The notes under the pieces were generated by a model. It made no database searches. It saw only the letters and a list, made by a program, of their open reading frames with translations, and was not told the DNA's origin. The position numbers and the translations under genes were made by a program. 64,000 nucleotides of DNA from Eledone cirrhosa (lineage: Eukaryota). The DNA lies in NCBI GenBank assembly GCA_964016885.1, contig OZ024747.1, positions 51,708,001 to 51,772,000 of the forward strand, in the 5' to 3' direction. This document shows positions 1 to 64,000 of the stretch, in pieces; within the stretch, counting starts at the first letter, position 1; the number at the start of each line of letters is the position of its first letter.

Positions 1-117
1 TATGTATGTATATATACATATATATATGAATATATGTGTATGTATATATATATATATATATATATGTAAATATATATATATATATACTCACACACACACA
101 CATATATATATGTATAA

Positions 118-160
<43 letters not shown>

Positions 161-791
161 TGTGATAGACCTATAATGCTAGTAACATATATTTAGAGCA
201 AATTACAGGAGAAATAAATGCAAATAAATGGTAGAGTTGTTTGAATTATTGAAACATCGTTAAAGTAAATCAAATCCTAGATTCCCTTCACTAAGTTCGA
301 TAATTATTTGATAGGTTATAGAATCAATCATCCCTTGCAAGTAAAAGGAAAAATTTACTGTGAAGATACGTGGCCTAATAACTGGTGTGTTCGATTTACG
401 AGCATAAGTTAGTGAATTCGATTTTTTGACCTCACATTGCGTTGTTTTCTTGAGCAAAACGATTCCTTTCAATTTGCCCTCCATGATAGGACTGGGGAAC
501 ATGTTGAAACTCAAGAAACCTTCCATGAGATCTAAATCCTTTCATGTTGCTCTTCATGATAGGACTGGGGATCGAACATGTTGACACTCAAGACACCTTG
601 TATGAGATGCAACCTATTATGAGACCAGCTAAACTCATAAAACAGTGAGTTGTAAATTTTACTCATTTATTCAAAGTGACTCTATATAAAACTTTTTTTA
701 TTTTAAATCGAGAGTAATGTTCACCTCGGGGGGTTAATGATAATAATAATTGTTTCTACTTAATAGCAAAAGATTCAGACCAGCCACAGTA

Positions 792-864
792 TGCCGAAAC
801 CCGGGATTGAATCAGGGATCTTTAGATCTTCAGTCTAACGCTCTCCCAACTGAGCTATTTCGGT
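792..864 (-). tRNA. tRNA-Phe(GAA), probably a pseudogene
   Basis: Reverse complement is ACCGAAATAGCTCAGTTGGGAGAGCGTTAGACTGAAGATCTAAAGATCCCTGATTCAATCCCGGGTTTCGGCA, 73 nt, nearly identical to metazoan tRNA-Phe. It has A1:C72 and A53:C61 mismatches (damaged B box GATTCAATC). A T4 run lies about 20 nt downstream. Confidence 0.85.
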
Positions 865-879
865 TAATGATAATAATAA

Positions 880-1283
880 TGGTTTATGATTTAGGCACAA
901 GGCCAGCAACTTTAGGGGGTGGGGGAGTCGATTAAGGTGACCCAAGTTCCTTACTGGTACTTTATTTTATCGACGCCGTAAGAATGAGATGCTAAACTAC
1001 TCTCGGTGGGATTTGAATTCAGAACGTAAAGGGCCGTGACTCTACGTCATGAAGCAGGATGTCCGATTGGTTGCTGGTTTAGGCACAAGGCTAGCAATTT
1101 TAGGGGAGGGAAAGTCTATTAAATCAACCCTTGTTCGTTGCTGGTACTTTCTTTTATCGACCTCGTAAGGATGAAAGGCAAAGTTAACCTCGGCAGGATT
1201 TGAACTTAGACCATAAAGGGCCGTAACTCTTTGCTGCAAAGCATGGCGTCCTACCCTCTACCGATACTGCCAATCCACCGCCC
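880..1283 (-). mobile_element. Two adjacent copies of the dominant tRNA-derived SINE (880-1043, 1076-1283)
   Basis: Match the family consensus GGGCGGTGGATTGGCAGTATCGGTAGAG...GAGTTCAAATCCCGCCGAGGTTAACTTTGCCTTTCATCCTTACGGGGTCGATAAAATAAAGTACCAG...GGCCTTGTGCC. A/B-box-like head; the central block resembles the Meta domain of MetaSINEs (from recollection). Confidence 0.85.
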
Positions 1284-1843
1284 TTAATAATAATAATGAT
1301 AATAACAATTGCTAATCCGTAAAGAGCCAAGAATTGGGGATGTCTGGTGATGTCTCATTTGATCCCCATGTGCATCTATTTATGAAGGTGAGAGAGCGAA
1401 GGGCTGAGAGATTTCGGGTTGAGCAAATGATGCATACATCATTTTCGTTTTACTTTCGGATTAACACATTCACTTGAAGTAGTAACAGCAGTAAAACAAA
1501 GACAGAAGCAAAAAACAATTGCGACAAAATGTATTTGAAACTAATCTATTAAGATCATTTCAGTTAAACTTTTTATTTATTCATTTATGTAACCTTAGGG
1601 GCCAACACATGACTAGTAATTATTTAGAAATCCCGTAACGAGGTACGCTTCATGTATATATGAATGTGCATGTATGTATATATGTATGTGTGTATGTTTA
1701 TATGTATGTATGTATGTATTTATGTATTTATGTCTATATGTAAGTACGTGTATATGTGTGTATGTATGTATGTATGCATGCATGTGTGTATGTATATCTG
1801 TACATATGTATGTGTGCATTTATGTATATCTATCAATCTTTCT

Positions 1844-1919
<76 letters not shown>

Positions 1920-2103
1920 TGCGTACGTACCACATATGCTCACATGTATATATGTAGATGTATGTATATTTATATATATATATGAATGTGTGTATATATA
2001 TATATACATATATATATATACAACACACATTCATATATATATATAAATATACATACATCTACATATATACATGTGAGCATATGTGAGTACGTACACACAC
2101 ACG

Positions 2104-2203
<100 letters not shown>

Positions 2204-2591
2204 GATATAGATATATATATATAGATATATATACATATGAATAAATGTGTAAGGTGGTAGAAATAATGCCTTTAAAAGAGTCTAATAGGATTGATGGCTG
2301 CCTCATATCTTTTGTTTACCGGGATGGTATCCCTGGGGGCGACTGTCCAGAAATAATGCAATGGTGATAAAAGAAAAATATAAACACAAACACAAATGAA
2401 ATTAGAGAAAATATATATATACTTGATGTCTGGTGTCAAGTGTCAGGATCTTTGATGCAGGAACAAAAATGACCAAATAAGGTGTTTCCTTCCTCCTTCC
2501 ATTTTGTGTAGGGAAACACCTTACACTTCCCACCTTTATCTTTATTTCTTCTCTATCTATCTCCATATATACCTATATTTACTCACACGTA

Positions 2592-2810
<219 letters not shown>

Positions 2811-2860
2811 TGTGTGCTCTGAAATAGCGATATATATATATATGAATGTATATATAGTGG

Positions 2861-3407
<547 letters not shown>

Positions 3408-3409
3408 TG

Positions 3410-3532
<123 letters not shown>

Positions 3533-3582
3533 GCATATAGGCACACAATCACACACACACACATATACTGAACTATCTTCAA

Positions 3583-3628
3583 CAGTACGTCCTCATCAGA
3601 TAAAATAAGATGATGTTTGACATACCTT
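3583..3628 (-). mobile_element. Fragment of the PLE 3' region with the 5' half of its hammerhead
   Basis: CAGTACGTCCTCATCAGATAAAATA...TGACATACC matches 38378-38425. The GAAA half is missing. Confidence 0.65.
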
Positions 3629-4997
3629 GACTAGGTAGATGGTTAAAATTCAGTCATGGCAGTGAATAAGATAGGACAAAACTCAATATTTATATACCTT
3701 AAGATTGAGACATGAAAATATTACATATAATACAGAGGGTGCGTGTGAGAAAGCTTATAAAGATACATAATAATAAACAACTACTAATATAATATAAACC
3801 TACAATATATATATTTTTGAATCATCTAATTATACGCTGTTTATCCACGACAATACAAATCTCCATCCCTATGTTTTATACTATAAAAATTATTTTCTCC
3901 TCCTCTCTCTATCCTTAATCAATTTTCTTTTGCTTTCGCGCATAAGATAATTCTATACTTCTAGTCATTCTCTTTTTCCTCATCTGTTTCTCTCTTTGTC
4001 TTTCACTTCTTCTTTCTTCAATAATTTAAATTATTTAAATTTCTAAACACCGTATAATTAGATGATGCAAATATATATATATAAATATATATTTGGGCAT
4101 AGCTTTGTGAATGAATAGTCTCGAATCGTTAAATTATTTAGAAATAATCAATCAATCAAAATATCAAATATATATCTGGGTGTAGTTATATGACGGTTTA
4201 TTTTCGAATCCTTAAGTTAATTAGAAATAGTCAATTAATCGAATATATATATCCCAGCGCATCCGGATGACCGTTAAATTTCGAATCTTTATGTTAGTTA
4301 GAAATAGTGAATTAATCTAATGGCATAAGATTTCTGACTATAAAATTTATAAGGATTTATATTATAGTATAATATCAAATTTAAAGTATTTGCAAGCATG
4401 AGAAAGAAAAGACTTAAGATGTTCTTCATCCCGAAGGTAATCCAAATTAAATTATATTTATAAAAAATTTTTTTATATTAAAGAAATTTTATATTAAAAA
4501 ATAATCATTATATAATTTAGAAAATAATTACAATTATAAATTTAAAATTAAAATTAGAATGCACTTAAGTATCCAAAGGCCATATAAGTGTACTTAAAAA
4601 GGATATTATTAAACTAGATATACGCATTTGTCTAAATGTATACAAAGAGTACATTGTTTAAAGTTTAAGACGATATTAGTCAGTTATATATAATATAATA
4701 AATATAATTACTGTTAATAGTGTTAAAAATAAAGTTTTACATCAAGTATTATATTAAAAAATTATTCAACTAGGATTCATGTAATACATATGCTATAAAT
4801 ATACAAATCAAACTTTATGAATCATAAAACACAGATTCAAAATAAATAAATGAATGGTTTGCGATCCTATAAGTGTCAAATATATAATCTACATAATTAA
4901 AAATACAAGGAAAATGTTTAAGGATTTATATTATAGTATAATATCATAAGATTTTCATCAACCCGAAGGTAATTCAAATTTAATTATATTATATATA

Positions 4998-5082
<85 letters not shown>

Positions 5083-5134
5083 ATTTGGTTTGTTACTTCT
5101 GTCTCTTTATAGCATACATACATAAGTATATACA

Positions 5135-5181
5135 TTTCCTGATGATTTCCTTCGAATGAAATAGTTGTAGTCCTGTAGAAG
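5135..5181 (+). ncRNA. Type I hammerhead-like motif (family B, copy 1)
   Basis: TTTC-CTGATGA-TTTCCTTCGAAT-GAAA-TAG...CTG-TA-GAAG; homologous to 15102-15156 and 23969-24019. Confidence 0.7.
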
Positions 5182-5217
5182 CCATTATTAATTAGATATT
5201 AGATATATATATATATA

Positions 5218-5253
<36 letters not shown>

Positions 5254-5554
5254 TGTGTGTGTGTGTGTGTAAGTACGTATGTCAATATGTTTGAAAATAA
5301 AAGTGATTGGAGTGAGTAGAAAACTAAAAGTCAAACACACACTCACACACATGAATATATGTATATTTATGTGTGTATGGATATATGCGTGTTTGCGTGT
5401 GTGTATACATATATACATATATGTACTTAAAATCTTGAAATCTCTGATAAATTACCTGGAACTGTATAAATGGCAGCCTGACAGCTATCATCTACTATTG
5501 ATTGGCCTTCTTTCATTTTACCTTTATATATTAAATTCCTCGACGTCGCCACCG

Positions 5555-6175
5555 CACCATCATCATCTTAATCATCCTAACTACCACCACCACCATCATC
5601 ATCATAATCATCACCATCATCACCAAGATCATCACTACAATCATGATCATCACCAACACCACTGCTAACTACCGGCGCCATTATTATCATCCTCATCGTC
5701 CTCGGGCTCGACCTCCTCCTCATGATCATGATCATCATCATGATCATCATCATCATCATCATCATCGTCGTCATTATTATCATCATCATCATCGTCATCA
5801 ACATCTTCATTATAATCAATACCAGCAATTCAAACAACATTACCGACGCCACCACCACCGTCATCATTACCACCATCATCACATTTACAATCATCATCAC
5901 TATCACTAAGACCCTATCATCTTCCCCTCCTCGTCCTCATATTCCTTATATTCCATTTCCACTTCATTATTATCATCATCATAATCACCATCATCACCAA
6001 CATCAGCATCACCTGCATTGCTGCTACTTTTTTTTATCTTTTTCTTTTTTTCTTTTTTTCTTTTTTTCTTTTTTTTCTTTTTTTCTTTTTTTCTTTTTTT
6101 TCTTTTTTTCTTTTTTTCTTTTTTTCTTTTTTTCTTTTTTTCTTTTTTTCTTTTTTTCTTTTTTTCTTTTTTTTC
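5555..6175. repeat. (CAT/CAC)n low-complexity tract followed by a (T7C)n tract
   Basis: Direct inspection. Confidence 0.9.
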
Positions 6176-6329
6176 CTTACCTCTACTCCTTAAATTAATA
6201 TTGTTAATTTAAGATTGAGATTATAACTAATGCTATGGTTATAACCTGCAAACTTACACCACCACCTCTGCATATGCTGTATTATATTCGTTTTCCTTTC
6301 ACAAAGGAATATAACGGCCTTCTCTTTCC

Positions 6330-7030
6330 CCCCAAACTGTTAGCCTTGTGCCTAAATCAGAAACCATTATTATCTGGATTGGCAGTATCGGTAGAGAGTC
6401 GGACGCCATGTTTTCCAGCATGGTTACGTCCCTTTACGATCTGAGTTCAAATCCCGCCGAGGTTAACTTTGCCTTTCATCCTTACGGGGTCGATAAAATA
6501 AAGTACCAGTAATGCACTGGGTAATTGCTGGCCTTGTGCCTAAAGTAGAAACAATTATTATCAGATGAAATAAAGTACCAGTAATGCACTGGGTATTTGC
6601 TGGCCTTGTGCCAAAAGTAGAAACAATTATTATCAGGTGAATTAAGGGCGGTGGTTTGCAGTATCGGTAGAGGGTCGGACGCCATGCTTTGACGCATGGA
6701 GTTACGGCCCTAGCTTTTCTGAGTTCAAATCCCGCCGAGGTTAACTTTGGCTTTCAACCTTACGGGGGTCGATAAAATAAAGTACCAGTAATATACTGGC
6801 TAATTGCTGGCCTTGTACCAATAGTAGAAACAATTATTGTCAGGTGAATTGGCAGTATCGGTAGAGAGTCGGACATGATTTCCAGCATAGTTACGTCCCT
6901 TTACGATCTGAGTTCAAATCCCGCCGAGGTTAACTTTGCCTTTCATCCTTACGGGGTTGATAAAATAAAGTACCAGTAATGCACTGGGTAATTGCTGGCC
7001 TTGTGCCAAAAGTAGAAACAATTATTATCA
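6330..7030 (+). mobile_element. Head-to-tail SINE cluster (three near-full copies plus partial tails)
   Basis: Consensus matches at about 6375-6560, 6646-6838 and 6845-7030; tail-only pieces at 6330-6372 and 6565-6632. Confidence 0.9.
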
Positions 7031-7149
7031 TGAATTTGATATCAAACTCATTGATGTTATTTAACCGGAAACATTGCGCTAATGGACATCAAGCCGCTAC
7101 CCGCAACTTCAGATATTCAGGACGTATGGGGGAGCCCTTGTTATTCCCA

Positions 7150-7800
7150 GGAGGCATGCCTTTTGACGTGTTCCAATAAATGTGGCTGGGCTCGTGGTCT
7201 TTAGCCATCACTAGAGACTCTTCCAGATAGTATCTACTGCTGCTATGACGTTGCGGACGACATGGATCTCATGAGTGTCCGAAATTCTTTTCAGTTCCCA
7301 ATTTAGATCCTGGAACCAGTTAATTTTCTCCCTCTCCTTTTTTTGTCCTCTTGTGTCAAAGGGGTGGGCTACGTGTATGATCAAGCATGATCTAGTTTCC
7401 TTGTTAAAAACCAACAGGTCAGGCCTATTGCGCTGATTCTGTATTTCTTTGTATCCTGAAATTCCTCAATACTTTCACTCGATCGTTTTCTATCAACGAC
7501 TCTGATTTATGTTCATATCACTTCTCAGAGTGGGGAAAATCATTCAGTTTGCATACATATAAGAGGATCACTTTTCTTATGATATCATGCCTCCATCCTT
7601 TATAATAAATCTGGGCTAAGTGTTTACACTCAGATACTATGCGGGCCATTTTCCTCTCTCCACAAATCCTACAGATCGGGCTAGCTTCCTCCTTGACAAT
7701 CTGATGTTTCATCCATTCCGTTCTATGATCTTGCTCCTGTGCAGCAAGTAGCATTCCCTCTGTAACTTTTTAAAAGTCCCCTTTCTTTAATTAGTCCTAT
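7150..7800 (-). pseudogene. C-terminal fragment of an R4/Dong-like non-LTR retrotransposon (zinc knuckle plus restriction-like endonuclease)
   Basis: Translates to LLAAQEQ...CRICGE...IVSECKHLAQIYYKGWRHD, then NRPDLLVFNKETRSCLII.VA.PFD...KEREKI..FQDL..ELKRI. Contains stops and frameshifts. Confidence 0.8.
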
Positions 7801-8350
7801 ACTTTTGCTCTACGGTATTTCTTAGTTTTCAGATCAGTTTGTACAATTATCTCTTGGTTTTGTTAGTAACAACAATAATAGTAATTGCTGTACTATTCGT
7901 CATTCTTACTGACATTATCTTCTAAACATCCTCTATCCTCAATATAAAATGATATGCTCTATGCTCGGTCATATACGTAGTTTCGTATTCCAGAGACTGC
8001 AGTTACTGAAAAATATCAAGTTTTCACATCCCAAAGACTGCAGTAACTGACAAATATGAAATCAATGGTTACTCGATATAATTTTCCAAAGTATACTTGT
8101 AAAATATTTAAAAATATAATAATTTGAATTAACAGAAACATAAGATTATCGCTTTGCTATATTAGTCAACTTTCTTCTTGTTATAAGTTGTTCAAATCCT
8201 GGTAAAGTCAATATTGTCTATGTATATTTCCGAGGTAAATAAAATAAATATTCACTCAAGTACTGGGTTCCATATAGGCTGCTATATACAGCCACAAATG
8301 TGTAGCTTTCTGCCTCTAAGTAATTATTATTATTCAAAGTTAACTTTGGA

Positions 8351-8985
8351 TGGCGGTGGATTGGCAGTATCGGTAGAAGGTCGGACGCCATGCTTTGCAG
8401 CACAGTTACGTCCCTTTATGGTCTGAGTTCAAATCCCGCCGAGGTTAACTTTGCCTTTCATCCTTACGGGGTCGATAAAATAAAGTACCAGTAATACACT
8501 GGAATAATTGCTGGCCTTGTGCCTAAAGTAGAAACAATCATTCAAAGTTAACTTTGCTTTTCATCCTTACGGGGTCGATAAAATAAAGTACCAGTAATGC
8601 ACTGGGTATTTGCTGGCCTTGTGCCAAAAGTAGAAACAATTATTATTCAAAAGGGCAGTGGTTTGGCAGTATCGGTAGAGGATCGGACGCCATGCTTTGC
8701 AGCAAAAAGTTACGGCCCTTTATGGTCTGAGTACAAATCCTGCCGAGGTTAACTTTGCCTTTCATGCTTACAGGGTCGATAAAATAAAGTACCAGTAATG
8801 CACTGGATAATTGCTGGCCTTGTGCCAAAAGTAGAAACAATTATTATTCAAATCTCGCCGAGGTTTGCTTTGCCTTTCATCCTTACAGGGTCGATAAAAT
8901 AAAGTACCAGTAATACACTGAGGTCGATTTAATCGAGTTTCCCCGTCTCCAAAATTGCTGGCCTGGTGCCTATATAAGAAACTAT
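8351..8985 (+). mobile_element. Head-to-tail SINE cluster (two full plus two 5'-truncated copies)
   Basis: Consensus matches at about 8351-8540, 8545-8645, 8652-8847 and 8848-8985. Confidence 0.9.
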
Positions 8986-9077
8986 TACTATTATTATTAT
9001 CATCATCATCATTGAAATTAATATTTTAGTCTAGTCGCTTGGTACCGCTGTTACTTCATCATCATCAACAACAGGAG

Positions 9078-9605
<528 letters not shown>

Positions 9606-9921
9606 TGCATAGTAAAAAGAAATAAAGAGCAGACGCTAGTTAATCAATATGTTGAAACAGTCTAGCCTCATTCAGACATTTTAAAATGTCTGTTGATGGG
9701 TGAGGGTGGTAGTGTTACACGTGTTGGTGGTGTTGGTTGCGCTGTGGTGGTGGTGTGGTAGTGTGGTGTGGGTGTGGTGGTGTGGTGGTGTGGTGTGTGG
9801 GTGTGTGTGTGTGGGGGGGGGTCGTGTGGGGGTGCTGGTGAGGATGGTGACATGTCTGTGTTCTTACTACATTATATACACACACACATATATATGTATG
9901 AATATATGTATATATATATAA

Positions 9922-10014
<93 letters not shown>

Positions 10015-10131
10015 TATATATATATGCATATACATATATATATATAAATAAATATATAGATATATATATATATATGTATGGATATATGTAAATATATAAA
10101 TAAATATATATAAATACATATATGTATATAC

Positions 10132-10210
<79 letters not shown>

Positions 10211-10859
10211 ATATATACTGAACTGCTTTGTTGATGCAATAGGTGAAAGTGTGTGTATGTGTGTGTATGTGAGTGTCTGTGCGTGTATTTGTATGTGTCT
10301 CTTTGTGCGCGTGTGTATGCGTGTGATGGTATTTAGTTCTGGATTATTGGAGGAAATGGTGGGTGTTGGTGTTGCGGGAATGGAAGAATGGTGAGGGGTA
10401 CTGGGAATATTGGGAAAGAAAGGGTCGGTGTTGATGTTAGTAGAGAGGAAGATGGGTGGATGGTAGTGATAGAGGGAGAGTGGCTGGTTGGGTGGCAGGG
10501 ATAGAGGGAGGACGGGTGGTTGGGTGGTAGAGGTAGAGGGAGGCTGGGTGTTTGAGAGTAACAGTAGAAGGTTGTATATGATGGTAGTGATTAATAGAAG
10601 TATGATAAATGTGTTTTCGATATATTTATATTGAAATACAAATAGAAATGTTATTGCGTATATACATTCATGCATTATAGACATACTTAAACATGCATTG
10701 TATATCTATATATATATATATATACATATATATAAATATATATATATATATAAAGGAACGATCGACTTTCGTCAAATCGGACCGAGGGAACAATGTTTCC
10801 GTTGGTCTTTCCAATTGCTAATACTATCTATCGGTCGCAACTCCAGGTAGAAGGAGCAA

Positions 10860-10967
10860 CTTGAAATAAAGTGTCTTGCTCAAGGACATAACGCATCGCC
10901 TGGTCCAGGAATCGAACTCACAATCTTACGATTGCGAATCCAATTCTCTAACCACTCAGCCACACGC

Positions 10968-10968
<1 letters not shown>
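10860..10968 (-). mobile_element. Second tRNA-derived SINE family, 5' part
   Basis: Minus strand has A box TGGCTGAGTGG, B box GAGTTCGATTC, then TGTCCTTGAGCAAGACACTT, a V/CORE-like central block (from recollection). Confidence 0.7.
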
Positions 10969-11031
<63 letters not shown>

Positions 11032-11486
11032 ATATGTGTGTATGTATATATGAGTGTGTGTGTGTCTGTGTGTCTAGGTTTGTATATATATATGTATTTA
11101 TTTATAAGCATATATATATACCTAGTTGAAAATCCGGTAGGTGTAAAACGTGTCCTCGAAGATGTTTAGCTAATACGTTGTTGAAATAACTTTATATATA
11201 TATATGTGTGTGTGTGCGCGTAATATATGTAATATATATCATATCTCATTTTGTTTGACCCGTTTAGCTTGTTCGCTTTTGTGGCTATGGTGGAAAATGG
11301 CTTCTTAACCATCGTCTCAGCGTGTATGACCATGTTAACTTATGTTTATAGCTCTGGTATCTTCTTCATACCCAAGGAGCTCTTGTCTGCACAATATGGA
11401 AGTTGCGTTTCGTTAATTTCTACCCGCCGAAATGCCATTCTCGCTAAATTTATATTTGTATATGTATATATATATATATGTACATA

Positions 11487-11596
<110 letters not shown>

Positions 11597-11626
11597 AACA
11601 AAAGATGGTTAAAAGAGTTCCATGTA

Positions 11627-11693
11627 TTTTATTTTGCGCATTTCAAAAACAAATATCATCATGCAATAATATTTGTGTTTTCATCAGATAAAA
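11627..11693 (-). ncRNA. Degenerate type I hammerhead
   Basis: TTTTAT-CTGATGA-[AAACACAAATAT...ATATTTGTTTTT]-GAAA-TGCGCA-AA-ATAAAA. Palindromic stem III; U16.1 is replaced by A. Confidence 0.7.
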
Positions 11694-11818
11694 CAGGAAG
11701 ACATGATATGAAGGTTAAAAAACACTTGTGGATAGTGCAGTTTTAAATCAACTTACTGTAGAGTGCTTCTTATTCGATATCTGCATTGCTTTATTGTACT
11801 ACAATAAAACTCACCTCC

Positions 11819-12218
<400 letters not shown>

Positions 12219-12562
12219 TATATATTGAGTTAGGTACTCAAAATAGTCTCTTCGAACAAAATACCCCAAAAATAGAGATTTGAACACATATATGTATATA
12301 TCTGTGTTCGTTTTTCTTTTATATATATATATATATACACACACATACACACACACACAGAAATGCATACATATATTCCCCATATATTTCCATCAATGGT
12401 CTATGTTTCTATTCCAGACATCAAGTAGAAACACCAAAGTATTGAGTAATATATGACAGAAAGTTACTGTGATCAAATATCAAATACACAAAGAGTATCA
12501 TATAACTGACTTAAAAAAAATATGGCGGACTGAGCTATACTCCTTCTACAAGACGATGTAAG

Positions 12563-12758
12563 ACGAGTTTTGGCTGAACATTTATAGGCTGCCTATGAAG
12601 GGGTGATGCTAGAGCTGTGAAATCTTGCAGGTATTAATTACATTTCTTATTAATAACAGCATTGTTTCTTTCCAGGGATTAAGTTGAAAAATAAACTTCA
12701 TTCGTTCATTCCATGAGAGTATGTTGGTCAGCATATGAACTTTTTAGCCGACCCCCGT
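12563..12758 (+). mobile_element. Internally deleted mariner derivative (MITE-like)
   Basis: Left part matches 51266-51352 (TGAAGG.GTG.TGCTAGAG.TGTGAAATCTTGC). Right part matches 52415-52488 (AAAATAAAC.TCATT...AGCCGACCC). Confidence 0.7.
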
Positions 12759-13669
12759 GCGATGCATTTGAAGTATCAGTACTAAAAGAAATATTTGTGA
12801 TAATTGGCTGATATATAGAAGAAACCAGTTAGTTCCAAAGTTATTAAAACAAGCAAAATACTGGCCCGAACTGGAAGTTTCCACAGAAATAGTAATATTG
12901 ACAATCTATATATCTGTGTCAACATCCCTTATTTGTTGTATGGTATCACACAGAATGAATCTCTTAAACAAATGCAACGAAAATAAATACATCAACCAAG
13001 TGCTCAAATGGGAATAAAAGAACATTGTACGGGTTAATGGTGGACTCTTCAAGATCTAATCATTTTCCGATAACATTCCACTGCATGGCCTTTGAGGGAA
13101 ATGACATTTACTGTATGCTCGGTTTGACCCATGCCTCATGTGTGAAACCAGACAGGCAAAAAGTACTAAAGACACTTGGCTGTAAAGTACACGTAATTGA
13201 AATGTCTAATCTCTACCAAACACTTAACATGTTTCTACCTGAGAATTATGCGAAAACCCCACGTTTCTGGACATCAATCAAGCACTAACTATTATAACAT
13301 TAATCCTACTCGAGGTTTATGCTAAAAGTCCACTATTTTGGGGAACATTCAGTCACTAGCAAGTTAACTCAAAGTTCAGGTGAATCGAATAATTGAATAT
13401 TCATCGTCAAATCTGACGGAGGCCCATTCCTATTCATCTTTATAGAAGTCCAATGACTGGTAGAGTGACAGTTTATATAAAATATCTTGTTATACTTATT
13501 TATGCCCCTTTAACTCTCAGTCCATGTCCTACTGGAAGCGAGAGTTGGTAAAAGATTCAATCTTTGTGAATCAATAAAATAAATGCCAATCAATCTTAAA
13601 CATATTTCTCCCTAAAATATGTTTGGTCTCGGTAATGTTAGATACCATTGGTTGTATCAACCAGAGTAT

Positions 13670-14200
13670 GTTGACAAGAAATTGTGGACAATACAATAAT
13701 AATTATTTCTACTTAATAGCACAAGACCAGCAATTACTCATGACAGTACTGGTATTTTATTTTATCAACCCCGTAAGGATGAAAGGCAAAGTTAACCATG
13801 GCGGGATTTCAAACAATATTTTAATAAAACAGTTAATAGATTCAGGATGGTCCTGAACATATCAGACGCCAGTCTTTCACCAGATGATAGAAACAAAAGA
13901 AGAATTTATCATGCCGTGGAAAGAGGAGAAAATTTTAATGATGTACAATATATAGGTTCCTATATCTTGTAAATCATTAAAACTGATTAGTACCAATACA
14001 CTTGATAAAAGGTTACATAGAAATGTATGTACACATGAACACACACACACACACAGACACACACACAAACACAAACACACACACACGCACACACATACAC
14101 ACACACACACACAGGCGTCCGATATGTTCAGGATCGTCTTAAATCTATTAACTGTTATACTAAAATATTATTATTGTATTGTCCACAATTTCTGGTTAAC
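13670..14200. repeat. Inverted repeat whose left arm is split by a 5'-truncated SINE (13703-13810, minus)
   Basis: 13670-13702 plus 13815-13870 together equal the reverse complement of 14114-14200. Confidence 0.75.
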
Positions 14201-14246
14201 TTCTCTCTCATATTTATGCATATTTATATACATACATATGTATGTA

Positions 14247-14282
<36 letters not shown>

Positions 14283-14313
14283 AGAACACAAGAGCGTCTC
14301 CAACATCAAAAGA

Positions 14314-14374
14314 TTTTTATTGGCTTACAATGTTTCTTCCTTACGTAACCGTAGGATTCGTCAGAGCTATAAAA
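14314..14374 (-). ncRNA. Type I hammerhead-like motif
   Basis: TTTATAGCT-CTGACGA-ATCCTACG(GTTA)CGTAAGGAA-GAAA-CATTG-TA-AGCCAATAAA. Confidence 0.7.
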
Positions 14375-15053
14375 GGGGTTTGATTGGTGTTATGGACTCT
14401 ACCAACCAAACATTCAAGAACAAAGAGTAAAGAGAGTAAAGAGCAAAAGCAGGGGACGATAAGTCTAATTTTGGTGCGGGAGGGTGGGGTGTGGGTCCTT
14501 GTTTACTAGCTGTGGTCATATTCATTCCCGGGAGTCGAGTGGTTAGTGGAGCCATAGATGGGGTGGCGTCGATAGTAGGGTGCAGAGGGTGTGCAGAGGC
14601 TACACACACACAAAGGGCATACAATATATATATAACGGAGGAGAAAGTACATGAGGTAATTAGAAATGGAATAAGAGTAATAATAATAATCTATAATGAA
14701 TAATGTATAATAAGGCATGGGGAAGATTACACTATAATAATGTATAAAAGTAAGAATAAGGTAAAATATAAAGGAGGATAAGAGTGCAAATAAGAATAAA
14801 GATAAAAAATATATATATAAAAAATATATAGAGAATATATAAAAAAATATATAAGCAAGTATTAGAAGGGAAAAACACAATGTAAAAAAAACGATTTTGT
14901 CAAATAAAAATATTATAAATATGGGGGGGGGGGAGAAAACGGGATAGAGAAATATAATCAAATGTGATTAGTTGAGAGAATATAAGATGATAATAGTTAT
15001 GTCAAGTTTATACATCCTAATAATAAATAATCTGTAGATCAGAGTTACACATC

Positions 15054-15101
<48 letters not shown>

Positions 15102-15102
<1 letters not shown>

Positions 15103-15156
15103 GAGCTTCTACAGGACTAGAACTGTTTCATTTGTGAGAAATCATCAGGAAGCTCT
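15102..15156 (-). ncRNA. Type I hammerhead (family B, copy 2)
   Basis: AGAGCTTC-CTGATGA-TTTCTCACAAAT-GAAA-CAG...CTG-TA-GAAGCTCT. Perfect 8-bp stem I; abuts (TA)n. Confidence 0.85.
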
Positions 15157-15214
15157 ATATTAAAACGTTTATATTCTGCAATGTATTGAGTACTTTACTT
15201 ACTGTCGTTTCCTC

Positions 15215-15248
<34 letters not shown>

Positions 15249-15325
15249 TATATATATATATATATATGTAATAAAAAATATATATATATATATATATATA
15301 TTTCATTACATATATATATATGTAC

Positions 15326-15360
<35 letters not shown>

Positions 15361-15388
15361 TATTATATATATATATATATATAATAAT

Positions 15389-15576
15389 AATTGTTTCTAC
15401 TTTAGGCACAAGGCCAGCAATTACCCAGTGCATTACTGGTACTTTATTTTATCGACCCCGTAAGGATGAAAGGCAAAGTCAACCTCGGCGGGATTTGAAC
15501 TCAGATCGTAAAGGGACGTAACTATGCTGGAAAGCATGGCGTCCGACCCTCTACCGATACTGCCAATCCACCGCCC
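15389..15576 (-). mobile_element. SINE, full length
   Basis: Family consensus match. Confidence 0.9.
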
Positions 15577-15640
15577 TTAATAATAATAAAATATATATAT
15601 ATATAATAAAATATATATATAATAAAATTATATATATAAT

Positions 15641-15711
<71 letters not shown>

Positions 15712-15713
<2 letters not shown>

Positions 15714-17045
15714 CAAAATATTAATAAATGAATACGTTCACATAATCAAAATATGTTTTATTATATATATTTCGGAGGTACTGTGCTGTTTTTTTCAGTA
15801 CGCCCTCATCAGATGAAATATATGAATTGATGCATGACATACCTCAACTGTCGTGATGTTTCAATTCCAGTCTTGGTAGTGATTTATTACAACAAATCTC
15901 AATATTTATATACACAAATAATTGTTTCTACTTTAGGCACAAGGCCAGCAATTACCCAGTGCATTACTGGGACTTTATTTTATCGACCCCGTAAGGATGA
16001 AAGGCAAAGTCAACCTCAGCGGGATTTGAACTCATATCGTTAAGGGACGTAACTATGCTGGAAAGCATGGCATCCGACCCTCTACCGATACTGCCAATCC
16101 ACTCCCTTTATATACACAAATAATAACAGATAAACTTAAATATGATGAAGAAGAGGATGTGGAGCAAGATGTAGGTAAAAGGAGTGGGTGAGTATGAAAA
16201 ATTGTAAGAAGAGAAAGAGAGAGAGAGAGATACATAGAAGAGAAGAAAGAAAAAGATAGAAAAAAAATAAGATAAGATAGAAGGAGGAGAGAGAGAGAGA
16301 AAGGAGAAGACGTAACCGCAAAAAGGAAAGAATGAAAGAAAGAAAGAAAGAAGAGAGGGACATGATGCATGACCGTTGTTTTTAAATATTAAGTGAAACA
16401 GAAACAACCAATTAAATTCCGTGAAATTTTTAATATCTTTTGTATTTGTTTACCTTTGAGTTAATTATACTAATGTATTATATCAAAATTAAACAATATA
16501 AAAATATTTTCTATAGTAATCAGAAGCATAGTTCAATTAATAAATATATTCAATATTTTGTTGCAAAATTCAAAAATCAAAATTATTTTTACCTATCAAA
16601 CGAGTTTACACACATAATAAATATGTATAAGGATATTTACCACAACATATTCACATATCACCATCAGTATATCCATTTTATATAATGTTTAGAATTATTT
16701 TTCAGAATTATTCATTTTACAATATAAACAATTGTCATTTACTTATAGGATTAATAAGTAGTTTTATTTACTCTTGAAAGTATTATTATTTCGATTTTAA
16801 TTTCGTAACTATATGGTATGTCGTGCATCAATTCATATATTTCATCTGATGAGGGCGTACAGAAAAAAACAGCACACTACCTGCGAAATATATATAATAA
16901 AACATATATTTTGATTATGTGACCGTATTCATTTATTAATATTTTGAATACTAGTACTAACTCCAGAAAACTTCCTTGTAGAGTGCTTTTAATCTATTGT
17001 AAAACTATATTCATTGAGTAATCAATGAATCATATTGATCTTTCG

Positions 17046-17046
<1 letters not shown>
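15712..17046 (+). mobile_element. Truncated, inverted relative of the PLE 3' end, with hammerheads at 15751-15823 (-) and 16835-16906 (+)
   Basis: 15713-15843 is inverted at 16815-16945. The tail 16950-17046 matches PLE tail 43205-43303. Core reads TTTCAT-CTGATGA-GGGCGTAC...-GAAA-TATATA-TA-ATAAAA. Confidence 0.85.
15920..16106 (-). mobile_element. SINE inserted into the PLE derivative, with target-site duplication
   Basis: TTTATATACACAAATAAT occurs at both 15905-15922 and 16107-16124. Confidence 0.9.
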
Positions 17047-17104
<58 letters not shown>

Positions 17105-17129
17105 GCTACAATGTACAGAGCGAAAAACA

Positions 17130-17410
17130 TGGCACAATTTTGTCCCATTGACGTAGGGGCTGGGTCATTACCGTATCCTCCATTTAATAGACAACGTTGC
17201 CGTTATATTGGAGGTTCCACATTTCTTCGGGAGCTGAGTGGTATGTTCTTTGCCAGGATGTCTGATGGTCATTTTGTGGTTCAGGAAACAGCTTTTGAAC
17301 CGGCTCTCTGACATTTCTACATTCGGCCAGGCATTGGTTTTGTGGTTCTGGTTTCTGGATGTGACTTCTGCGTCATATATAAGCGCTGGAAAGTACTGCC
17401 TCCTTTTCTA
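17130..17410 (-). pseudogene. Decayed GIY-YIG endonuclease fragment of a different PLE family
   Basis: Translates to ALIYDAEVT...EMSESRFKSCFLNHKMTIRHPGKEHTTQL...IKWRI...PYVNGTKLC, collinear with the endonuclease at 41570-41880. Confidence 0.7.
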
Positions 17411-18088
17411 ATCAGCGCCATTCGACTACTAATGTTATGTTAGTGTATATAAATGTGTATATAAATGTATATACGCAGAAATTCAGATACGTATTTGTAC
17501 GTCTCCATACGTTGGTCAGTTCACGCGCGCAGGCTCACACTCAGCTCCACATTCTCACAACAACGAACCTGTCACGGTCCAATGCTTATCCTTCAAACCT
17601 CTACACAAACAAACGAACAAACCTGCATTACATACACACACACGTACAAATACACACAGGCACGCACACACATGTACACACGCAGACACGCAGGCACGCA
17701 TGCACACGCACACACTCACGCACGCACACACGTGTACACACACACATGCATGCACACACATGTACACACACAGGCACGCATACACATGTTCAACCCAAAC
17801 ATACAATGATTAACACTCTTCCTAAACCTCTCTAATACCTACGATATCCAATGAGCAACATCTCTCTAAGATGGCTGACTTAATACGCATGCGTGTTTTT
17901 TTCTCAATTCTCTTTTTCGTTCCTTCCTCTTCTCCCTATCTCTCTATCTATCTCATCTGTTATAGTGTCCGAAACTAAAATACTCTTTTTCTATTATTTC
18001 AAGCGTTAAACTAATATATTACTTCATTGTACTGTGTCGTTTACTTGGTTATTTCTGTATATTTTTTACACCCTGCCCCAACACACGC

Positions 18089-18122
<34 letters not shown>

Positions 18123-18152
18123 TTGTGTGTTTGTGTATGTGTGTGTGTGTGC

Positions 18153-18199
<47 letters not shown>

Positions 18200-18449
18200 T
18201 GTGTGTGTGTGTTTGTACGCTATGTGTGTGTGTGTGTGAGTGAGTGTATGTACGCTATGTGTGTGTGTGTGTGTGTGTGTTTGTACGCTATGTGTGTGTG
18301 TGTGTGAGTGAGTGTATGTATGTGTGTGTGAGTGTATGCGTGTGTGGGTGTGCGTGAATATGTGTGTGTTAGAGTGTATGTGTATGTATGTGTATGTGTG
18401 AGAGTGTATGTGTGTGTCTGTCTGTGTGTGTGCGCGTGTGTGTGTGTGC

Positions 18450-18541
<92 letters not shown>

Positions 18542-18790
18542 GCGTGCGTGTGTGTATGTGCGTGTGTGTGTATTAAGGCCACTTTCAATTAAGTTCACTG
18601 AAGCAGAGAACATTTTTTTGTATTTGAAGACCGTATTGAATTAAGAGTAAAGTAATATGTCCGCATTAAAGAAAATTTTATTAAATATACGTATAAATAT
18701 ATTACAGTTATTGTGAAAATATAATTCGCATGACTTATGTATGTAAACCCATCTTATAAAGTCTGATATAGATGTATGTATATATGTATG

Positions 18791-18849
<59 letters not shown>

Positions 18850-18852
<3 letters not shown>

Positions 18853-19260
18853 GAGGTTATATTTAATTTGTTGGGATACAACAAGCAAAATATTTTTATA
18901 ACTGATATAAAGCACTCAACAAATTATTGGAGTAAAAATACAATATATTAACAAATGGAAACTATATTTATAAAACCATATTTATTTCATTATACATATT
19001 TCAAGGGCCACCAGAGCAAACTATGGTGTGCTTTCATCAGATAAAATATAATATAGGTTAGTTTTATAAATATCCAGGAGATTCCAACCAGAATGGTTGC
19101 ATTTTTTAAGGGTATGTCAATATTTATTTATAAAACTAACCTATATTATATTTTATCTGATGAAAGCGCACCATAGTTTGCTCTGGTGGCCCTTGAAATA
19201 TGTATAATGAAATAAATATGGCTTTATAAATATAGTTTCCATTTGTTAATATATTGTATA
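18850..19260 (-). mobile_element. Tail plus hairpin element with hammerheads at 18983-19048 (-) and 19149-19214 (+)
   Basis: 18938-19068 is inverted at about 19127-19260. TATTTTAT-CTGATGA-AAGCGCACCA...TGGTGGCCCTT-GAAA-TATGTA-TA-ATGAAATA. (TA)n on both sides. Confidence 0.88.
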
Positions 19261-19302
19261 TATATATATATATATATGTTTACGCACACACACACACACA
19301 CA

Positions 19303-19830
<528 letters not shown>

Positions 19831-20125
19831 AGTATTAACTTTGTTTCACGCATTGCAGTAAAATTTCGTCTACAAAATTCTAGAAAGCATGTTTAAAGAA
19901 AGAATCGCAGCAGATGTTACAAGCAAAGCCAATTGATATGGCTCCAAGAGATGGACCACAGGTTAGATGGTTAAATCATTTTCGTAACCTCGTTTGGTCT
20001 CGTTTGGGGACTCAACTGGTTCATCATTTAGAAATAGTTGCTTCCGATAGGTTCCTTTGAAAAGTGAGTCTGAGTTTTTATATAGATACAAGTATATAAC
20101 ACATTATATACATATATTATACATA

Positions 20126-20704
20126 ATTGTTTCTACTTTGGGCACAAGGCCAGCAATTACCCAGTACATTACTGGTACTTTATTTTATCGACACCGAAAG
20201 GATGAAAGGCAAAGTTAACCTTGACGGAATTTTAACTCAGACCGTAAAAGGACGTAACTATGCTGGAAAGCATGGTGTCCAACCCTCTACCAATACTGCC
20301 AATTCACATACTTATTTATGCCCCTTTAACTCTCAGTCCATGTCCCACTGGAAGCGAGAGTTGGTATAAGATTCAACCTTTGTGAATCAATAAAATAAAT
20401 GCCAATCAATCTTAAACATATTTCTCCCTAAAATATGTTTGGTCTCGGTAATGTTAGATACCATTGGTTGTATCAACCAGAGTATGTTGACAAGAAATTG
20501 TGGACAATACAATAATAATTATTTCTACTTAATAGCACAAGGCCAGCAATTACTCAGTACATTACTGGTACTTTATTTTATCAACCCCGTAAGAATGAAA
20601 GGCAAAGTTAACCTCGACGGAATTTGAACTCAGACCGTAAAAGGACGTAACTATGCTGGAAAGCATGGTGTCCAACCCTCTACCAATACTGCCAATTCAC
20701 ATAC
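20126..20704 (-). mobile_element. Two SINE copies bracketing a duplicated unique segment (20308-20516)
   Basis: SINEs at 20126-20305 and 20517-20697. 20308-20615 is near-identical to 13492-13797. Confidence 0.88.
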
Positions 20705-22245
20705 GTATATAAGGCGGTGTTATCTTCCAGACATTTACAGATGGATCCCCGACACTATTTTAAGCGAAAAAGAAAGACTTGCTTGTTTTTGACTTCTGAA
20801 TATTTTCAATATGTTTTCAAGATTGTACCTATCTAAATATTTCATATAGATCTCATAATATCTCTATTTCTATACCTTGCTAATAACACTATTAACTCGT
20901 ATGGCTATAAACATAAATATTACTGGGGAGGCTTTTTTATGGTTTATAATAATAATTTTCAATTTAATGATCATATAAGAATTATATCAATCACGGTTAT
21001 GTATTTAAAAATAGTAAAGATATAATATATAATAAAACCACGTAATATTATCTACCAGAAAGGAAATACAGATAATTTATGAAATATATGTGTGTGTATA
21101 TCTGTGTGTGGGTGACTATCTATGTATATGTGTGACGTTGCGTCTGTGTGTTTGCCTGTGTGTATTACCCCTCTCTGTGTTTGTGATTGTGAATTGGCGT
21201 ATGTGTGCTTACCCGTTTGCGTTTGTGTGTGTATGTGTGTGTATTTGTGTGTATTTGTGTGTATCTGTATGTATGTATGTGCCTGTATGTGTGTGTATGT
21301 GTATATGTGTATGTGTATGTGCGCGAGTGTGTATGTGTGTATGTGTGTATGTGTGTTTGTCTACGGGTATGTGGGAATGTATGCTATTCATTTATTTGGT
21401 GTTAACTTCCTGTGTATTCTATAAGATACTTCATAAAAACCAATGTATCGATTTATCAAAATAACTCTTTTTAATATAACTGAATTTTTACTTATTTTTT
21501 ATGACTTTATAACTATGGGACAGATAATTTTTATGAGTGTTGAATTACAAATGATTGTGCAAGTTAAATAAGAAAGTAAACGTGCGTAGATCGTAATATG
21601 AACGTATGTCACGATGTTTAATTGTTGTAAACATTTATGAGGTTAGTATTTGAATCTGAAAACAAGAATTAAATTTTATTCGCCATAAATATGATCCAGT
21701 AAGAGACGGAATGGTCAGCTCTACTCGCAACGAAACTACCAAAATCTCTCGCTACCTTGTTTGAAATAAATAGGTGCAGCGGACAACACAGACTGACTAA
21801 GAAGTTCGTTTCGCAACCAATAGGTTTCTGGTTAGTTCTTCGTGTATAGCAATGTATGTATGTATATATATATGTCAATGTATTCATATATCTGTATGTA
21901 TGTATGTATGTATGTATGTATGTATGTATGTATGTATGTATGTATGTACGTATATATGTATGTATGTATACATATATATTGTAGTAAAATCAGAGCACAC
22001 AGTTCGTGGGGCTAGGTATGATGTACAGTTAAAATAAATGTTATAGCATGGCTAATGAAACGCAGACATTTGCGTTACGCCATTGAAGTAATTTGCTGAA
22101 CACAAGCCGAAACTACTTGGCGCCGTGGTCGGGGTTTACATACCTTTATACCCACTCTACATCTCCCCTTGCATTGAGTACTCTCATGATTAGTGGTCTC
22201 CCCGCTCTCAGCACCACAGACTCTCTCTCTCTCACTCTCTCTCTC

Positions 22246-22333
<88 letters not shown>

Positions 22334-22470
22334 ATTCTTTCTCACTCCTACTCTGTGTATGTGTATATATATATATATATATAAACGTAATGAAGTTCTA
22401 ACAGATCGACCTTTTTACTATTAATATATATATATATACATATATATATATACACATATATATATATATA

Positions 22471-22870
22471 TAATATGGAAAACGAAGAATCAGTGATGCA
22501 TCGAAACACAATTTATTAACGTATTACAATTGTTTCACCGGTGAACAGCTCGTGGTGCGATCTATTTGTGGATCGAACCTGACTCTGGATTCGCAAGTTT
22601 CTCAGATACGTCTAGCGACTTCGAAGCAAATCCTCTGTCTGCTTCGAAGTGGCTAGGCGTATCTGAGGAACTTGCGAATCCAGAGTCAGGTTCGATCCAC
22701 AAATAGATCGCACCTCAAATTGTTCGCCGGAGAAACTAATACGTTAATAAATTGTGTTCGATGCATCACTGATTCAACGTTTTCCATATTATTATACTCT
22801 GCTCCGGAGGAGCATAGATTGCTCAACCGGCATACCGCCTATAGAAGCATCCAAGCAACCTTACCACGAA
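22471..22870 (+). mobile_element. Hairpin plus tail element with long-stem-II hammerheads (22519-22611 minus, 22657-22744 plus); family C
   Basis: 22471-22628 is inverted at 22640-22791; tail 22792-22870. The minus copy has CTGAGAA...GAAA-CAATTG-TA; the plus copy has CTGAGGA but a deleted stem III. Homolog at 52865-53281. Confidence 0.85.
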
Positions 22871-22877
22871 TATGTAT

Positions 22878-23017
<140 letters not shown>

Positions 23018-23434
23018 CATGTGCGTTTTTCGTGATCACGCATGATGTTGGACTGGCCAGCTTTAGAATTCCCTTTTCGGCATATTAATCTGCGAGAATC
23101 CTGGTTATCGAGTTGAGCTCTGCTGATGATGAGTTCCAACCGTGACCATCTCCGCTGAAAGTTTTCATGAAATAGTCTTACGACTATACAGAGCATTTGA
23201 AGTTTTTCCAAATTGAAGGATAGGTATCTTGAACTTTATTTTATCATGAGTTAAGGCTCTATTGATTTTTTTTCCCTGGATTTCACTAAATTCTGTGGAT
23301 GAATTCATATCCTGATTCTCTTTAAGATGAGTTTAAATTATTTTTCCCACATCTTACGTTAATTATTTTTCCCATTTCACTTATATACTATGGAATGTTG
23401 TTCGCTTTTCGCTGCAGTGTTTTCTATACCTTTC

Positions 23435-23475
<41 letters not shown>

Positions 23476-23721
23476 GTGTGTGTGTGTGTGTGTGTGTCTG
23501 TGTGTGTGTCTGTTGGAAAATGTGTGAGATCCTTGGTACAGTTAGGTATATTTGAAAAAAAGGAAAAGAATGACTTCACTTGTAGTGTTAAAAAATGTGA
23601 TTTAATGTTATAATATTACAATATTATGAGTTGGCAGATACAGTAAGTTCTTTGTTAACTTCGGTGGGAAGAATTTTAGAGATTCCTGGTTAACTTGGGC
23701 TGGAGAACCTTCTCGCATTCG

Positions 23722-23772
<51 letters not shown>

Positions 23773-23788
23773 TAAAATAACAGATTAA

Positions 23789-23839
23789 AGTTTAAGCAAA
23801 GAATCGCTGCTTTCACCCTTAACGGGATCTTCTGAAACT
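23789..23839 (-). ncRNA. Degenerate hammerhead
   Basis: AGTTT-CAGAAGA-TCCC(GTTAA)GGGT-GAAA-GCA...TGC-TT-AAACT; U4 replaced by A. Confidence 0.6.
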
Positions 23840-23968
23840 AAAAAAGTCAATCTGTGAACGCAGATATATATACTTGATATATATTTATCCTTATCGAGCC
23901 CTCTTTGGATTTTAGTCTTCACATTTATTATTATTACTATATATATATATATATACGTATATAGAAAT

Positions 23969-24019
23969 GACTTCCACAAGACTAGAACTGTTTCATTCCA
24001 AGGAAATCATCAGGAAAAC
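23969..24019 (-). ncRNA. Hammerhead family B, copy 3 (cleavage triplet GUG, predicted inactive)
   Basis: TTTC-CTGATGA-TTTCCTTGGAAT-GAAA-CAG...TTG-TG-GAAG. Confidence 0.65.
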
Positions 24020-24036
24020 CCGATTGAACTCGGCGT

Positions 24037-24130
<94 letters not shown>

Positions 24131-24379
24131 GTTTATGTATGTATGTATGTATGTATATTTGTGTCTGTGTGTGTACATATATACATACACACATACCTAG
24201 TACAAATTACTTGTCCCTGCATAGAGACATGGTATAGTGATGACAAGCGTGTGAGGTTGTGTCATTCATGCCTTTCTTGCTGCACGAATCGTGAAATGTC
24301 TTATAAAGAATACTGTAACTGGGTTAAATATCCGATTTATCATAAGTTTACCTTTCCCTAAACTCTCTCTAAACTCCCT

Positions 24380-24429
<50 letters not shown>

Positions 24430-24539
24430 TCTCGCTCGCTCTCGTTTCCTCTCTTTTCATTCTAGCTATCTCTTTTCTCTCTCCCCGTATTTCCTTTTTT
24501 CTTTTCTCTCCCTGGTCTATGTCTCTCTCTCTCTCTCTC

Positions 24540-24582
<43 letters not shown>

Positions 24583-24984
24583 CTTTCTCGTCCCCTCTCA
24601 CTCCTTCCTTTCACTCTTGCTCTCTCATTTCTCTCTCATCTATACCTCTTTCTATCTTTTCTCTCCCCTTCTCTTTCTCTCTCTTTATTTTTTTGTCTCT
24701 CCATCTTCTCCTTTTTTCCAACTCTCTCTATTTCACGTGCTCTCAGTCTCTTTCTTCTACTCCTCCTTTCCATCCCTCTCACCATACCCTCTTCCCTTCC
24801 CCCCATAGTCAGGGTTTTACAACAACAAGAACAATGACAACAACAACAACAAGGATCCTTCTTAAAGCCAAACTTTAAGCTATGTCATACAATATGAACG
24901 ACATGTGCAACGGCAACGGTGATAAAGAGGTGGACATTGATGATACGATAAGGAATCTGGAGAAACGTTGCATTATCATCATCA

Positions 24985-25590
24985 TCACCCCCACCACCAC
25001 CGCCCACACCACCACCACCAACACCATCAACTTCATCACCACCACCATCCCACCATCACCATCTACTACCACCACCAACATGACAATCCCACCATGGTCA
25101 TCACCACCACCACCACCACCACCGCCAGTATCATCACCACCATCCCACCATCACCATCTTATGGTCCTCACCACCACTACCACCACCAACATGACAATCC
25201 CACCATGGTCATCACCACCACCACCACCACCACCGCCAGTATCATCACCACCACCGCCCACACCACCACCACCAACACCATCAACTTCATCACCACCACC
25301 ATCCCACCATCACCATCTACATGGTCCTCACCACCACTACCACCACCAACATGACCATCCCACCATGGTCATCACCACCACCAGCACCACCACCAGCGCC
25401 AGTATCATCACCATCACCGCCCACACCACCACCACCAACACCATCAACTTCATCACCACCACCATCCCACCATCACCATCTACATGGTCCTCACCACCAC
25501 TACCACCACCAACATGACCATCCCACCATGGTCATCACCACCACCAGCACCACCACCAGCGCCAGTATCATCACCATCACCATTACCACT
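24985..25590. repeat. CAC/CAT-rich higher-order tandem repeat (about 4 units of 110-165 bp)
   Basis: CCAACATGAC.ATCCCACCATGGTCATCACC recurs at about 25075, 25186, 25345 and 25509. Confidence 0.85.
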
Positions 25591-25930
25591 AGAGGGAGAG
25601 TGAGTCCTAGGTTAACAGGGACTGCTCCAGAATTATAATCGGAGATTTTTCTGTAGGAATCGGTCAAGTGGAAAAAATTCTTGAATAATTTTATAGAGTG
25701 TGTGAGGGAGGAGTGAATTATGGGAGTGGAGGGCAATAGAGGGAATAAGGCTAAGAAGAGGGAGAAGGAGAAGAAGAAGAAGAAGAAGAAGAAGAAGAAG
25801 AAGAAGAAGAAGAAGAAGATGGTGATGGGTTTGATGGAGATGATGTTGCATTGAAATAAAAAAATAGAAAAGACAGAAAATAAGAAATAAGTGAAGGCTA
25901 AAATATCCATAAATCATATTTTGTGGTTTG

Positions 25931-25991
<61 letters not shown>

Positions 25992-26073
25992 AAGAAACAG
26001 TAGTAGTAGTAGTAGTAGTAGTAGTAGAAGCAGTAGTAGTAGCAAAAGCAGTAGTAGTAGTAGTAGTAGAAGC

Positions 26074-26132
<59 letters not shown>

Positions 26133-26222
26133 CAGCAGTAGCAGTAGTAGTAGTAGTACTGCTAGCAGCAGTACCAGTAGTAGTAGTATTAGTAGTAGTA
26201 GTAGTAGTAGTAGTTGTAGTAG
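25931..26222. repeat. (AGT)n microsatellite
   Basis: Direct inspection. Confidence 0.95.
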
Positions 26223-26707
26223 TTGCTGTTGTTCTTCTTCTTGATGCTATGTTCTAGTTACCAGTTTACAATGCCAAGGTTGATGCTGGCTGAATTCTAA
26301 GTCAAAGTGAAATGCACAGGTATAACTTATTTTCAGACTCACTGTTTGAATACTTTGTCGTATATATACATACAGAGAAGATATGTCCAAGTATATAAAA
26401 TTATGAAGACATTATTAGTGGTGCCACTGTGAACATGTGGTAATGAAACTAAATGGTGTTTCTCTTCCGGTCTTCGCTAGTTTTATTTTCTCTCTTACTA
26501 ATATATTCTGGATCTTTTGCTTTAATGATATTCTATTAGTATAATATTTGCATACGGCATTAAACGCCATAGATTTTGCGGAGTTTCTCGAAATTAGTAT
26601 ACCAAATTTTATATTTTAAAAAGAAGAATATTTCTGTCTAGGAATCGAGTATGATATATATGAATTTATGTGGCAAATTTGGTTGCATCACACTCATACA
26701 TACTCCC

Positions 26708-26831
<124 letters not shown>

Positions 26832-27035
26832 GGTGAGAGAAAGAGAAATTAATATATATATATATATGTGTATATATGTAAGTATAGTTGTGCGTGCATA
26901 TATACAGACGTATGTCTACATATACGTATATATTATATATATATATATGTGTGTGTCTGTGTGTGTGTCTCTGTATGTCTGTGAGTGTGTGTGTGTGTGT
27001 GTCTGTATGTCTGTCTGTGAGTCTGTGTGTCTGTG

Positions 27036-27102
<67 letters not shown>

Positions 27103-27419
27103 ATATTTACATATAGATATGCCTGTGTATGTGCGTGTACGTATGCGAAGGAGAGAGAGTGTGTGTGTTTGTTTGCGTGTGTACGTGCAGAAATTCAATT
27201 TACCACCGAGAAATAATGGAACAACATTTTAAATTATATTTAAAGAATTATCTATTCCCATGAATTCTGGCAATAAATTCTTAATTTCAGACAGAATGTA
27301 AATTAAAGTTTTAAATTAAAAAAGAAATTGAAATATTTATAAAAGCTAAACAATTTTGAATATAAATTAAGATAAATACACCATCACCCACACATTATAT
27401 ATACACTCGCACGCACGCA

Positions 27420-27472
<53 letters not shown>

Positions 27473-27488
27473 ATATATATATATATAA

Positions 27489-27520
<32 letters not shown>

Positions 27521-28256
27521 GTATATGATATCAATATATTCTCTCCTCATTCTTTACTTTCTACATCTCACCATAATGTCTGCAAGACGAGACGAGTCAA
27601 AACCGTTTCACGTGTGCTCCACTATATTCTGTGTTGTAATGAATATTTAATAATTTCTATCAAATTTAATGAAAATTGATTAATTTTACCAATTCCCAAA
27701 GAAATATTAAGGTGTGAGTAGTTACTTCTCTGCCGCATATTGTTTTTTTCTAAGTTTTTGTTGTTGTTTTTCAGCCAGTCTCCTCCTCACAGCGATGTGT
27801 GTAAGATTATTCTATGTAATTAGGACCGCTTTTATATAGATTTTTGTCTACGTTGTTTGGGCTCGTACTACTTTATCAGTAGTCAACATGAAATTTAATA
27901 AAACAATAATATATGGAACGATCATATTATCGTTGTTGTTGTTGTTGTTGTTGTTGTTACTGTTGTTGTTGTTGTTGTTGTTGTTGTTAATGTGTTTGTT
28001 GTTGATAATATTGTTGTTTGTTGCTATTGCTGGTGATGTTGGTGGCGCTATTGTTTGTGGTGGTGGTGGTGGTGGTGGTGGTGGTGGTAGTGGTGATGGT
28101 GTCGACGGCCATATTGCTGGTGGTAGTGGCGATGATGATGATGTTGATGATGATTGATTTTGATGTTTATCTTATATTGTATATTTTTCAAAGTTTTCCA
28201 AATAATGTTGTTGTGGTTGTTCAGAGTCCATGACCTTATATATATATATCCCTCAT

Positions 28257-28380
28257 TATTTTATCGACCTCATGCTTACGGGGTCGATAAAATAAAGTAC
28301 CAGTAATGCACTGGTGTCGATTTAGTTGACTCTCTCCTCTCCGAGAGTTGTTAGCCTTGTGCTTCAATCAGAAACCATCA
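28257..28380 (+). mobile_element. 5'-truncated SINE with a short inverted 5' segment
   Basis: TTATTTTATCGACC precedes its own complement GGTCGATAAAATAA, followed by the SINE tail. Confidence 0.75.
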
Positions 28381-28471
28381 TATTTCCTTCATTGCTAGTT
28401 GATGTTGTTATTGTTGTTATTGTTGTATATTAGTAATATTGTTTTAGTTGTTTTTATAGTTGCTGTTGTTG

Positions 28472-28910
28472 TTTTTTTTGTTTTTTTTTTACGGCAGGCG
28501 CCTGAGGATTACCCTCAGTAGCTCTAGACTGGCGTGGTGTGGGAGACCCACGAGTTCATCCATGCTGGAGCCGAGTTGGTGGTGATAACTATCCACTCAT
28601 TGTCTATGCGCATTGTTTGAGCATGATTGACATTTGATATCGGTTTGGTGTTTGTGTGGATCTTCCCCTGGCATAGGTGGCATTGGAGATTTTGATCACT
28701 TGCTGGCGATATAAGCGTTGGTACGACGGCTGTTCCCCGGCAGACGAAGCTTTGATGACACTTCTGTTGAACTCGAGTCAAGCCGCTACATTCCCTGTGG
28801 AAATCGCGTCGGCAGGTTGTGCAGATGAATAGTGCGAAGTCAATGCGAATCGTCTTGGCACACTCTAATCTGATGGGTCCGGGGTTGATCTCGATGTCGC
28901 CCGCCAGGAT
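28472..28910 (-). mobile_element. Non-LTR retrotransposon fragment: 2A-like StopGo motif, two PHD-like fingers, A-rich tail
   Basis: 28910-28875 encodes ILAGDIEINPGP, continuing in frame to ECAKTIRIDFALFICTTCRRDFHRECSGL...FVC, then CHLCQGKIH (frameshift) IKCQSCSNNAH. The minus strand ends GCCTGCCGT(A)n. Confidence 0.8.
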
Positions 28911-28911
28911 A

Positions 28912-30863
28912 TTGTTACAGTAGTTGCTGTTACAGTAGTTGATGTTACAACAGTTGCTGTTACAGTAGTTGATGTTACAACAGTTGCTCTTACAGTAGCT
29001 GATGTTACAACAGTTGCTGTTACAATAGTTGATGTTACAGTAGTTGATGTTAAAATAGTTGCTGTTACAGTAGTTGATGTTACAGTAGTTGATGTTACAA
29101 TAGTTGCTGTTACAATAGTTGATGTTATAAGAGTTGCTGTTACAATAATTGATGTTACAGTAGTTGATGTTACAACACTTGCTGTTACAGTAGCTGATGT
29201 TACAACAGTTGCTGTTACAATAGTTGATGTTACAACAGTTGTTGTTACAATGGTTGATGTTACAGAAGTTGATGTTACAACAGTTGCTGTTACAGTAGTT
29301 GCTCTTACAGTAATGCTGTTACAATAGTTGCTGTTACAATAGTTGCTGTTACAGTAGTTGATGTTACAATAGTTGGTGTTACAGTAGTTGGTGTTACAAT
29401 AGTTGCTGTTACAATAGTTGCTATTACAGTAGTTTCTGTTACAGTAGATACTGTTACAGTAGTTGATGTTACACTAGTTGTTGTTACAGTAGTTGATGTT
29501 ACAGTAGTTGATGTTACAGTAATTGATGTTACAGTAGTTGCTGTTACATTAGTTGATGTTACAGTAGTTGCTGTTACAGTAGTTGATGTTACAGTAGTTG
29601 ATGTTACAGTAGTTGATGTTACAGTAGTTGCTGTTACAATAGTTGATGTTATAGTAGTTGATGTTACAGTAGTTGATGTTACAACAGTTGCTGTTACAGT
29701 AGTTTCTGTTACAATAGTTGATGTTACAGTAGTTGCTGTTACAATAGTTTCTGTTACAATAGTTGCTGTTACAACAGTTGCTGTTACATTAGTTGATGTT
29801 ACAATAGGTGATGTTACAGTGGTTGATGTTACAGTAGTTGCTGTTACAGTAGTTGATGTTACAGTAGTTGCTGTTACAACAGTTGCTGTTACAGTAGTTG
29901 ATGTTACAGTAGTTGATGTTACAGTAGTTGATGTTACAGTAGTTGATGTTACAGTAGTTGATGTTACAACAGTTGCTGTTGCAGTAGTTTCTGTTACAGT
30001 AGTTGTTGTGACAGTAGTTGATGTTACAGTAGTTGCTGTTACAACAGGTGCTGTTACAGTAGTTGATGTTACAATAGTTGATGTTACAGTAGTTGATGTT
30101 ACAGTAGTTGTTGTTGCAGTAGTTGATGTTACAATAGTTGCTGTTACAGTAGTTGCTGTTACAATAGTTGCTGTTACAGTTGTTGATGTTACAGTAGTTG
30201 CTGTTACAGTAGTTGATGTTACAATAGTTGCTGTTACAATAGTTGCTGTTACAATAGTTGATGTTACAGTAGTTGATGTTACAGTAGTTGCTGTTACAGT
30301 AGTTGCTGTTACAACAGTTGCTGTTACAGTAGTTGATTATACAGTAGTTGATGTTACAGTAGTTTCTGTTACAATAGTTAATGTTACAGTAGTTGATGTT
30401 ACAGTAGTTGATGTTACAGTAGTTTATGTTACAGTAGTTGATGTTACAACAGTTGCTGTTGCAGTAGTTTCTGTTACAGTAGTTGTTGTGACAGTAGTTG
30501 ATGTTACAATAATTGATGTTACAACAGTTGATGTTACACTAGTTGATGTTACAGTAGTTGATGTTACAGTAACTGATGTTAAAACAGTCGCTGTTACAAT
30601 AGTTGCTGTGACAGTAGTTGATGTTACAATAGTTGATGTTACAATAATTGATGTTACAACAGTTGATGTTACAATAGTTGATGTTACAGTAGTTGATGTT
30701 ACAACAGTCGCTGTTACAGTAGTTGCTGTGACAGTAGTTGATATTACAATAGTTGATGTTACAAAAATTGATGTTACAACAGTTGATGTTACAATAGTTG
30801 ATGTTACAGTAGTTGATGTTACAGTAGCTGATGTTAAAACAGTCGCTGTTACAATAGTTGCTG
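28912..30863. repeat. 15-bp minisatellite (GTTACAGTAGTTGAT / GTTACAATAGTTGCT)
   Basis: About 130 units by length. Confidence 0.95.
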
Positions 30864-31025
30864 CAGATATTGGTAGAAAGTCAGATACCATGCTTTGCAG
30901 TACAGAGTTATGGCCCTTCCGCCGATGTTAACTTTGCCTTTCATCCTTACGGGGTCAATAAAATAAAGTACCAGTAATACATTGAGGTATTTGCAGGCCT
31001 TGTGCCAAAAGTAGAAACAATTATT
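30864..31025 (+). mobile_element. Degenerate SINE between two satellites
   Basis: Family consensus match with an internal deletion. Confidence 0.8.
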
Positions 31026-31089
31026 ACAGTAGTAGTTGTTGCATGTTGATTACAGGACTTGTTGATGTTGCAGTAGTTGTTTTTGTTGA

Positions 31090-34000
31090 TGTTAAATCAG
31101 CTGTTGTTGTTATAGTTGTAGATGTTGTTGTTGTTATAGTTGTAGATGTCGTTGTTGTTGTTGATATAGTTGTAGATGTTGTTGTTGTTGTTGTTGTTAT
31201 AGTTGTAGTTGTTGTTGTTATAGTTGTAGATGTCGTTGTTGTTGTTATAGTTGTAGATGTTGTTGTTGTTGTTATAGTTGTAGATGTCGTTGTTGTTGTT
31301 ATAGTTGTAGTTGTTGTTGTTGTTGTTATAGTTATAGTTGTTGTTGTAGTTATAGTTATAGTTGTTGTTGTTGTTATAGTTGTATATGTTGTTATTGATG
31401 TTATAGTTGTAGTTGTTGTTGTTATAGTTGTAGTTGTGGTTGTTGTTGTTATAGTTGTAGATGTTGTTGTTGTTGTTATAGTTGTTGTTGTTGTTGTTAT
31501 AGTTGTAGATGTTGTTGTTGTTGTTATAGTTGTAGTTGTTGTTATAGTTGTAGTTGTTGTTGTTGTTGTACTTGTAGATGTTGTTGTTGTTGTTGTTATA
31601 GTTGTAGATGTTGTTGTTGATGTTATAGTTGTTGTTGTTGTTATAGTTGTAGTTGTTGTTGTTGTTATAGTTATAGATGTTGTTGTTGTTGTTATAGTTG
31701 TAGATGTTGTTATTGTTGTTGTTATAGTTGTAGTTGGTGTTGTTGTTATAGTTGTAGTTGTTGTTGTTATAGTTGTAGATGTTGTTGTTGTTATAGTTGT
31801 AGATGTTGTTGTTGTTATAGTAGTAGGTGCTGTTGTTGTTGTTATAGTTGTAGATGTTGTTGTTATAGTTGTAGATGTTGTTGTTGTTGTTATAGTTGTA
31901 GCTGTTGTTGTTGTTGTTATAGTTGTAGTTGTTGTTGTTGTTGTTGTTGTTATAGTTGTAGATGTTGTTGTTGTTATAGTGGTAGATGTTGTTGTTGTTA
32001 TAGTTGTAGGTGTTGTTGTTGTTGTTATAGTTGTAGTTGTTGTTGTTGTTGTTGTTATAGTTGTAGTTGTTGTTGTTGTTATAGTTGTAGTTGTTGTTGT
32101 TGTTGTTGTTATAGTTGTAGTTGTTGTCGTTGTTATAGTTGTAGATGTTGTTGTTGTTGTTATTGTTGTAGATGTTGTTGTTGGTATAGTTGTAGTTGTT
32201 GTTGTTGTTGTTATAGTTGTAGATGTTGTTGTTATAGTTGTAGATGTTGTTGTTGTTGTTGTTGTAGTTGTTGTTGTTGTTATAGTTGTAGATGTCGTTG
32301 TTATAGTTGTAGATGTTGTTGATGTTATAGTTGTAGATGTTGTTGTTGTTGTTATTGTTGTAGATGTTGTTGTTGTTGTTATAATTCTAGTTGTTGTTGT
32401 TGTTGTTATAGTTGTAGATGTTATTGTAGTTGTTGTTGTTGTTGTTGTTATAGTTGTAGATGTCGTTGTTGTTGTTATAGTTGTAGATGCTGTTGTTGTT
32501 ATAGTTGTAGTTGTTGTTATTATAGTTGTAGTTGTTGTTGTTGTTATAGTTGTAGATGTTGTTGTTGTTATAGTTGTAGATGTTGTTGTTGTTATAGTTG
32601 TAGATGTTGTTGTTGTTGTTATAGTTGTAGATGTTGTTGTTGTTGTTGTTATAGTTGTAAGTGTTGTTGTTGTTGTTATAGTTGTAGATGTTGTTGTTGT
32701 TATAGTTGTAGTTGTTGTTGTTGTTGTTATAGTTGGAGTTGCTGTTGTTGTTGTTATAGTTATAGTTGTTGTTGTTGTTGTGTTATAGTTGTAGATGTTG
32801 TTGTTGTTATAGTTGTTGTTGTTGTTGTTGTTGTTATAGTTGTAGATGTTGTTGTTGTTGTTATAGTTGTAGATGTTGTTGTTGTTGTTATAGTTGTAGT
32901 TGTTGTTGTTGTTGTTATAGTTGTAGATGTTGTTGTTGTTATAGTTGTAGTTGTTGTTGTTGTTGTTATAGTTGTAGATGTTGTTGTTGTTGTTATAGTT
33001 GTAGTTGTTGTTGTTGTGTTATAGTTGTAGATGTTGTTGTTGTTGTTATAGTTGTAGATGTTGTTGTTATAGTTGTAGATGTTGTTGTTGTTGTTATAGT
33101 TGTAGTTGTTGTTGTTGTTATAGTTGTAGATGGTGTTGTTGTTGTTATAGTTGTAGTTGTTGTTGTTATAGTTGTAGATGTTGTTGTTGTTGTTATAGTT
33201 GCAGATGTTGTTGTTGTTGTTATAGTTGTAGGTGTTGTTGTTGTTGTTATAGTTGTAGATGTTGTTGTTGTGTTATAGTTGTAGATGTTGTTGTTGTTGT
33301 TATAGTTGTAGATGTCGTTGTTGTTGTTATAGTTGTAGATGTTATTGTAGTTGTTGTTGTTGTGTTATAGTTGTAGATGTTGTTGTTGTTGTTATAGTTG
33401 TAGATGTTGTTGTTGTTGTTATATTTGTAGATGTTGTTGTTGATGTTATAGTTGTAGATGGTGTTGCTGTTGTTATAGTTGTAGATGTTGTTGTTGATGT
33501 TATAGTTGTAGATGTTGTTGTTGATGTTATAGTTGTAGATGTTGTTGTTGTTGTTGTTGTTGTTATAGTTGTAGATGTTGTTGTTGTTGTTATAGTTGTA
33601 GATGTTGTTGTTGTTGTTATAGTTGTAGTTGTTGTTGTTGTTATAGTTGTAGATGTTGTTGTTGTTGTTATAGTTGTAGATTTTGTTGTTGTTGTTATAG
33701 TTGTAGTTGTTGTTGTTGTTATAGTTGTAGATGTTGTTGTTGTTGTTATAGTTGTAGATGTTGTTGTTGTTGTTATAGTTGTAGTTGTTGTTGTTGTTAT
33801 AGTTGTAGATGTTGTTGTTGTTGTTATAGTTGTAGATTTTGTTGTTGTTGTTATAGTTGTAGTTGTTGTTGTTGTTATAGTTGTAGATGTTGTTGTTGTT
33901 GTTATAGTTGTAGATGTTGTTGTTGATGTTATAGTTGTAGTTGTTGTTGTTGTTATAGTTGTAGATGTTGTTGTTGTTGTTATAATTGTAGATGTTGTTG

Positions 34001-34235
34001 TTGTTGTTATAGTTGTAGATGTTGTTGTTGATGTTATAGTTGTAGATGTTGTTGTTGATGTTATAGTTGTAGATGTTGTTGTTGTTGTTGTTGTTATAGT
34101 TGTAGATGTTGTTGTTGTTGTTATAGTTGTAGATGTTGTTGTTGTTGTTATAGTTGTAGTTGTTGTTGTTGTTATAGTTGTAGATGTTGTTGTTGTTGTT
34201 ATAGTTGTAGATGTTGTTGTTGATGTTATAGTCGT
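31090..34235. repeat. Variable-length minisatellite ATAGTTGTAGAT(GTT)n
   Basis: Direct inspection. Confidence 0.95.
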
Positions 34236-34802
34236 TGTGTTGACGTTTTGGCTATTGTATTGTTTTAGACTTTCTTGTCATTTTTTGAAAAGTGCCAAAG
34301 CAAACGATTTATAATATTTGGTCTCATACAGTCTAAGTTGTCGTTCAGATATATGTATCACCTCATGTTTCTGTGTCCGTGTTCTCGCTTCTGTGTTCCC
34401 CAGCATAACTGCTGTTAAAAACCCTCGTCTGCCATAACATTCACTTAGTTATTTGTCAATTAGTAACAGATAAATGATGTTCTCTTGTCGCTTTACTTGA
34501 CTACAGCCCTTCAAAACAACTTAGTCTTCCTCAACATCCAAAACATAAACATACACATACCGACCATAATTAAATATGGAATGATACGCGATGAGGCCCC
34601 TCCACAGCCCCGGCGGTCAGAATGGAGAAGGCGTTTCCTCGGAGGATGGCAAGGGAGACGCGCTGGAAAAGCCACTCCAACTGGCGGGGCTCACACCTAT
34701 GTTGTAAAATGGCTGCAGTCTGATAACTAATATCAATAAACAGAAACACCTATATACCTGAATGCATGCCTATATAAACATATGATTCCCAAATGTGTAT
34801 AT

Positions 34803-34908
<106 letters not shown>

Positions 34909-34945
34909 CCATTGAAGTTTATCTAAATACATTATATTATATATA

Positions 34946-35692
34946 GGGCGGAGGATTGGCGGTATCGGTAGAGGGTTGGACGCCATGCTTTGACGCATAG
35001 AGTTACGGTCCTTGCCATTCTGAGTTCAAATCCCGCCGAGGGTAACTTTGCCTTTCATCCGTTCGGGGTCGATAAAATAAAGTACCAGTAATACACTGGG
35101 TAATTGCTAGCCTTGTGCCCAATGTAGAAACAATTACATTATATATTATATATTATATATTATATTATATTATGTTATATTAGATAAGGGCGGTGGATTG
35201 GCAGTATCGGTAGAGGGTCGGACGCCATGCTTTCCAGCACAGTTACGTCCCTTTACGATCTGAGTTCAAATCCCGCCGAGGTTGACTTTGCCTTTCATCC
35301 TTACGGGGGTCGATAAAATGCACCAGTAATGCACTGGGTAATTGCTGGCCTTGTGCCTAACGTAGAAACAATTATGTTATATTAGATATATTATATTATA
35401 TGTTATATTATATTACTGCGCGTAAGTTCTGTTGTTACTATGAATAATCTTGTAACTCAAAAGTTAAAACAGAGCCTAATCTCAGTAAGATAATAAAAGT
35501 ATATAATTATTTCTTACTTTTAGCACAAGGCCAGCAAGTATATCAGTGCATTACTGATACTTTATTTTATCGACCCGTAAGGATGAAAGGCAAAGTTAAC
35601 CCTGGCGGGATTTGAACTCAGACCATAAAGGGCCGTAACTCTTTGCTGCAATGCATGGCGTCCGACCCTCTACCGATACTGCCAATCCACCG
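34946..35692. mobile_element. Three SINE copies (34946-35135 +, 35188-35373 +, 35507-35692 -)
   Basis: Family consensus matches. Confidence 0.9.
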
Positions 35693-36198
35693 CATTGGCG
35701 TTAGCCACATTTCCCTTATGTTTACAAACGTACGGATATATGTATGTATATATGTCTATACATAGATATATATGCCTCTATGTATAAATTTATGAACTTA
35801 TATATTATGTATGTATGTATATATAATTGTATGTATGTATGTATATATAATTGTACGTAGGTATATATGTAAGTATGTATGTATGTATATGAATGTATGC
35901 ATGTATTTATGTATGTATGCATGCATTTACATATGCTTGTATACATGTATGTATGTATGCACGTATACATGTATGTGCATGTGTATACATGCTTATATTT
36001 ATACATATCTATGTATACATCACTAGGTGTATATTTGCATGTATTGGCTCTTTAATATTTACTACATCCTTTTACTTTTCTAAAACATTTATTGAGTGTT
36101 GAGTCTACATCCGGCGTGCAACCATTGATATTGCATAAAGGTAATACTAACATAGTATCATGTATATTTCCACTGCCTTGCTGTTACAGAGAGCATAC

Positions 36199-36277
<79 letters not shown>

Positions 36278-36390
36278 GAGAGAGGGAGAGAGATTAAATC
36301 ATCGATTCCATTTGATCTTTGTAAAACGCAACCATCTAATATTGGTGCTCAAACAAAGTGACTTATAGATAAATAAAATAATACTTCAAT

Positions 36391-36450
<60 letters not shown>

Positions 36451-37396
36451 AGCACGTGTATATTTAAGTAAATACGTGTGTATTTACTTAGGTATAAGTG
36501 TAAAACTATGATCTAGCTATTCCAGTATCTCCAAGTTCCTCATTAGTTTTCCATTAACATTCTCTTTCTCCTTTGTTACATATGTCATATTTACGTCTGA
36601 CGAACGACTAAATCCCCTTGTATTGCCCAGTTATTTTATAATAATTCTCACTGGTATATTTATGTTATATTTGCATATATGTCCACTTATCAGCGTCCAT
36701 CCAACATTGTTCGTTCCTATGACTTATGACTGTGTATATTACAATTTCATACGGTTGGTAATTGTCATTATGTATGATTTTCATTGTTTATGCCTACTAT
36801 AAAATGCTTTACATGTACGTGTTAATTTCTAAACCTTCCAACCCTTAGAAAGGTAGAAACGACATGTCATTTTGAAGTTGTGATTCAATTAAATACTACG
36901 TCCTCAGAGTCAGAACTTGTTGCACACATCACACTACATCATGCATAATAGATTTAACTTATACACTGACACATAGACACACAGACACGCACACAGTCAG
37001 GCACACAGACACTCTCATTCATTCACACACATACGCACCCACACACACATGCACCTATTCTCCACTCTTAACTTTTTCACATCTTAGTGTCCTTCTTTGT
37101 CTGTACATTGGAAACGGTCCTTATTCTCTTCCGTTTTACTATTTCTCTCCTTTCTATATTTTTCTCCTTTGACTAAGCACTTGTAACACTCTATATTTGT
37201 GTAATTTGCTTTAAGGCATAACTTGTCTCTACCTGTTTTGTTATGATCCAATGTGCACTGGAATATAACGGTATCGACATAAATATCCGAAACCGTAGTG
37301 ATTTCCAGAGGATGACTGCGGAGATGGAGCTGTCCGACATTCCGTTTTTATTCCATTGTATTTGTCCTGTGCACACCCTATTTTGAATATATATAT

Positions 37397-37862
37397 ATAG
37401 AAAGAGGATTTCACTCCAAGCATAGCGTTATACAGATATGTATAGAAATTTCGTATTTCTAAAGAAATACGGTTTAGGAAGCCGTAGCTATGCAAACACC
37501 GGGGCTAACGCTCTCTGGTGGTGTCCAGCAGAAGCAAGGGGGACAACCGTCTATGCATTTCAGGCTTGACTGGCCTTCTTCAGGACGGTCCCTCCCACCG
37601 CTTGCGACTGCTGGACTAGAAGACAGGCGAGAATATATAGTTTTCTCGTCTGTGTAAATGGAGTGATTAATCTCATTTGCATATGAAGCTGCATAAGTTG
37701 GCTCAACTTATAATAGAATAGAAATAGGATTTCGCTTCAAGCATAGCTTTATACACATATGTATTGCTTCTGTTGGACATCACCAGAGGGCGTTAGGCCC
37801 GGTGGTTGCATAGCTACGGCTTCCTAAAACCGTGTTTCTTTAGAAATATGAAATTTCTATAC
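37397..37862 (-). mobile_element. Non-coding mini-element (retrozyme-like): 47-nt direct terminal repeats, hammerhead, inverted arm
   Basis: Direct repeat 37397-37443 / 37718-37764. Inverted repeat 37440-37536 / 37765-37862. Internal HHR; (TA)n and (CA)n flanks. Confidence 0.8.
37545..37590 (-). ncRNA. Minimal type I hammerhead ribozyme (intact core)
   Basis: GACCGTC-CTGAAGA-AGGC(CAGTCAA)GCCT-GAAA-TGCA-TA-GACGGTT. Stem III is palindromic (ATGCAT); predicted cleavage between 37552 and 37551. Confidence 0.92.
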
Positions 37863-38146
37863 ACACACACACATATATATACATATATATATAATGGCTG
37901 TTTTCAAATATTGAGAGAGTAAGGAAATATTGGGAAATTCTAACGTGAGATATAGTTAGTTAAATATTGATGAGATATAGTTAGTTAAGTATTAAACATA
38001 GTTTTTTTTTTAGTTAGAAAAATAAAATAAAATGAAACAAAAGAGAAGAAATGGGAATGGAAGAAAAGGTATGGAATTAGCTGGACGGTATATCACTAAA
38101 GATTTGCTGTGGAAAAGAATCCTTCCTCAGATGTGAGGCTTATATA

Positions 38147-38252
<106 letters not shown>

Positions 38253-38330
38253 TGTATGTGTGAGTATATATATATATATATATATATTATTCAAAATATT
38301 AACAAACGAATATATTCACATAATCAAAAT

Positions 38331-38403
38331 ATATGCTTTATTATATATATTTCGAAGGTACTGTGTTGTTGTTTTTTCAGTACGTCCTCGTCAGATAAAA
38401 TAT
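38331..38403 (-). ncRNA. PLE hammerhead, inverted-arm copy
   Basis: TTTAT-CTGACGA-GGACGTACTG...CAGTACCTTC-GAAA-TATATA-TA-ATAAA. Confidence 0.85.
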
Positions 38404-39620
38404 ATGATTTGATATATGACATACCTCTCTACGGTCTTGATATTTCAATTCCAGCACTGGCAGTGATTTATTTCATCAAATCTCAACATTTATATACCAC
38501 AAATAATAATATGATAAACTTAAAGAAGAAAAGGACGTGGAGCGAATTAGAGATATAAGAGAGGGTGTAAAGAAGAGGCGATGCAAGAAAATAATAACAA
38601 AAATAAAAAAATAAAAAAATACATATATAAATATTTAAATGAATAAATAGATGGGTGAATAGAGGAAGAAATATATATAAAAAAGAAGAAAATATTTATT
38701 GAATTAAAAGTTTATATAATATAATTTAACTCATTATAGATTTTAATTTCTGGTTTAGGTAATATATTTCATAAGTATTTTGTTACAACTTTTAAAAAAA
38801 TGTATATTTAAAGTATATTTAAATAATTATTAAACATGTATTAAAATATATATTAAAATACATGCATATATCCCCTTTATAAAATCGTTTCAAATCTTTA
38901 ATTATCATATAATTACAGGATTAAATTTTAGTTATATTTACTCACAAAAGTTTTATTTCGTTAATTTATATTTACTTCAGTAATTACAAATTATTACAAT
39001 TTCTTTTTAAAGAAATTCTTATATTATTCAACTATATAATTTATCTCAAAAATTAAAATAGCAAGCTATTCAAACAGAATAAAAATATTTACGAAGAATG
39101 TAAACAAAAGGAAGATAACTCATTCACTATATGTGAGCTTTAAACAATATATCTACTCTGAAATCTAGTGATATTTCTAAACCATAAATCAACAATTGTC
39201 AAGTTAAATATTGAACTGTCCTGATCAAAGCATAGGATACAGAGACTCATAATGAAATTATTATACTAGATAAAACATCAATACATTATTACTCCAGTAA
39301 GGCATAAATTATAAATATATTTATAAATTTATTAATTGTCAATATTTTTTCGAAACTTGTACAATGCTTGGAATGTTTTACCGGTTCTATGTTGGCAGCT
39401 GCTAAATAATTCATTCTTCTTGTTAAGTAAATTGTCATAATTTGTAATTATCAATAGATAATTGAATAATATTAAAACTCCAGGAAAATTTTCTTGTTGT
39501 GTGCTTTCAATCTATTGTAAAACTGTATTCATTGAGTAATCAATGAACCATATTAATCTTTGGTCATGTTTAGCTCCCTGGAGGTTCAGCGCCTCTTCTG
39601 CAATAGATTACTAATAAGTG

Positions 39621-41975
39621 ATGGAGTTCTTTAGGATTTCTTCATCTCTCAAAAATATACCTTTACCATCTAACGAAGAATATATGAAAAAACTTATTGC
39701 ACAAACCAACTCCTTCATAAGAAGACTGCGGTGGCGTGCTTTCCACTTTGAAAATAAAGAGAAAACGGATAAGAAAAACACCAACCACAATTTCGAACAT
39801 ATTTTTAAATCTAGAAAAAATCCTCCTTACAACAAACTCTTGGCTAATTTCGAAAACGAAATTATAAATATATTAAGGAATATAACATTTAAAATAAAAA
39901 CATATAGAGGCCAAGAATACCTTAGAGGTCTAAAGGAAAAAATTAATGACATACCGAAAGTAAACAAAATATTAGTGAAATCAGAGAAAACAAACAACCT
40001 ATATGGGATTGAAAGAACAAAATATAACGACTTAAATTTTAAAGAATTGAGAAAAAATTACAAAAAGGCCCCAAGTGAAGATTTATTGGATATTAATAAT
40101 GATGCATTTGATATTATCACTAATCTCGGAATAGAGCGGAAAACCAAACCCTTCATACCAAAGCAACCACGTATGAATTTTAAAGACCATAAAAGTAATT
40201 TTGAAGAAGTCTTACCTGTTAGACTTATTGTACCTTCGAAATCAGATCTTGGAATAATTAGTAAAAACATTATAGATAGGATTTTACCAACGCTTAAATT
40301 TAGGTCAAGGCTAAACCTATGGAAGGGCACTAATGAAGTCATAGATTGGTTTAATAATATCGAAAATAAAAAAAACCATAAGTTCATTCAAATGGACATA
40401 GCGAGTTATTATTCCTCAATAACTCCTAACCAACTAAATAAGGCGCTATCATATGCATATAAGTACACGGATCTATCTAGTGATGAGATAAATATTATTT
40501 TAACTGCAAGGCGAACATTGATAGAATTTAATAATCATCTTTGGACTAGATCCGATAGGCAGTGGACTAGATCCGATAGGTAGAAGAACTTTGACATTAC
40601 TATGGGCTCGTCTGATTCGGCGCAAGTTACCGATCTTGTAGGAATTTTCATCCTTAACATGATAAATAGAAAACTGCCGGAGATTACTGGTGGTTTATAT
40701 AGAGACGACATATTATTTATTGTAGAAAAACATAATAATAGCGAATTAAATAGAGTAAAGAAAGTAATTATAGAATTTTTTAAAAATTATGACATGAAAT
40801 TAGAAGTAGAAAATAACAATAAAATAGTTAATTTTTTGGACGTAACTTTTAATTTGAACTCAGGCCTTTATTACCCTTTCCATAAACTCAATTAGAACTT
40901 AAATTATGTTAGTTTTTATTCTAATCATCCTAAAAGTGTTAAGAATGCAATAGTCAACAGTGTACAACAACGATTATCCAGACTACCTGCTAATAGATCC
41001 ATATTTAATAGTAAAGCCGTATATTATAATGATGCTTTACGTAAAGCTGGTTATAAAAATAATATTGAGTATATAGAAAAAATACTGAAAATAGTATTAA
41101 GTATAATCACAGTATTCATATAATAATAATAATAATAATAAAATTGACTATAAAAACAACAACTTGAGGAATAAATCGAGGAAAAAAATAAGAACTAGAT
41201 CTATAATTTGGTCTGCTCCGCCAGCATCTTTAGCTATTAAAACACCTTTAGCACACTTATTTGTTAAAGTCTTGGATAAATGCTTCCCTAGATCACATAA
41301 ATATTACTCTATCTTCAATAGATAACACAGTTAAACTCTCTTATTCAACAACTATGTATATTGCTCAAAATATAGCAAAAAATAAATAGTAAAAATCTTA
41401 ATTTGAACCAACATATAAATAGCGATAATAACAATAATAATAATACATTATTTAATGGGAATAATAATAATAATAACTTAAATACGAATAATAGTAGAAC
41501 ACCTTTAGATAATAATAATAATAATAATAATAATATGAATAGTTTAGGATATAGAAATAACATCGAGAAGAAATGTAACTGTAGAAGGAAGTCAGAATGT
41601 CCCTTACAAAATAACTGCCTTGACAAGAATCTAATATATAAATGCACCATTAAGACAAATAATAATATATATAACTACATTGGTGCCACTTCATCTCGGT
41701 TTAAGGTTCGTTGGTACAATCATAAATATTTCTTTTCGAAACCAGACAATAAATCTTCAACTTCACTCTGACAATTAATATGGTCTTTGAAGGACAAGAA
41801 TATTAAATACTTCACACGGTTAAAGTTTGCCAATTCCTATCAAAACGCATCCATTTCGCCAAATTGCAATCTTTGCAATCTCGAAACTCTATAGATAATT
41901 ACAAATTATGACAATTTAATTAACAAGAAGAATGAATTATTTAGCAGCTGCCAACATAGAACCGGTAAAACATTT
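39621..41975 (+). pseudogene. PLE reverse transcriptase / GIY-YIG endonuclease ORF, disrupted
   Basis: RT motifs FIQMDIASYYSSI, FDITMGSSDSAQVTDLVG, GLYRDD, NFLDVTFNL. Endonuclease CNCRRKSECPLQNNCL..LIY...YIGATSSRFKVRWYNHK...CNLC...LINKKNELFSSCQH. Stops at 40581, 40893 and 41769, plus frameshifts. Confidence 0.93.
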
Positions 41976-43095
41976 CAAGCATTGTACAAGTTTCGAAAGA
42001 ATATTGACAATTAATAATTTTATAAATATATTTATAATTTTTGCCTTACTGGAGTAATAATGTATTGATGTTTTATCTAGTATAATAATTTCATTATGAG
42101 TCTCTGTATCCTACGTTTTGATCAGGACAGTTCAATATTTAACTTGACAATTGTTGATTTATGGTTTAGAAATATCACTAGATTTCAGAGTAGATATATT
42201 GTTTAAAGCTCACATAAATCTTCGTAAATATTTTTATTCTGTTTGAATAGCTTGCTATTTTAATTTTTGTCATAAATTATATAGTTGAATAATATAAGAA
42301 TTTTTTTAAAAGGAAACTGTAATAATTTGTAATTACTGAAGTAAATATAAATTAACGAAATAAAACTTTTGAGAGTAAATATAACTAAAATTTAATCCAG
42401 TAATTATATGATAATTAAAGATTTGAAACGATTTTATAAAGTGGATATATGCATGTGTTTTAATATATATTTTAATACATGTCTAATAATTATTTAAATA
42501 TGCTTTAACATAAATTGTTTTAAAGTTGTAACAAAATACTTATGGAATATATTACCTAAGCCATAAATTAAAATCTATAACGAGTTAAATTAAATTCTAT
42601 AAACTTTTAATTCAATAAATATGTGACTGCTTCTGAAAGGAAATGTATATTTATTAATTTTGATATATTATATAAGTTTAATTAGCTTAACCATAACCAA
42701 ATACTAGAGATATTCAATGGTTTATGGTAATTGATTGGTTGCCTCAATTGACCTATTATTTGAAAATAACGTTTTTTTTTGTACCTATCCCCTCCATAAT
42801 TTCTTTTGTCGTTATTTCTTCTTTCTTCTTTTTCTTCTTTTTTATATATATTTCTTCCTCTATTCACCCATCTATTTATTCATTTAAATTCTTTTTTATT
42901 TTTTTTTTTTTTTCTTGCATCTCCTCTTCTTTACACCCTCTCTTATATCTCTTATTCGCTCCACGTCCTTTTCTTCTTTAAGTTTATCATATTATTATTT
43001 GTGGTATATAAATGTTGAGATTTTATGAAATAAATCACTGCCAATACTGGAATTGAAATATCAAGACCGTAGAGATATGTCATATATCAAATCAT

Positions 43096-43165
43096 ATATT
43101 TTATCTGACGAGGACGAACTGAAAAAAAAACACAGTACCTTCGAAATATATATAATAAAGCATAT
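43096..43165 (+). ncRNA. PLE hammerhead, sense copy in the 3' region
   Basis: CTGACGA at 43105, GAAA at 43143, palindromic stem III ATATATAT; predicted cleavage after 43154. Confidence 0.85.
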
Positions 43166-43467
43166 ATTTTGATTATGTGAATATCTTCATTTGTTAATAT
43201 TTTGAATAATATTAAAACTCCAGGAAAATTTTTCTTTTGAGTTCTTTTAATCTATTGTAAAACTGTATTCATTGAGTAATCAATGAACCATATTAACCTT
43301 TCGGTATATATATATATATATATACATACATATATATATAGGTACATATTTACACGCATACACACATACACATTTACATGCACATACACGCTATAAACCA
43401 CACAAACATGTATATGTATGTATGTATGTATATATATATACATGTACATACAAAATTATATATATAT

Positions 43468-43790
43468 GTGCAATGCCAATGTGCGTGAACCACCAAGCAT
43501 AGACGTGTTGAGAAAGAAACTGGGTATAAGAGGGATAAGTTGTGGTGTGCAGGAGAGAAGGCTGAGATGGTATGGACATGTGATGCGCGTGGAGGATGAC
43601 CGCTGGGTAAAGAAGTGCCAAGAAATCCCAGTAGAGGTAGACCACGAAAAACATGGGCGGAGGGGGTGTGAGAAAACTTCAGATCGCTGAAACACACCGA
43701 GGAGATGACGAAGGACCGTGACAAGTGCGAGAGATGCTGTGCTGAATAGGACCCGTCCAACTCTTGCAAGCAGGGAAAAACGGACGTAAA

Positions 43791-43822
<32 letters not shown>
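43468..43822 (+). mobile_element. 3' end of an RTE-like LINE with a (TGA)n tail
   Basis: LRKKLGIRGISCGVQERRLRWYGHVMRVEDDRWVKKC (RLRWxGHVxR motif), short UTR, then (TGA)n. Confidence 0.85.
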
Positions 43823-43823
<1 letters not shown>

Positions 43824-43841
43824 TATATATATATATATATA

Positions 43842-44837
43842 TAAATATAAATATATTACACAAAGAGAAGTGTGTTACACAGTGAGATGTGTGTAAAGAA
43901 TTATTACAAGTGAGTTTTACCGTTACTGTATAGAGAATAATATCTACAGGTTTAGCAAAATAAATAGAAAAAAACTAAGTCAGAGTCAAATCTCTGAAGT
44001 AGAGTTTTGAATTACCAACCTTATAACTATAAGTTTGCTGATACGAATCTAGTTCGTTTCACCACAGAAATGTGCAGTACAACAGCCCACAGGATCCTTA
44101 GTCAGCAAATGTGGATGCTGTTCACGACACATCTAACCTCATGGATAGAGAGAAAGCTAATATATACCCTGCCCAGAGTAGGGCGAAATCACGTGTTATC
44201 TGCATCAAATAACGGCTCTCATGGATTGGGGAAAATGCTAGAGAGAGCAGCCCAACCGTTCGCATTTATTAGCTCAACAATTTGGAGCTCGTTAAGTATA
44301 CGGGGATCGGAATTAAGAGTATTCCGCAGTTCACAGTAATAATAATAATATTAGCTCAAAGAGGAATAGAGAATTTTCTTCTAAGCTCAAATACAAATAT
44401 AAATATATTACACAAAGAGAAGTGTGTTACTGAGGATCCTGTGGGCTGTTGTACTGCAGATTTATGTGGTGAAACGAACTAGATTCGTATCAGCAAACTT
44501 ATAGTTATAAGGTTGGTAATTTAAAACTCTACTTCAGAGATTTGATTCTGACTTAGTTTTTTTCTATTTAATTGCTAAACCTGTAGATATTGTTCTCTAT
44601 ACAGTAACGATAAAACTCACTTGTAATAATTATTTACACACATCTCACTGTGTAACACACTTCTCTTTGTGTAATATATTTATATTTGTATTTGAGCTGA
44701 GAAGAAAATTCTCTATTCCTCTTTGAGCTAACATTTGTTAATATCGTATGTTTACTCCAAATACTTGTTGAGTGCTTTATATCAGTTATAAAAATATTTG
44801 CTTGTTGTATCCCAACAATTTAAATAGAACTTTTGCA
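43842..44837 (+). mobile_element. Compound hairpin plus tail element with hammerheads (44034-44109 minus; 44430-44498 plus, lacking the stem I 5' strand)
   Basis: 43842-44100 is inverted at 44430-44687, and 44351-44430 is inverted at 44653-44730. TTTGCTGA-CTAAGGA...GAAA-CGAA(CTAGA)TTCG-TA-TCAGCAAA. Tail 44732-44830 is homologous to the reverse complement of 18853-18957. Confidence 0.82.
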
Positions 44838-45091
44838 TATATATATATATATCTATATATCTGTGTGTATGTATTTTTTCTTGCTAGTCAGTTCTTTCGT
44901 TGCTACAGATCACGCGGCTGAATTAGCGGTCGCTATCTTCAATTTGGAAAGCCCCTTAAACTGTATTTTATTACTCTTGTCGAGTGCTTGGCTGCACTGC
45001 TGAAGGTATTCGTTGGCTTAGCTGCTGCTCGAACTTCGAATATGCTGTACTTTCATTTATATATATATATATATATAATATAATATAATAT

Positions 45092-45275
45092 AATTGTTTC
45101 TACTTTTGGCACAAGGCCAGCAATTACCAGTACATTACTGGTACTTTATTTTATCGACCCCGTAAGGATGAAAGGCAAAGTTAACCTCGGCGGGATTTGA
45201 ACTCAGATCATAAAGAGACGTAACTCTATGCTTAAAAGCATGGTGTCCGACTCTCTACCGATACTGCCAATCCAC
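45092..45275 (-). mobile_element. SINE, full length
   Basis: Family consensus match. Confidence 0.9.
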
Positions 45276-45467
45276 TAATATAATATAAAAGAAAGATATT
45301 TATTGGTCTGTTGCATCACTTTGGTTGAATCACACGAAAACTACACACACACACACACAAACTACATTCACACACATCTATAAAGAGAGAGCGACACAGA
45401 GGGTGAAGCAGAAAGAGGGAGAAAGGTCGATATACAGAGTGAGATACAATTAAAGTGTTAGATATTC

Positions 45468-45573
<106 letters not shown>

Positions 45574-46097
45574 TGACGTCTCACAAAAGTATCAGTTGAA
45601 GGTTTAACAATATCGCATTAGCTTTTATAAAGTCGTTTTACAGTCTTTGGTTTTACAGAAGAAAAAAAAATTGGTACTATTTGAAATTAATTTACCCTCC
45701 ATCTTTTATCCATATACGACAGACAGTCCGTACTAACGAAGCAACACTTCAGAAGCAATGTTATTCGGTATATGGCTGAGTTTCAGATGACTTCCTTTGG
45801 AGCTGAAAAACATCATACTGACTATGGTTATTTCACAACACTTAAAATCCAAGGCCAATGCTACCATTTAATCGGCAGTTTACTCCCCCAGCTTAAGAAG
45901 GAAGTTTTATGATTGTTTTTTTTTTCATCTCTCTCACACACACACACATTACGGTCTCACCTCATACCAGACAACACATCCAATACAGTCGTTTTCTCTT
46001 TTATCCGTCTTCTCTTCACTGTTCTCCCGGGCGAAGCCGGGTACCTCAACTAGTATATATATATATATTCATATATCCACTTCTTATTCCATGGGTT

Positions 46098-46281
46098 AGC
46101 TGTATCGGTAGAGGGTTGGACGCCATACTTTCCAGCATAGAGTTATGTCCCTTTACAGTCTGAGTTTAAATCCCGCCGAGGTTAACTTTACCTTTCATCA
46201 TTAAGAGGTCGATAAAATAAAGTACCTGTAATGCACTGGGATAATTGCTGGCCTTGTGCCAAAAAGTAGAAACAATTATTA
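46098..46281 (+). mobile_element. SINE
   Basis: Family consensus match. Confidence 0.88.
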
Positions 46282-46299
46282 TTCATACTAATAACTATT

Positions 46300-46364
46300 C
46301 CGATGATGATAATGGTGAGGATGAAGATGATGATGATGATAATGATGATGATGATGACGACGAC

Positions 46365-46398
<34 letters not shown>

Positions 46399-49150
46399 TG
46401 ATGATGGTGCTGGTGGCGGTAGTGATGGTTGTAATGGTGGTGTTGATGATGAGGATGATGGCGGTGGTGGCGACTGTAGTAATGGTTGTGATGGTCGTGA
46501 TTATGGTGGTGCTGGTGGTGGTGATGATGAAGATGATGATGTTGACGAGGGTGGTAGTGAAGGTGGTGATAGCACCGTTGGATGCGCTGCTGCTGCTGGA
46601 GATGGAGTTGCTGCTGCTGCTGCTGATGTTGATGATGATGATGGAGGTAATAATTATTTACGATGGTGATGCTGAGGATTGCGGTGGTATTGATGGTGGT
46701 GCTGGTGTTAATGATAACGACGACGATGATGAATTCGATGATGATGGTGGTAATGATGGTGTCTATGGTGGTATTGATGGTGGCGATGGTGGTATTGATG
46801 GTGGTGCTGGTGTTAATGATAACGACGACGATGATGAATTCGATGATGATGGTGGTAATGATGGTGTCGATGGTGGTATTGATGGTGGCGATGGTGGTAT
46901 TGAAAGTGGCGATGGTGATGGTGACGATGGTGGTAATGATGGTGGTAATGACGGTGACGATGGTGGTATTTATGGTGACGATGCTGGTAATCATGGTGGC
47001 GATGGCGGTATTGATGGTGGCGATGGTGGTATTTATGGTGACGATGGTGGTAATGATGGTGGCGATGGTGGTATTTATGGTGACGATGCTGGTAATCATG
47101 GTGGCGATGGCGGTATTGATGGTGGCGATGGTGGTATTTATGGTGACGATGGTGGTTAATGATGGTGGCGATGGTGGTATTTATGGTGACGATGCTGGTA
47201 ATCATGGTGGCGATGGCGGTATTGATGGTGGCGATGGTGGCATTTATGGTGACGATGGTGGTAATGATGGTGGCGATGGTGGTATTGATGGGGGCGATGG
47301 TGGTATTTATGGTGGCGATGGCGGTATTGATGGTGGCGATGGTGGTATTTATGGTGACGATAGTGGTAATGATGGTGGCGATGGAGGTAAATATGGTGAC
47401 GATGGTGGTAATGATGGTGGCGATGGTTGTATTGATGTTGATGATGGTGGTAATGATGGTGGCGATGGCGGTAATGATGGTGCCGATGGTGGTATTTATG
47501 GTGACGATGGTGATATTTATGGTGACGATGGTGGTATTTATGGTGACGATGGTGGTATTGATGGTGACGATGGTGGTATTGATGGTGACGATGGTGGTAT
47601 TTATGGTGACGATGGTGGGATTTATGGTGATGATGGTGGTATGGATGGTGACGATGGTGGTATTGATGGTGGCGATGGTGGTATTTATGGTGACGATGGT
47701 GATATTTATGGTGACGATGGTGGTATTTATGGTGACAATGGTGGTATTGATGGTGGCGATGGTGGTATTGATGGTGGTGATGGTGGTATTTATGGTGACG
47801 ATGGTGGTAATGATGGTGGCGATGGTGGAATTTATGGTGATGATGGTGGTATTTATGGTGATGATGGTGGTATTTATGGTGACGATGGTGGTATTGATGG
47901 TGGCGATGGTGGTATTGATGGTGGTGATGGTGGTATTTATGGTGACGATGGTGGTAATGATGGTGGCGATGGTGGTATATATGGTGGCGATGGTGGTATT
48001 TATGGTGGCGATGGTGGTATTGATGGTGGCGATGGTGGTATTGATGGTGGCGATGGTGGTATATATGGTGATGATGGTGTTATTGATGGTGACGATGGTG
48101 GTATTTATGGTGATGATGGTGGTATTTATGGTGATGATGGTGGTATTTATGGTGACGATGGTAGTATTGATGGTGGCGAAGGTGATAATGATGGTGGCGA
48201 TGGTGGTATTGATGGTGACGATGGTGGTATTTATGGTGACGATGGTGGTATTGATCGTGGCGAAGGTGATAATGATGGTGGCGATGGTGGTATTGATGGT
48301 GACGATGGTGGTATTTATGGTGGCGATGGTGGTATTGATGGTGACGATGGTGGTAATGATGGTGGCGATGGTGGTAATGATGGTGACGATGGTGGTATAT
48401 ATGTTGATGGTGGTGGTATTGATGGTGGCGATGGTGGTATTTATTGTGACGATGGTGGTAATGATGGTGGCGATGGTGGTATTGATGGTGACGATGGTGG
48501 CGATGGTGGTATTAATGGTGACGATGGTGGTATTTATGGTGACGATGGTGGTATTGATGGTGGCGATGGTGGTATTTATGGTGGTGATGGGGGTATTTAT
48601 GGTGACGATGGTGGCGATGTTGGTATTGATGGTGACGATGGTGGTATTTATGGTGGCGATGGTGGTATTGATGGTGGCGATGGTGGTAGATATGGTGACG
48701 ATGGTGGTATATATGGTGACGATGGTGGTAATAATGGTGGCGATGGTGGTATTGATGGTGACGATGGTGGTATTTATGGTGACGATGGTGGTATTGATGG
48801 TGATGATGGTGGTATTGATGGTGATGATGGTGGTATTGATGGTGATGATGGTGGTATTGATGGTGGCGATGGTGGTATTTATGGTGATGATGGTGGTATT
48901 GATGGTGATGATGGTGGTATTGATGGTGATGATGGTGGTATTTATGGTGGCGATGGTGGTATTGATGTTGGCGATGGTGGTATTGATGGTGATGATGGTG
49001 GTATATATGGTGATGATGGTGGTATTTATGGTGACGATGGTGGTAATGATGGTGGCGATGGTGGTAATGATGGTGACGATGGTGGTATATATGGTGATGA
49101 TGGTGGTATTGATGGTGGCGATGGTGGTATATATGGTGATGATGGTGATG
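46300..49150. repeat. GAT/GGT low-complexity tract grading into a 21-bp minisatellite (GATGGTGGTATTTATGGTGAC)
   Basis: Direct inspection; the regular 21-bp period starts at about 46900. Confidence 0.93.
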
Positions 49151-49242
49151 GCAATGGTAATAATATTGTTGTTACATTTGTAATGTTGATTTTCATTTCT
49201 AAGCATATTTCTGCATTTGCATTGGGGTGTGTTTATGGATGA

Positions 49243-49342
<100 letters not shown>

Positions 49343-49453
49343 TTTGTATGTGTGTGTGTTTGTATGTGTGTGTGTTTGTGTGTGTGTTTTTATGTGTATG
49401 TTTGTGCGTGTGTGTGTGAAAACATACATGTTTTCATTGATTTTCTCTCTCAA

Positions 49454-49503
<50 letters not shown>

Positions 49504-49654
49504 GAGATAGAGAGATTGTTAGAGAGAGAGGGGGAGAGAGAGAGGGAAAGATAGAGAGAGAGAGAGAGAGAGATTTATACATATGCGCATATATTCATCT
49601 ATGTGTTTAATGGCTTATTCGCCTATAAATATCTGTCAACCATTTTAGTGTATA

Positions 49655-49710
<56 letters not shown>

Positions 49711-50219
49711 TGTGCATATGTGCGTGTGTGTGTGTACGTAAGAGTGTATGTGTGTGTGTTTGAATGTTTGTAATGTTTTAAATTTATTTTTAGAAAATTA
49801 TTTTTTGTTATTACAAGCTCTGGTATATGGGTGCATGTTTACACTCTATTCAAACATGTATGTGGTGTATTTGCACATGCACAAACATGCTTGCTTAATA
49901 TGGCTGCACGAGAAGGTATCACCTCTACACAACCATCTCCCTCTTGCTTCGTACCGTTGTTTTGAGTGTGCGTTTTAATGAAAACTGTTTGTTTTTCATT
50001 ACATAGTTGAGATTTGATTGTCTCCCTCCCTTCCCCCTCTCGCTCGCCTCACCCACCTACACATAACAAACTTTCTGGTGTCCACTACCACCAGTAGTAA
50101 CATCACCATTGCAAACGAGTTTTTTTTTTTTTTTTCAGCGCCCTCGCTGCATATTGACACACACACAGGCACGTACATATATATATATTCACATATTCAC
50201 ATATGCACACACACACACT

Positions 50220-50253
<34 letters not shown>

Positions 50254-50298
50254 CATATATATTTATACATACATACATGCATACATGCATATACATAC

Positions 50299-50359
<61 letters not shown>

Positions 50360-50367
50360 CATACATG

Positions 50368-50460
<93 letters not shown>

Positions 50461-50929
50461 GTGTGTGTGTGTGTGTATTTGTTTATTTTTACCCCCGCTG
50501 AAAGGCAGTAGCGGTGGCGTTAGCATTGTCGGTGGTTGTGTAGGGAGATTTAATGGAGAGTAATATTAATTCAATTATGGAAATGAAAAATACGAAATCA
50601 ATCTCCAGAAATGATTATATCCCTTGTGGGTTTGTTGATGCAGCGATTATTGGGCCATGCATTAACAACAGAAAAACAGCTTCTAGCCTTCTATAACAAC
50701 TACTCCTACTACTGTTGCTACCTCAGAAACGTCGGTTGTAGTTCTCCAAAGATTTGAACACATGAATCATCCGGTCAATTATTAACATCTCGTCTCAGCC
50801 GAACTTCCCGATCGTACCAGAGAAACATACTTATACCAGTTGCCTCAATATTCGTGTGTCTGGTACAATCTTCATACCAGTGACTTTTTTTATGTCAATA
50901 ACGATAGATGTTTGTCTCCCACGGTTAAT

Positions 50930-51185
50930 TCGCCTGCCTCATGTCTTGCCATGGCACTAGATTTGAGACTCTTTCTTCAGGATGTCATACGTTGTTATGT
51001 TCTAATTGCAATTATCACAGAGCTGTCTTCTCAGTTTATTTTGGCAGACCACCATAATGTTTCTCTATTGTTGGTATAGTTTTTCCAAGTCGTATGATGA
51101 ACCATTGGTATTACTGTCCTATCTCACTGCCATATAACAAGACAGATTGCGACGTTGCTAAAATGAATCTTCTTTCCCAGGGTTG
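50930..51185 (-). pseudogene. Highly decayed RTE-like RT thumb fragment
   Basis: RFILATSQSVLLYGSEI...HYGGLPK resembles the SVLLYGSExW...LYGxLP motifs of RTE-clade RTs. Confidence 0.45.
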
Positions 51186-51265
51186 TTTTCCGAATATTAA
51201 CCCAGCAAAACACGATACTGAATGAGTTACTGACTTATATATAACTGCCAGCTTGACATTTATAT

Positions 51266-52489
51266 GCGAGGGCGAGCTGAACAATTCATAGAGTGACTCT
51301 GAAGGAGTGGTGCTAGAGTTGTGAAATCTTGCGTGTATTAATTTCAAATCTTCTTACCAGGTAAACGGATATTTCACTGTTAAATGAAGACTTCAAAAGT
51401 AACTAGTAGCGACATCACATGAAAAAGGACAACATTTGGCATCGTGGGTTTACCAAGTATCTACAGAAAAGGGTTTGGCTCACAAGAACATCCATGCTGA
51501 CATGGTTGCTACATTAGAGAATGACGTTCCAGTTTTATCAACAGTGCAAAAGAGGACAGCTGAATTGAGGAGGGGGAAGGGAGATCTTGAAGATGAACCA
51601 AGGCCTGGACGATCTGCAACTGTCACCATCAAAGCAAACATTGATCGTGCTCACCACATGGTGATGAGTGACAGGCGATTGACTTTTAATCAAATAGACA
51701 ATGCTATTATAATATCCCGTAAGAGACTTGAGAATATTCTGCACAATGAACTTAGCATAATGAACGTTTCTGTTTGGAGGTTGCCACGTTACTGACAACT
51801 GATCAAATGCGCACCAGGCAGATCACATCACAGGAAAATCTGACATTTTTTGAGACAGATCTAGCTGGTTTCCTTGAAAGTTTCTTAAATCAGGAAGAGT
51901 ATTAGGTTCATCACTTAGAGCCGTAGACAGAGGGGAAATCCATACAGTAGAAACACCTTCCACATCTGCTCCAAACAAAGCAAGGTCGTTTCATCTGCAG
52001 GAGAGGTTATGGCTTCAGCATTTTGCGATTCTGTTTATTGTCTACCTTCAAAAGAGCCACCCCGTCAATGGAGAGTACTATGCAAGTTGCTGAGGCAGTT
52101 ATGAAAGACTATCAAAGAATAAACACCCATGACAACTGAAGAAAGGGGTCCGGACAACGCTCCAGCACACCAGCCCTTGGTTTCAATGGATGCTGTGCAT
52201 AACTGCGGCTTTAAACTTGTTGGTCAAGCTCCTTATCTTCCTGATTCAACCCATCTGACAATCATATGTTCCCCGGCATGAATGAGCAGTTGGCTGGGAC
52301 CCAGTCTCTCAGCGTTGGTGACTTTTTTACCAACATGAGGAATGCTTCTTCACCAATCGGATCCAGGCACTGCAACACCGACGGAAGAAGGCTGTGTACC
52401 GCAATAGGGAACTATGTTGGAAAATAAACCTCATTTAGTCACATTCAATGGGAGTATCTTAGATATTGACCAATCCAGCCGACCCTGTA
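51266..52489 (+). mobile_element. Decayed mariner (Tc1/mariner) transposon
   Basis: HTH region LEDEPRPGR...DRRLT...ILHNEL, WVPR-like WRLPR, then SAGEVMASAF, DNAPAH and PYLPD.TPSD.HMFP. About 1.2 kb with many stops and frameshifts. Confidence 0.88.
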
Positions 52490-52817
52490 GACCAATGGCT
52501 CTTACCAAATTTTACTCCAAGCCCCATTTAAATATATCAAAAACTGAAAGCCTCCTCTTTCAATATAAAATCCACGTTTGGTGTACTCAATATATATCGT
52601 ATCAAGGGAGTTTCAGTGTGACATAATTTGTGAAAAGACTGAGCCTTTGAATTAAAGATGAAACTAATCAAAGATGTAACTAATTCTACTGAAGGACACA
52701 ATACACTACAAGGTCTAGAAATCTAACTGATGACTTTACTAAATTGAGCACATTATCCATGAATAGACAGATAGATAGATACGGGGAATTATATATGAAT
52801 ATAAATGTGTATATATA

Positions 52818-52859
<42 letters not shown>

Positions 52860-52864
52860 TATAT

Positions 52865-53279
52865 ATATCACAGAAAAAAAGAGAATCAGTGTTGCGGCGA
52901 ATGGAATTTATTGGACATATTACAATCGTTTCTCTGGCGACCAGCTCGAGGCACGATCGATGTGATGATCGAACCTGACTCTGAAAATCGCAAGGTCCTC
53001 AGATAGGTCTTGATTCTACGAAGCAGATTTTCCTATATGAAATTCTGCTTCGTAGAATGAAGACGTATCTGAGGACCTTGCGAATTTGGGAGTCAGATTC
53101 GATCATCACATCGATCGTGCCTCGAGCTGGTCGCCAGAGAAACGATTGTAATATGTCCAATAAATTCCATTCGTCGCAACACTGATTCTCTTTTTTTCTG
53201 TGATATCATACTCTGCTCTATGAGAGCATCGAGTGCTTATACGGCCTATCGCATACAGACGCTTTAAGCATCCAACACC

Positions 53280-53281
<2 letters not shown>
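52865..53281 (+). mobile_element. Hairpin plus tail element, family C, with hammerheads at 52914-53009 (-) and 53062-53157 (+)
   Basis: 52865-53030 is inverted at 53039-53206; tail 53207-53281. GACGTAT-CTGAGGA-[63-nt stem II region]-GAAA-CGATTG-TA-ATATGTC. Confidence 0.88.
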
Positions 53282-53332
<51 letters not shown>

Positions 53333-53334
<2 letters not shown>

Positions 53335-53614
53335 TAGAAGGGGTATTTAATTTGTTGTAAGTCCGACAAATATAAATGTTTACTGGAGTAAATACTATCC
53401 AGTGAATTTCCAACCGATAAGGTATGATTTTCATGGGTATGTCTCTATTTATAAAACAAACTTTGTATGTTATCTGATGAAAGTGTACCAATGTGTCTTG
53501 GTACACTTATATATAATAGAATATTATATATGAAATATATATAATAGAATATAATGAAATATATATAATAGAATAAATATGCTTTTATAAATATAGTTTC
53601 CATTTATTTAATAT

Positions 53615-53621
<7 letters not shown>
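53333..53621. mobile_element. Rearranged relative of the 18850-19260 element with a disrupted hammerhead
   Basis: TAT-CTGATGA-AAGTGTACCAA..TTGGTACACTT, then a TA-rich insertion before GAAATATATATA. The end AAATATG.TTTTATAAATATAGTTTCCATTT matches 19214-19244. Confidence 0.65.
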
Positions 53622-53670
<49 letters not shown>

Positions 53671-53794
53671 ATACATATATATATATTTATATACAAGTAA
53701 ACTGAGTTATGTTGACATCAACCTAAGCAACCGAACAGTGACTTGCATGGTTGATGCCAGCTTGAAGCTTCGACAGACATCATGAGTAATACCC

Positions 53795-53834
<40 letters not shown>

Positions 53835-53989
53835 TCCCATTCACTCACTCTCTCTCTCTCCCTTACACACACACTCGCGCGCGCACACACATGCACATAC
53901 AGGCACACACACACGCACACACACACATATATATATATATATGTATATATATATTCTTTTGTAGTTATGTATATACAAAATTTAATAAG

Positions 53990-54059
<70 letters not shown>

Positions 54060-54194
54060 GGATGGATGGATGAGTATCGAGGTGCAGTGGATGATTAACG
54101 GGTTAGTGTCGATTGAAATGTCATATATACTGTATATATATATCTGTGTATATACGAGATATATATGTAGATATATATGTATATATATATGTAC

Positions 54195-54251
<57 letters not shown>

Positions 54252-55094
54252 GTTTCGTTTCTCTTTCCACATGACTAACTACTACAAATATTTTATACCT
54301 CAACATATTTCATTACACATCACTAGTTTAAAATGCATTAAAGTCATTTAATAGTCAATTATATGATATTTAATCATTCACAAATTTTATCTAACAAGCA
54401 TCATGAAGAATTGGTGAAAAAAAATCGTTCAGCTTTCTATTATATATTGATTTTATTGTATTGTATTTACTTTATTTCTTTATATTTATTTTCATTTTAT
54501 TTTCCTTTACATTTTATTTATTCCTTTATTTATTTTGAGTAGTCATATTATCAGCTCTTGTGAAGTAGCAGGGTTTTAGTCAAATGATTTCATATATTAT
54601 ATTATATTATGTTATGTTATATTATATTATATTATATTATATTATATTATATTGTATTGTTATTTTATATTTCATTATATTATGTTATATTACATTACAT
54701 TATATTGTATATTACGATATTTAATACGGGCACCCTGGGGGGATTTAAGGGTAAAACCTGTCGCTGTGGGATTTGAACTGAAAACGTGTATGTACGAAAG
54801 GAAATATATCATTTATTCCAGCGTAAAACATTATTACAAGCATGATTAATATCATTATACACAGATGATTTATAATCTCAAATGTCTGTTCTGCTGTCAT
54901 TGCTGCTGCACTGTGTCTATGTTAAACAAACTTAATGCTTAATGACCCAGGACAATCACTATCTATAGGATACACCGTCGTCAAGTTTGAACTCAGTTCT
55001 CGCAGGTACTGGGCAGTGAAGTGTGTCCCTAAGACGTAAGCCGAGGGACTGTTTAATGAATAGAAACTAATCATTATCATCGTCATCATAATCA

Positions 55095-57835
55095 CTGTTC
55101 CCATGACTTTCGGAAACATTGTTTCATGCTCAGAGTCGCTGAAGGATGGAACAAACTACCTGCATCAGTTGTTAGCTGTCGAGACACTGTATCCTTTAAA
55201 GCCTCCATGGAACAAACTACCTACATCAGTTGTTAGCTGTCGAGACACTGTATCCTTTAAAGCCTCCATGGAACAAACTACCTACATCAGATGTTAGCTG
55301 TCGAGACACTGTATCCTTTAAAGCCTCCATGGAACAAACTACCTGCATCAGATGTTAGCTGTCGAGACACTGTATCCTTTAAAGCCTCCATGGAACAAAC
55401 TACCTGCATCAGTTGTTAGCTGTCGAGACACTGTATCCTTTAAAGCCTCCATGGAACAAACTACCTGCATCAGTTGTTAGCTGTCGAGACACTGTATCCT
55501 TTAAAGCCTCCATGCAACAAACTCACGGCATCAGTTATTAGCTGTCGAGACACTGTATCCTTTAAAGCCTCCATGGAACAAACTCACGGCATCAGTTATT
55601 AGCTGTCGAGTCACTGTATCCTTTAAAGCCTCCATGGAACAAACTACCTGCATCAGTTGTTAGCTGTCGAGACACTGTATCCTTTAAAGCCTCCATGGAA
55701 CAAACTACCTGCATCAGTTGTTAGCTGTCGAGACACTGTATCCTTTAAAGCCTCCATGGAACAAACTCACGGCATCAGTTATTAGCTGTCTAGACACTGT
55801 ATCCTTTAAAGCCTCCATGGGACAAACTCACGGCATCAGTTATTAGCTGTCTAGACACTGTATCCTTTAAAGCCTCCATGGAACAAACTCACGGCATCAG
55901 TTGTTAGCTGTCGTGACATTGTATCGTTTAAAGCCTCCATGGAACCAACTACCTGCATCAGTTGTTAGCTGTCGAGACACTGTATCCTTTAAAGCCTCCA
56001 TGGTACAAACTCACGGCATCAGTTGTTAGCTGTCGAGACACTGTATCCTTTAAAGCCTGCATGGAACAAACTCACGGCATCAGTTGTTAGCTGTCTAGAC
56101 ACTGTATCCTTTAAAGCCTCAATGGGACAAACTCACGGCATCAGTTGTTAGCTGTCGAGACACTGTATCCTTTAAAGCCTCCATGGAACAATTCACGGCA
56201 TCAGTTATTAGCTGTCGAGACACTGTATCCTTTAAAGCCTCCATGGAACAACTCACGGCATTAGTTGTTAGCTGTCGTGACATTGTATCGTTTAAAGCCT
56301 CCATGGAACAAACTACCTGCATCAGTTGTTAGCTGTCTAGACACTGTATCCTTTAAATCCTCCATAGAACAAACTACCTGCATCAGTTGTTAGCTGTCGA
56401 GACACTATATCCTTTAAAGCCTCAATGGAACAAACTCACGGCATCAGTTATTAGCTGTCGAGACACTGTATCCTTTAAAGCCTCAATGGAACAAACTCAC
56501 GGCATCAGTTATTAGCTGTCGAGACACTGTATCCTTTAAAGCCTCAATGGAACAAACTCACGGCATCAGTTATTAGCTGTCGAGACACTGTATCCTTTAA
56601 AGCCTCCATGGAACAAACTCACGGCATCAGTTGTTAGCTGTCGAGACACTGTATCCTTTAAAGCCTCCATGGGACAAACTACCTGCATCAGTTGTTAGCT
56701 GTCGAGACACTGTATCCTTTAAAGCCTCCATGGGACAAACTCACGGCATCAGTTATTAGCTGTCGAGACACTGTATCCTTTAAAGCCTCAATGGAACAAA
56801 CTCACGGCATCAGTTGTTAGCTGTTGAGACTCTGTATCCTTTAAAGCCTCCATGGAACAAACTACCTGCATCAGTTGTTAGCTGTCGAGACACTGTATCC
56901 TTTAAAGCCTCCATGGGACAAACTCACGGCATCAGTTATTAGCTGTCGAGACACTGTATCCTTTAAAGCCTCAATGGAACAAACTCACGGCATCAGTTAT
57001 TAGCTGTCGAGACACTGTATCCTTTAAAGCCTCCATGGAACAAACTCACGGCATCAGTTGTTAGCTGTCGTGACACTGTATCCTTTAAAGCCTCCATGGA
57101 ACAAACTACCGGCATCAGTTGTTAGCTGTCGAGACACTGTATCCTTTAAAGCCTCCATGGAACAAACTACCGGCATCAGTTGTTAGCTGTCGAGACACTG
57201 TATCCTTTAAAGCCTCCATGGTACAAACTCACGGCATCAGTTGTTAGCTGTCGAGACACTGTATCCTTTAAAGCCTCCATGGAACAAACTACCGGCATCA
57301 GTTGTTAGCTGTCAAGACACTGTATCCTTTAAAGCCTCCATGGTACAAACTCACGGCATCAGTTGTTAGCTGTCGAGACACTGTATCCTTTAAAGCCTGC
57401 ATGGAACAAACTCACGGCATCAGTTGTTAGCTGTCGTGACACTGTATCCTTTAAAGCCTCCATGGAACAACTCACGGCATTAGTTGTTAGCTGTCGAGAC
57501 ACTGTATCCTTTAAAGCCTCCATGGAACAAACTACCTACATCAGTTGTTAGCTGTCGAGACACTGTATCCTTTAAAGCCTCCATGGAACAAACTCACGGC
57601 ATCAGTTATTAGCTGTCGAAACACCTTTAAAGCCTCCATGCTTCCTGAGATTCACCAACACTCCACCTAATATTCCTCCTCTACACACATACACACATGT
57701 ATATCATGACTCATATACTATTCACTTCCCTGGCATTTGTATATTATTCCATGTACTATACATGGACCTTTGACGAGTTGTAGTGCACCTGAGCTCTGTA
57801 CACAATAATTTCATTAGTATTATCATCATCATCAT
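55095..57835 (+). mobile_element. 3' end of a CR1/L2-group LINE interrupted by a satellite derived from itself
   Basis: Left flank reads HDFRKHCFMLRVAEGWNKLPASVVSC; right flank reads FKASMLPEIHQHST*, then a UTR and an (ATT/ATC)n tail. Confidence 0.75.
55148..57640. repeat. 61-bp tandem satellite, about 41 copies
   Basis: Unit GGAACAAACTACCTGCATCAGTTGTTAGCTGTCGAGACACTGTATCCTTTAAAGCCTCCAT, with variant CTCACGGCA; no spacers. Confidence 0.97.
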
Positions 57836-57907
57836 TATTATTATTATTATCATCATATATAAATAATAAAGAAATAAAGAAATCATTATTATCATCACCA
57901 TCATCAG

Positions 57908-58085
57908 AATTGGCAGTATAGCGAGAATGTTGGGCAACCTGCTTCGTGGCATACAGAGTTACGGCGCTTTACGTTCTGGGTTCAAATACCGTCGAGGTTA
58001 GCTTTGCCTTTCATCTTTACGGAATCAATAAAATAAAGTACAAGGAACGTACTAGTATCGAGTAAATCGACTTTCCCCTCCCCTT
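57908..58085 (+). mobile_element. Old, divergent SINE copy
   Basis: ATTGGCAGTAT...GGGTTCAAATACCGTCGAGGTTAGCTTTGCCTTTCATC. Confidence 0.7.
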
Positions 58086-58189
58086 CAATTATTAAGTGGG
58101 TAATATAAAGACATACTGTAGAAGCCGGAGAAATGTTTGAGAGTAAGAAGAGAAATATTGTAGAAAGGTCTGCATGTGAATGTAAGTGT

Positions 58190-58530
58190 ATATATGTGTT
58201 AGTGTAGGTGTATATGTGTGTTAGTGTAGGTGTATATGTGTGTTTTAGCGTGTGTATGTGTATATGTGTGTTAGTGTAGGTGTATATGTGTGTTTGAGCG
58301 TGTGTATGTGTATATGTGTGTTAGTGTAGGTGTATATGTGTGTTTGAGCGTGTGTATGTGTATGTGTGTGTTAGTGTAGGTGTATATGTGTGTTTGAGCG
58401 TGTGTATGTGTATATGTGTGTTTTAGCGTGTGTAAGTGTATATATGTGTGTTAGTGTAGGTGTATATGTGTGTTTTAGCGTGTGTATGTGTATATGTGTG
58501 TTAGTGTAGGTGTATATCTGTGTTTGAGCG
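58190..58530. repeat. GT-rich tandem repeat, period about 50 bp
   Basis: TTAGTGTAGGTGTATATGTGTGTTTGAGCGTGTG recurs at 58271, 58321 and 58371. Confidence 0.8.
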
Positions 58531-58825
58531 TGTGTGTCTGTGTATTAGTATGTTTCAGCGTGTGTGTATATGTACGTCTGTGTATGGGTATATGTGAGTT
58601 CAGGATGTGTGTGGTGTGTACGTTTATGTATGTGTGTATATGTGTTTCAGCGTGTGTGTGCGTGTATACGTATGTGTATGTATGTATGTGTGTATACGTC
58701 TGTGTATGTGTTAATGTGTGTTTCAGCTTGTGTATGTGTACGCTTGTAGTATGTATTTATGTACTTTGCTTTCTGTGCATATCTCTATATGTGTGTCAGT
58801 ATTTTGAATGTGTATGCAAGAATAC

Positions 58826-61625
58826 ATGTGTATAAGTATATATGTGTACAAGTATATATATGTGTATAAGTATATATGTGTACAAGTATATATGTGTACA
58901 AGTATCTGTATGTACAAGTATATATGTGTACAAGTATCTGTGTGTACAAGTATCTATGTGTACAAGTATATATGCGTATAAGTATATATATGTACCAGTA
59001 TATATGTGTATAAGTATATATATGTACAAGTATATATGTGTACAAGTATATATGGGTACAAGTATCTATGTGTACATGTATATATGTGTACACGTATATA
59101 TGTGTAAAAGTATATATATGTACTAGTATATATGTGTACAATTATATACGTGTACAAGTATATATGTGTACAAGTATATATGTGTACAAGTATCTGTGTG
59201 TACAAGTATCTGTGTGTACAAGTATATATGTGTACAAGTATATATGTGTACAAGTATCTGTGTACAAATATATATGTGTACAAGTATATATGTGTACAAG
59301 TATCTGTGTGTACAAGTATATATACGTACAAGTATATATGTGTACAAGTATATATGTGTATAAGTATATATGTGTACAAGTATATATGTGTATAAGTATA
59401 TATGTGTACAAGTATATATATGTGTACAAGTATCTGTATATACAAGTATATATGTGTACAGATATATATGTGTACAAGTATTTGTGTGTACAAGTATATA
59501 TGTGTACAAGTATATATGTGTACAAGTATCTGTGTACAAGTATATATGTGTACAAGTATATATGTGTACAAGTATCTGTGTATACAAGTATATATGTGTA
59601 CAAGTATATATGTGTACAAGTATCTGTGTGTACAAGTATATATACGTACAAGTATATATGTGTACAAGTATATATGTGTATAAGTATATATGTGTACAAG
59701 TCTATATGTGTATAAGTATATATGTGTACAAGTATATATGTGTACAAGTATCTGTATATACAAGTATAGATGTGTACAGGTATATATGTGTACAAGTATT
59801 TGTGTGTACAAGTATATATGTGTACAAGTATATATGTGTACAAGTATCTGTGTACAAGTATATATGTGTACAAGTATATATGTGTACAAGTATCTGTGGA
59901 AAACAAGTATATATGTGTACAAGTATATATGTGTACAAGTATATGTATACAAATATATGTGTGTAAAAATATATGTGCACAAGTATCTGTGTGTACAAGT
60001 ATGTATTGTACAAATATATATGTGTACAAGTATCTGTGTGTATAAATATATATGTGTACAAGTATATATGTATATAAGTATATATGTGTACAAGTATCTG
60101 TGTACAAGTATATATGTGTACAAGTATCTATGTGTACAAGTATCTATGTGTACCAGTATATATGTGTATAAGTATATATCTGTACAAGTATATCTGTGTA
60201 CAAATATATATGTGTACAAGTATATATGTGTACAAGTATCTGTGTGTACAAATATATATCTGTACAATTATATATGTGTACAAGTATATGTGTGTACAAG
60301 TATATATGCGTACAAGTATATATGTGTACAAGTATATATGTGTACAAGTATATATGTGTACAAGTATCTGTGTATACAAGTATATATGTGTACAAGTATA
60401 TATGTGTACAAATATATATGTGTACAAGTTTCTGTGTATACAAGTATATATGTGTACAAGTATATATGTGTACAAGTTTCTGTGTATACAAGTATATATG
60501 TGTACAAGTATATATGTGTACAAGTTTCTGTGTGTACAAGTATATATGTGTACAACTATATATGTGTACAAGTATATATGTGTACAAGTATCGGTGTACA
60601 AGTATATATGTGTACAACTATATATGTGTACAAGTATATATGTGTACAAGTATCGGTGTACAAGTATATATGTGTACAAGTATCTGTGTACAAATATATG
60701 TGTACAAGTATATATGTGTACAACTATATATGTGTACAAGTATATATGTGTACAAGTATATATGTGTACAAGGATATATGTGTATAAGTATATGTGTGTA
60801 CAAGTATATATGTGTACACGTATATATGTGTACAAGTATCTGTGTACAAGTATATATGTGTACAAGTATATATGTGTACAACTATATATGTGTACAAGTA
60901 TATATGTGTACAACTATATATGTGTACAAGTATCGGTGTACAAGTATCTGTGTACAAGTATATTTGTGTACAAGTATATATGTGTACAACTATATATGTG
61001 TACATGTATATATGTGTACAAATATCTGTATTCAAGTATATATATGTACAAGTATATAAGTGGACAAGGATATATGTGTACAAGTATATATGTGTACATG
61101 TATATATGTGTACAAGTATATATGTGTACAAGTATATATGTGTACATGTATATATGTGTACAAGTATATATGTGTACAAGTATCTGTGTACAAGTATATA
61201 TGTATACAAGTATATATGTGTACAAGTATCAAATGTGTACAACTATATATGTGTATATGTATATATGTGTACAAGTATATATGTGTACAAGTATATATAT
61301 GCAAGTATATATGTGTACAAATATCTGTGTACAACTATATATGTGTACCAGTATATATGTGTACAACTATATATGTGTACAAGTATATATGTGTACAAGT
61401 ATCTGTGTACAAGTATCTGTGTGTACAAGTATCTGTGTGTGTACAAGTATATATGTGTACATGTATCTGTGTGTGTACAAGTATATGTGTACAAGTATCT
61501 GTGTGTGTACAAGTATCTGTGTACAAGTATATATGTGTACAAGTATCTGTGTACAAGTATATATGTGTACAAGTATCTGTGTGTGTACAAATATATGTGT
61601 GTGTACAAGTATCTGTGTGTACAAG
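58826..61625. repeat. 16-bp minisatellite (GTACAAGTATATATGT)
   Basis: Direct inspection; 14-18 bp variants occur. Confidence 0.95.
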
Positions 61626-61917
61626 CAAGTGCCTTGTTTCAGGGGGGTACCAGGGGACAATTGCCCCCCCCCCCTCTTCACAAACTTGTTCAAACGTCTA
61701 TGTTTATTTGTTGTTTAGTTAATATAATAAATTCGTTGTAAGCTTATTTTTTTTATATCTGAACTTCATTTGAATACATAAAATTTAATTAGCGTAACAT
61801 TTTACTTATGCGATAGGGTCCAGGAAAGGCACCAGAAGCAATACTAACATGCTTCTTTAAGAATCAAAAAATGTTGGTTTGTCCCCCCTCACACTTTTAG
61901 GGCAAACGAGGCCCCTG
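61626..61917. mobile_element. Putative hAT-type MITE
   Basis: TIRs CAAGTGCCTTGTTT / (reverse complement) CAGGGGCCTCGTTT, 11/14 identical. 8-bp flanks TGTACAAG / TGTGCAAG. Confidence 0.6.
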
Positions 61918-62254
61918 TGTGCAAGTATCTGTGTGTGCGTCTATATATATATGAACGAGACCGTGTATATATATCTGTGAGGGTCTGTTACTCGTGTGTT
62001 TGTAGGTCTCTGTAGGTGTACGAGAGAGGTATATACAATACCTTGTAATCCACAGCTCAGTGGGGATGTGTGCTGCCAAATATAGAAACCACAATGAAAA
62101 ATACGTGATATTTGTGTGTAAAGGTGTGAGATACAGACACAGAGAAGGAGACAGGAAGTAGGTTTAAAATATAGCATGAGAGCAGATAAACTATTATAAG
62201 GACCAGCCCTACACACACATATATATATATACATAGACATACAAACACACATAC

Positions 62255-62312
<58 letters not shown>

Positions 62313-62399
62313 GTAGAACACTGGAAGGTAATATCCGTAGCGGTAGAGTTAGGTAGAAGTGGTAACACAACAGTTGAACTAACTGTTGTGTTACCACTT
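62313..62399. mobile_element. Collapsed copy of the 11981-12184 tail plus hairpin element
   Basis: Same tail GTAGAACA.TGGAA.GTAATATCCGTAG.GGTAGAG...TTAGGTAG; hairpin AAGTGGTAACACAACAGTT/AACTGTTGTGTTACCACTT; no ribozyme left. Confidence 0.8.
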
Positions 62400-62488
62400 A
62401 TATATATACATATATACACACATATATATATACATACATATATTATATTATATACACATACATACACACACACACGTATATATATATT

Positions 62489-62575
<87 letters not shown>

Positions 62576-63671
62576 CTGTATATATATGTATGTATATATA
62601 TATAAGAAGGGCATGGTAGGGCGATTTTATAAAGAAGTTAACATACATAGCAAGGCAACAGTAAAAATATTTGCATTACTATTCAGGGTCAACTTTAGTC
62701 AAAAACAATCTTCACAATTCCATTCCTGTCAGTAAAAACTGGGCTTTCTTTTACTTTTGTATTCTTTTTATCTGAAATATATTTTAGGGGTTTCATCATG
62801 ACTGACTTGTTTGTTTGACTCAAACAGTAAAAAAAAAAGATAATAATAAATAAATAAAACTGACGTGAGAATTTCAAATGTAACCCAGAAAAATTTCTTT
62901 TATTCAAGAATGTTGAGTTTTTTATTATTTTTCTTTTGTTTGAACCTTTTTTTTTCTTCTGAAAAGACGATCATTCTTATAATTTAACAGTCAGTATGAA
63001 ATATATATGTATTAATATCTCTTGTTTCTCTCTCTCACACACACACACACACACGCGTATATATATATATATATATACATAGATACATATAATATATATA
63101 TATATATATACATATATGTATGTATATTACATACACTATATATATATATATATAAACATGAGAAGAAAGAAGAATACTGCGTGGTTTGTACATGGGTTAC
63201 ATATGATAAAAATAGTCCTTCGTCAGTGATTTGCCAACCATCATTGGTATTTCATCGCATTAAAAATCAGATACCTCAGGTTGGTGCGAGCAATAAGCTA
63301 AAAAAAGTTATTAGGACCAGTAATCGCGTAAAGCGAGGGGGACAAGTGAACAACATAGAAGGATAAAAACAAACCAAAGAAAGGAAATAAACAAGCAACA
63401 TGGTAGTCCTGGTCAGCATAAGCTGGGTGGATTTCATGAGCGATTAGTACAGACGTCCGACGTGAGTGAGATGGAAGCAAGAAAAGGCCCACTGTTAGCC
63501 AAACGGGAGGAAGTGAGAAGGGGAGAAACAGAGAGTGAGTGAGTGGAAGTGCGAGGAAGTGGTCAGTCGAGGGAAAGTGTAACTGACAGAGGGGGCGAAA
63601 GAAGGTGAGAGAAACAGAGAGAGCGGGGAAGCAGTAAGAGAGAAACAGACAAACGCAGCCGAGGTAAATAT

Positions 63672-64000
63672 ATCGTTTCGGAGCTTTGATCATATTGACG
63701 TATTGACTGCTCTATAGCAATTATGTAACTGTATACTATTAGACTTCATATATAGGTTCGATTCGATCAGACCGTCTTCTTCGGAAACAATCTGAAGAAG
63801 ACGGTCTGATCAAACCAATATATGAAGTCTGATATTATAGTTATTTAACTGTAATAGATCAGTCAATACGTCAATATGATCAAACCTCCGAAACGATTGT
63901 AAAACAGTGATATGAAGAGGTAAAATAACTTTACTTCGTTGTTATTATTTTCATTGTTAAATTAATGTCTAATATCAGACTCTGTATCTAAGGAATTAAC
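63672..64000 (+). mobile_element. Hairpin element with a long-stem-II hammerhead core (63792-63901), stem I lost at the apex
   Basis: 63672-63784 is inverted at 63791-63897. CTGAAGA at 63792; GGTCTGATCA pairs with TGATCAAACC; GAAA-CGATTG-TA at 63890-63901. Confidence 0.7.

Follow-up and report, generated by a model that had tools for sequence, protein, structure and literature searches.

We found that positions 37397..37862 of the window (the whole 64,000-nt stretch of Eledone cirrhosa DNA that was analysed) hold an old copy of a 321-nt non-coding unit with a type I hammerhead motif, one member of a dispersed family. This family has very probably been mobilised by a PLE, and the evidence in the sequence favours, short of proof, a circular RNA as the template from which the unit was copied. 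The mobiliser of animal retrozymes, and the question of whether the circle is template or by-product, have so far been argued from co-occurrence and from similarity to pseudo-LTRs (pLTRs); this family has the PLE signature on the insertions themselves, together with countable footprints which favour the circle. The value of the data lies in these family-level footprints and not in the window locus, the layout of which is given in Table 1.

Table 1 Features of the window locus and its surroundings (positions in the window).
Feature	Position	Strand	Basis
Main arm, 1.15 turns of the 321-nt unit, 3' end at site B	37397..37764	-	94.8% identity to family consensus
5' copy of the 47-nt overlap; its 5' end is a truncation point which varies among insertions	37718..37764	-	scattered 5' ends in sampled loci
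3' copy of the 47-nt overlap; contains the ~41-nt "tail" from site A (~37439) to site B (~37398)	37397..37443	-	two 3'-end classes
Type I hammerhead motif; predicted cut after 37552, unit position 213	37545..37590	-	motif scan and compensatory changes
Long hairpin extending helix I; 9-bp distal stem present in all three subfamily groups	37523..37616	-	folding, alignment
Inverted arm, unit ~228-326, 3' end at site A; its 5' end abuts that of the main arm	37765..37863	+	sequence comparison
(TA)n run beside the site B end	37387..37399	.	sequence
(CA)n(TA)n run beside the site A end	37862..37893	.	sequence
Broken Hydra-clade PLE neighbour, outside the 321-nt unit; similar inverted-arm and tail layout	38284..43305	+	motifs, sequence comparison

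At the window locus there is one worn copy of the unit. Read on the minus strand, the inverted arm (37863-37765) comes first and is followed by the 368 nt of the main arm (37764-37397), which have the 47-nt overlap at both ends and run circularly permuted through unit positions 1-321 and then 1-47. The initial annotation had reported 47-nt repeats 321 nt apart, and these are present with 42/47 positions identical (89%), as is the GC-rich hairpin which it quoted from the body. It had also reported a 98-nt inverted copy of the 3' part; the inverted arm is real (37764/5-37863 is identical to 37440-37537 at 91/99 positions), with the correction that its length is 99 nt. Its description of a "complete" mini-element did not hold, as the window copy is an arbitrary 5' truncation with a single hammerhead and not a bounded element with terminal repeats. 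The 5' ends differ freely among copies, which means that the 47-nt repeat is no terminal repeat of fixed extent; it is the overlap produced by 1.15 turns. Since the inverted arm begins beyond the hammerhead and the locus has only one, no monomer could be released from it by double cleavage. It is probably an ordinary and inactive copy, and probably a transposition dead end.

The unit is present in many copies. A 20-mer from its 3' part gave 1,545 exact matches in the 3.0-Gb genome (control: 0), and at loci selected by other motifs 48 of 102 covered sites (~47%) matched a near-identical 20-mer exactly, from which we estimate ~3,300 sites and roughly 2,000-3,000 insertions. A DNA search of the genome gave 3,429 candidates, 40 of which were scored. 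For the statistics on insertion ends we used the first 100 listed 20-mer matches, all on a single contig (C1) and collapsing to 83 loci, a sample which avoids selection by length. The consensus unit has 321 nt and a GC content of 43%. Within the 83 loci there are two young subfamilies, and segments of at least 200 nt are 81-98% identical to the consensus, with one exception at 73%. Hammerhead patterns recovered older subfamilies at about 70-85% identity, which likewise consist of the bare unit, and relaxed hammerhead patterns returned only such older subfamilies. An exact pattern with two hammerheads had 81 matches in the genome, and two full hammerheads were found in 4 of the 83 loci, most loci being shorter. 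The longer insertions, of 870 nt (L146, a locus with two hammerheads) and 3,461 nt (L198), contain unit sequence only; the latter includes the only long array seen (L198:1631-4935, G000:C2:83.92 Mb), which has ~10.8 units, ends at site A and is made of units mostly 8-15% apart, with a deletion common to turns 2 and 7. Four nearby copies (L200-L202, G000:C6:70.48-70.50 Mb) all end at unit position 248 and are probably local duplications of one truncated insertion. The unit repeat is also abundant, and the go-back joint present, in contigs of three runs from one sample for which the kind of sequence is unrecorded. The genome-wide search for dispersed or tandem copies thus returned many copies with a constant unit of 321 nt, and the proposal of a retrozyme-like, multi-copy, non-coding unit is borne out by copy number, constant length and the lack of a long reading frame.

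The hammerhead on the minus strand comprises a helix I of 7 bp, CUGAAGA, a helix II of 4 bp with a 7-nt loop, GAAA and a palindromic UGCA as helix III. It had been annotated as a minimal HHR. In the part of PMC4209133 which was available, the minimal hammerhead of PLEs (min-HHR) lacks helix III and has a helix II of 7-8 bp and a helix I of 4-5 bp; our motif fits the description given there of the "canonical" metazoan type I form and should be classed with it. No hammerhead was recognised by the Rfam models, whether over the whole window or locally (E ≤ 5). Among the 83 loci the core letters are retained in 90-98% of copies, the free position excepted. In 20 aligned copies 91.5% of cells were base-paired and 6 of the 22 pairs had changed on both sides, 3 of these 6 in helix II; helices I and II both have two-sided changes between subfamilies. 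As 121 of 500 shuffles reached the observed pair count, and the changes represent few independent events in three subfamily groups, we count these compensatory changes as few, but in favour of RNA-level selection on the putative ribozyme stems. The 368-nt minus strand folds with z = −7.6 against 100 shuffles and the monomer folded as a circle with z = −5.8 against 60 shuffles; the folding score was rejected as an indicator of strand, as the antisense consensus folds equally well. It should also be noted that a hammerhead-like match lies elsewhere in the window (2969-3016, minus strand, CUGAAGA at 3010, predicted cut after 2975), which may be due to chance.

With the family consensus repeated three times in tandem, the longest stop-free stretch on either strand was 77 codons, in agreement with the non-coding body which had been proposed, and no ORF with RT and GIY-YIG endonuclease was found on either strand of the 321-nt consensus unit. 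Unit positions 82-89 (window 37675-37682, minus strand) hold an octamer-like 8-mer; it is kept in 92-100% of young copies and altered in the oldest subfamily. A promoter of the snRNA type was considered for the unit and rejected, as the upstream regions of three U2 genes contained no such octamer and had nothing in common with the unit. Other parts of the window contain a tRNA-Phe(GAA) gene or pseudogene (792-864, minus strand) and long tandem arrays of short units which yield stop-free frames (28500-34300 and 46200-49400).

The ends of the insertions are those expected of a PLE. In the available sections of PMC8557442, PLEs are described as having a partial tandem, an inverted 5' copy and a tail of 30-40 nt at one end, with (TA)n as the target of the Hydra clade, and according to the parts of PMC11167929 at hand the tail corresponds to the spacing of two internal start sites, as determined in vitro for an anole PLE. 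Among 140 segments of at least 40 nt from the 83 loci, 114 had their 3' end at one of two sites ~41 nt apart, 59 at site A (~unit 5) and 55 at site B (~unit 46), and 26 ended elsewhere. The 83 loci contain 44 inverted junctions, 32 of which could be classified at both ends, and these comprise 28 A+B pairs, 3 A+A pairs and 1 B+B pair (P = 2e−5). The window copy is itself an A+B pair, its site B arm being 368 nt and its site A arm 99 nt long. A (TA)3 run adjoins 91 of the 114 ends at A or B, compared with 164 of 1,411 control windows. The 5' ends are scattered among the copies of the 83 loci, and an apparent cluster at unit 254-265 coincides with a variable C run and with the edge of the sampling motif. 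The unit therefore has the features of PLE insertion, namely two 3' ends, a partial tandem with an inverted 5'-truncated copy and a bias to (TA)n. The PLE-like architecture which had been noticed at one locus is thus the signature of a family, and we consider it very likely that a PLE has mobilised it. A further structure in the window (43839-44735) consists of nested inverted repeats with arms 92-98% complementary and flanks of TA runs, and is possibly an insertion of PLE type.

The initial annotation had suggested that the terminal redundancy arose by copying more than one turn of a circular or tandem RNA, and the permuted unit of 1.15 turns fits this. A cleaved linear monomer is ruled out as the template, since 87 of 114 segments cross the predicted cut site and the 5' ends are not concentrated at it, with 2 of 139 lying within 5 nt compared with 4.8 expected. 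Among the 30 top-scoring loci, two (L008 and L019) do have their 5' end there. Read-through of this site would not in itself call for a circle, because the anole PLE in vitro uses mainly uncleaved linear RNA and its hammerhead is dispensable (PMC11167929, in the parts available). The template to be weighed against the circle is an uncleaved linear multimer, the transcript of tandem loci; the family would be the same and equally mobilised by a PLE, with a hammerhead which processes precursors or is dispensable, and with no circle involved. Possible sources exist, in that there are the 81 exact two-hammerhead matches and one array of ~10.8 units, and coding Hydra PLEs of this genome form tandem units of 3.5 kb. 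This reading predicts either a constant stop rate or a sharp 5' stop. In 98 segments of at least 100 nt we found instead a rate of 0.0036 per nt up to 321 nt and of 0.0125 per nt beyond, a rise of ~3.5-fold after one unit (P = 9e−9), without a pile-up at the cut site. The length of its products would be limited by the source, yet two full hammerheads are found in only 4/83 loci.

We also compared rare variants between the parts of single insertions. These were common to successive turns at 40 of 7,829 sites (67 segments; motif, two-hammerhead and top-scoring sets pooled) and to inverted arms at 50 of 10,505 sites, compared with 457 of 486,864 for unrelated copies of one subfamily, the figure for successive turns being 5.5 times higher; 23 of these 40 variants come from 4 loci, one of which has three turns counted pairwise. 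Agreement at diagnostic sites was 0.90 for successive turns and 0.91 for inverted arms, compared with 0.52 for unrelated copies of the same subfamily. Variants common to successive turns could also come from a uniform tandem source or from gene conversion; the sole array seen is too diverged internally to supply them, which counts against a linear multimer, and uniform arrays may have been collapsed in the assembly. Post-insertion recombination which loses a unit could also thin the class of long copies; segment length is uncorrelated with age (rho = −0.05, n = 99), the long copies being no younger, which argues weakly against such later loss. On these observations we regard a linear multimer as unlikely, albeit far from negligible, and a circular RNA as the rather more probable template.

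The best explanation of the data, and one which we hold to be fairly probable, is that a borrowed PLE RT/endonuclease wrote the unit into (TA)n microsatellites from a circular RNA monomer. Transcripts of the few loci with two hammerheads would be cut by the dimeric ribozyme and the released monomer ligated into a circle, steps for which the accessible part of PMC7229834 provides the basis. The PLE enzyme would then nick both strands at a TA run and start two cDNAs, one from each of sites A and B. Reverse transcription would proceed along the circle and past the ligated cut site, and the enzyme would stall more often after one turn, on meeting its own product. The two cDNAs would finally be joined 5'-to-5', which in the window copy would have united the 368 nt from site B with the 99 nt from site A. 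A more specific version, possible but rather doubtful as a whole, is that the insertions record rolling-circle, target-primed reverse transcription by a Hydra-clade PLE on a 321-nt ribozyme circle, in which both strands were primed at sites 41 nt apart, the ligated cut was read through, synthesis slowed after one turn and the enzyme switched on one occasion from its own RNA onto the circle. If true, this would be direct genomic evidence on two points, the copying of animal retrozymes from a circle and the identity of the partner which mobilises them.

Candidates for this partner are present in the same genome. The motifs RWR, EKT and CxCX5C identify the neighbour of the window locus, on the strand opposite to the unit, as a broken Hydra-clade PLE, which has inverted arms 91-92% identical, a direct repeat of 100 nt and hammerheads at 43105 (plus strand) and 38394 (minus strand). 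As had been stated in the initial annotation, this neighbour has the layout of the unit without its sequence, the best match between the two being at E = 0.78. A young Hydra-clade family (L167-L196) has intact ORFs of 717 aa in copies 95-99.9% identical, arranged as tandem units of 3.5 kb which terminate in (TA)n at two 3' positions separated by 83 nt; no canonical hammerhead was found in the six of its loci which were scanned, whereas the Hydra clade is described as always carrying one. The unit had no similarity to any of three Hydra-clade families, that is, the neighbour, the young family and the one found at L020, the comparison being confined to this clade. Pfam recognised the Hydra proteins only by a weak RVT_1 match, and the sampling of PLEs is limited to the Hydra clade for this reason. 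The tails of the three families measure 83, ~90-100 and ~130-140 nt compared with 41 nt in the unit, and the tail length thus neither names nor excludes them. One chimera (L020:1207-3364, also L266, G000:C2:214.54 Mb) comprises an inverted arm with a site B end, two turns of the unit (249 to 249) and, joined directly to them, the 3'-terminal 2 kb of a Hydra PLE of similar age; TA runs lie at both outer ends, the Hydra part ends in (TA)n, and at the join there may be 2 nt of microhomology, together with one additional base. This single case is possibly a template switch, and it could also be a deletion between neighbours, since Hydra fragments lie near many loci. With this chimera as the hint, the case for a Hydra-clade PLE as the mobilising partner is evenly balanced. 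A Hydra-type PLE end is also inserted in the window (18826-19277) as a short palindrome with opposed hammerheads at 19040 (minus strand) and 19157 (plus strand); it is related to the family L247-L265.

The breadth of this comparison also bears on a second reading, in which the unit is the pLTR, or truncated 3' end, of a coding PLE absent from the Hydra-clade families retrieved. Insertions of PLEs are mostly 5'-truncated, and families of Xenopus retrozymes resemble pLTRs according to the portion of bioRxiv 10.64898/2026.07.22.740005 which was available; the comparison moreover covered Hydra-clade PLEs only. Against this, no coding sequence is attached to the unit: in copies which reach that far, position 1 is preceded by position 321 again, the insertions of up to 870 and 3,461 nt and the older subfamilies recovered by hammerhead patterns are unit sequence alone, and 31 single-segment loci have no common sequence at the 5' junction. 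On these grounds the reading of the unit as the mere truncated 3' end, or solo pLTR, of a longer coding PLE is very improbable and largely refuted, although the unit may descend from a pLTR of the distant past. A DNA-level repeat (minisatellite, MITE or Helitron-type) with an incidental hammerhead, for which the internal duplication in one tandem array (the deletion common to turns 2 and 7) could be cited, is barely credible given the fixed 3' ends, free 5' ends and A+B pairs, which are marks of target-primed reverse transcription, the stem covariation, which is a mark of RNA-level selection, and the lack of fixed terminal inverted repeats.

By its sequence features the family is a non-LTR retrozyme, and by its insertion features it is PLE-like; both the kind of element and the idea of a PLE-dependent retrozyme are already in print, the latter in the available parts of PMC7229834 and bioRxiv 10.64898/2026.07.22.740005. 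The literature searched, which was mostly open-access, held no description of this family or of end statistics for retrozymes, and an entry for the family may exist in Repbase or Dfam; in the part of PMC8967140 at hand Penelope is mentioned in cephalopods and hammerheads are not. As described in the accessible text of Cervera and de la Pena 2020 (PMC7229834), metazoan non-LTR retrozymes have units of ~170-400 nt and a GC content under 45%. Our unit resembles them in being non-coding and within 170-400 nt, in its GC content, in its canonical type I hammerhead with a short palindromic helix III, in strong predicted folding, in the occurrence of tandem copies (dimers to multimers) and in the presence of PLEs in the same genome. 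It differs from them in that its family consists mostly of dispersed insertions of less than two units, in which an inverted arm is usual. For the retrozymes of coral, mussel and axolotl both expression and circles were shown, whereas our evidence for the present family is at the level of DNA; in the same available text PLEs are named as strong candidates for mobilisation, without an analysis of insertion ends.

The retrozymes of Li, Clavereau and Pollet (bioRxiv 10.64898/2026.07.22.740005) are, in the portion available, likewise non-autonomous and PLE-dependent, with dispersed monomers and rare multimers. Their evidence consists of co-occurrence and pLTR similarity, whereas ours is an insertion signature, with no pLTR similarity found among the three Hydra-clade families. 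They report self-cleavage in 1/9 Xenopus dimers and call a locus "active" when it has two consecutive hammerhead units, in contrast to the single hammerhead of the window locus. The intact 717-aa Hydra-clade ORFs in this genome mean that the published PLE assay could address both partner and template. The likeness to coding elements is to EN+ Hydra-clade PLEs (Craig et al. 2021, PMC8557442) and the anole Poseidon PAc (Frangieh et al. 2024, PMC11167929), which in the sections available have a partial tandem, an inverted 5'-truncated copy, a tail at one end, two start sites, (TA)n or AT-rich targets and a hammerhead upstream of the start sites. Unlike these PLEs, the unit has no RT or GIY-YIG frame, its whole element is 321 nt and its 41-nt tail does not reach the length found in any of the three Hydra families which we measured.

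Follow-up and report, generated by a model that had tools for sequence, protein, structure and literature searches.

Among the described Penelope-like elements (PLEs), those of the Hydra clade carry a hammerhead near the 3' end and target (TA)n, and a 5'-inverted truncated copy is listed for one member, Penelope-13_HM (nt 1 to 966) (PMC8557442). According to Craig et al., the origin of tandem and inverted structures and of the microsatellite bias is still to be explained (PMC8557442). In Adineta vaga, Pen2a_Av and related Penelope elements combine a direct repeat with an adjacent inverted copy and a one-sided tail (PMC3846280). The protein of a Poseidon PLE nicks and extends both target strands and uses uncleaved RNA, and two internal RNA start sites used in vitro bracket its genomic tail (PMC11167929). 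For L1, twin and dual priming have been described (PMC2837659).

We analyzed a window of 64,000 nucleotides from Eledone cirrhosa (contig OZ024747.1, positions 51,708,001 to 51,772,000, forward strand). The element at 38285-43304, flanked on both sides by (TA)n tracts, is almost certainly a dead genomic copy of a Hydra-clade PLE whose family had no name before and whose insertion site is a (TA)n microsatellite. The initial annotation had recognized a near-full-length PLE between TA tracts here, with a start at 38287, and this reading was confirmed; the element is decayed. Taking identity and origin together, we favor with moderate confidence, as the best explanation overall, a Hydra-clade element that arose by priming from both target strands. 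The anatomy of the element can be read directly from the DNA and is as follows, together with a relative in the same window.

38267..38288, no strand: left (TA)n target tract, whose overlap with the end of the element is about 4 nt (microhomology)
38285..39458, minus: left arm, an inverted, 5'-truncated copy that comprises the last ~42 codons, the 3' UTR and a hammerhead and stops at site B
38337..38399, minus: predicted type I hammerhead motif with CUGACGA, long stem II, GAAA and palindromic UAUAUA stem III (z −2.9)
39446..39463, no strand: inversion junction with a 7-bp stem, 4-nt loop and 3 filler bases (39459-39461)
39462..39561, plus: first (5') copy of the direct repeat of 100 nt, a short pseudo-LTR or a tail
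39621..41100, plus: N-terminal domain, RT and thumb (SLKNIP, RWR, EKT, FDITMG, YRDD); best match 42%, E 1.5e-111
41100..41573, plus: linker carrying the IIWSAPP and KLSYS blocks, broken in frame at three points, with a run rich in Asn
41574..42014, plus: GIY-YIG-type endonuclease (CxxC, CxH) together with the CxCx5C linker; profile match with probability 99.7 and E 1.4e-26
41888..43212, plus: right arm, comprising the ORF end, ~1.2-kb AT-rich 3' UTR and hammerhead, to site B
43100..43159, plus: predicted type I hammerhead motif, predicted cut after 43154
43213..43304, plus: one-sided 92-nt tail between site B (+58, counted from the hammerhead cut) and site A (+150)
43217..43245, plus: stem-bulge-stem-loop ACTC-hairpin-NN-GAGT(G/T)CT, 4 nt past site B
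43305..43340, no strand: right (TA)n target tract
15707..17047, no strand: non-coding relative of the same family, with the same B and A ends and another inversion point

The ORF runs from an ATG at 39621 to a stop codon at 42012-42014, and the motifs of an RT and a Cys-rich GIY-YIG domain, those named in the initial annotation among them, are all present in 39621-42014 (SLKNIP, KSEKT, GLYRDD with YRDD at 40698-40709, CNC-x5-CPL-xxx-CL, YIG, CNLC and CQH). It is interrupted by four in-frame stops (40581, 40893, 41769 and 41892) and at least three frameshift breaks, one at 41075-41125 (a net shift, from one or two events) and others near 41323 and near 41384; a 21-nt tandem duplication lies within the RT, near 40542-40583. 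Intact relatives aligned collinearly over 39621-41990 in tblastn. Among 122 full-length relatives, 115 columns are conserved at a level of 90% or more, and the read-through retains 99 of them. Pfam RT and GIY-YIG models gave no match on the three pieces of the window; on 7 relatives they gave none that reached the gathering level, and the GIY-YIG model matched 5 of 62 relatives. The one match of a PDB sequence search with a 99-row profile was non-significant, the Atlas returned matches only to unnamed or DUF8422 eukaryotic clusters, and for the predicted fold of the intact relative P0002 the top match was TERT, the RT dominating the fold matches. A promoter scan with a bacterial model, irrelevant to this host, gave matches at chance level.

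Assignment to Hydra is based on agreement, motif by motif, with Craig et al. 2021, section 11 and supplementary Fig. S7 (PMC8557442), and bears out the initial annotation, which had pointed to this group from the SLKNIP, KSEKT and Cys motifs. The element shares with the clade its domain order, RW[KR], FDxTMG, GLYRDD, CxCx5C, CxxC, CxH, the lack of CCHH, the hammerhead near the 3' end and the (TA)n target. A single (broken) ORF encodes the RT and then a C-terminal GIY-YIG endonuclease; the N-terminal endonuclease, CxC domain and IFD of Naiad/Chlamys are absent, and the protein begins with M-x7-SLKNIP like its relatives. By eye, the RT3-RT4 spacing equals that of the Hydra rows apart from a 7-aa duplication. 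The linker reads CNCRRKSEC, CxxC is CNLC, CxH is CQH, one Cys lies between IY and YIG, and the CCHH of the endonuclease is absent from this copy. RWR stands in place of RWK, RW[KR] being found in 99 of the 122 full-length relatives and RWR also in Hydra-1_Crog, as read from its DNA. Against the assignment, EKT replaces the DKT of Hydra; the diagnostic T is kept, with a one-base D-to-E change in a copy that has at least seven other lesions, and [AS]DK[TS] occurs in 114 of the 122. RT4(B) is divergent, with FDITMGSSDSAQVTDLVG against the Hydra FDVTMGSYDGAEVCELVG and the canonical GxxMGSxxxP, which is absent from this copy and from all 122 relatives. The canonical hammerhead of the clade is probably present, judging from a descriptor match. 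In a FastTree tree of 42 rows without an outgroup, the copy grouped with P0001, P0002, P0003, P0121 and P0122 (support 100).

Penelope/Poseidon, Neptune and Nematis were rejected, as CCHH in the endonuclease, DKG and, for Neptune and Nematis, the CX2-5CxxC linker were not found; Naiad/Chlamys is ruled out by the C-terminal endonuclease and the hammerheads. Hydra-1_Obim of Octopus bimaculoides has the same clade motifs and target preference but was rejected as the family, since by eye its N-terminus, RT4 block and other protein blocks, hammerhead and UTR differ throughout. The element also departs from its clade in a unit of 3.74 kb with a ~1.2-kb 3' UTR, where Hydra families are generally below 3 kb, in an Asn-rich linker of 76 aa where the relatives have a median of 28 (Asn codons are 32 of 63 in 41385-41573), and in a hammerhead whose stem II is long and whose stem III is U-A. 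Its 92-nt tail compares with the 30 to 40 bp given for PLEs.

The ~1.2-kb inverted arms that had been reported to reach the last ORF codons measure 1174 and 1325 nt and cover the last ~42 codons. The "5-kb stem-loop" of the initial annotation stands as an inverted repeat, but a 2.4-kb spacer separates the arms, and these would need single-stranded RNA or DNA to pair. A hammerhead in each arm was upheld by a shuffle-controlled descriptor, with cores at 38394 (minus) and 43105 (plus): there were two matches against a mean of 0.01 over 200 shuffles of the element, none of which (0/200) gave two. Cleavage of the left copy is predicted at UA after 38342, and the right copy has one stem II pair fewer. 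Rfam gave no hammerhead match in either arm; across the whole window its matches were mostly of microsatellites to miRNA models (150 of 297 matches listed).

The arms differ by scattered substitutions, as noted before (41 in 1116 aligned positions), but by more than the two indels first described: there are 8 internal indels, the largest of 208 nt. The right-only segment, given as about 190 nt near 42622-42815, is 208 nt at 42622-42829; the left-only one, given as about 35 nt near 39097-39131, is 30 nt at 39100-39129, and further left-only gaps are of 12, 9, 3, 2, 1 and 1 nt. The 208-nt piece was deleted from the left arm, because the relative has it at 16374-16500 (74%). No A-to-I editing signature was seen between the arms (A/G 6, G/A 3; T/C 6, C/T 3). 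Inverted PLE structures are known to trouble assemblies (PMC8557442), but these 41 substitutions and 8 indels, together with an arm end at the same site in the separate relative at 15707-17047, make a long-read assembly artefact scarcely credible. Divergence is homogeneous along the arms (chi-square p = 0.65), with no conversion patches. The arms are thus usable for dating, as had been suggested, but would give an upper bound if they were copied from two template units; for rebuilding the active protein, also suggested, they are of little help, as they overlap only ~42 codons of it.

Three features had been missed: a 100-nt direct repeat, two fixed 3' ends and a stem-bulge motif. The direct repeat (39462-39561 = 43202-43301, 93 of 100 identical) shows that the right end extends 92 nt past the arm and defines a core of one 3740-nt unit plus terminal redundancy; its divergence does not significantly exceed that of the arms (Fisher p = 0.11). 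Site B is the arm end and site A lies 92 nt beyond, at 43304; counted from the equivalent of site B, the direct copy has its start 11 nt upstream. A truncated copy could have come to lie head-to-head with a full one through two separate insertions or through rearrangement at a later time; (TA)n-targeted elements cluster (the window holds 202 TA tracts), and four stops against the 2.0 that half the arm divergence predicts (P = 0.14) allow differing histories. The inner junction, however, has no TA tract, and the asymmetric layout is repeated in unrelated families of the window, so that we regard this origin as very improbable.

The closest relative, at 15707-17047, also sits in (TA)n and is 85 to 90% identical to 38285-43304 at the hammerhead. 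Arms cluster by element rather than left with left (96.4 and 94.9% identity within elements, 85.5 to 89.8% between) and the inversion points differ, which indicates that arms arise with each insertion. The same data bear on the idea that the whole palindrome is a transposing unit inherited from an inverted master, its ends kept by descent and its arms homogenized by gene conversion. Two elements of one family have a common palindrome centre, and a read-through transcript could in principle be copied whole; yet 38285-43304 and its 86% relative share ends while differing in inversion point, arms cluster within elements, and their even divergence is free of conversion patches. An inverted master is accordingly improbable. 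More widely, one end lies flush on a TA tract in 7 of the 13 inverted-repeat loci examined (chance 1.1% per end); six of these have, at the opposite end, an extension of 64 to 101 nt that runs to a TA tract, and the seventh has one of 78 nt that runs to a decayed tract. The copy presumed to be primed at A ends just past B in three loci, by 11 nt at 38285-43304, 4 nt at 53335-53620 and ~17 nt at 44732-44836. It extends well past B in five two-armed elements (15707, 18851, 22473, 52865 and 12045), which simple twin priming on one unit would not allow.

We consider an origin by reverse transcription primed from both nicked (TA)n strands, at A and B, slightly more probable than not. The protein would bind a transcript exceeding one unit in length, close to the stem-bulge motif that lies downstream of the hammerhead, and both (TA)n strands would be nicked by the protein's GIY-YIG domain. 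One nicked strand would prime at site A (43304), and synthesis would run through the entire 3740-nt unit until it reached the upstream unit's site B. The other strand would prime at B, a short TA-like stretch 3 to 7 nt before the motif, and 1.3 kb of that upstream unit would be copied. A few bases of snap-back and microhomology would join the ends of the two cDNAs, so that the arms stand head-to-head and only one side bears a tail. Decay of the inserted copy since then has been neutral. Short elements in which both cDNAs cross the hammerhead would need two template units or two RNAs, that is, dual priming. In this account the anatomy, the fixed ends and the position of the motif are observed, whereas nicking, priming, template length and motif function are inferred.

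Poseidon PAc of Anolis offers a model of how such an element may work, with its AT-rich target and a stem-loop at the start region (PMC11167929); it belongs to another clade, and its hammerhead and starts lie in the 5' end of the ORF, whereas here they are upstream of the ATG with ends 92 nt apart. L1 twin and dual priming likewise give head-to-head inversion from priming on both target strands (PMC2837659), but L1 primes at poly(A) and variable internal sites, while both sites are fixed here and the two cDNAs can overlap in sequence. The Adineta vaga elements also match in their junction palindrome and Asn-rich inserts in the coding linker (PMC3846280); they differ in ~200-bp pLTRs, 31-bp tails and discernible target duplications, against a 100-nt repeat, a 1.2-kb inverted copy and (TA)n here. 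It is from such junction palindromes that Arkhipova et al. 2013 interpreted self-priming (PMC3846280), and Craig et al. ascribe the tail to endonuclease resolution (PMC8557442). An inverted arm made by self-priming or fold-back, of antisense RNA or of the first cDNA with a template jump, would make B the point where the endonuclease resolved the hairpin and the motif a DNA recognition site. Short near-perfect palindromes at 12045, 22473, 52865 and 63672 fit this; those at 22473 and 52865 have one centre in common, as fold-back or inheritance would predict. The 7-bp stem at the junction of 38285-43304 is weaker evidence, since the background chance of such a stem is 6.4%. Against fold-back, the arm mirrors the far 3' end and not the sequence adjacent to the junction, the stop of direct copies at B is left unexplained, and the Poseidon tail boundaries coincide with RT start sites in vitro (PMC11167929). 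At 15707-17047, moreover, the inverted copy measures ~880 nt and the direct copy ~230 nt, so that the former cannot be a fold-back of the latter. We consider this alternative unlikely.

The stem-bulge motif begins 3 to 7 nt past B in six of the seven two-armed elements inspected, and a second copy at 39477-39505 lies inside the 5' copy of the direct repeat. By eye, the form GCTC-hairpin-NN-GAGCACT appears in four of six published novel Hydra consensi, in Hydra-1_Ajap at the first bases; the motif was not seen by eye in Hydra-1_Obim. The exact motif occurred 5 times against 0.11, a post hoc count, and a relaxed pattern, which missed the copy at 43217, 9 times against a mean of 3.4 and a maximum of 10. 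The lower stem has no compensatory change within the window, and the folds gave z weaker than −1.9 in 5 of 8 cases (listed values −0.54, −0.96, +0.48, −0.75 and −1.92 to −3.53). One possibility, which we put forward tentatively and as a single reading, is that Hydra PLEs carry a conserved cis-acting RNA, RCUC-hairpin-NN-GAGYRCU, that positions the second of two fixed RT starts; that the motif persists in distant phyla, its outer pair swapped between A-U and G-C and its inner stems changing freely; that dual-strand (TA)n priming there explains the inverted arms and one-sided tail; and that the many small TA-flanked hammerhead palindromes of this genome form a class of non-autonomous Hydra passengers. 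The ~28-nt candidate signal can be mutated in the existing in vitro assay and, if it holds, would provide a search handle for non-coding Hydra derivatives overlooked by protein-based annotation.

On its own the element is routine, one more Hydra family, new and dead, with a layout already drawn for PLEs; its anatomy, including the 5'-inverted truncated copy, is ordinary, so that it adds a member to a known kind. Its value lies in the record of mechanism left by the fixed B, by A and by the stop of the direct copy at B. This copy can encode no active enzyme. The suggestion that its type of enzyme mobilized the hairpin elements of the window is well supported only for 15707-17047 and plausible for relatives of ~65 to 70%; for the rest the evidence is indirect. 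The element at 15707-17047 itself carries a SINE-like insert with an 18-bp duplication, and the abundant SINE of the window is presumably octopus-like. A second Hydra-type endonuclease remnant lies at 17126-17386 and is, by eye, closer to the endonuclease of Hydra-1_Obim.

The Penelope-like element (PLE) at 38285-43304 contains a direct repeat overlooked by the initial annotation, with 39462-39561 and 43202-43301 identical at 93 of 100 positions. The core thus comprises a single 3740-nt unit and about 100 nt more, and the element has two different 3' ends, one (B) of the inverted arm and one (A) of the direct copy, with the tail lying between them:

43212: site B (+58 from the hammerhead cut), the point at which the inverted arm gives way to its TA tract
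43304: site A, +150 from the hammerhead cut

The start of the direct copy lies 11 nt upstream of the position equivalent to B in the preceding unit. The B and A ends recur in a non-coding relative at 15707-17047, which differs in its inversion point and carries two hammerheads, an inverted copy of about 880 nt and a SINE-like insert bounded by an 18-bp duplication. From 58 inverted-pair rows in the window we took 13 loci (15 rows), the 43 rows dropped being nearly all pairs formed between scattered copies of an abundant SINE-like repeat. One end is flush with a TA tract at 7 of the 13 loci (chance, 1.1% per end), and the other end lies 64-101 nt from the next TA tract at six of these and 78 nt from a decayed tract at the seventh; the other six loci do not fit this layout. 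Arms cluster by element, with identities of 96.4 and 94.9% within elements versus 85.5-89.8% between them and, in further figures, 93.5 and 95.9% versus 77-79%. The other features in the window are the following:

17126-17386 (-): fragment of a decayed GIY-YIG endonuclease from a different Hydra lineage (profile E 1.4e-8)
18851-19259, 53335-53620, 44732-44836: second family, about 65% related, with hammerhead and tail
43839-44836: TA-flanked composite that combines the second family's tail with an internal duplication and 264-nt inverted arms unrelated in sequence; may be host or other-element material carried in trans
22473-22880, 52865-53283: palindromic elements whose hammerhead-like core has a stem II of about 63 nt
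11981-12187, 63672-64000, 2806-3295, 37400-37863, 14282-14420: palindromes or single copies associated with TA, each bearing a complete or half hammerhead motif and belonging to other sequence families
3560-4985: AT-rich TA-flanked stretch with internal duplications and a truncated hammerhead about 71% identical to the element's family; probably an older 3' UTR copy
792-864 (-): tRNA-Phe (GAA) gene (ARAGORN and Rfam, 57.5 bits)
43500-43790 (+): presumably akin to an RTE-type LINE 3' end
51403-51795 (+): stretch that we take to resemble a mariner transposase N-terminus
15386-15575, 15917-16109, 45090-45274, 46092-46279 and many others: abundant SINE-like repeat of about 190 nt, often within AT-rich tracts, which we assume to be octopus-like
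28913-34242, 46683-49147, 58785-61718: long minisatellite arrays with strong strand skew

In the second family, two B copies (at 19070 and at 53399) begin at the same TATCCAG site, and the inverted part of 53335-53620 is tail only. The palindromic elements at 22473-22880 and 52865-53283 have a common palindrome centre and the same tail motif, which is also carried at 12045 and is missing at 37439. The minisatellite arrays comprise 15-, 24/27- and 21-nt units and a degenerate TG/TA array.

A candidate RNA signal, ACTC-hairpin-(N1-2)-GAGTGCT or a one-base variant, begins 3-7 nt past B in six of the seven two-armed elements inspected, the exception being the element at 37439, whose tail is 39 nt. 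The exact pattern, which was derived from these same elements, occurs five times versus 0.11 by chance, always at tail starts; a relaxed pattern occurs nine times versus a mean of 3.4 (maximum, 10), with seven of the nine at tail starts, and misses the copy at 43217. The lower stem is 87.5% paired, with no compensatory change within the window, and the z-scores for folding lie between +0.5 and -3.5. Of the six published novel Hydra consensi compared by eye, a set apart from the 21 Repbase Hydra sequences, four show a GCTC-hairpin-NN-GAGCACT form. The main text of Craig et al. 2021 (PMC8557442) mentions no stem-loop, hairpin or palindrome. In the portions of the literature covered we found no account of such a motif or of PLE twin priming (priming by both nicked target strands); prior mention is possible in older papers and in the supplements of the retrozyme preprint (10.64898/2026.07.22.740005), which lie beyond that search. 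The value of the locus lies in the fixed two-end geometry and this candidate cis motif, and less in the element itself.

According to the sections of PMC11167929 consulted, the Poseidon protein, once purified, nicks each strand of AT-rich DNA and extends it, has two internal RNA start sites that bracket the genomic tail, and accepts uncleaved RNA as template. Carrying this over, we infer that a transcript longer than one unit may be primed at A and at B by the two target strands, that the A-primed cDNA would halt at the position occupied by the B primer, and that the cDNA ends would then be joined. The geometry equals that of L1 twin priming, as described in part of PMC2837659, but the sites are fixed in our scheme. 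The A copy stops near B in the element (11 nt), at 53335-53620 (4 nt) and at 44732 (about 17 nt). In five short elements it extends beyond B, so that two units or two RNAs are needed, which counts against our scheme. Two of these five share a palindrome centre, which suits fold-back. The main rival remains the published ideas of self-priming and endonuclease resolution; these cannot, however, account for an inverted copy that exceeds the direct copy in length, as seen at 15707-17047.

Each arm carries a hammerhead motif, as initially annotated, and these are of type I (2 observed versus a mean of 0.01 in 200 shuffles), and Rfam detects neither. The left-arm ribozyme has a predicted monomer fold of only -0.7 kcal/mol, as expected because hammerheads with a short palindromic stem III need a dimer (PMC4209133, consulted in part). 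The two are in opposite orientation and would therefore not dimerise within one transcript.

The likeness to Hydra, a clade of C-terminal EN+ PLEs, had been suggested initially and agrees with the motif set listed in the portion of PMC8557442 consulted: the element encodes RWR, FDITMG, GLYRDD, CxCx5C, CxxC and CxH and lacks CCHH; EKT stands where Hydra has DKT. Of the 115 columns with at least 90% conservation across 122 full-length relatives, the element retains 99, close to the low end of those relatives (96 and up). The same portion draws a 5'-inverted truncated copy as the typical PLE layout and notes one, as in our element, for Penelope-13_HM. On sequence motifs, and not on a tree of named clades (that of the relatives has 42 rows, with neither an outgroup nor named PLE clades), the element is a real, decayed, new Hydra-clade member of known layout. 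Comparison by eye rules out Hydra-1_Obim as its identity; the fragment at 17126-17386, which adjoins the A end of the 15707 element, appears closer to Hydra-1_Obim.

The frame runs from ATG 39621 to a stop at 42012-42014, about 785 codons read through with X. It contains four in-frame stops (40581, 40893, 41769 and 41892) and a 21-nt duplication, and it is broken within 41075-41125 and again near 41323 and 41384. The stop count, versus 2.0 expected from half the arm divergence (P = 0.14), is compatible with decay after insertion. Of 8000 candidates, 238 proteins match the RT part at E ≤ 1e-5 (top match, 42% identity), and the unbroken first 320 residues match 3118 cluster representatives at E ≤ 0.001, none with a useful name. 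For P0002, an intact protein relative, the AlphaFold model (pLDDT 90) has TERT as its top match both in Foldseek (E 1e-8) and in VIA (Z 16.2, rmsd 4.3, 302 aligned), in the latter tied with a DGR RT and yeast TERT. Against the profile of the relatives, the C-terminal part gives E 1.4e-26, and Pfam GIY-YIG is matched by 5 of 62 relatives scanned. An Asn-rich linker (Asn in 32 of 63 codons; 76 aa versus a median of 28 in 86 relatives) parallels the N-rich inserts that the part of PMC3846280 consulted describes in rotifer Penelope elements.

Self-comparison of the window recovers the annotated inverted arms at 38285-39458 and 41888-43212, and both outer ends adjoin (TA)n as reported. In a global alignment the arms differ by 41 substitutions over 1116 aligned positions (3.7%; Jukes-Cantor 0.038), scattered as described and evenly spread (chi-square p = 0.65). 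The two indels described become eight internal ones: the right-only piece is 208 nt (42622-42829), not about 190, and the left-only pieces are 30 (not about 35), 12, 9, 3, 2, 1 and 1 nt. The left arm lost the 208-nt piece, since a counterpart is present in the relative at 16374-16500. Arm comparison does serve for dating, as suggested: half the divergence is 0.019 per site. For an octopus host, if it is one, to which the rate of 0.09 per 25 million years in the consulted part of PMC13282606 applies, the insertion would date to about 5 million years ago (roughly 4-7), an upper bound should the two template units have differed beforehand.

The proposal that such an enzyme mobilised the hairpin elements holds in part: the element's family likely mobilised 15707-17047 and perhaps the 65-70% relatives. 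The copy at 38285-43304 is itself dead, and the Hydra-type endonuclease remnant at 17126-17386 indicates that other lineages were present.
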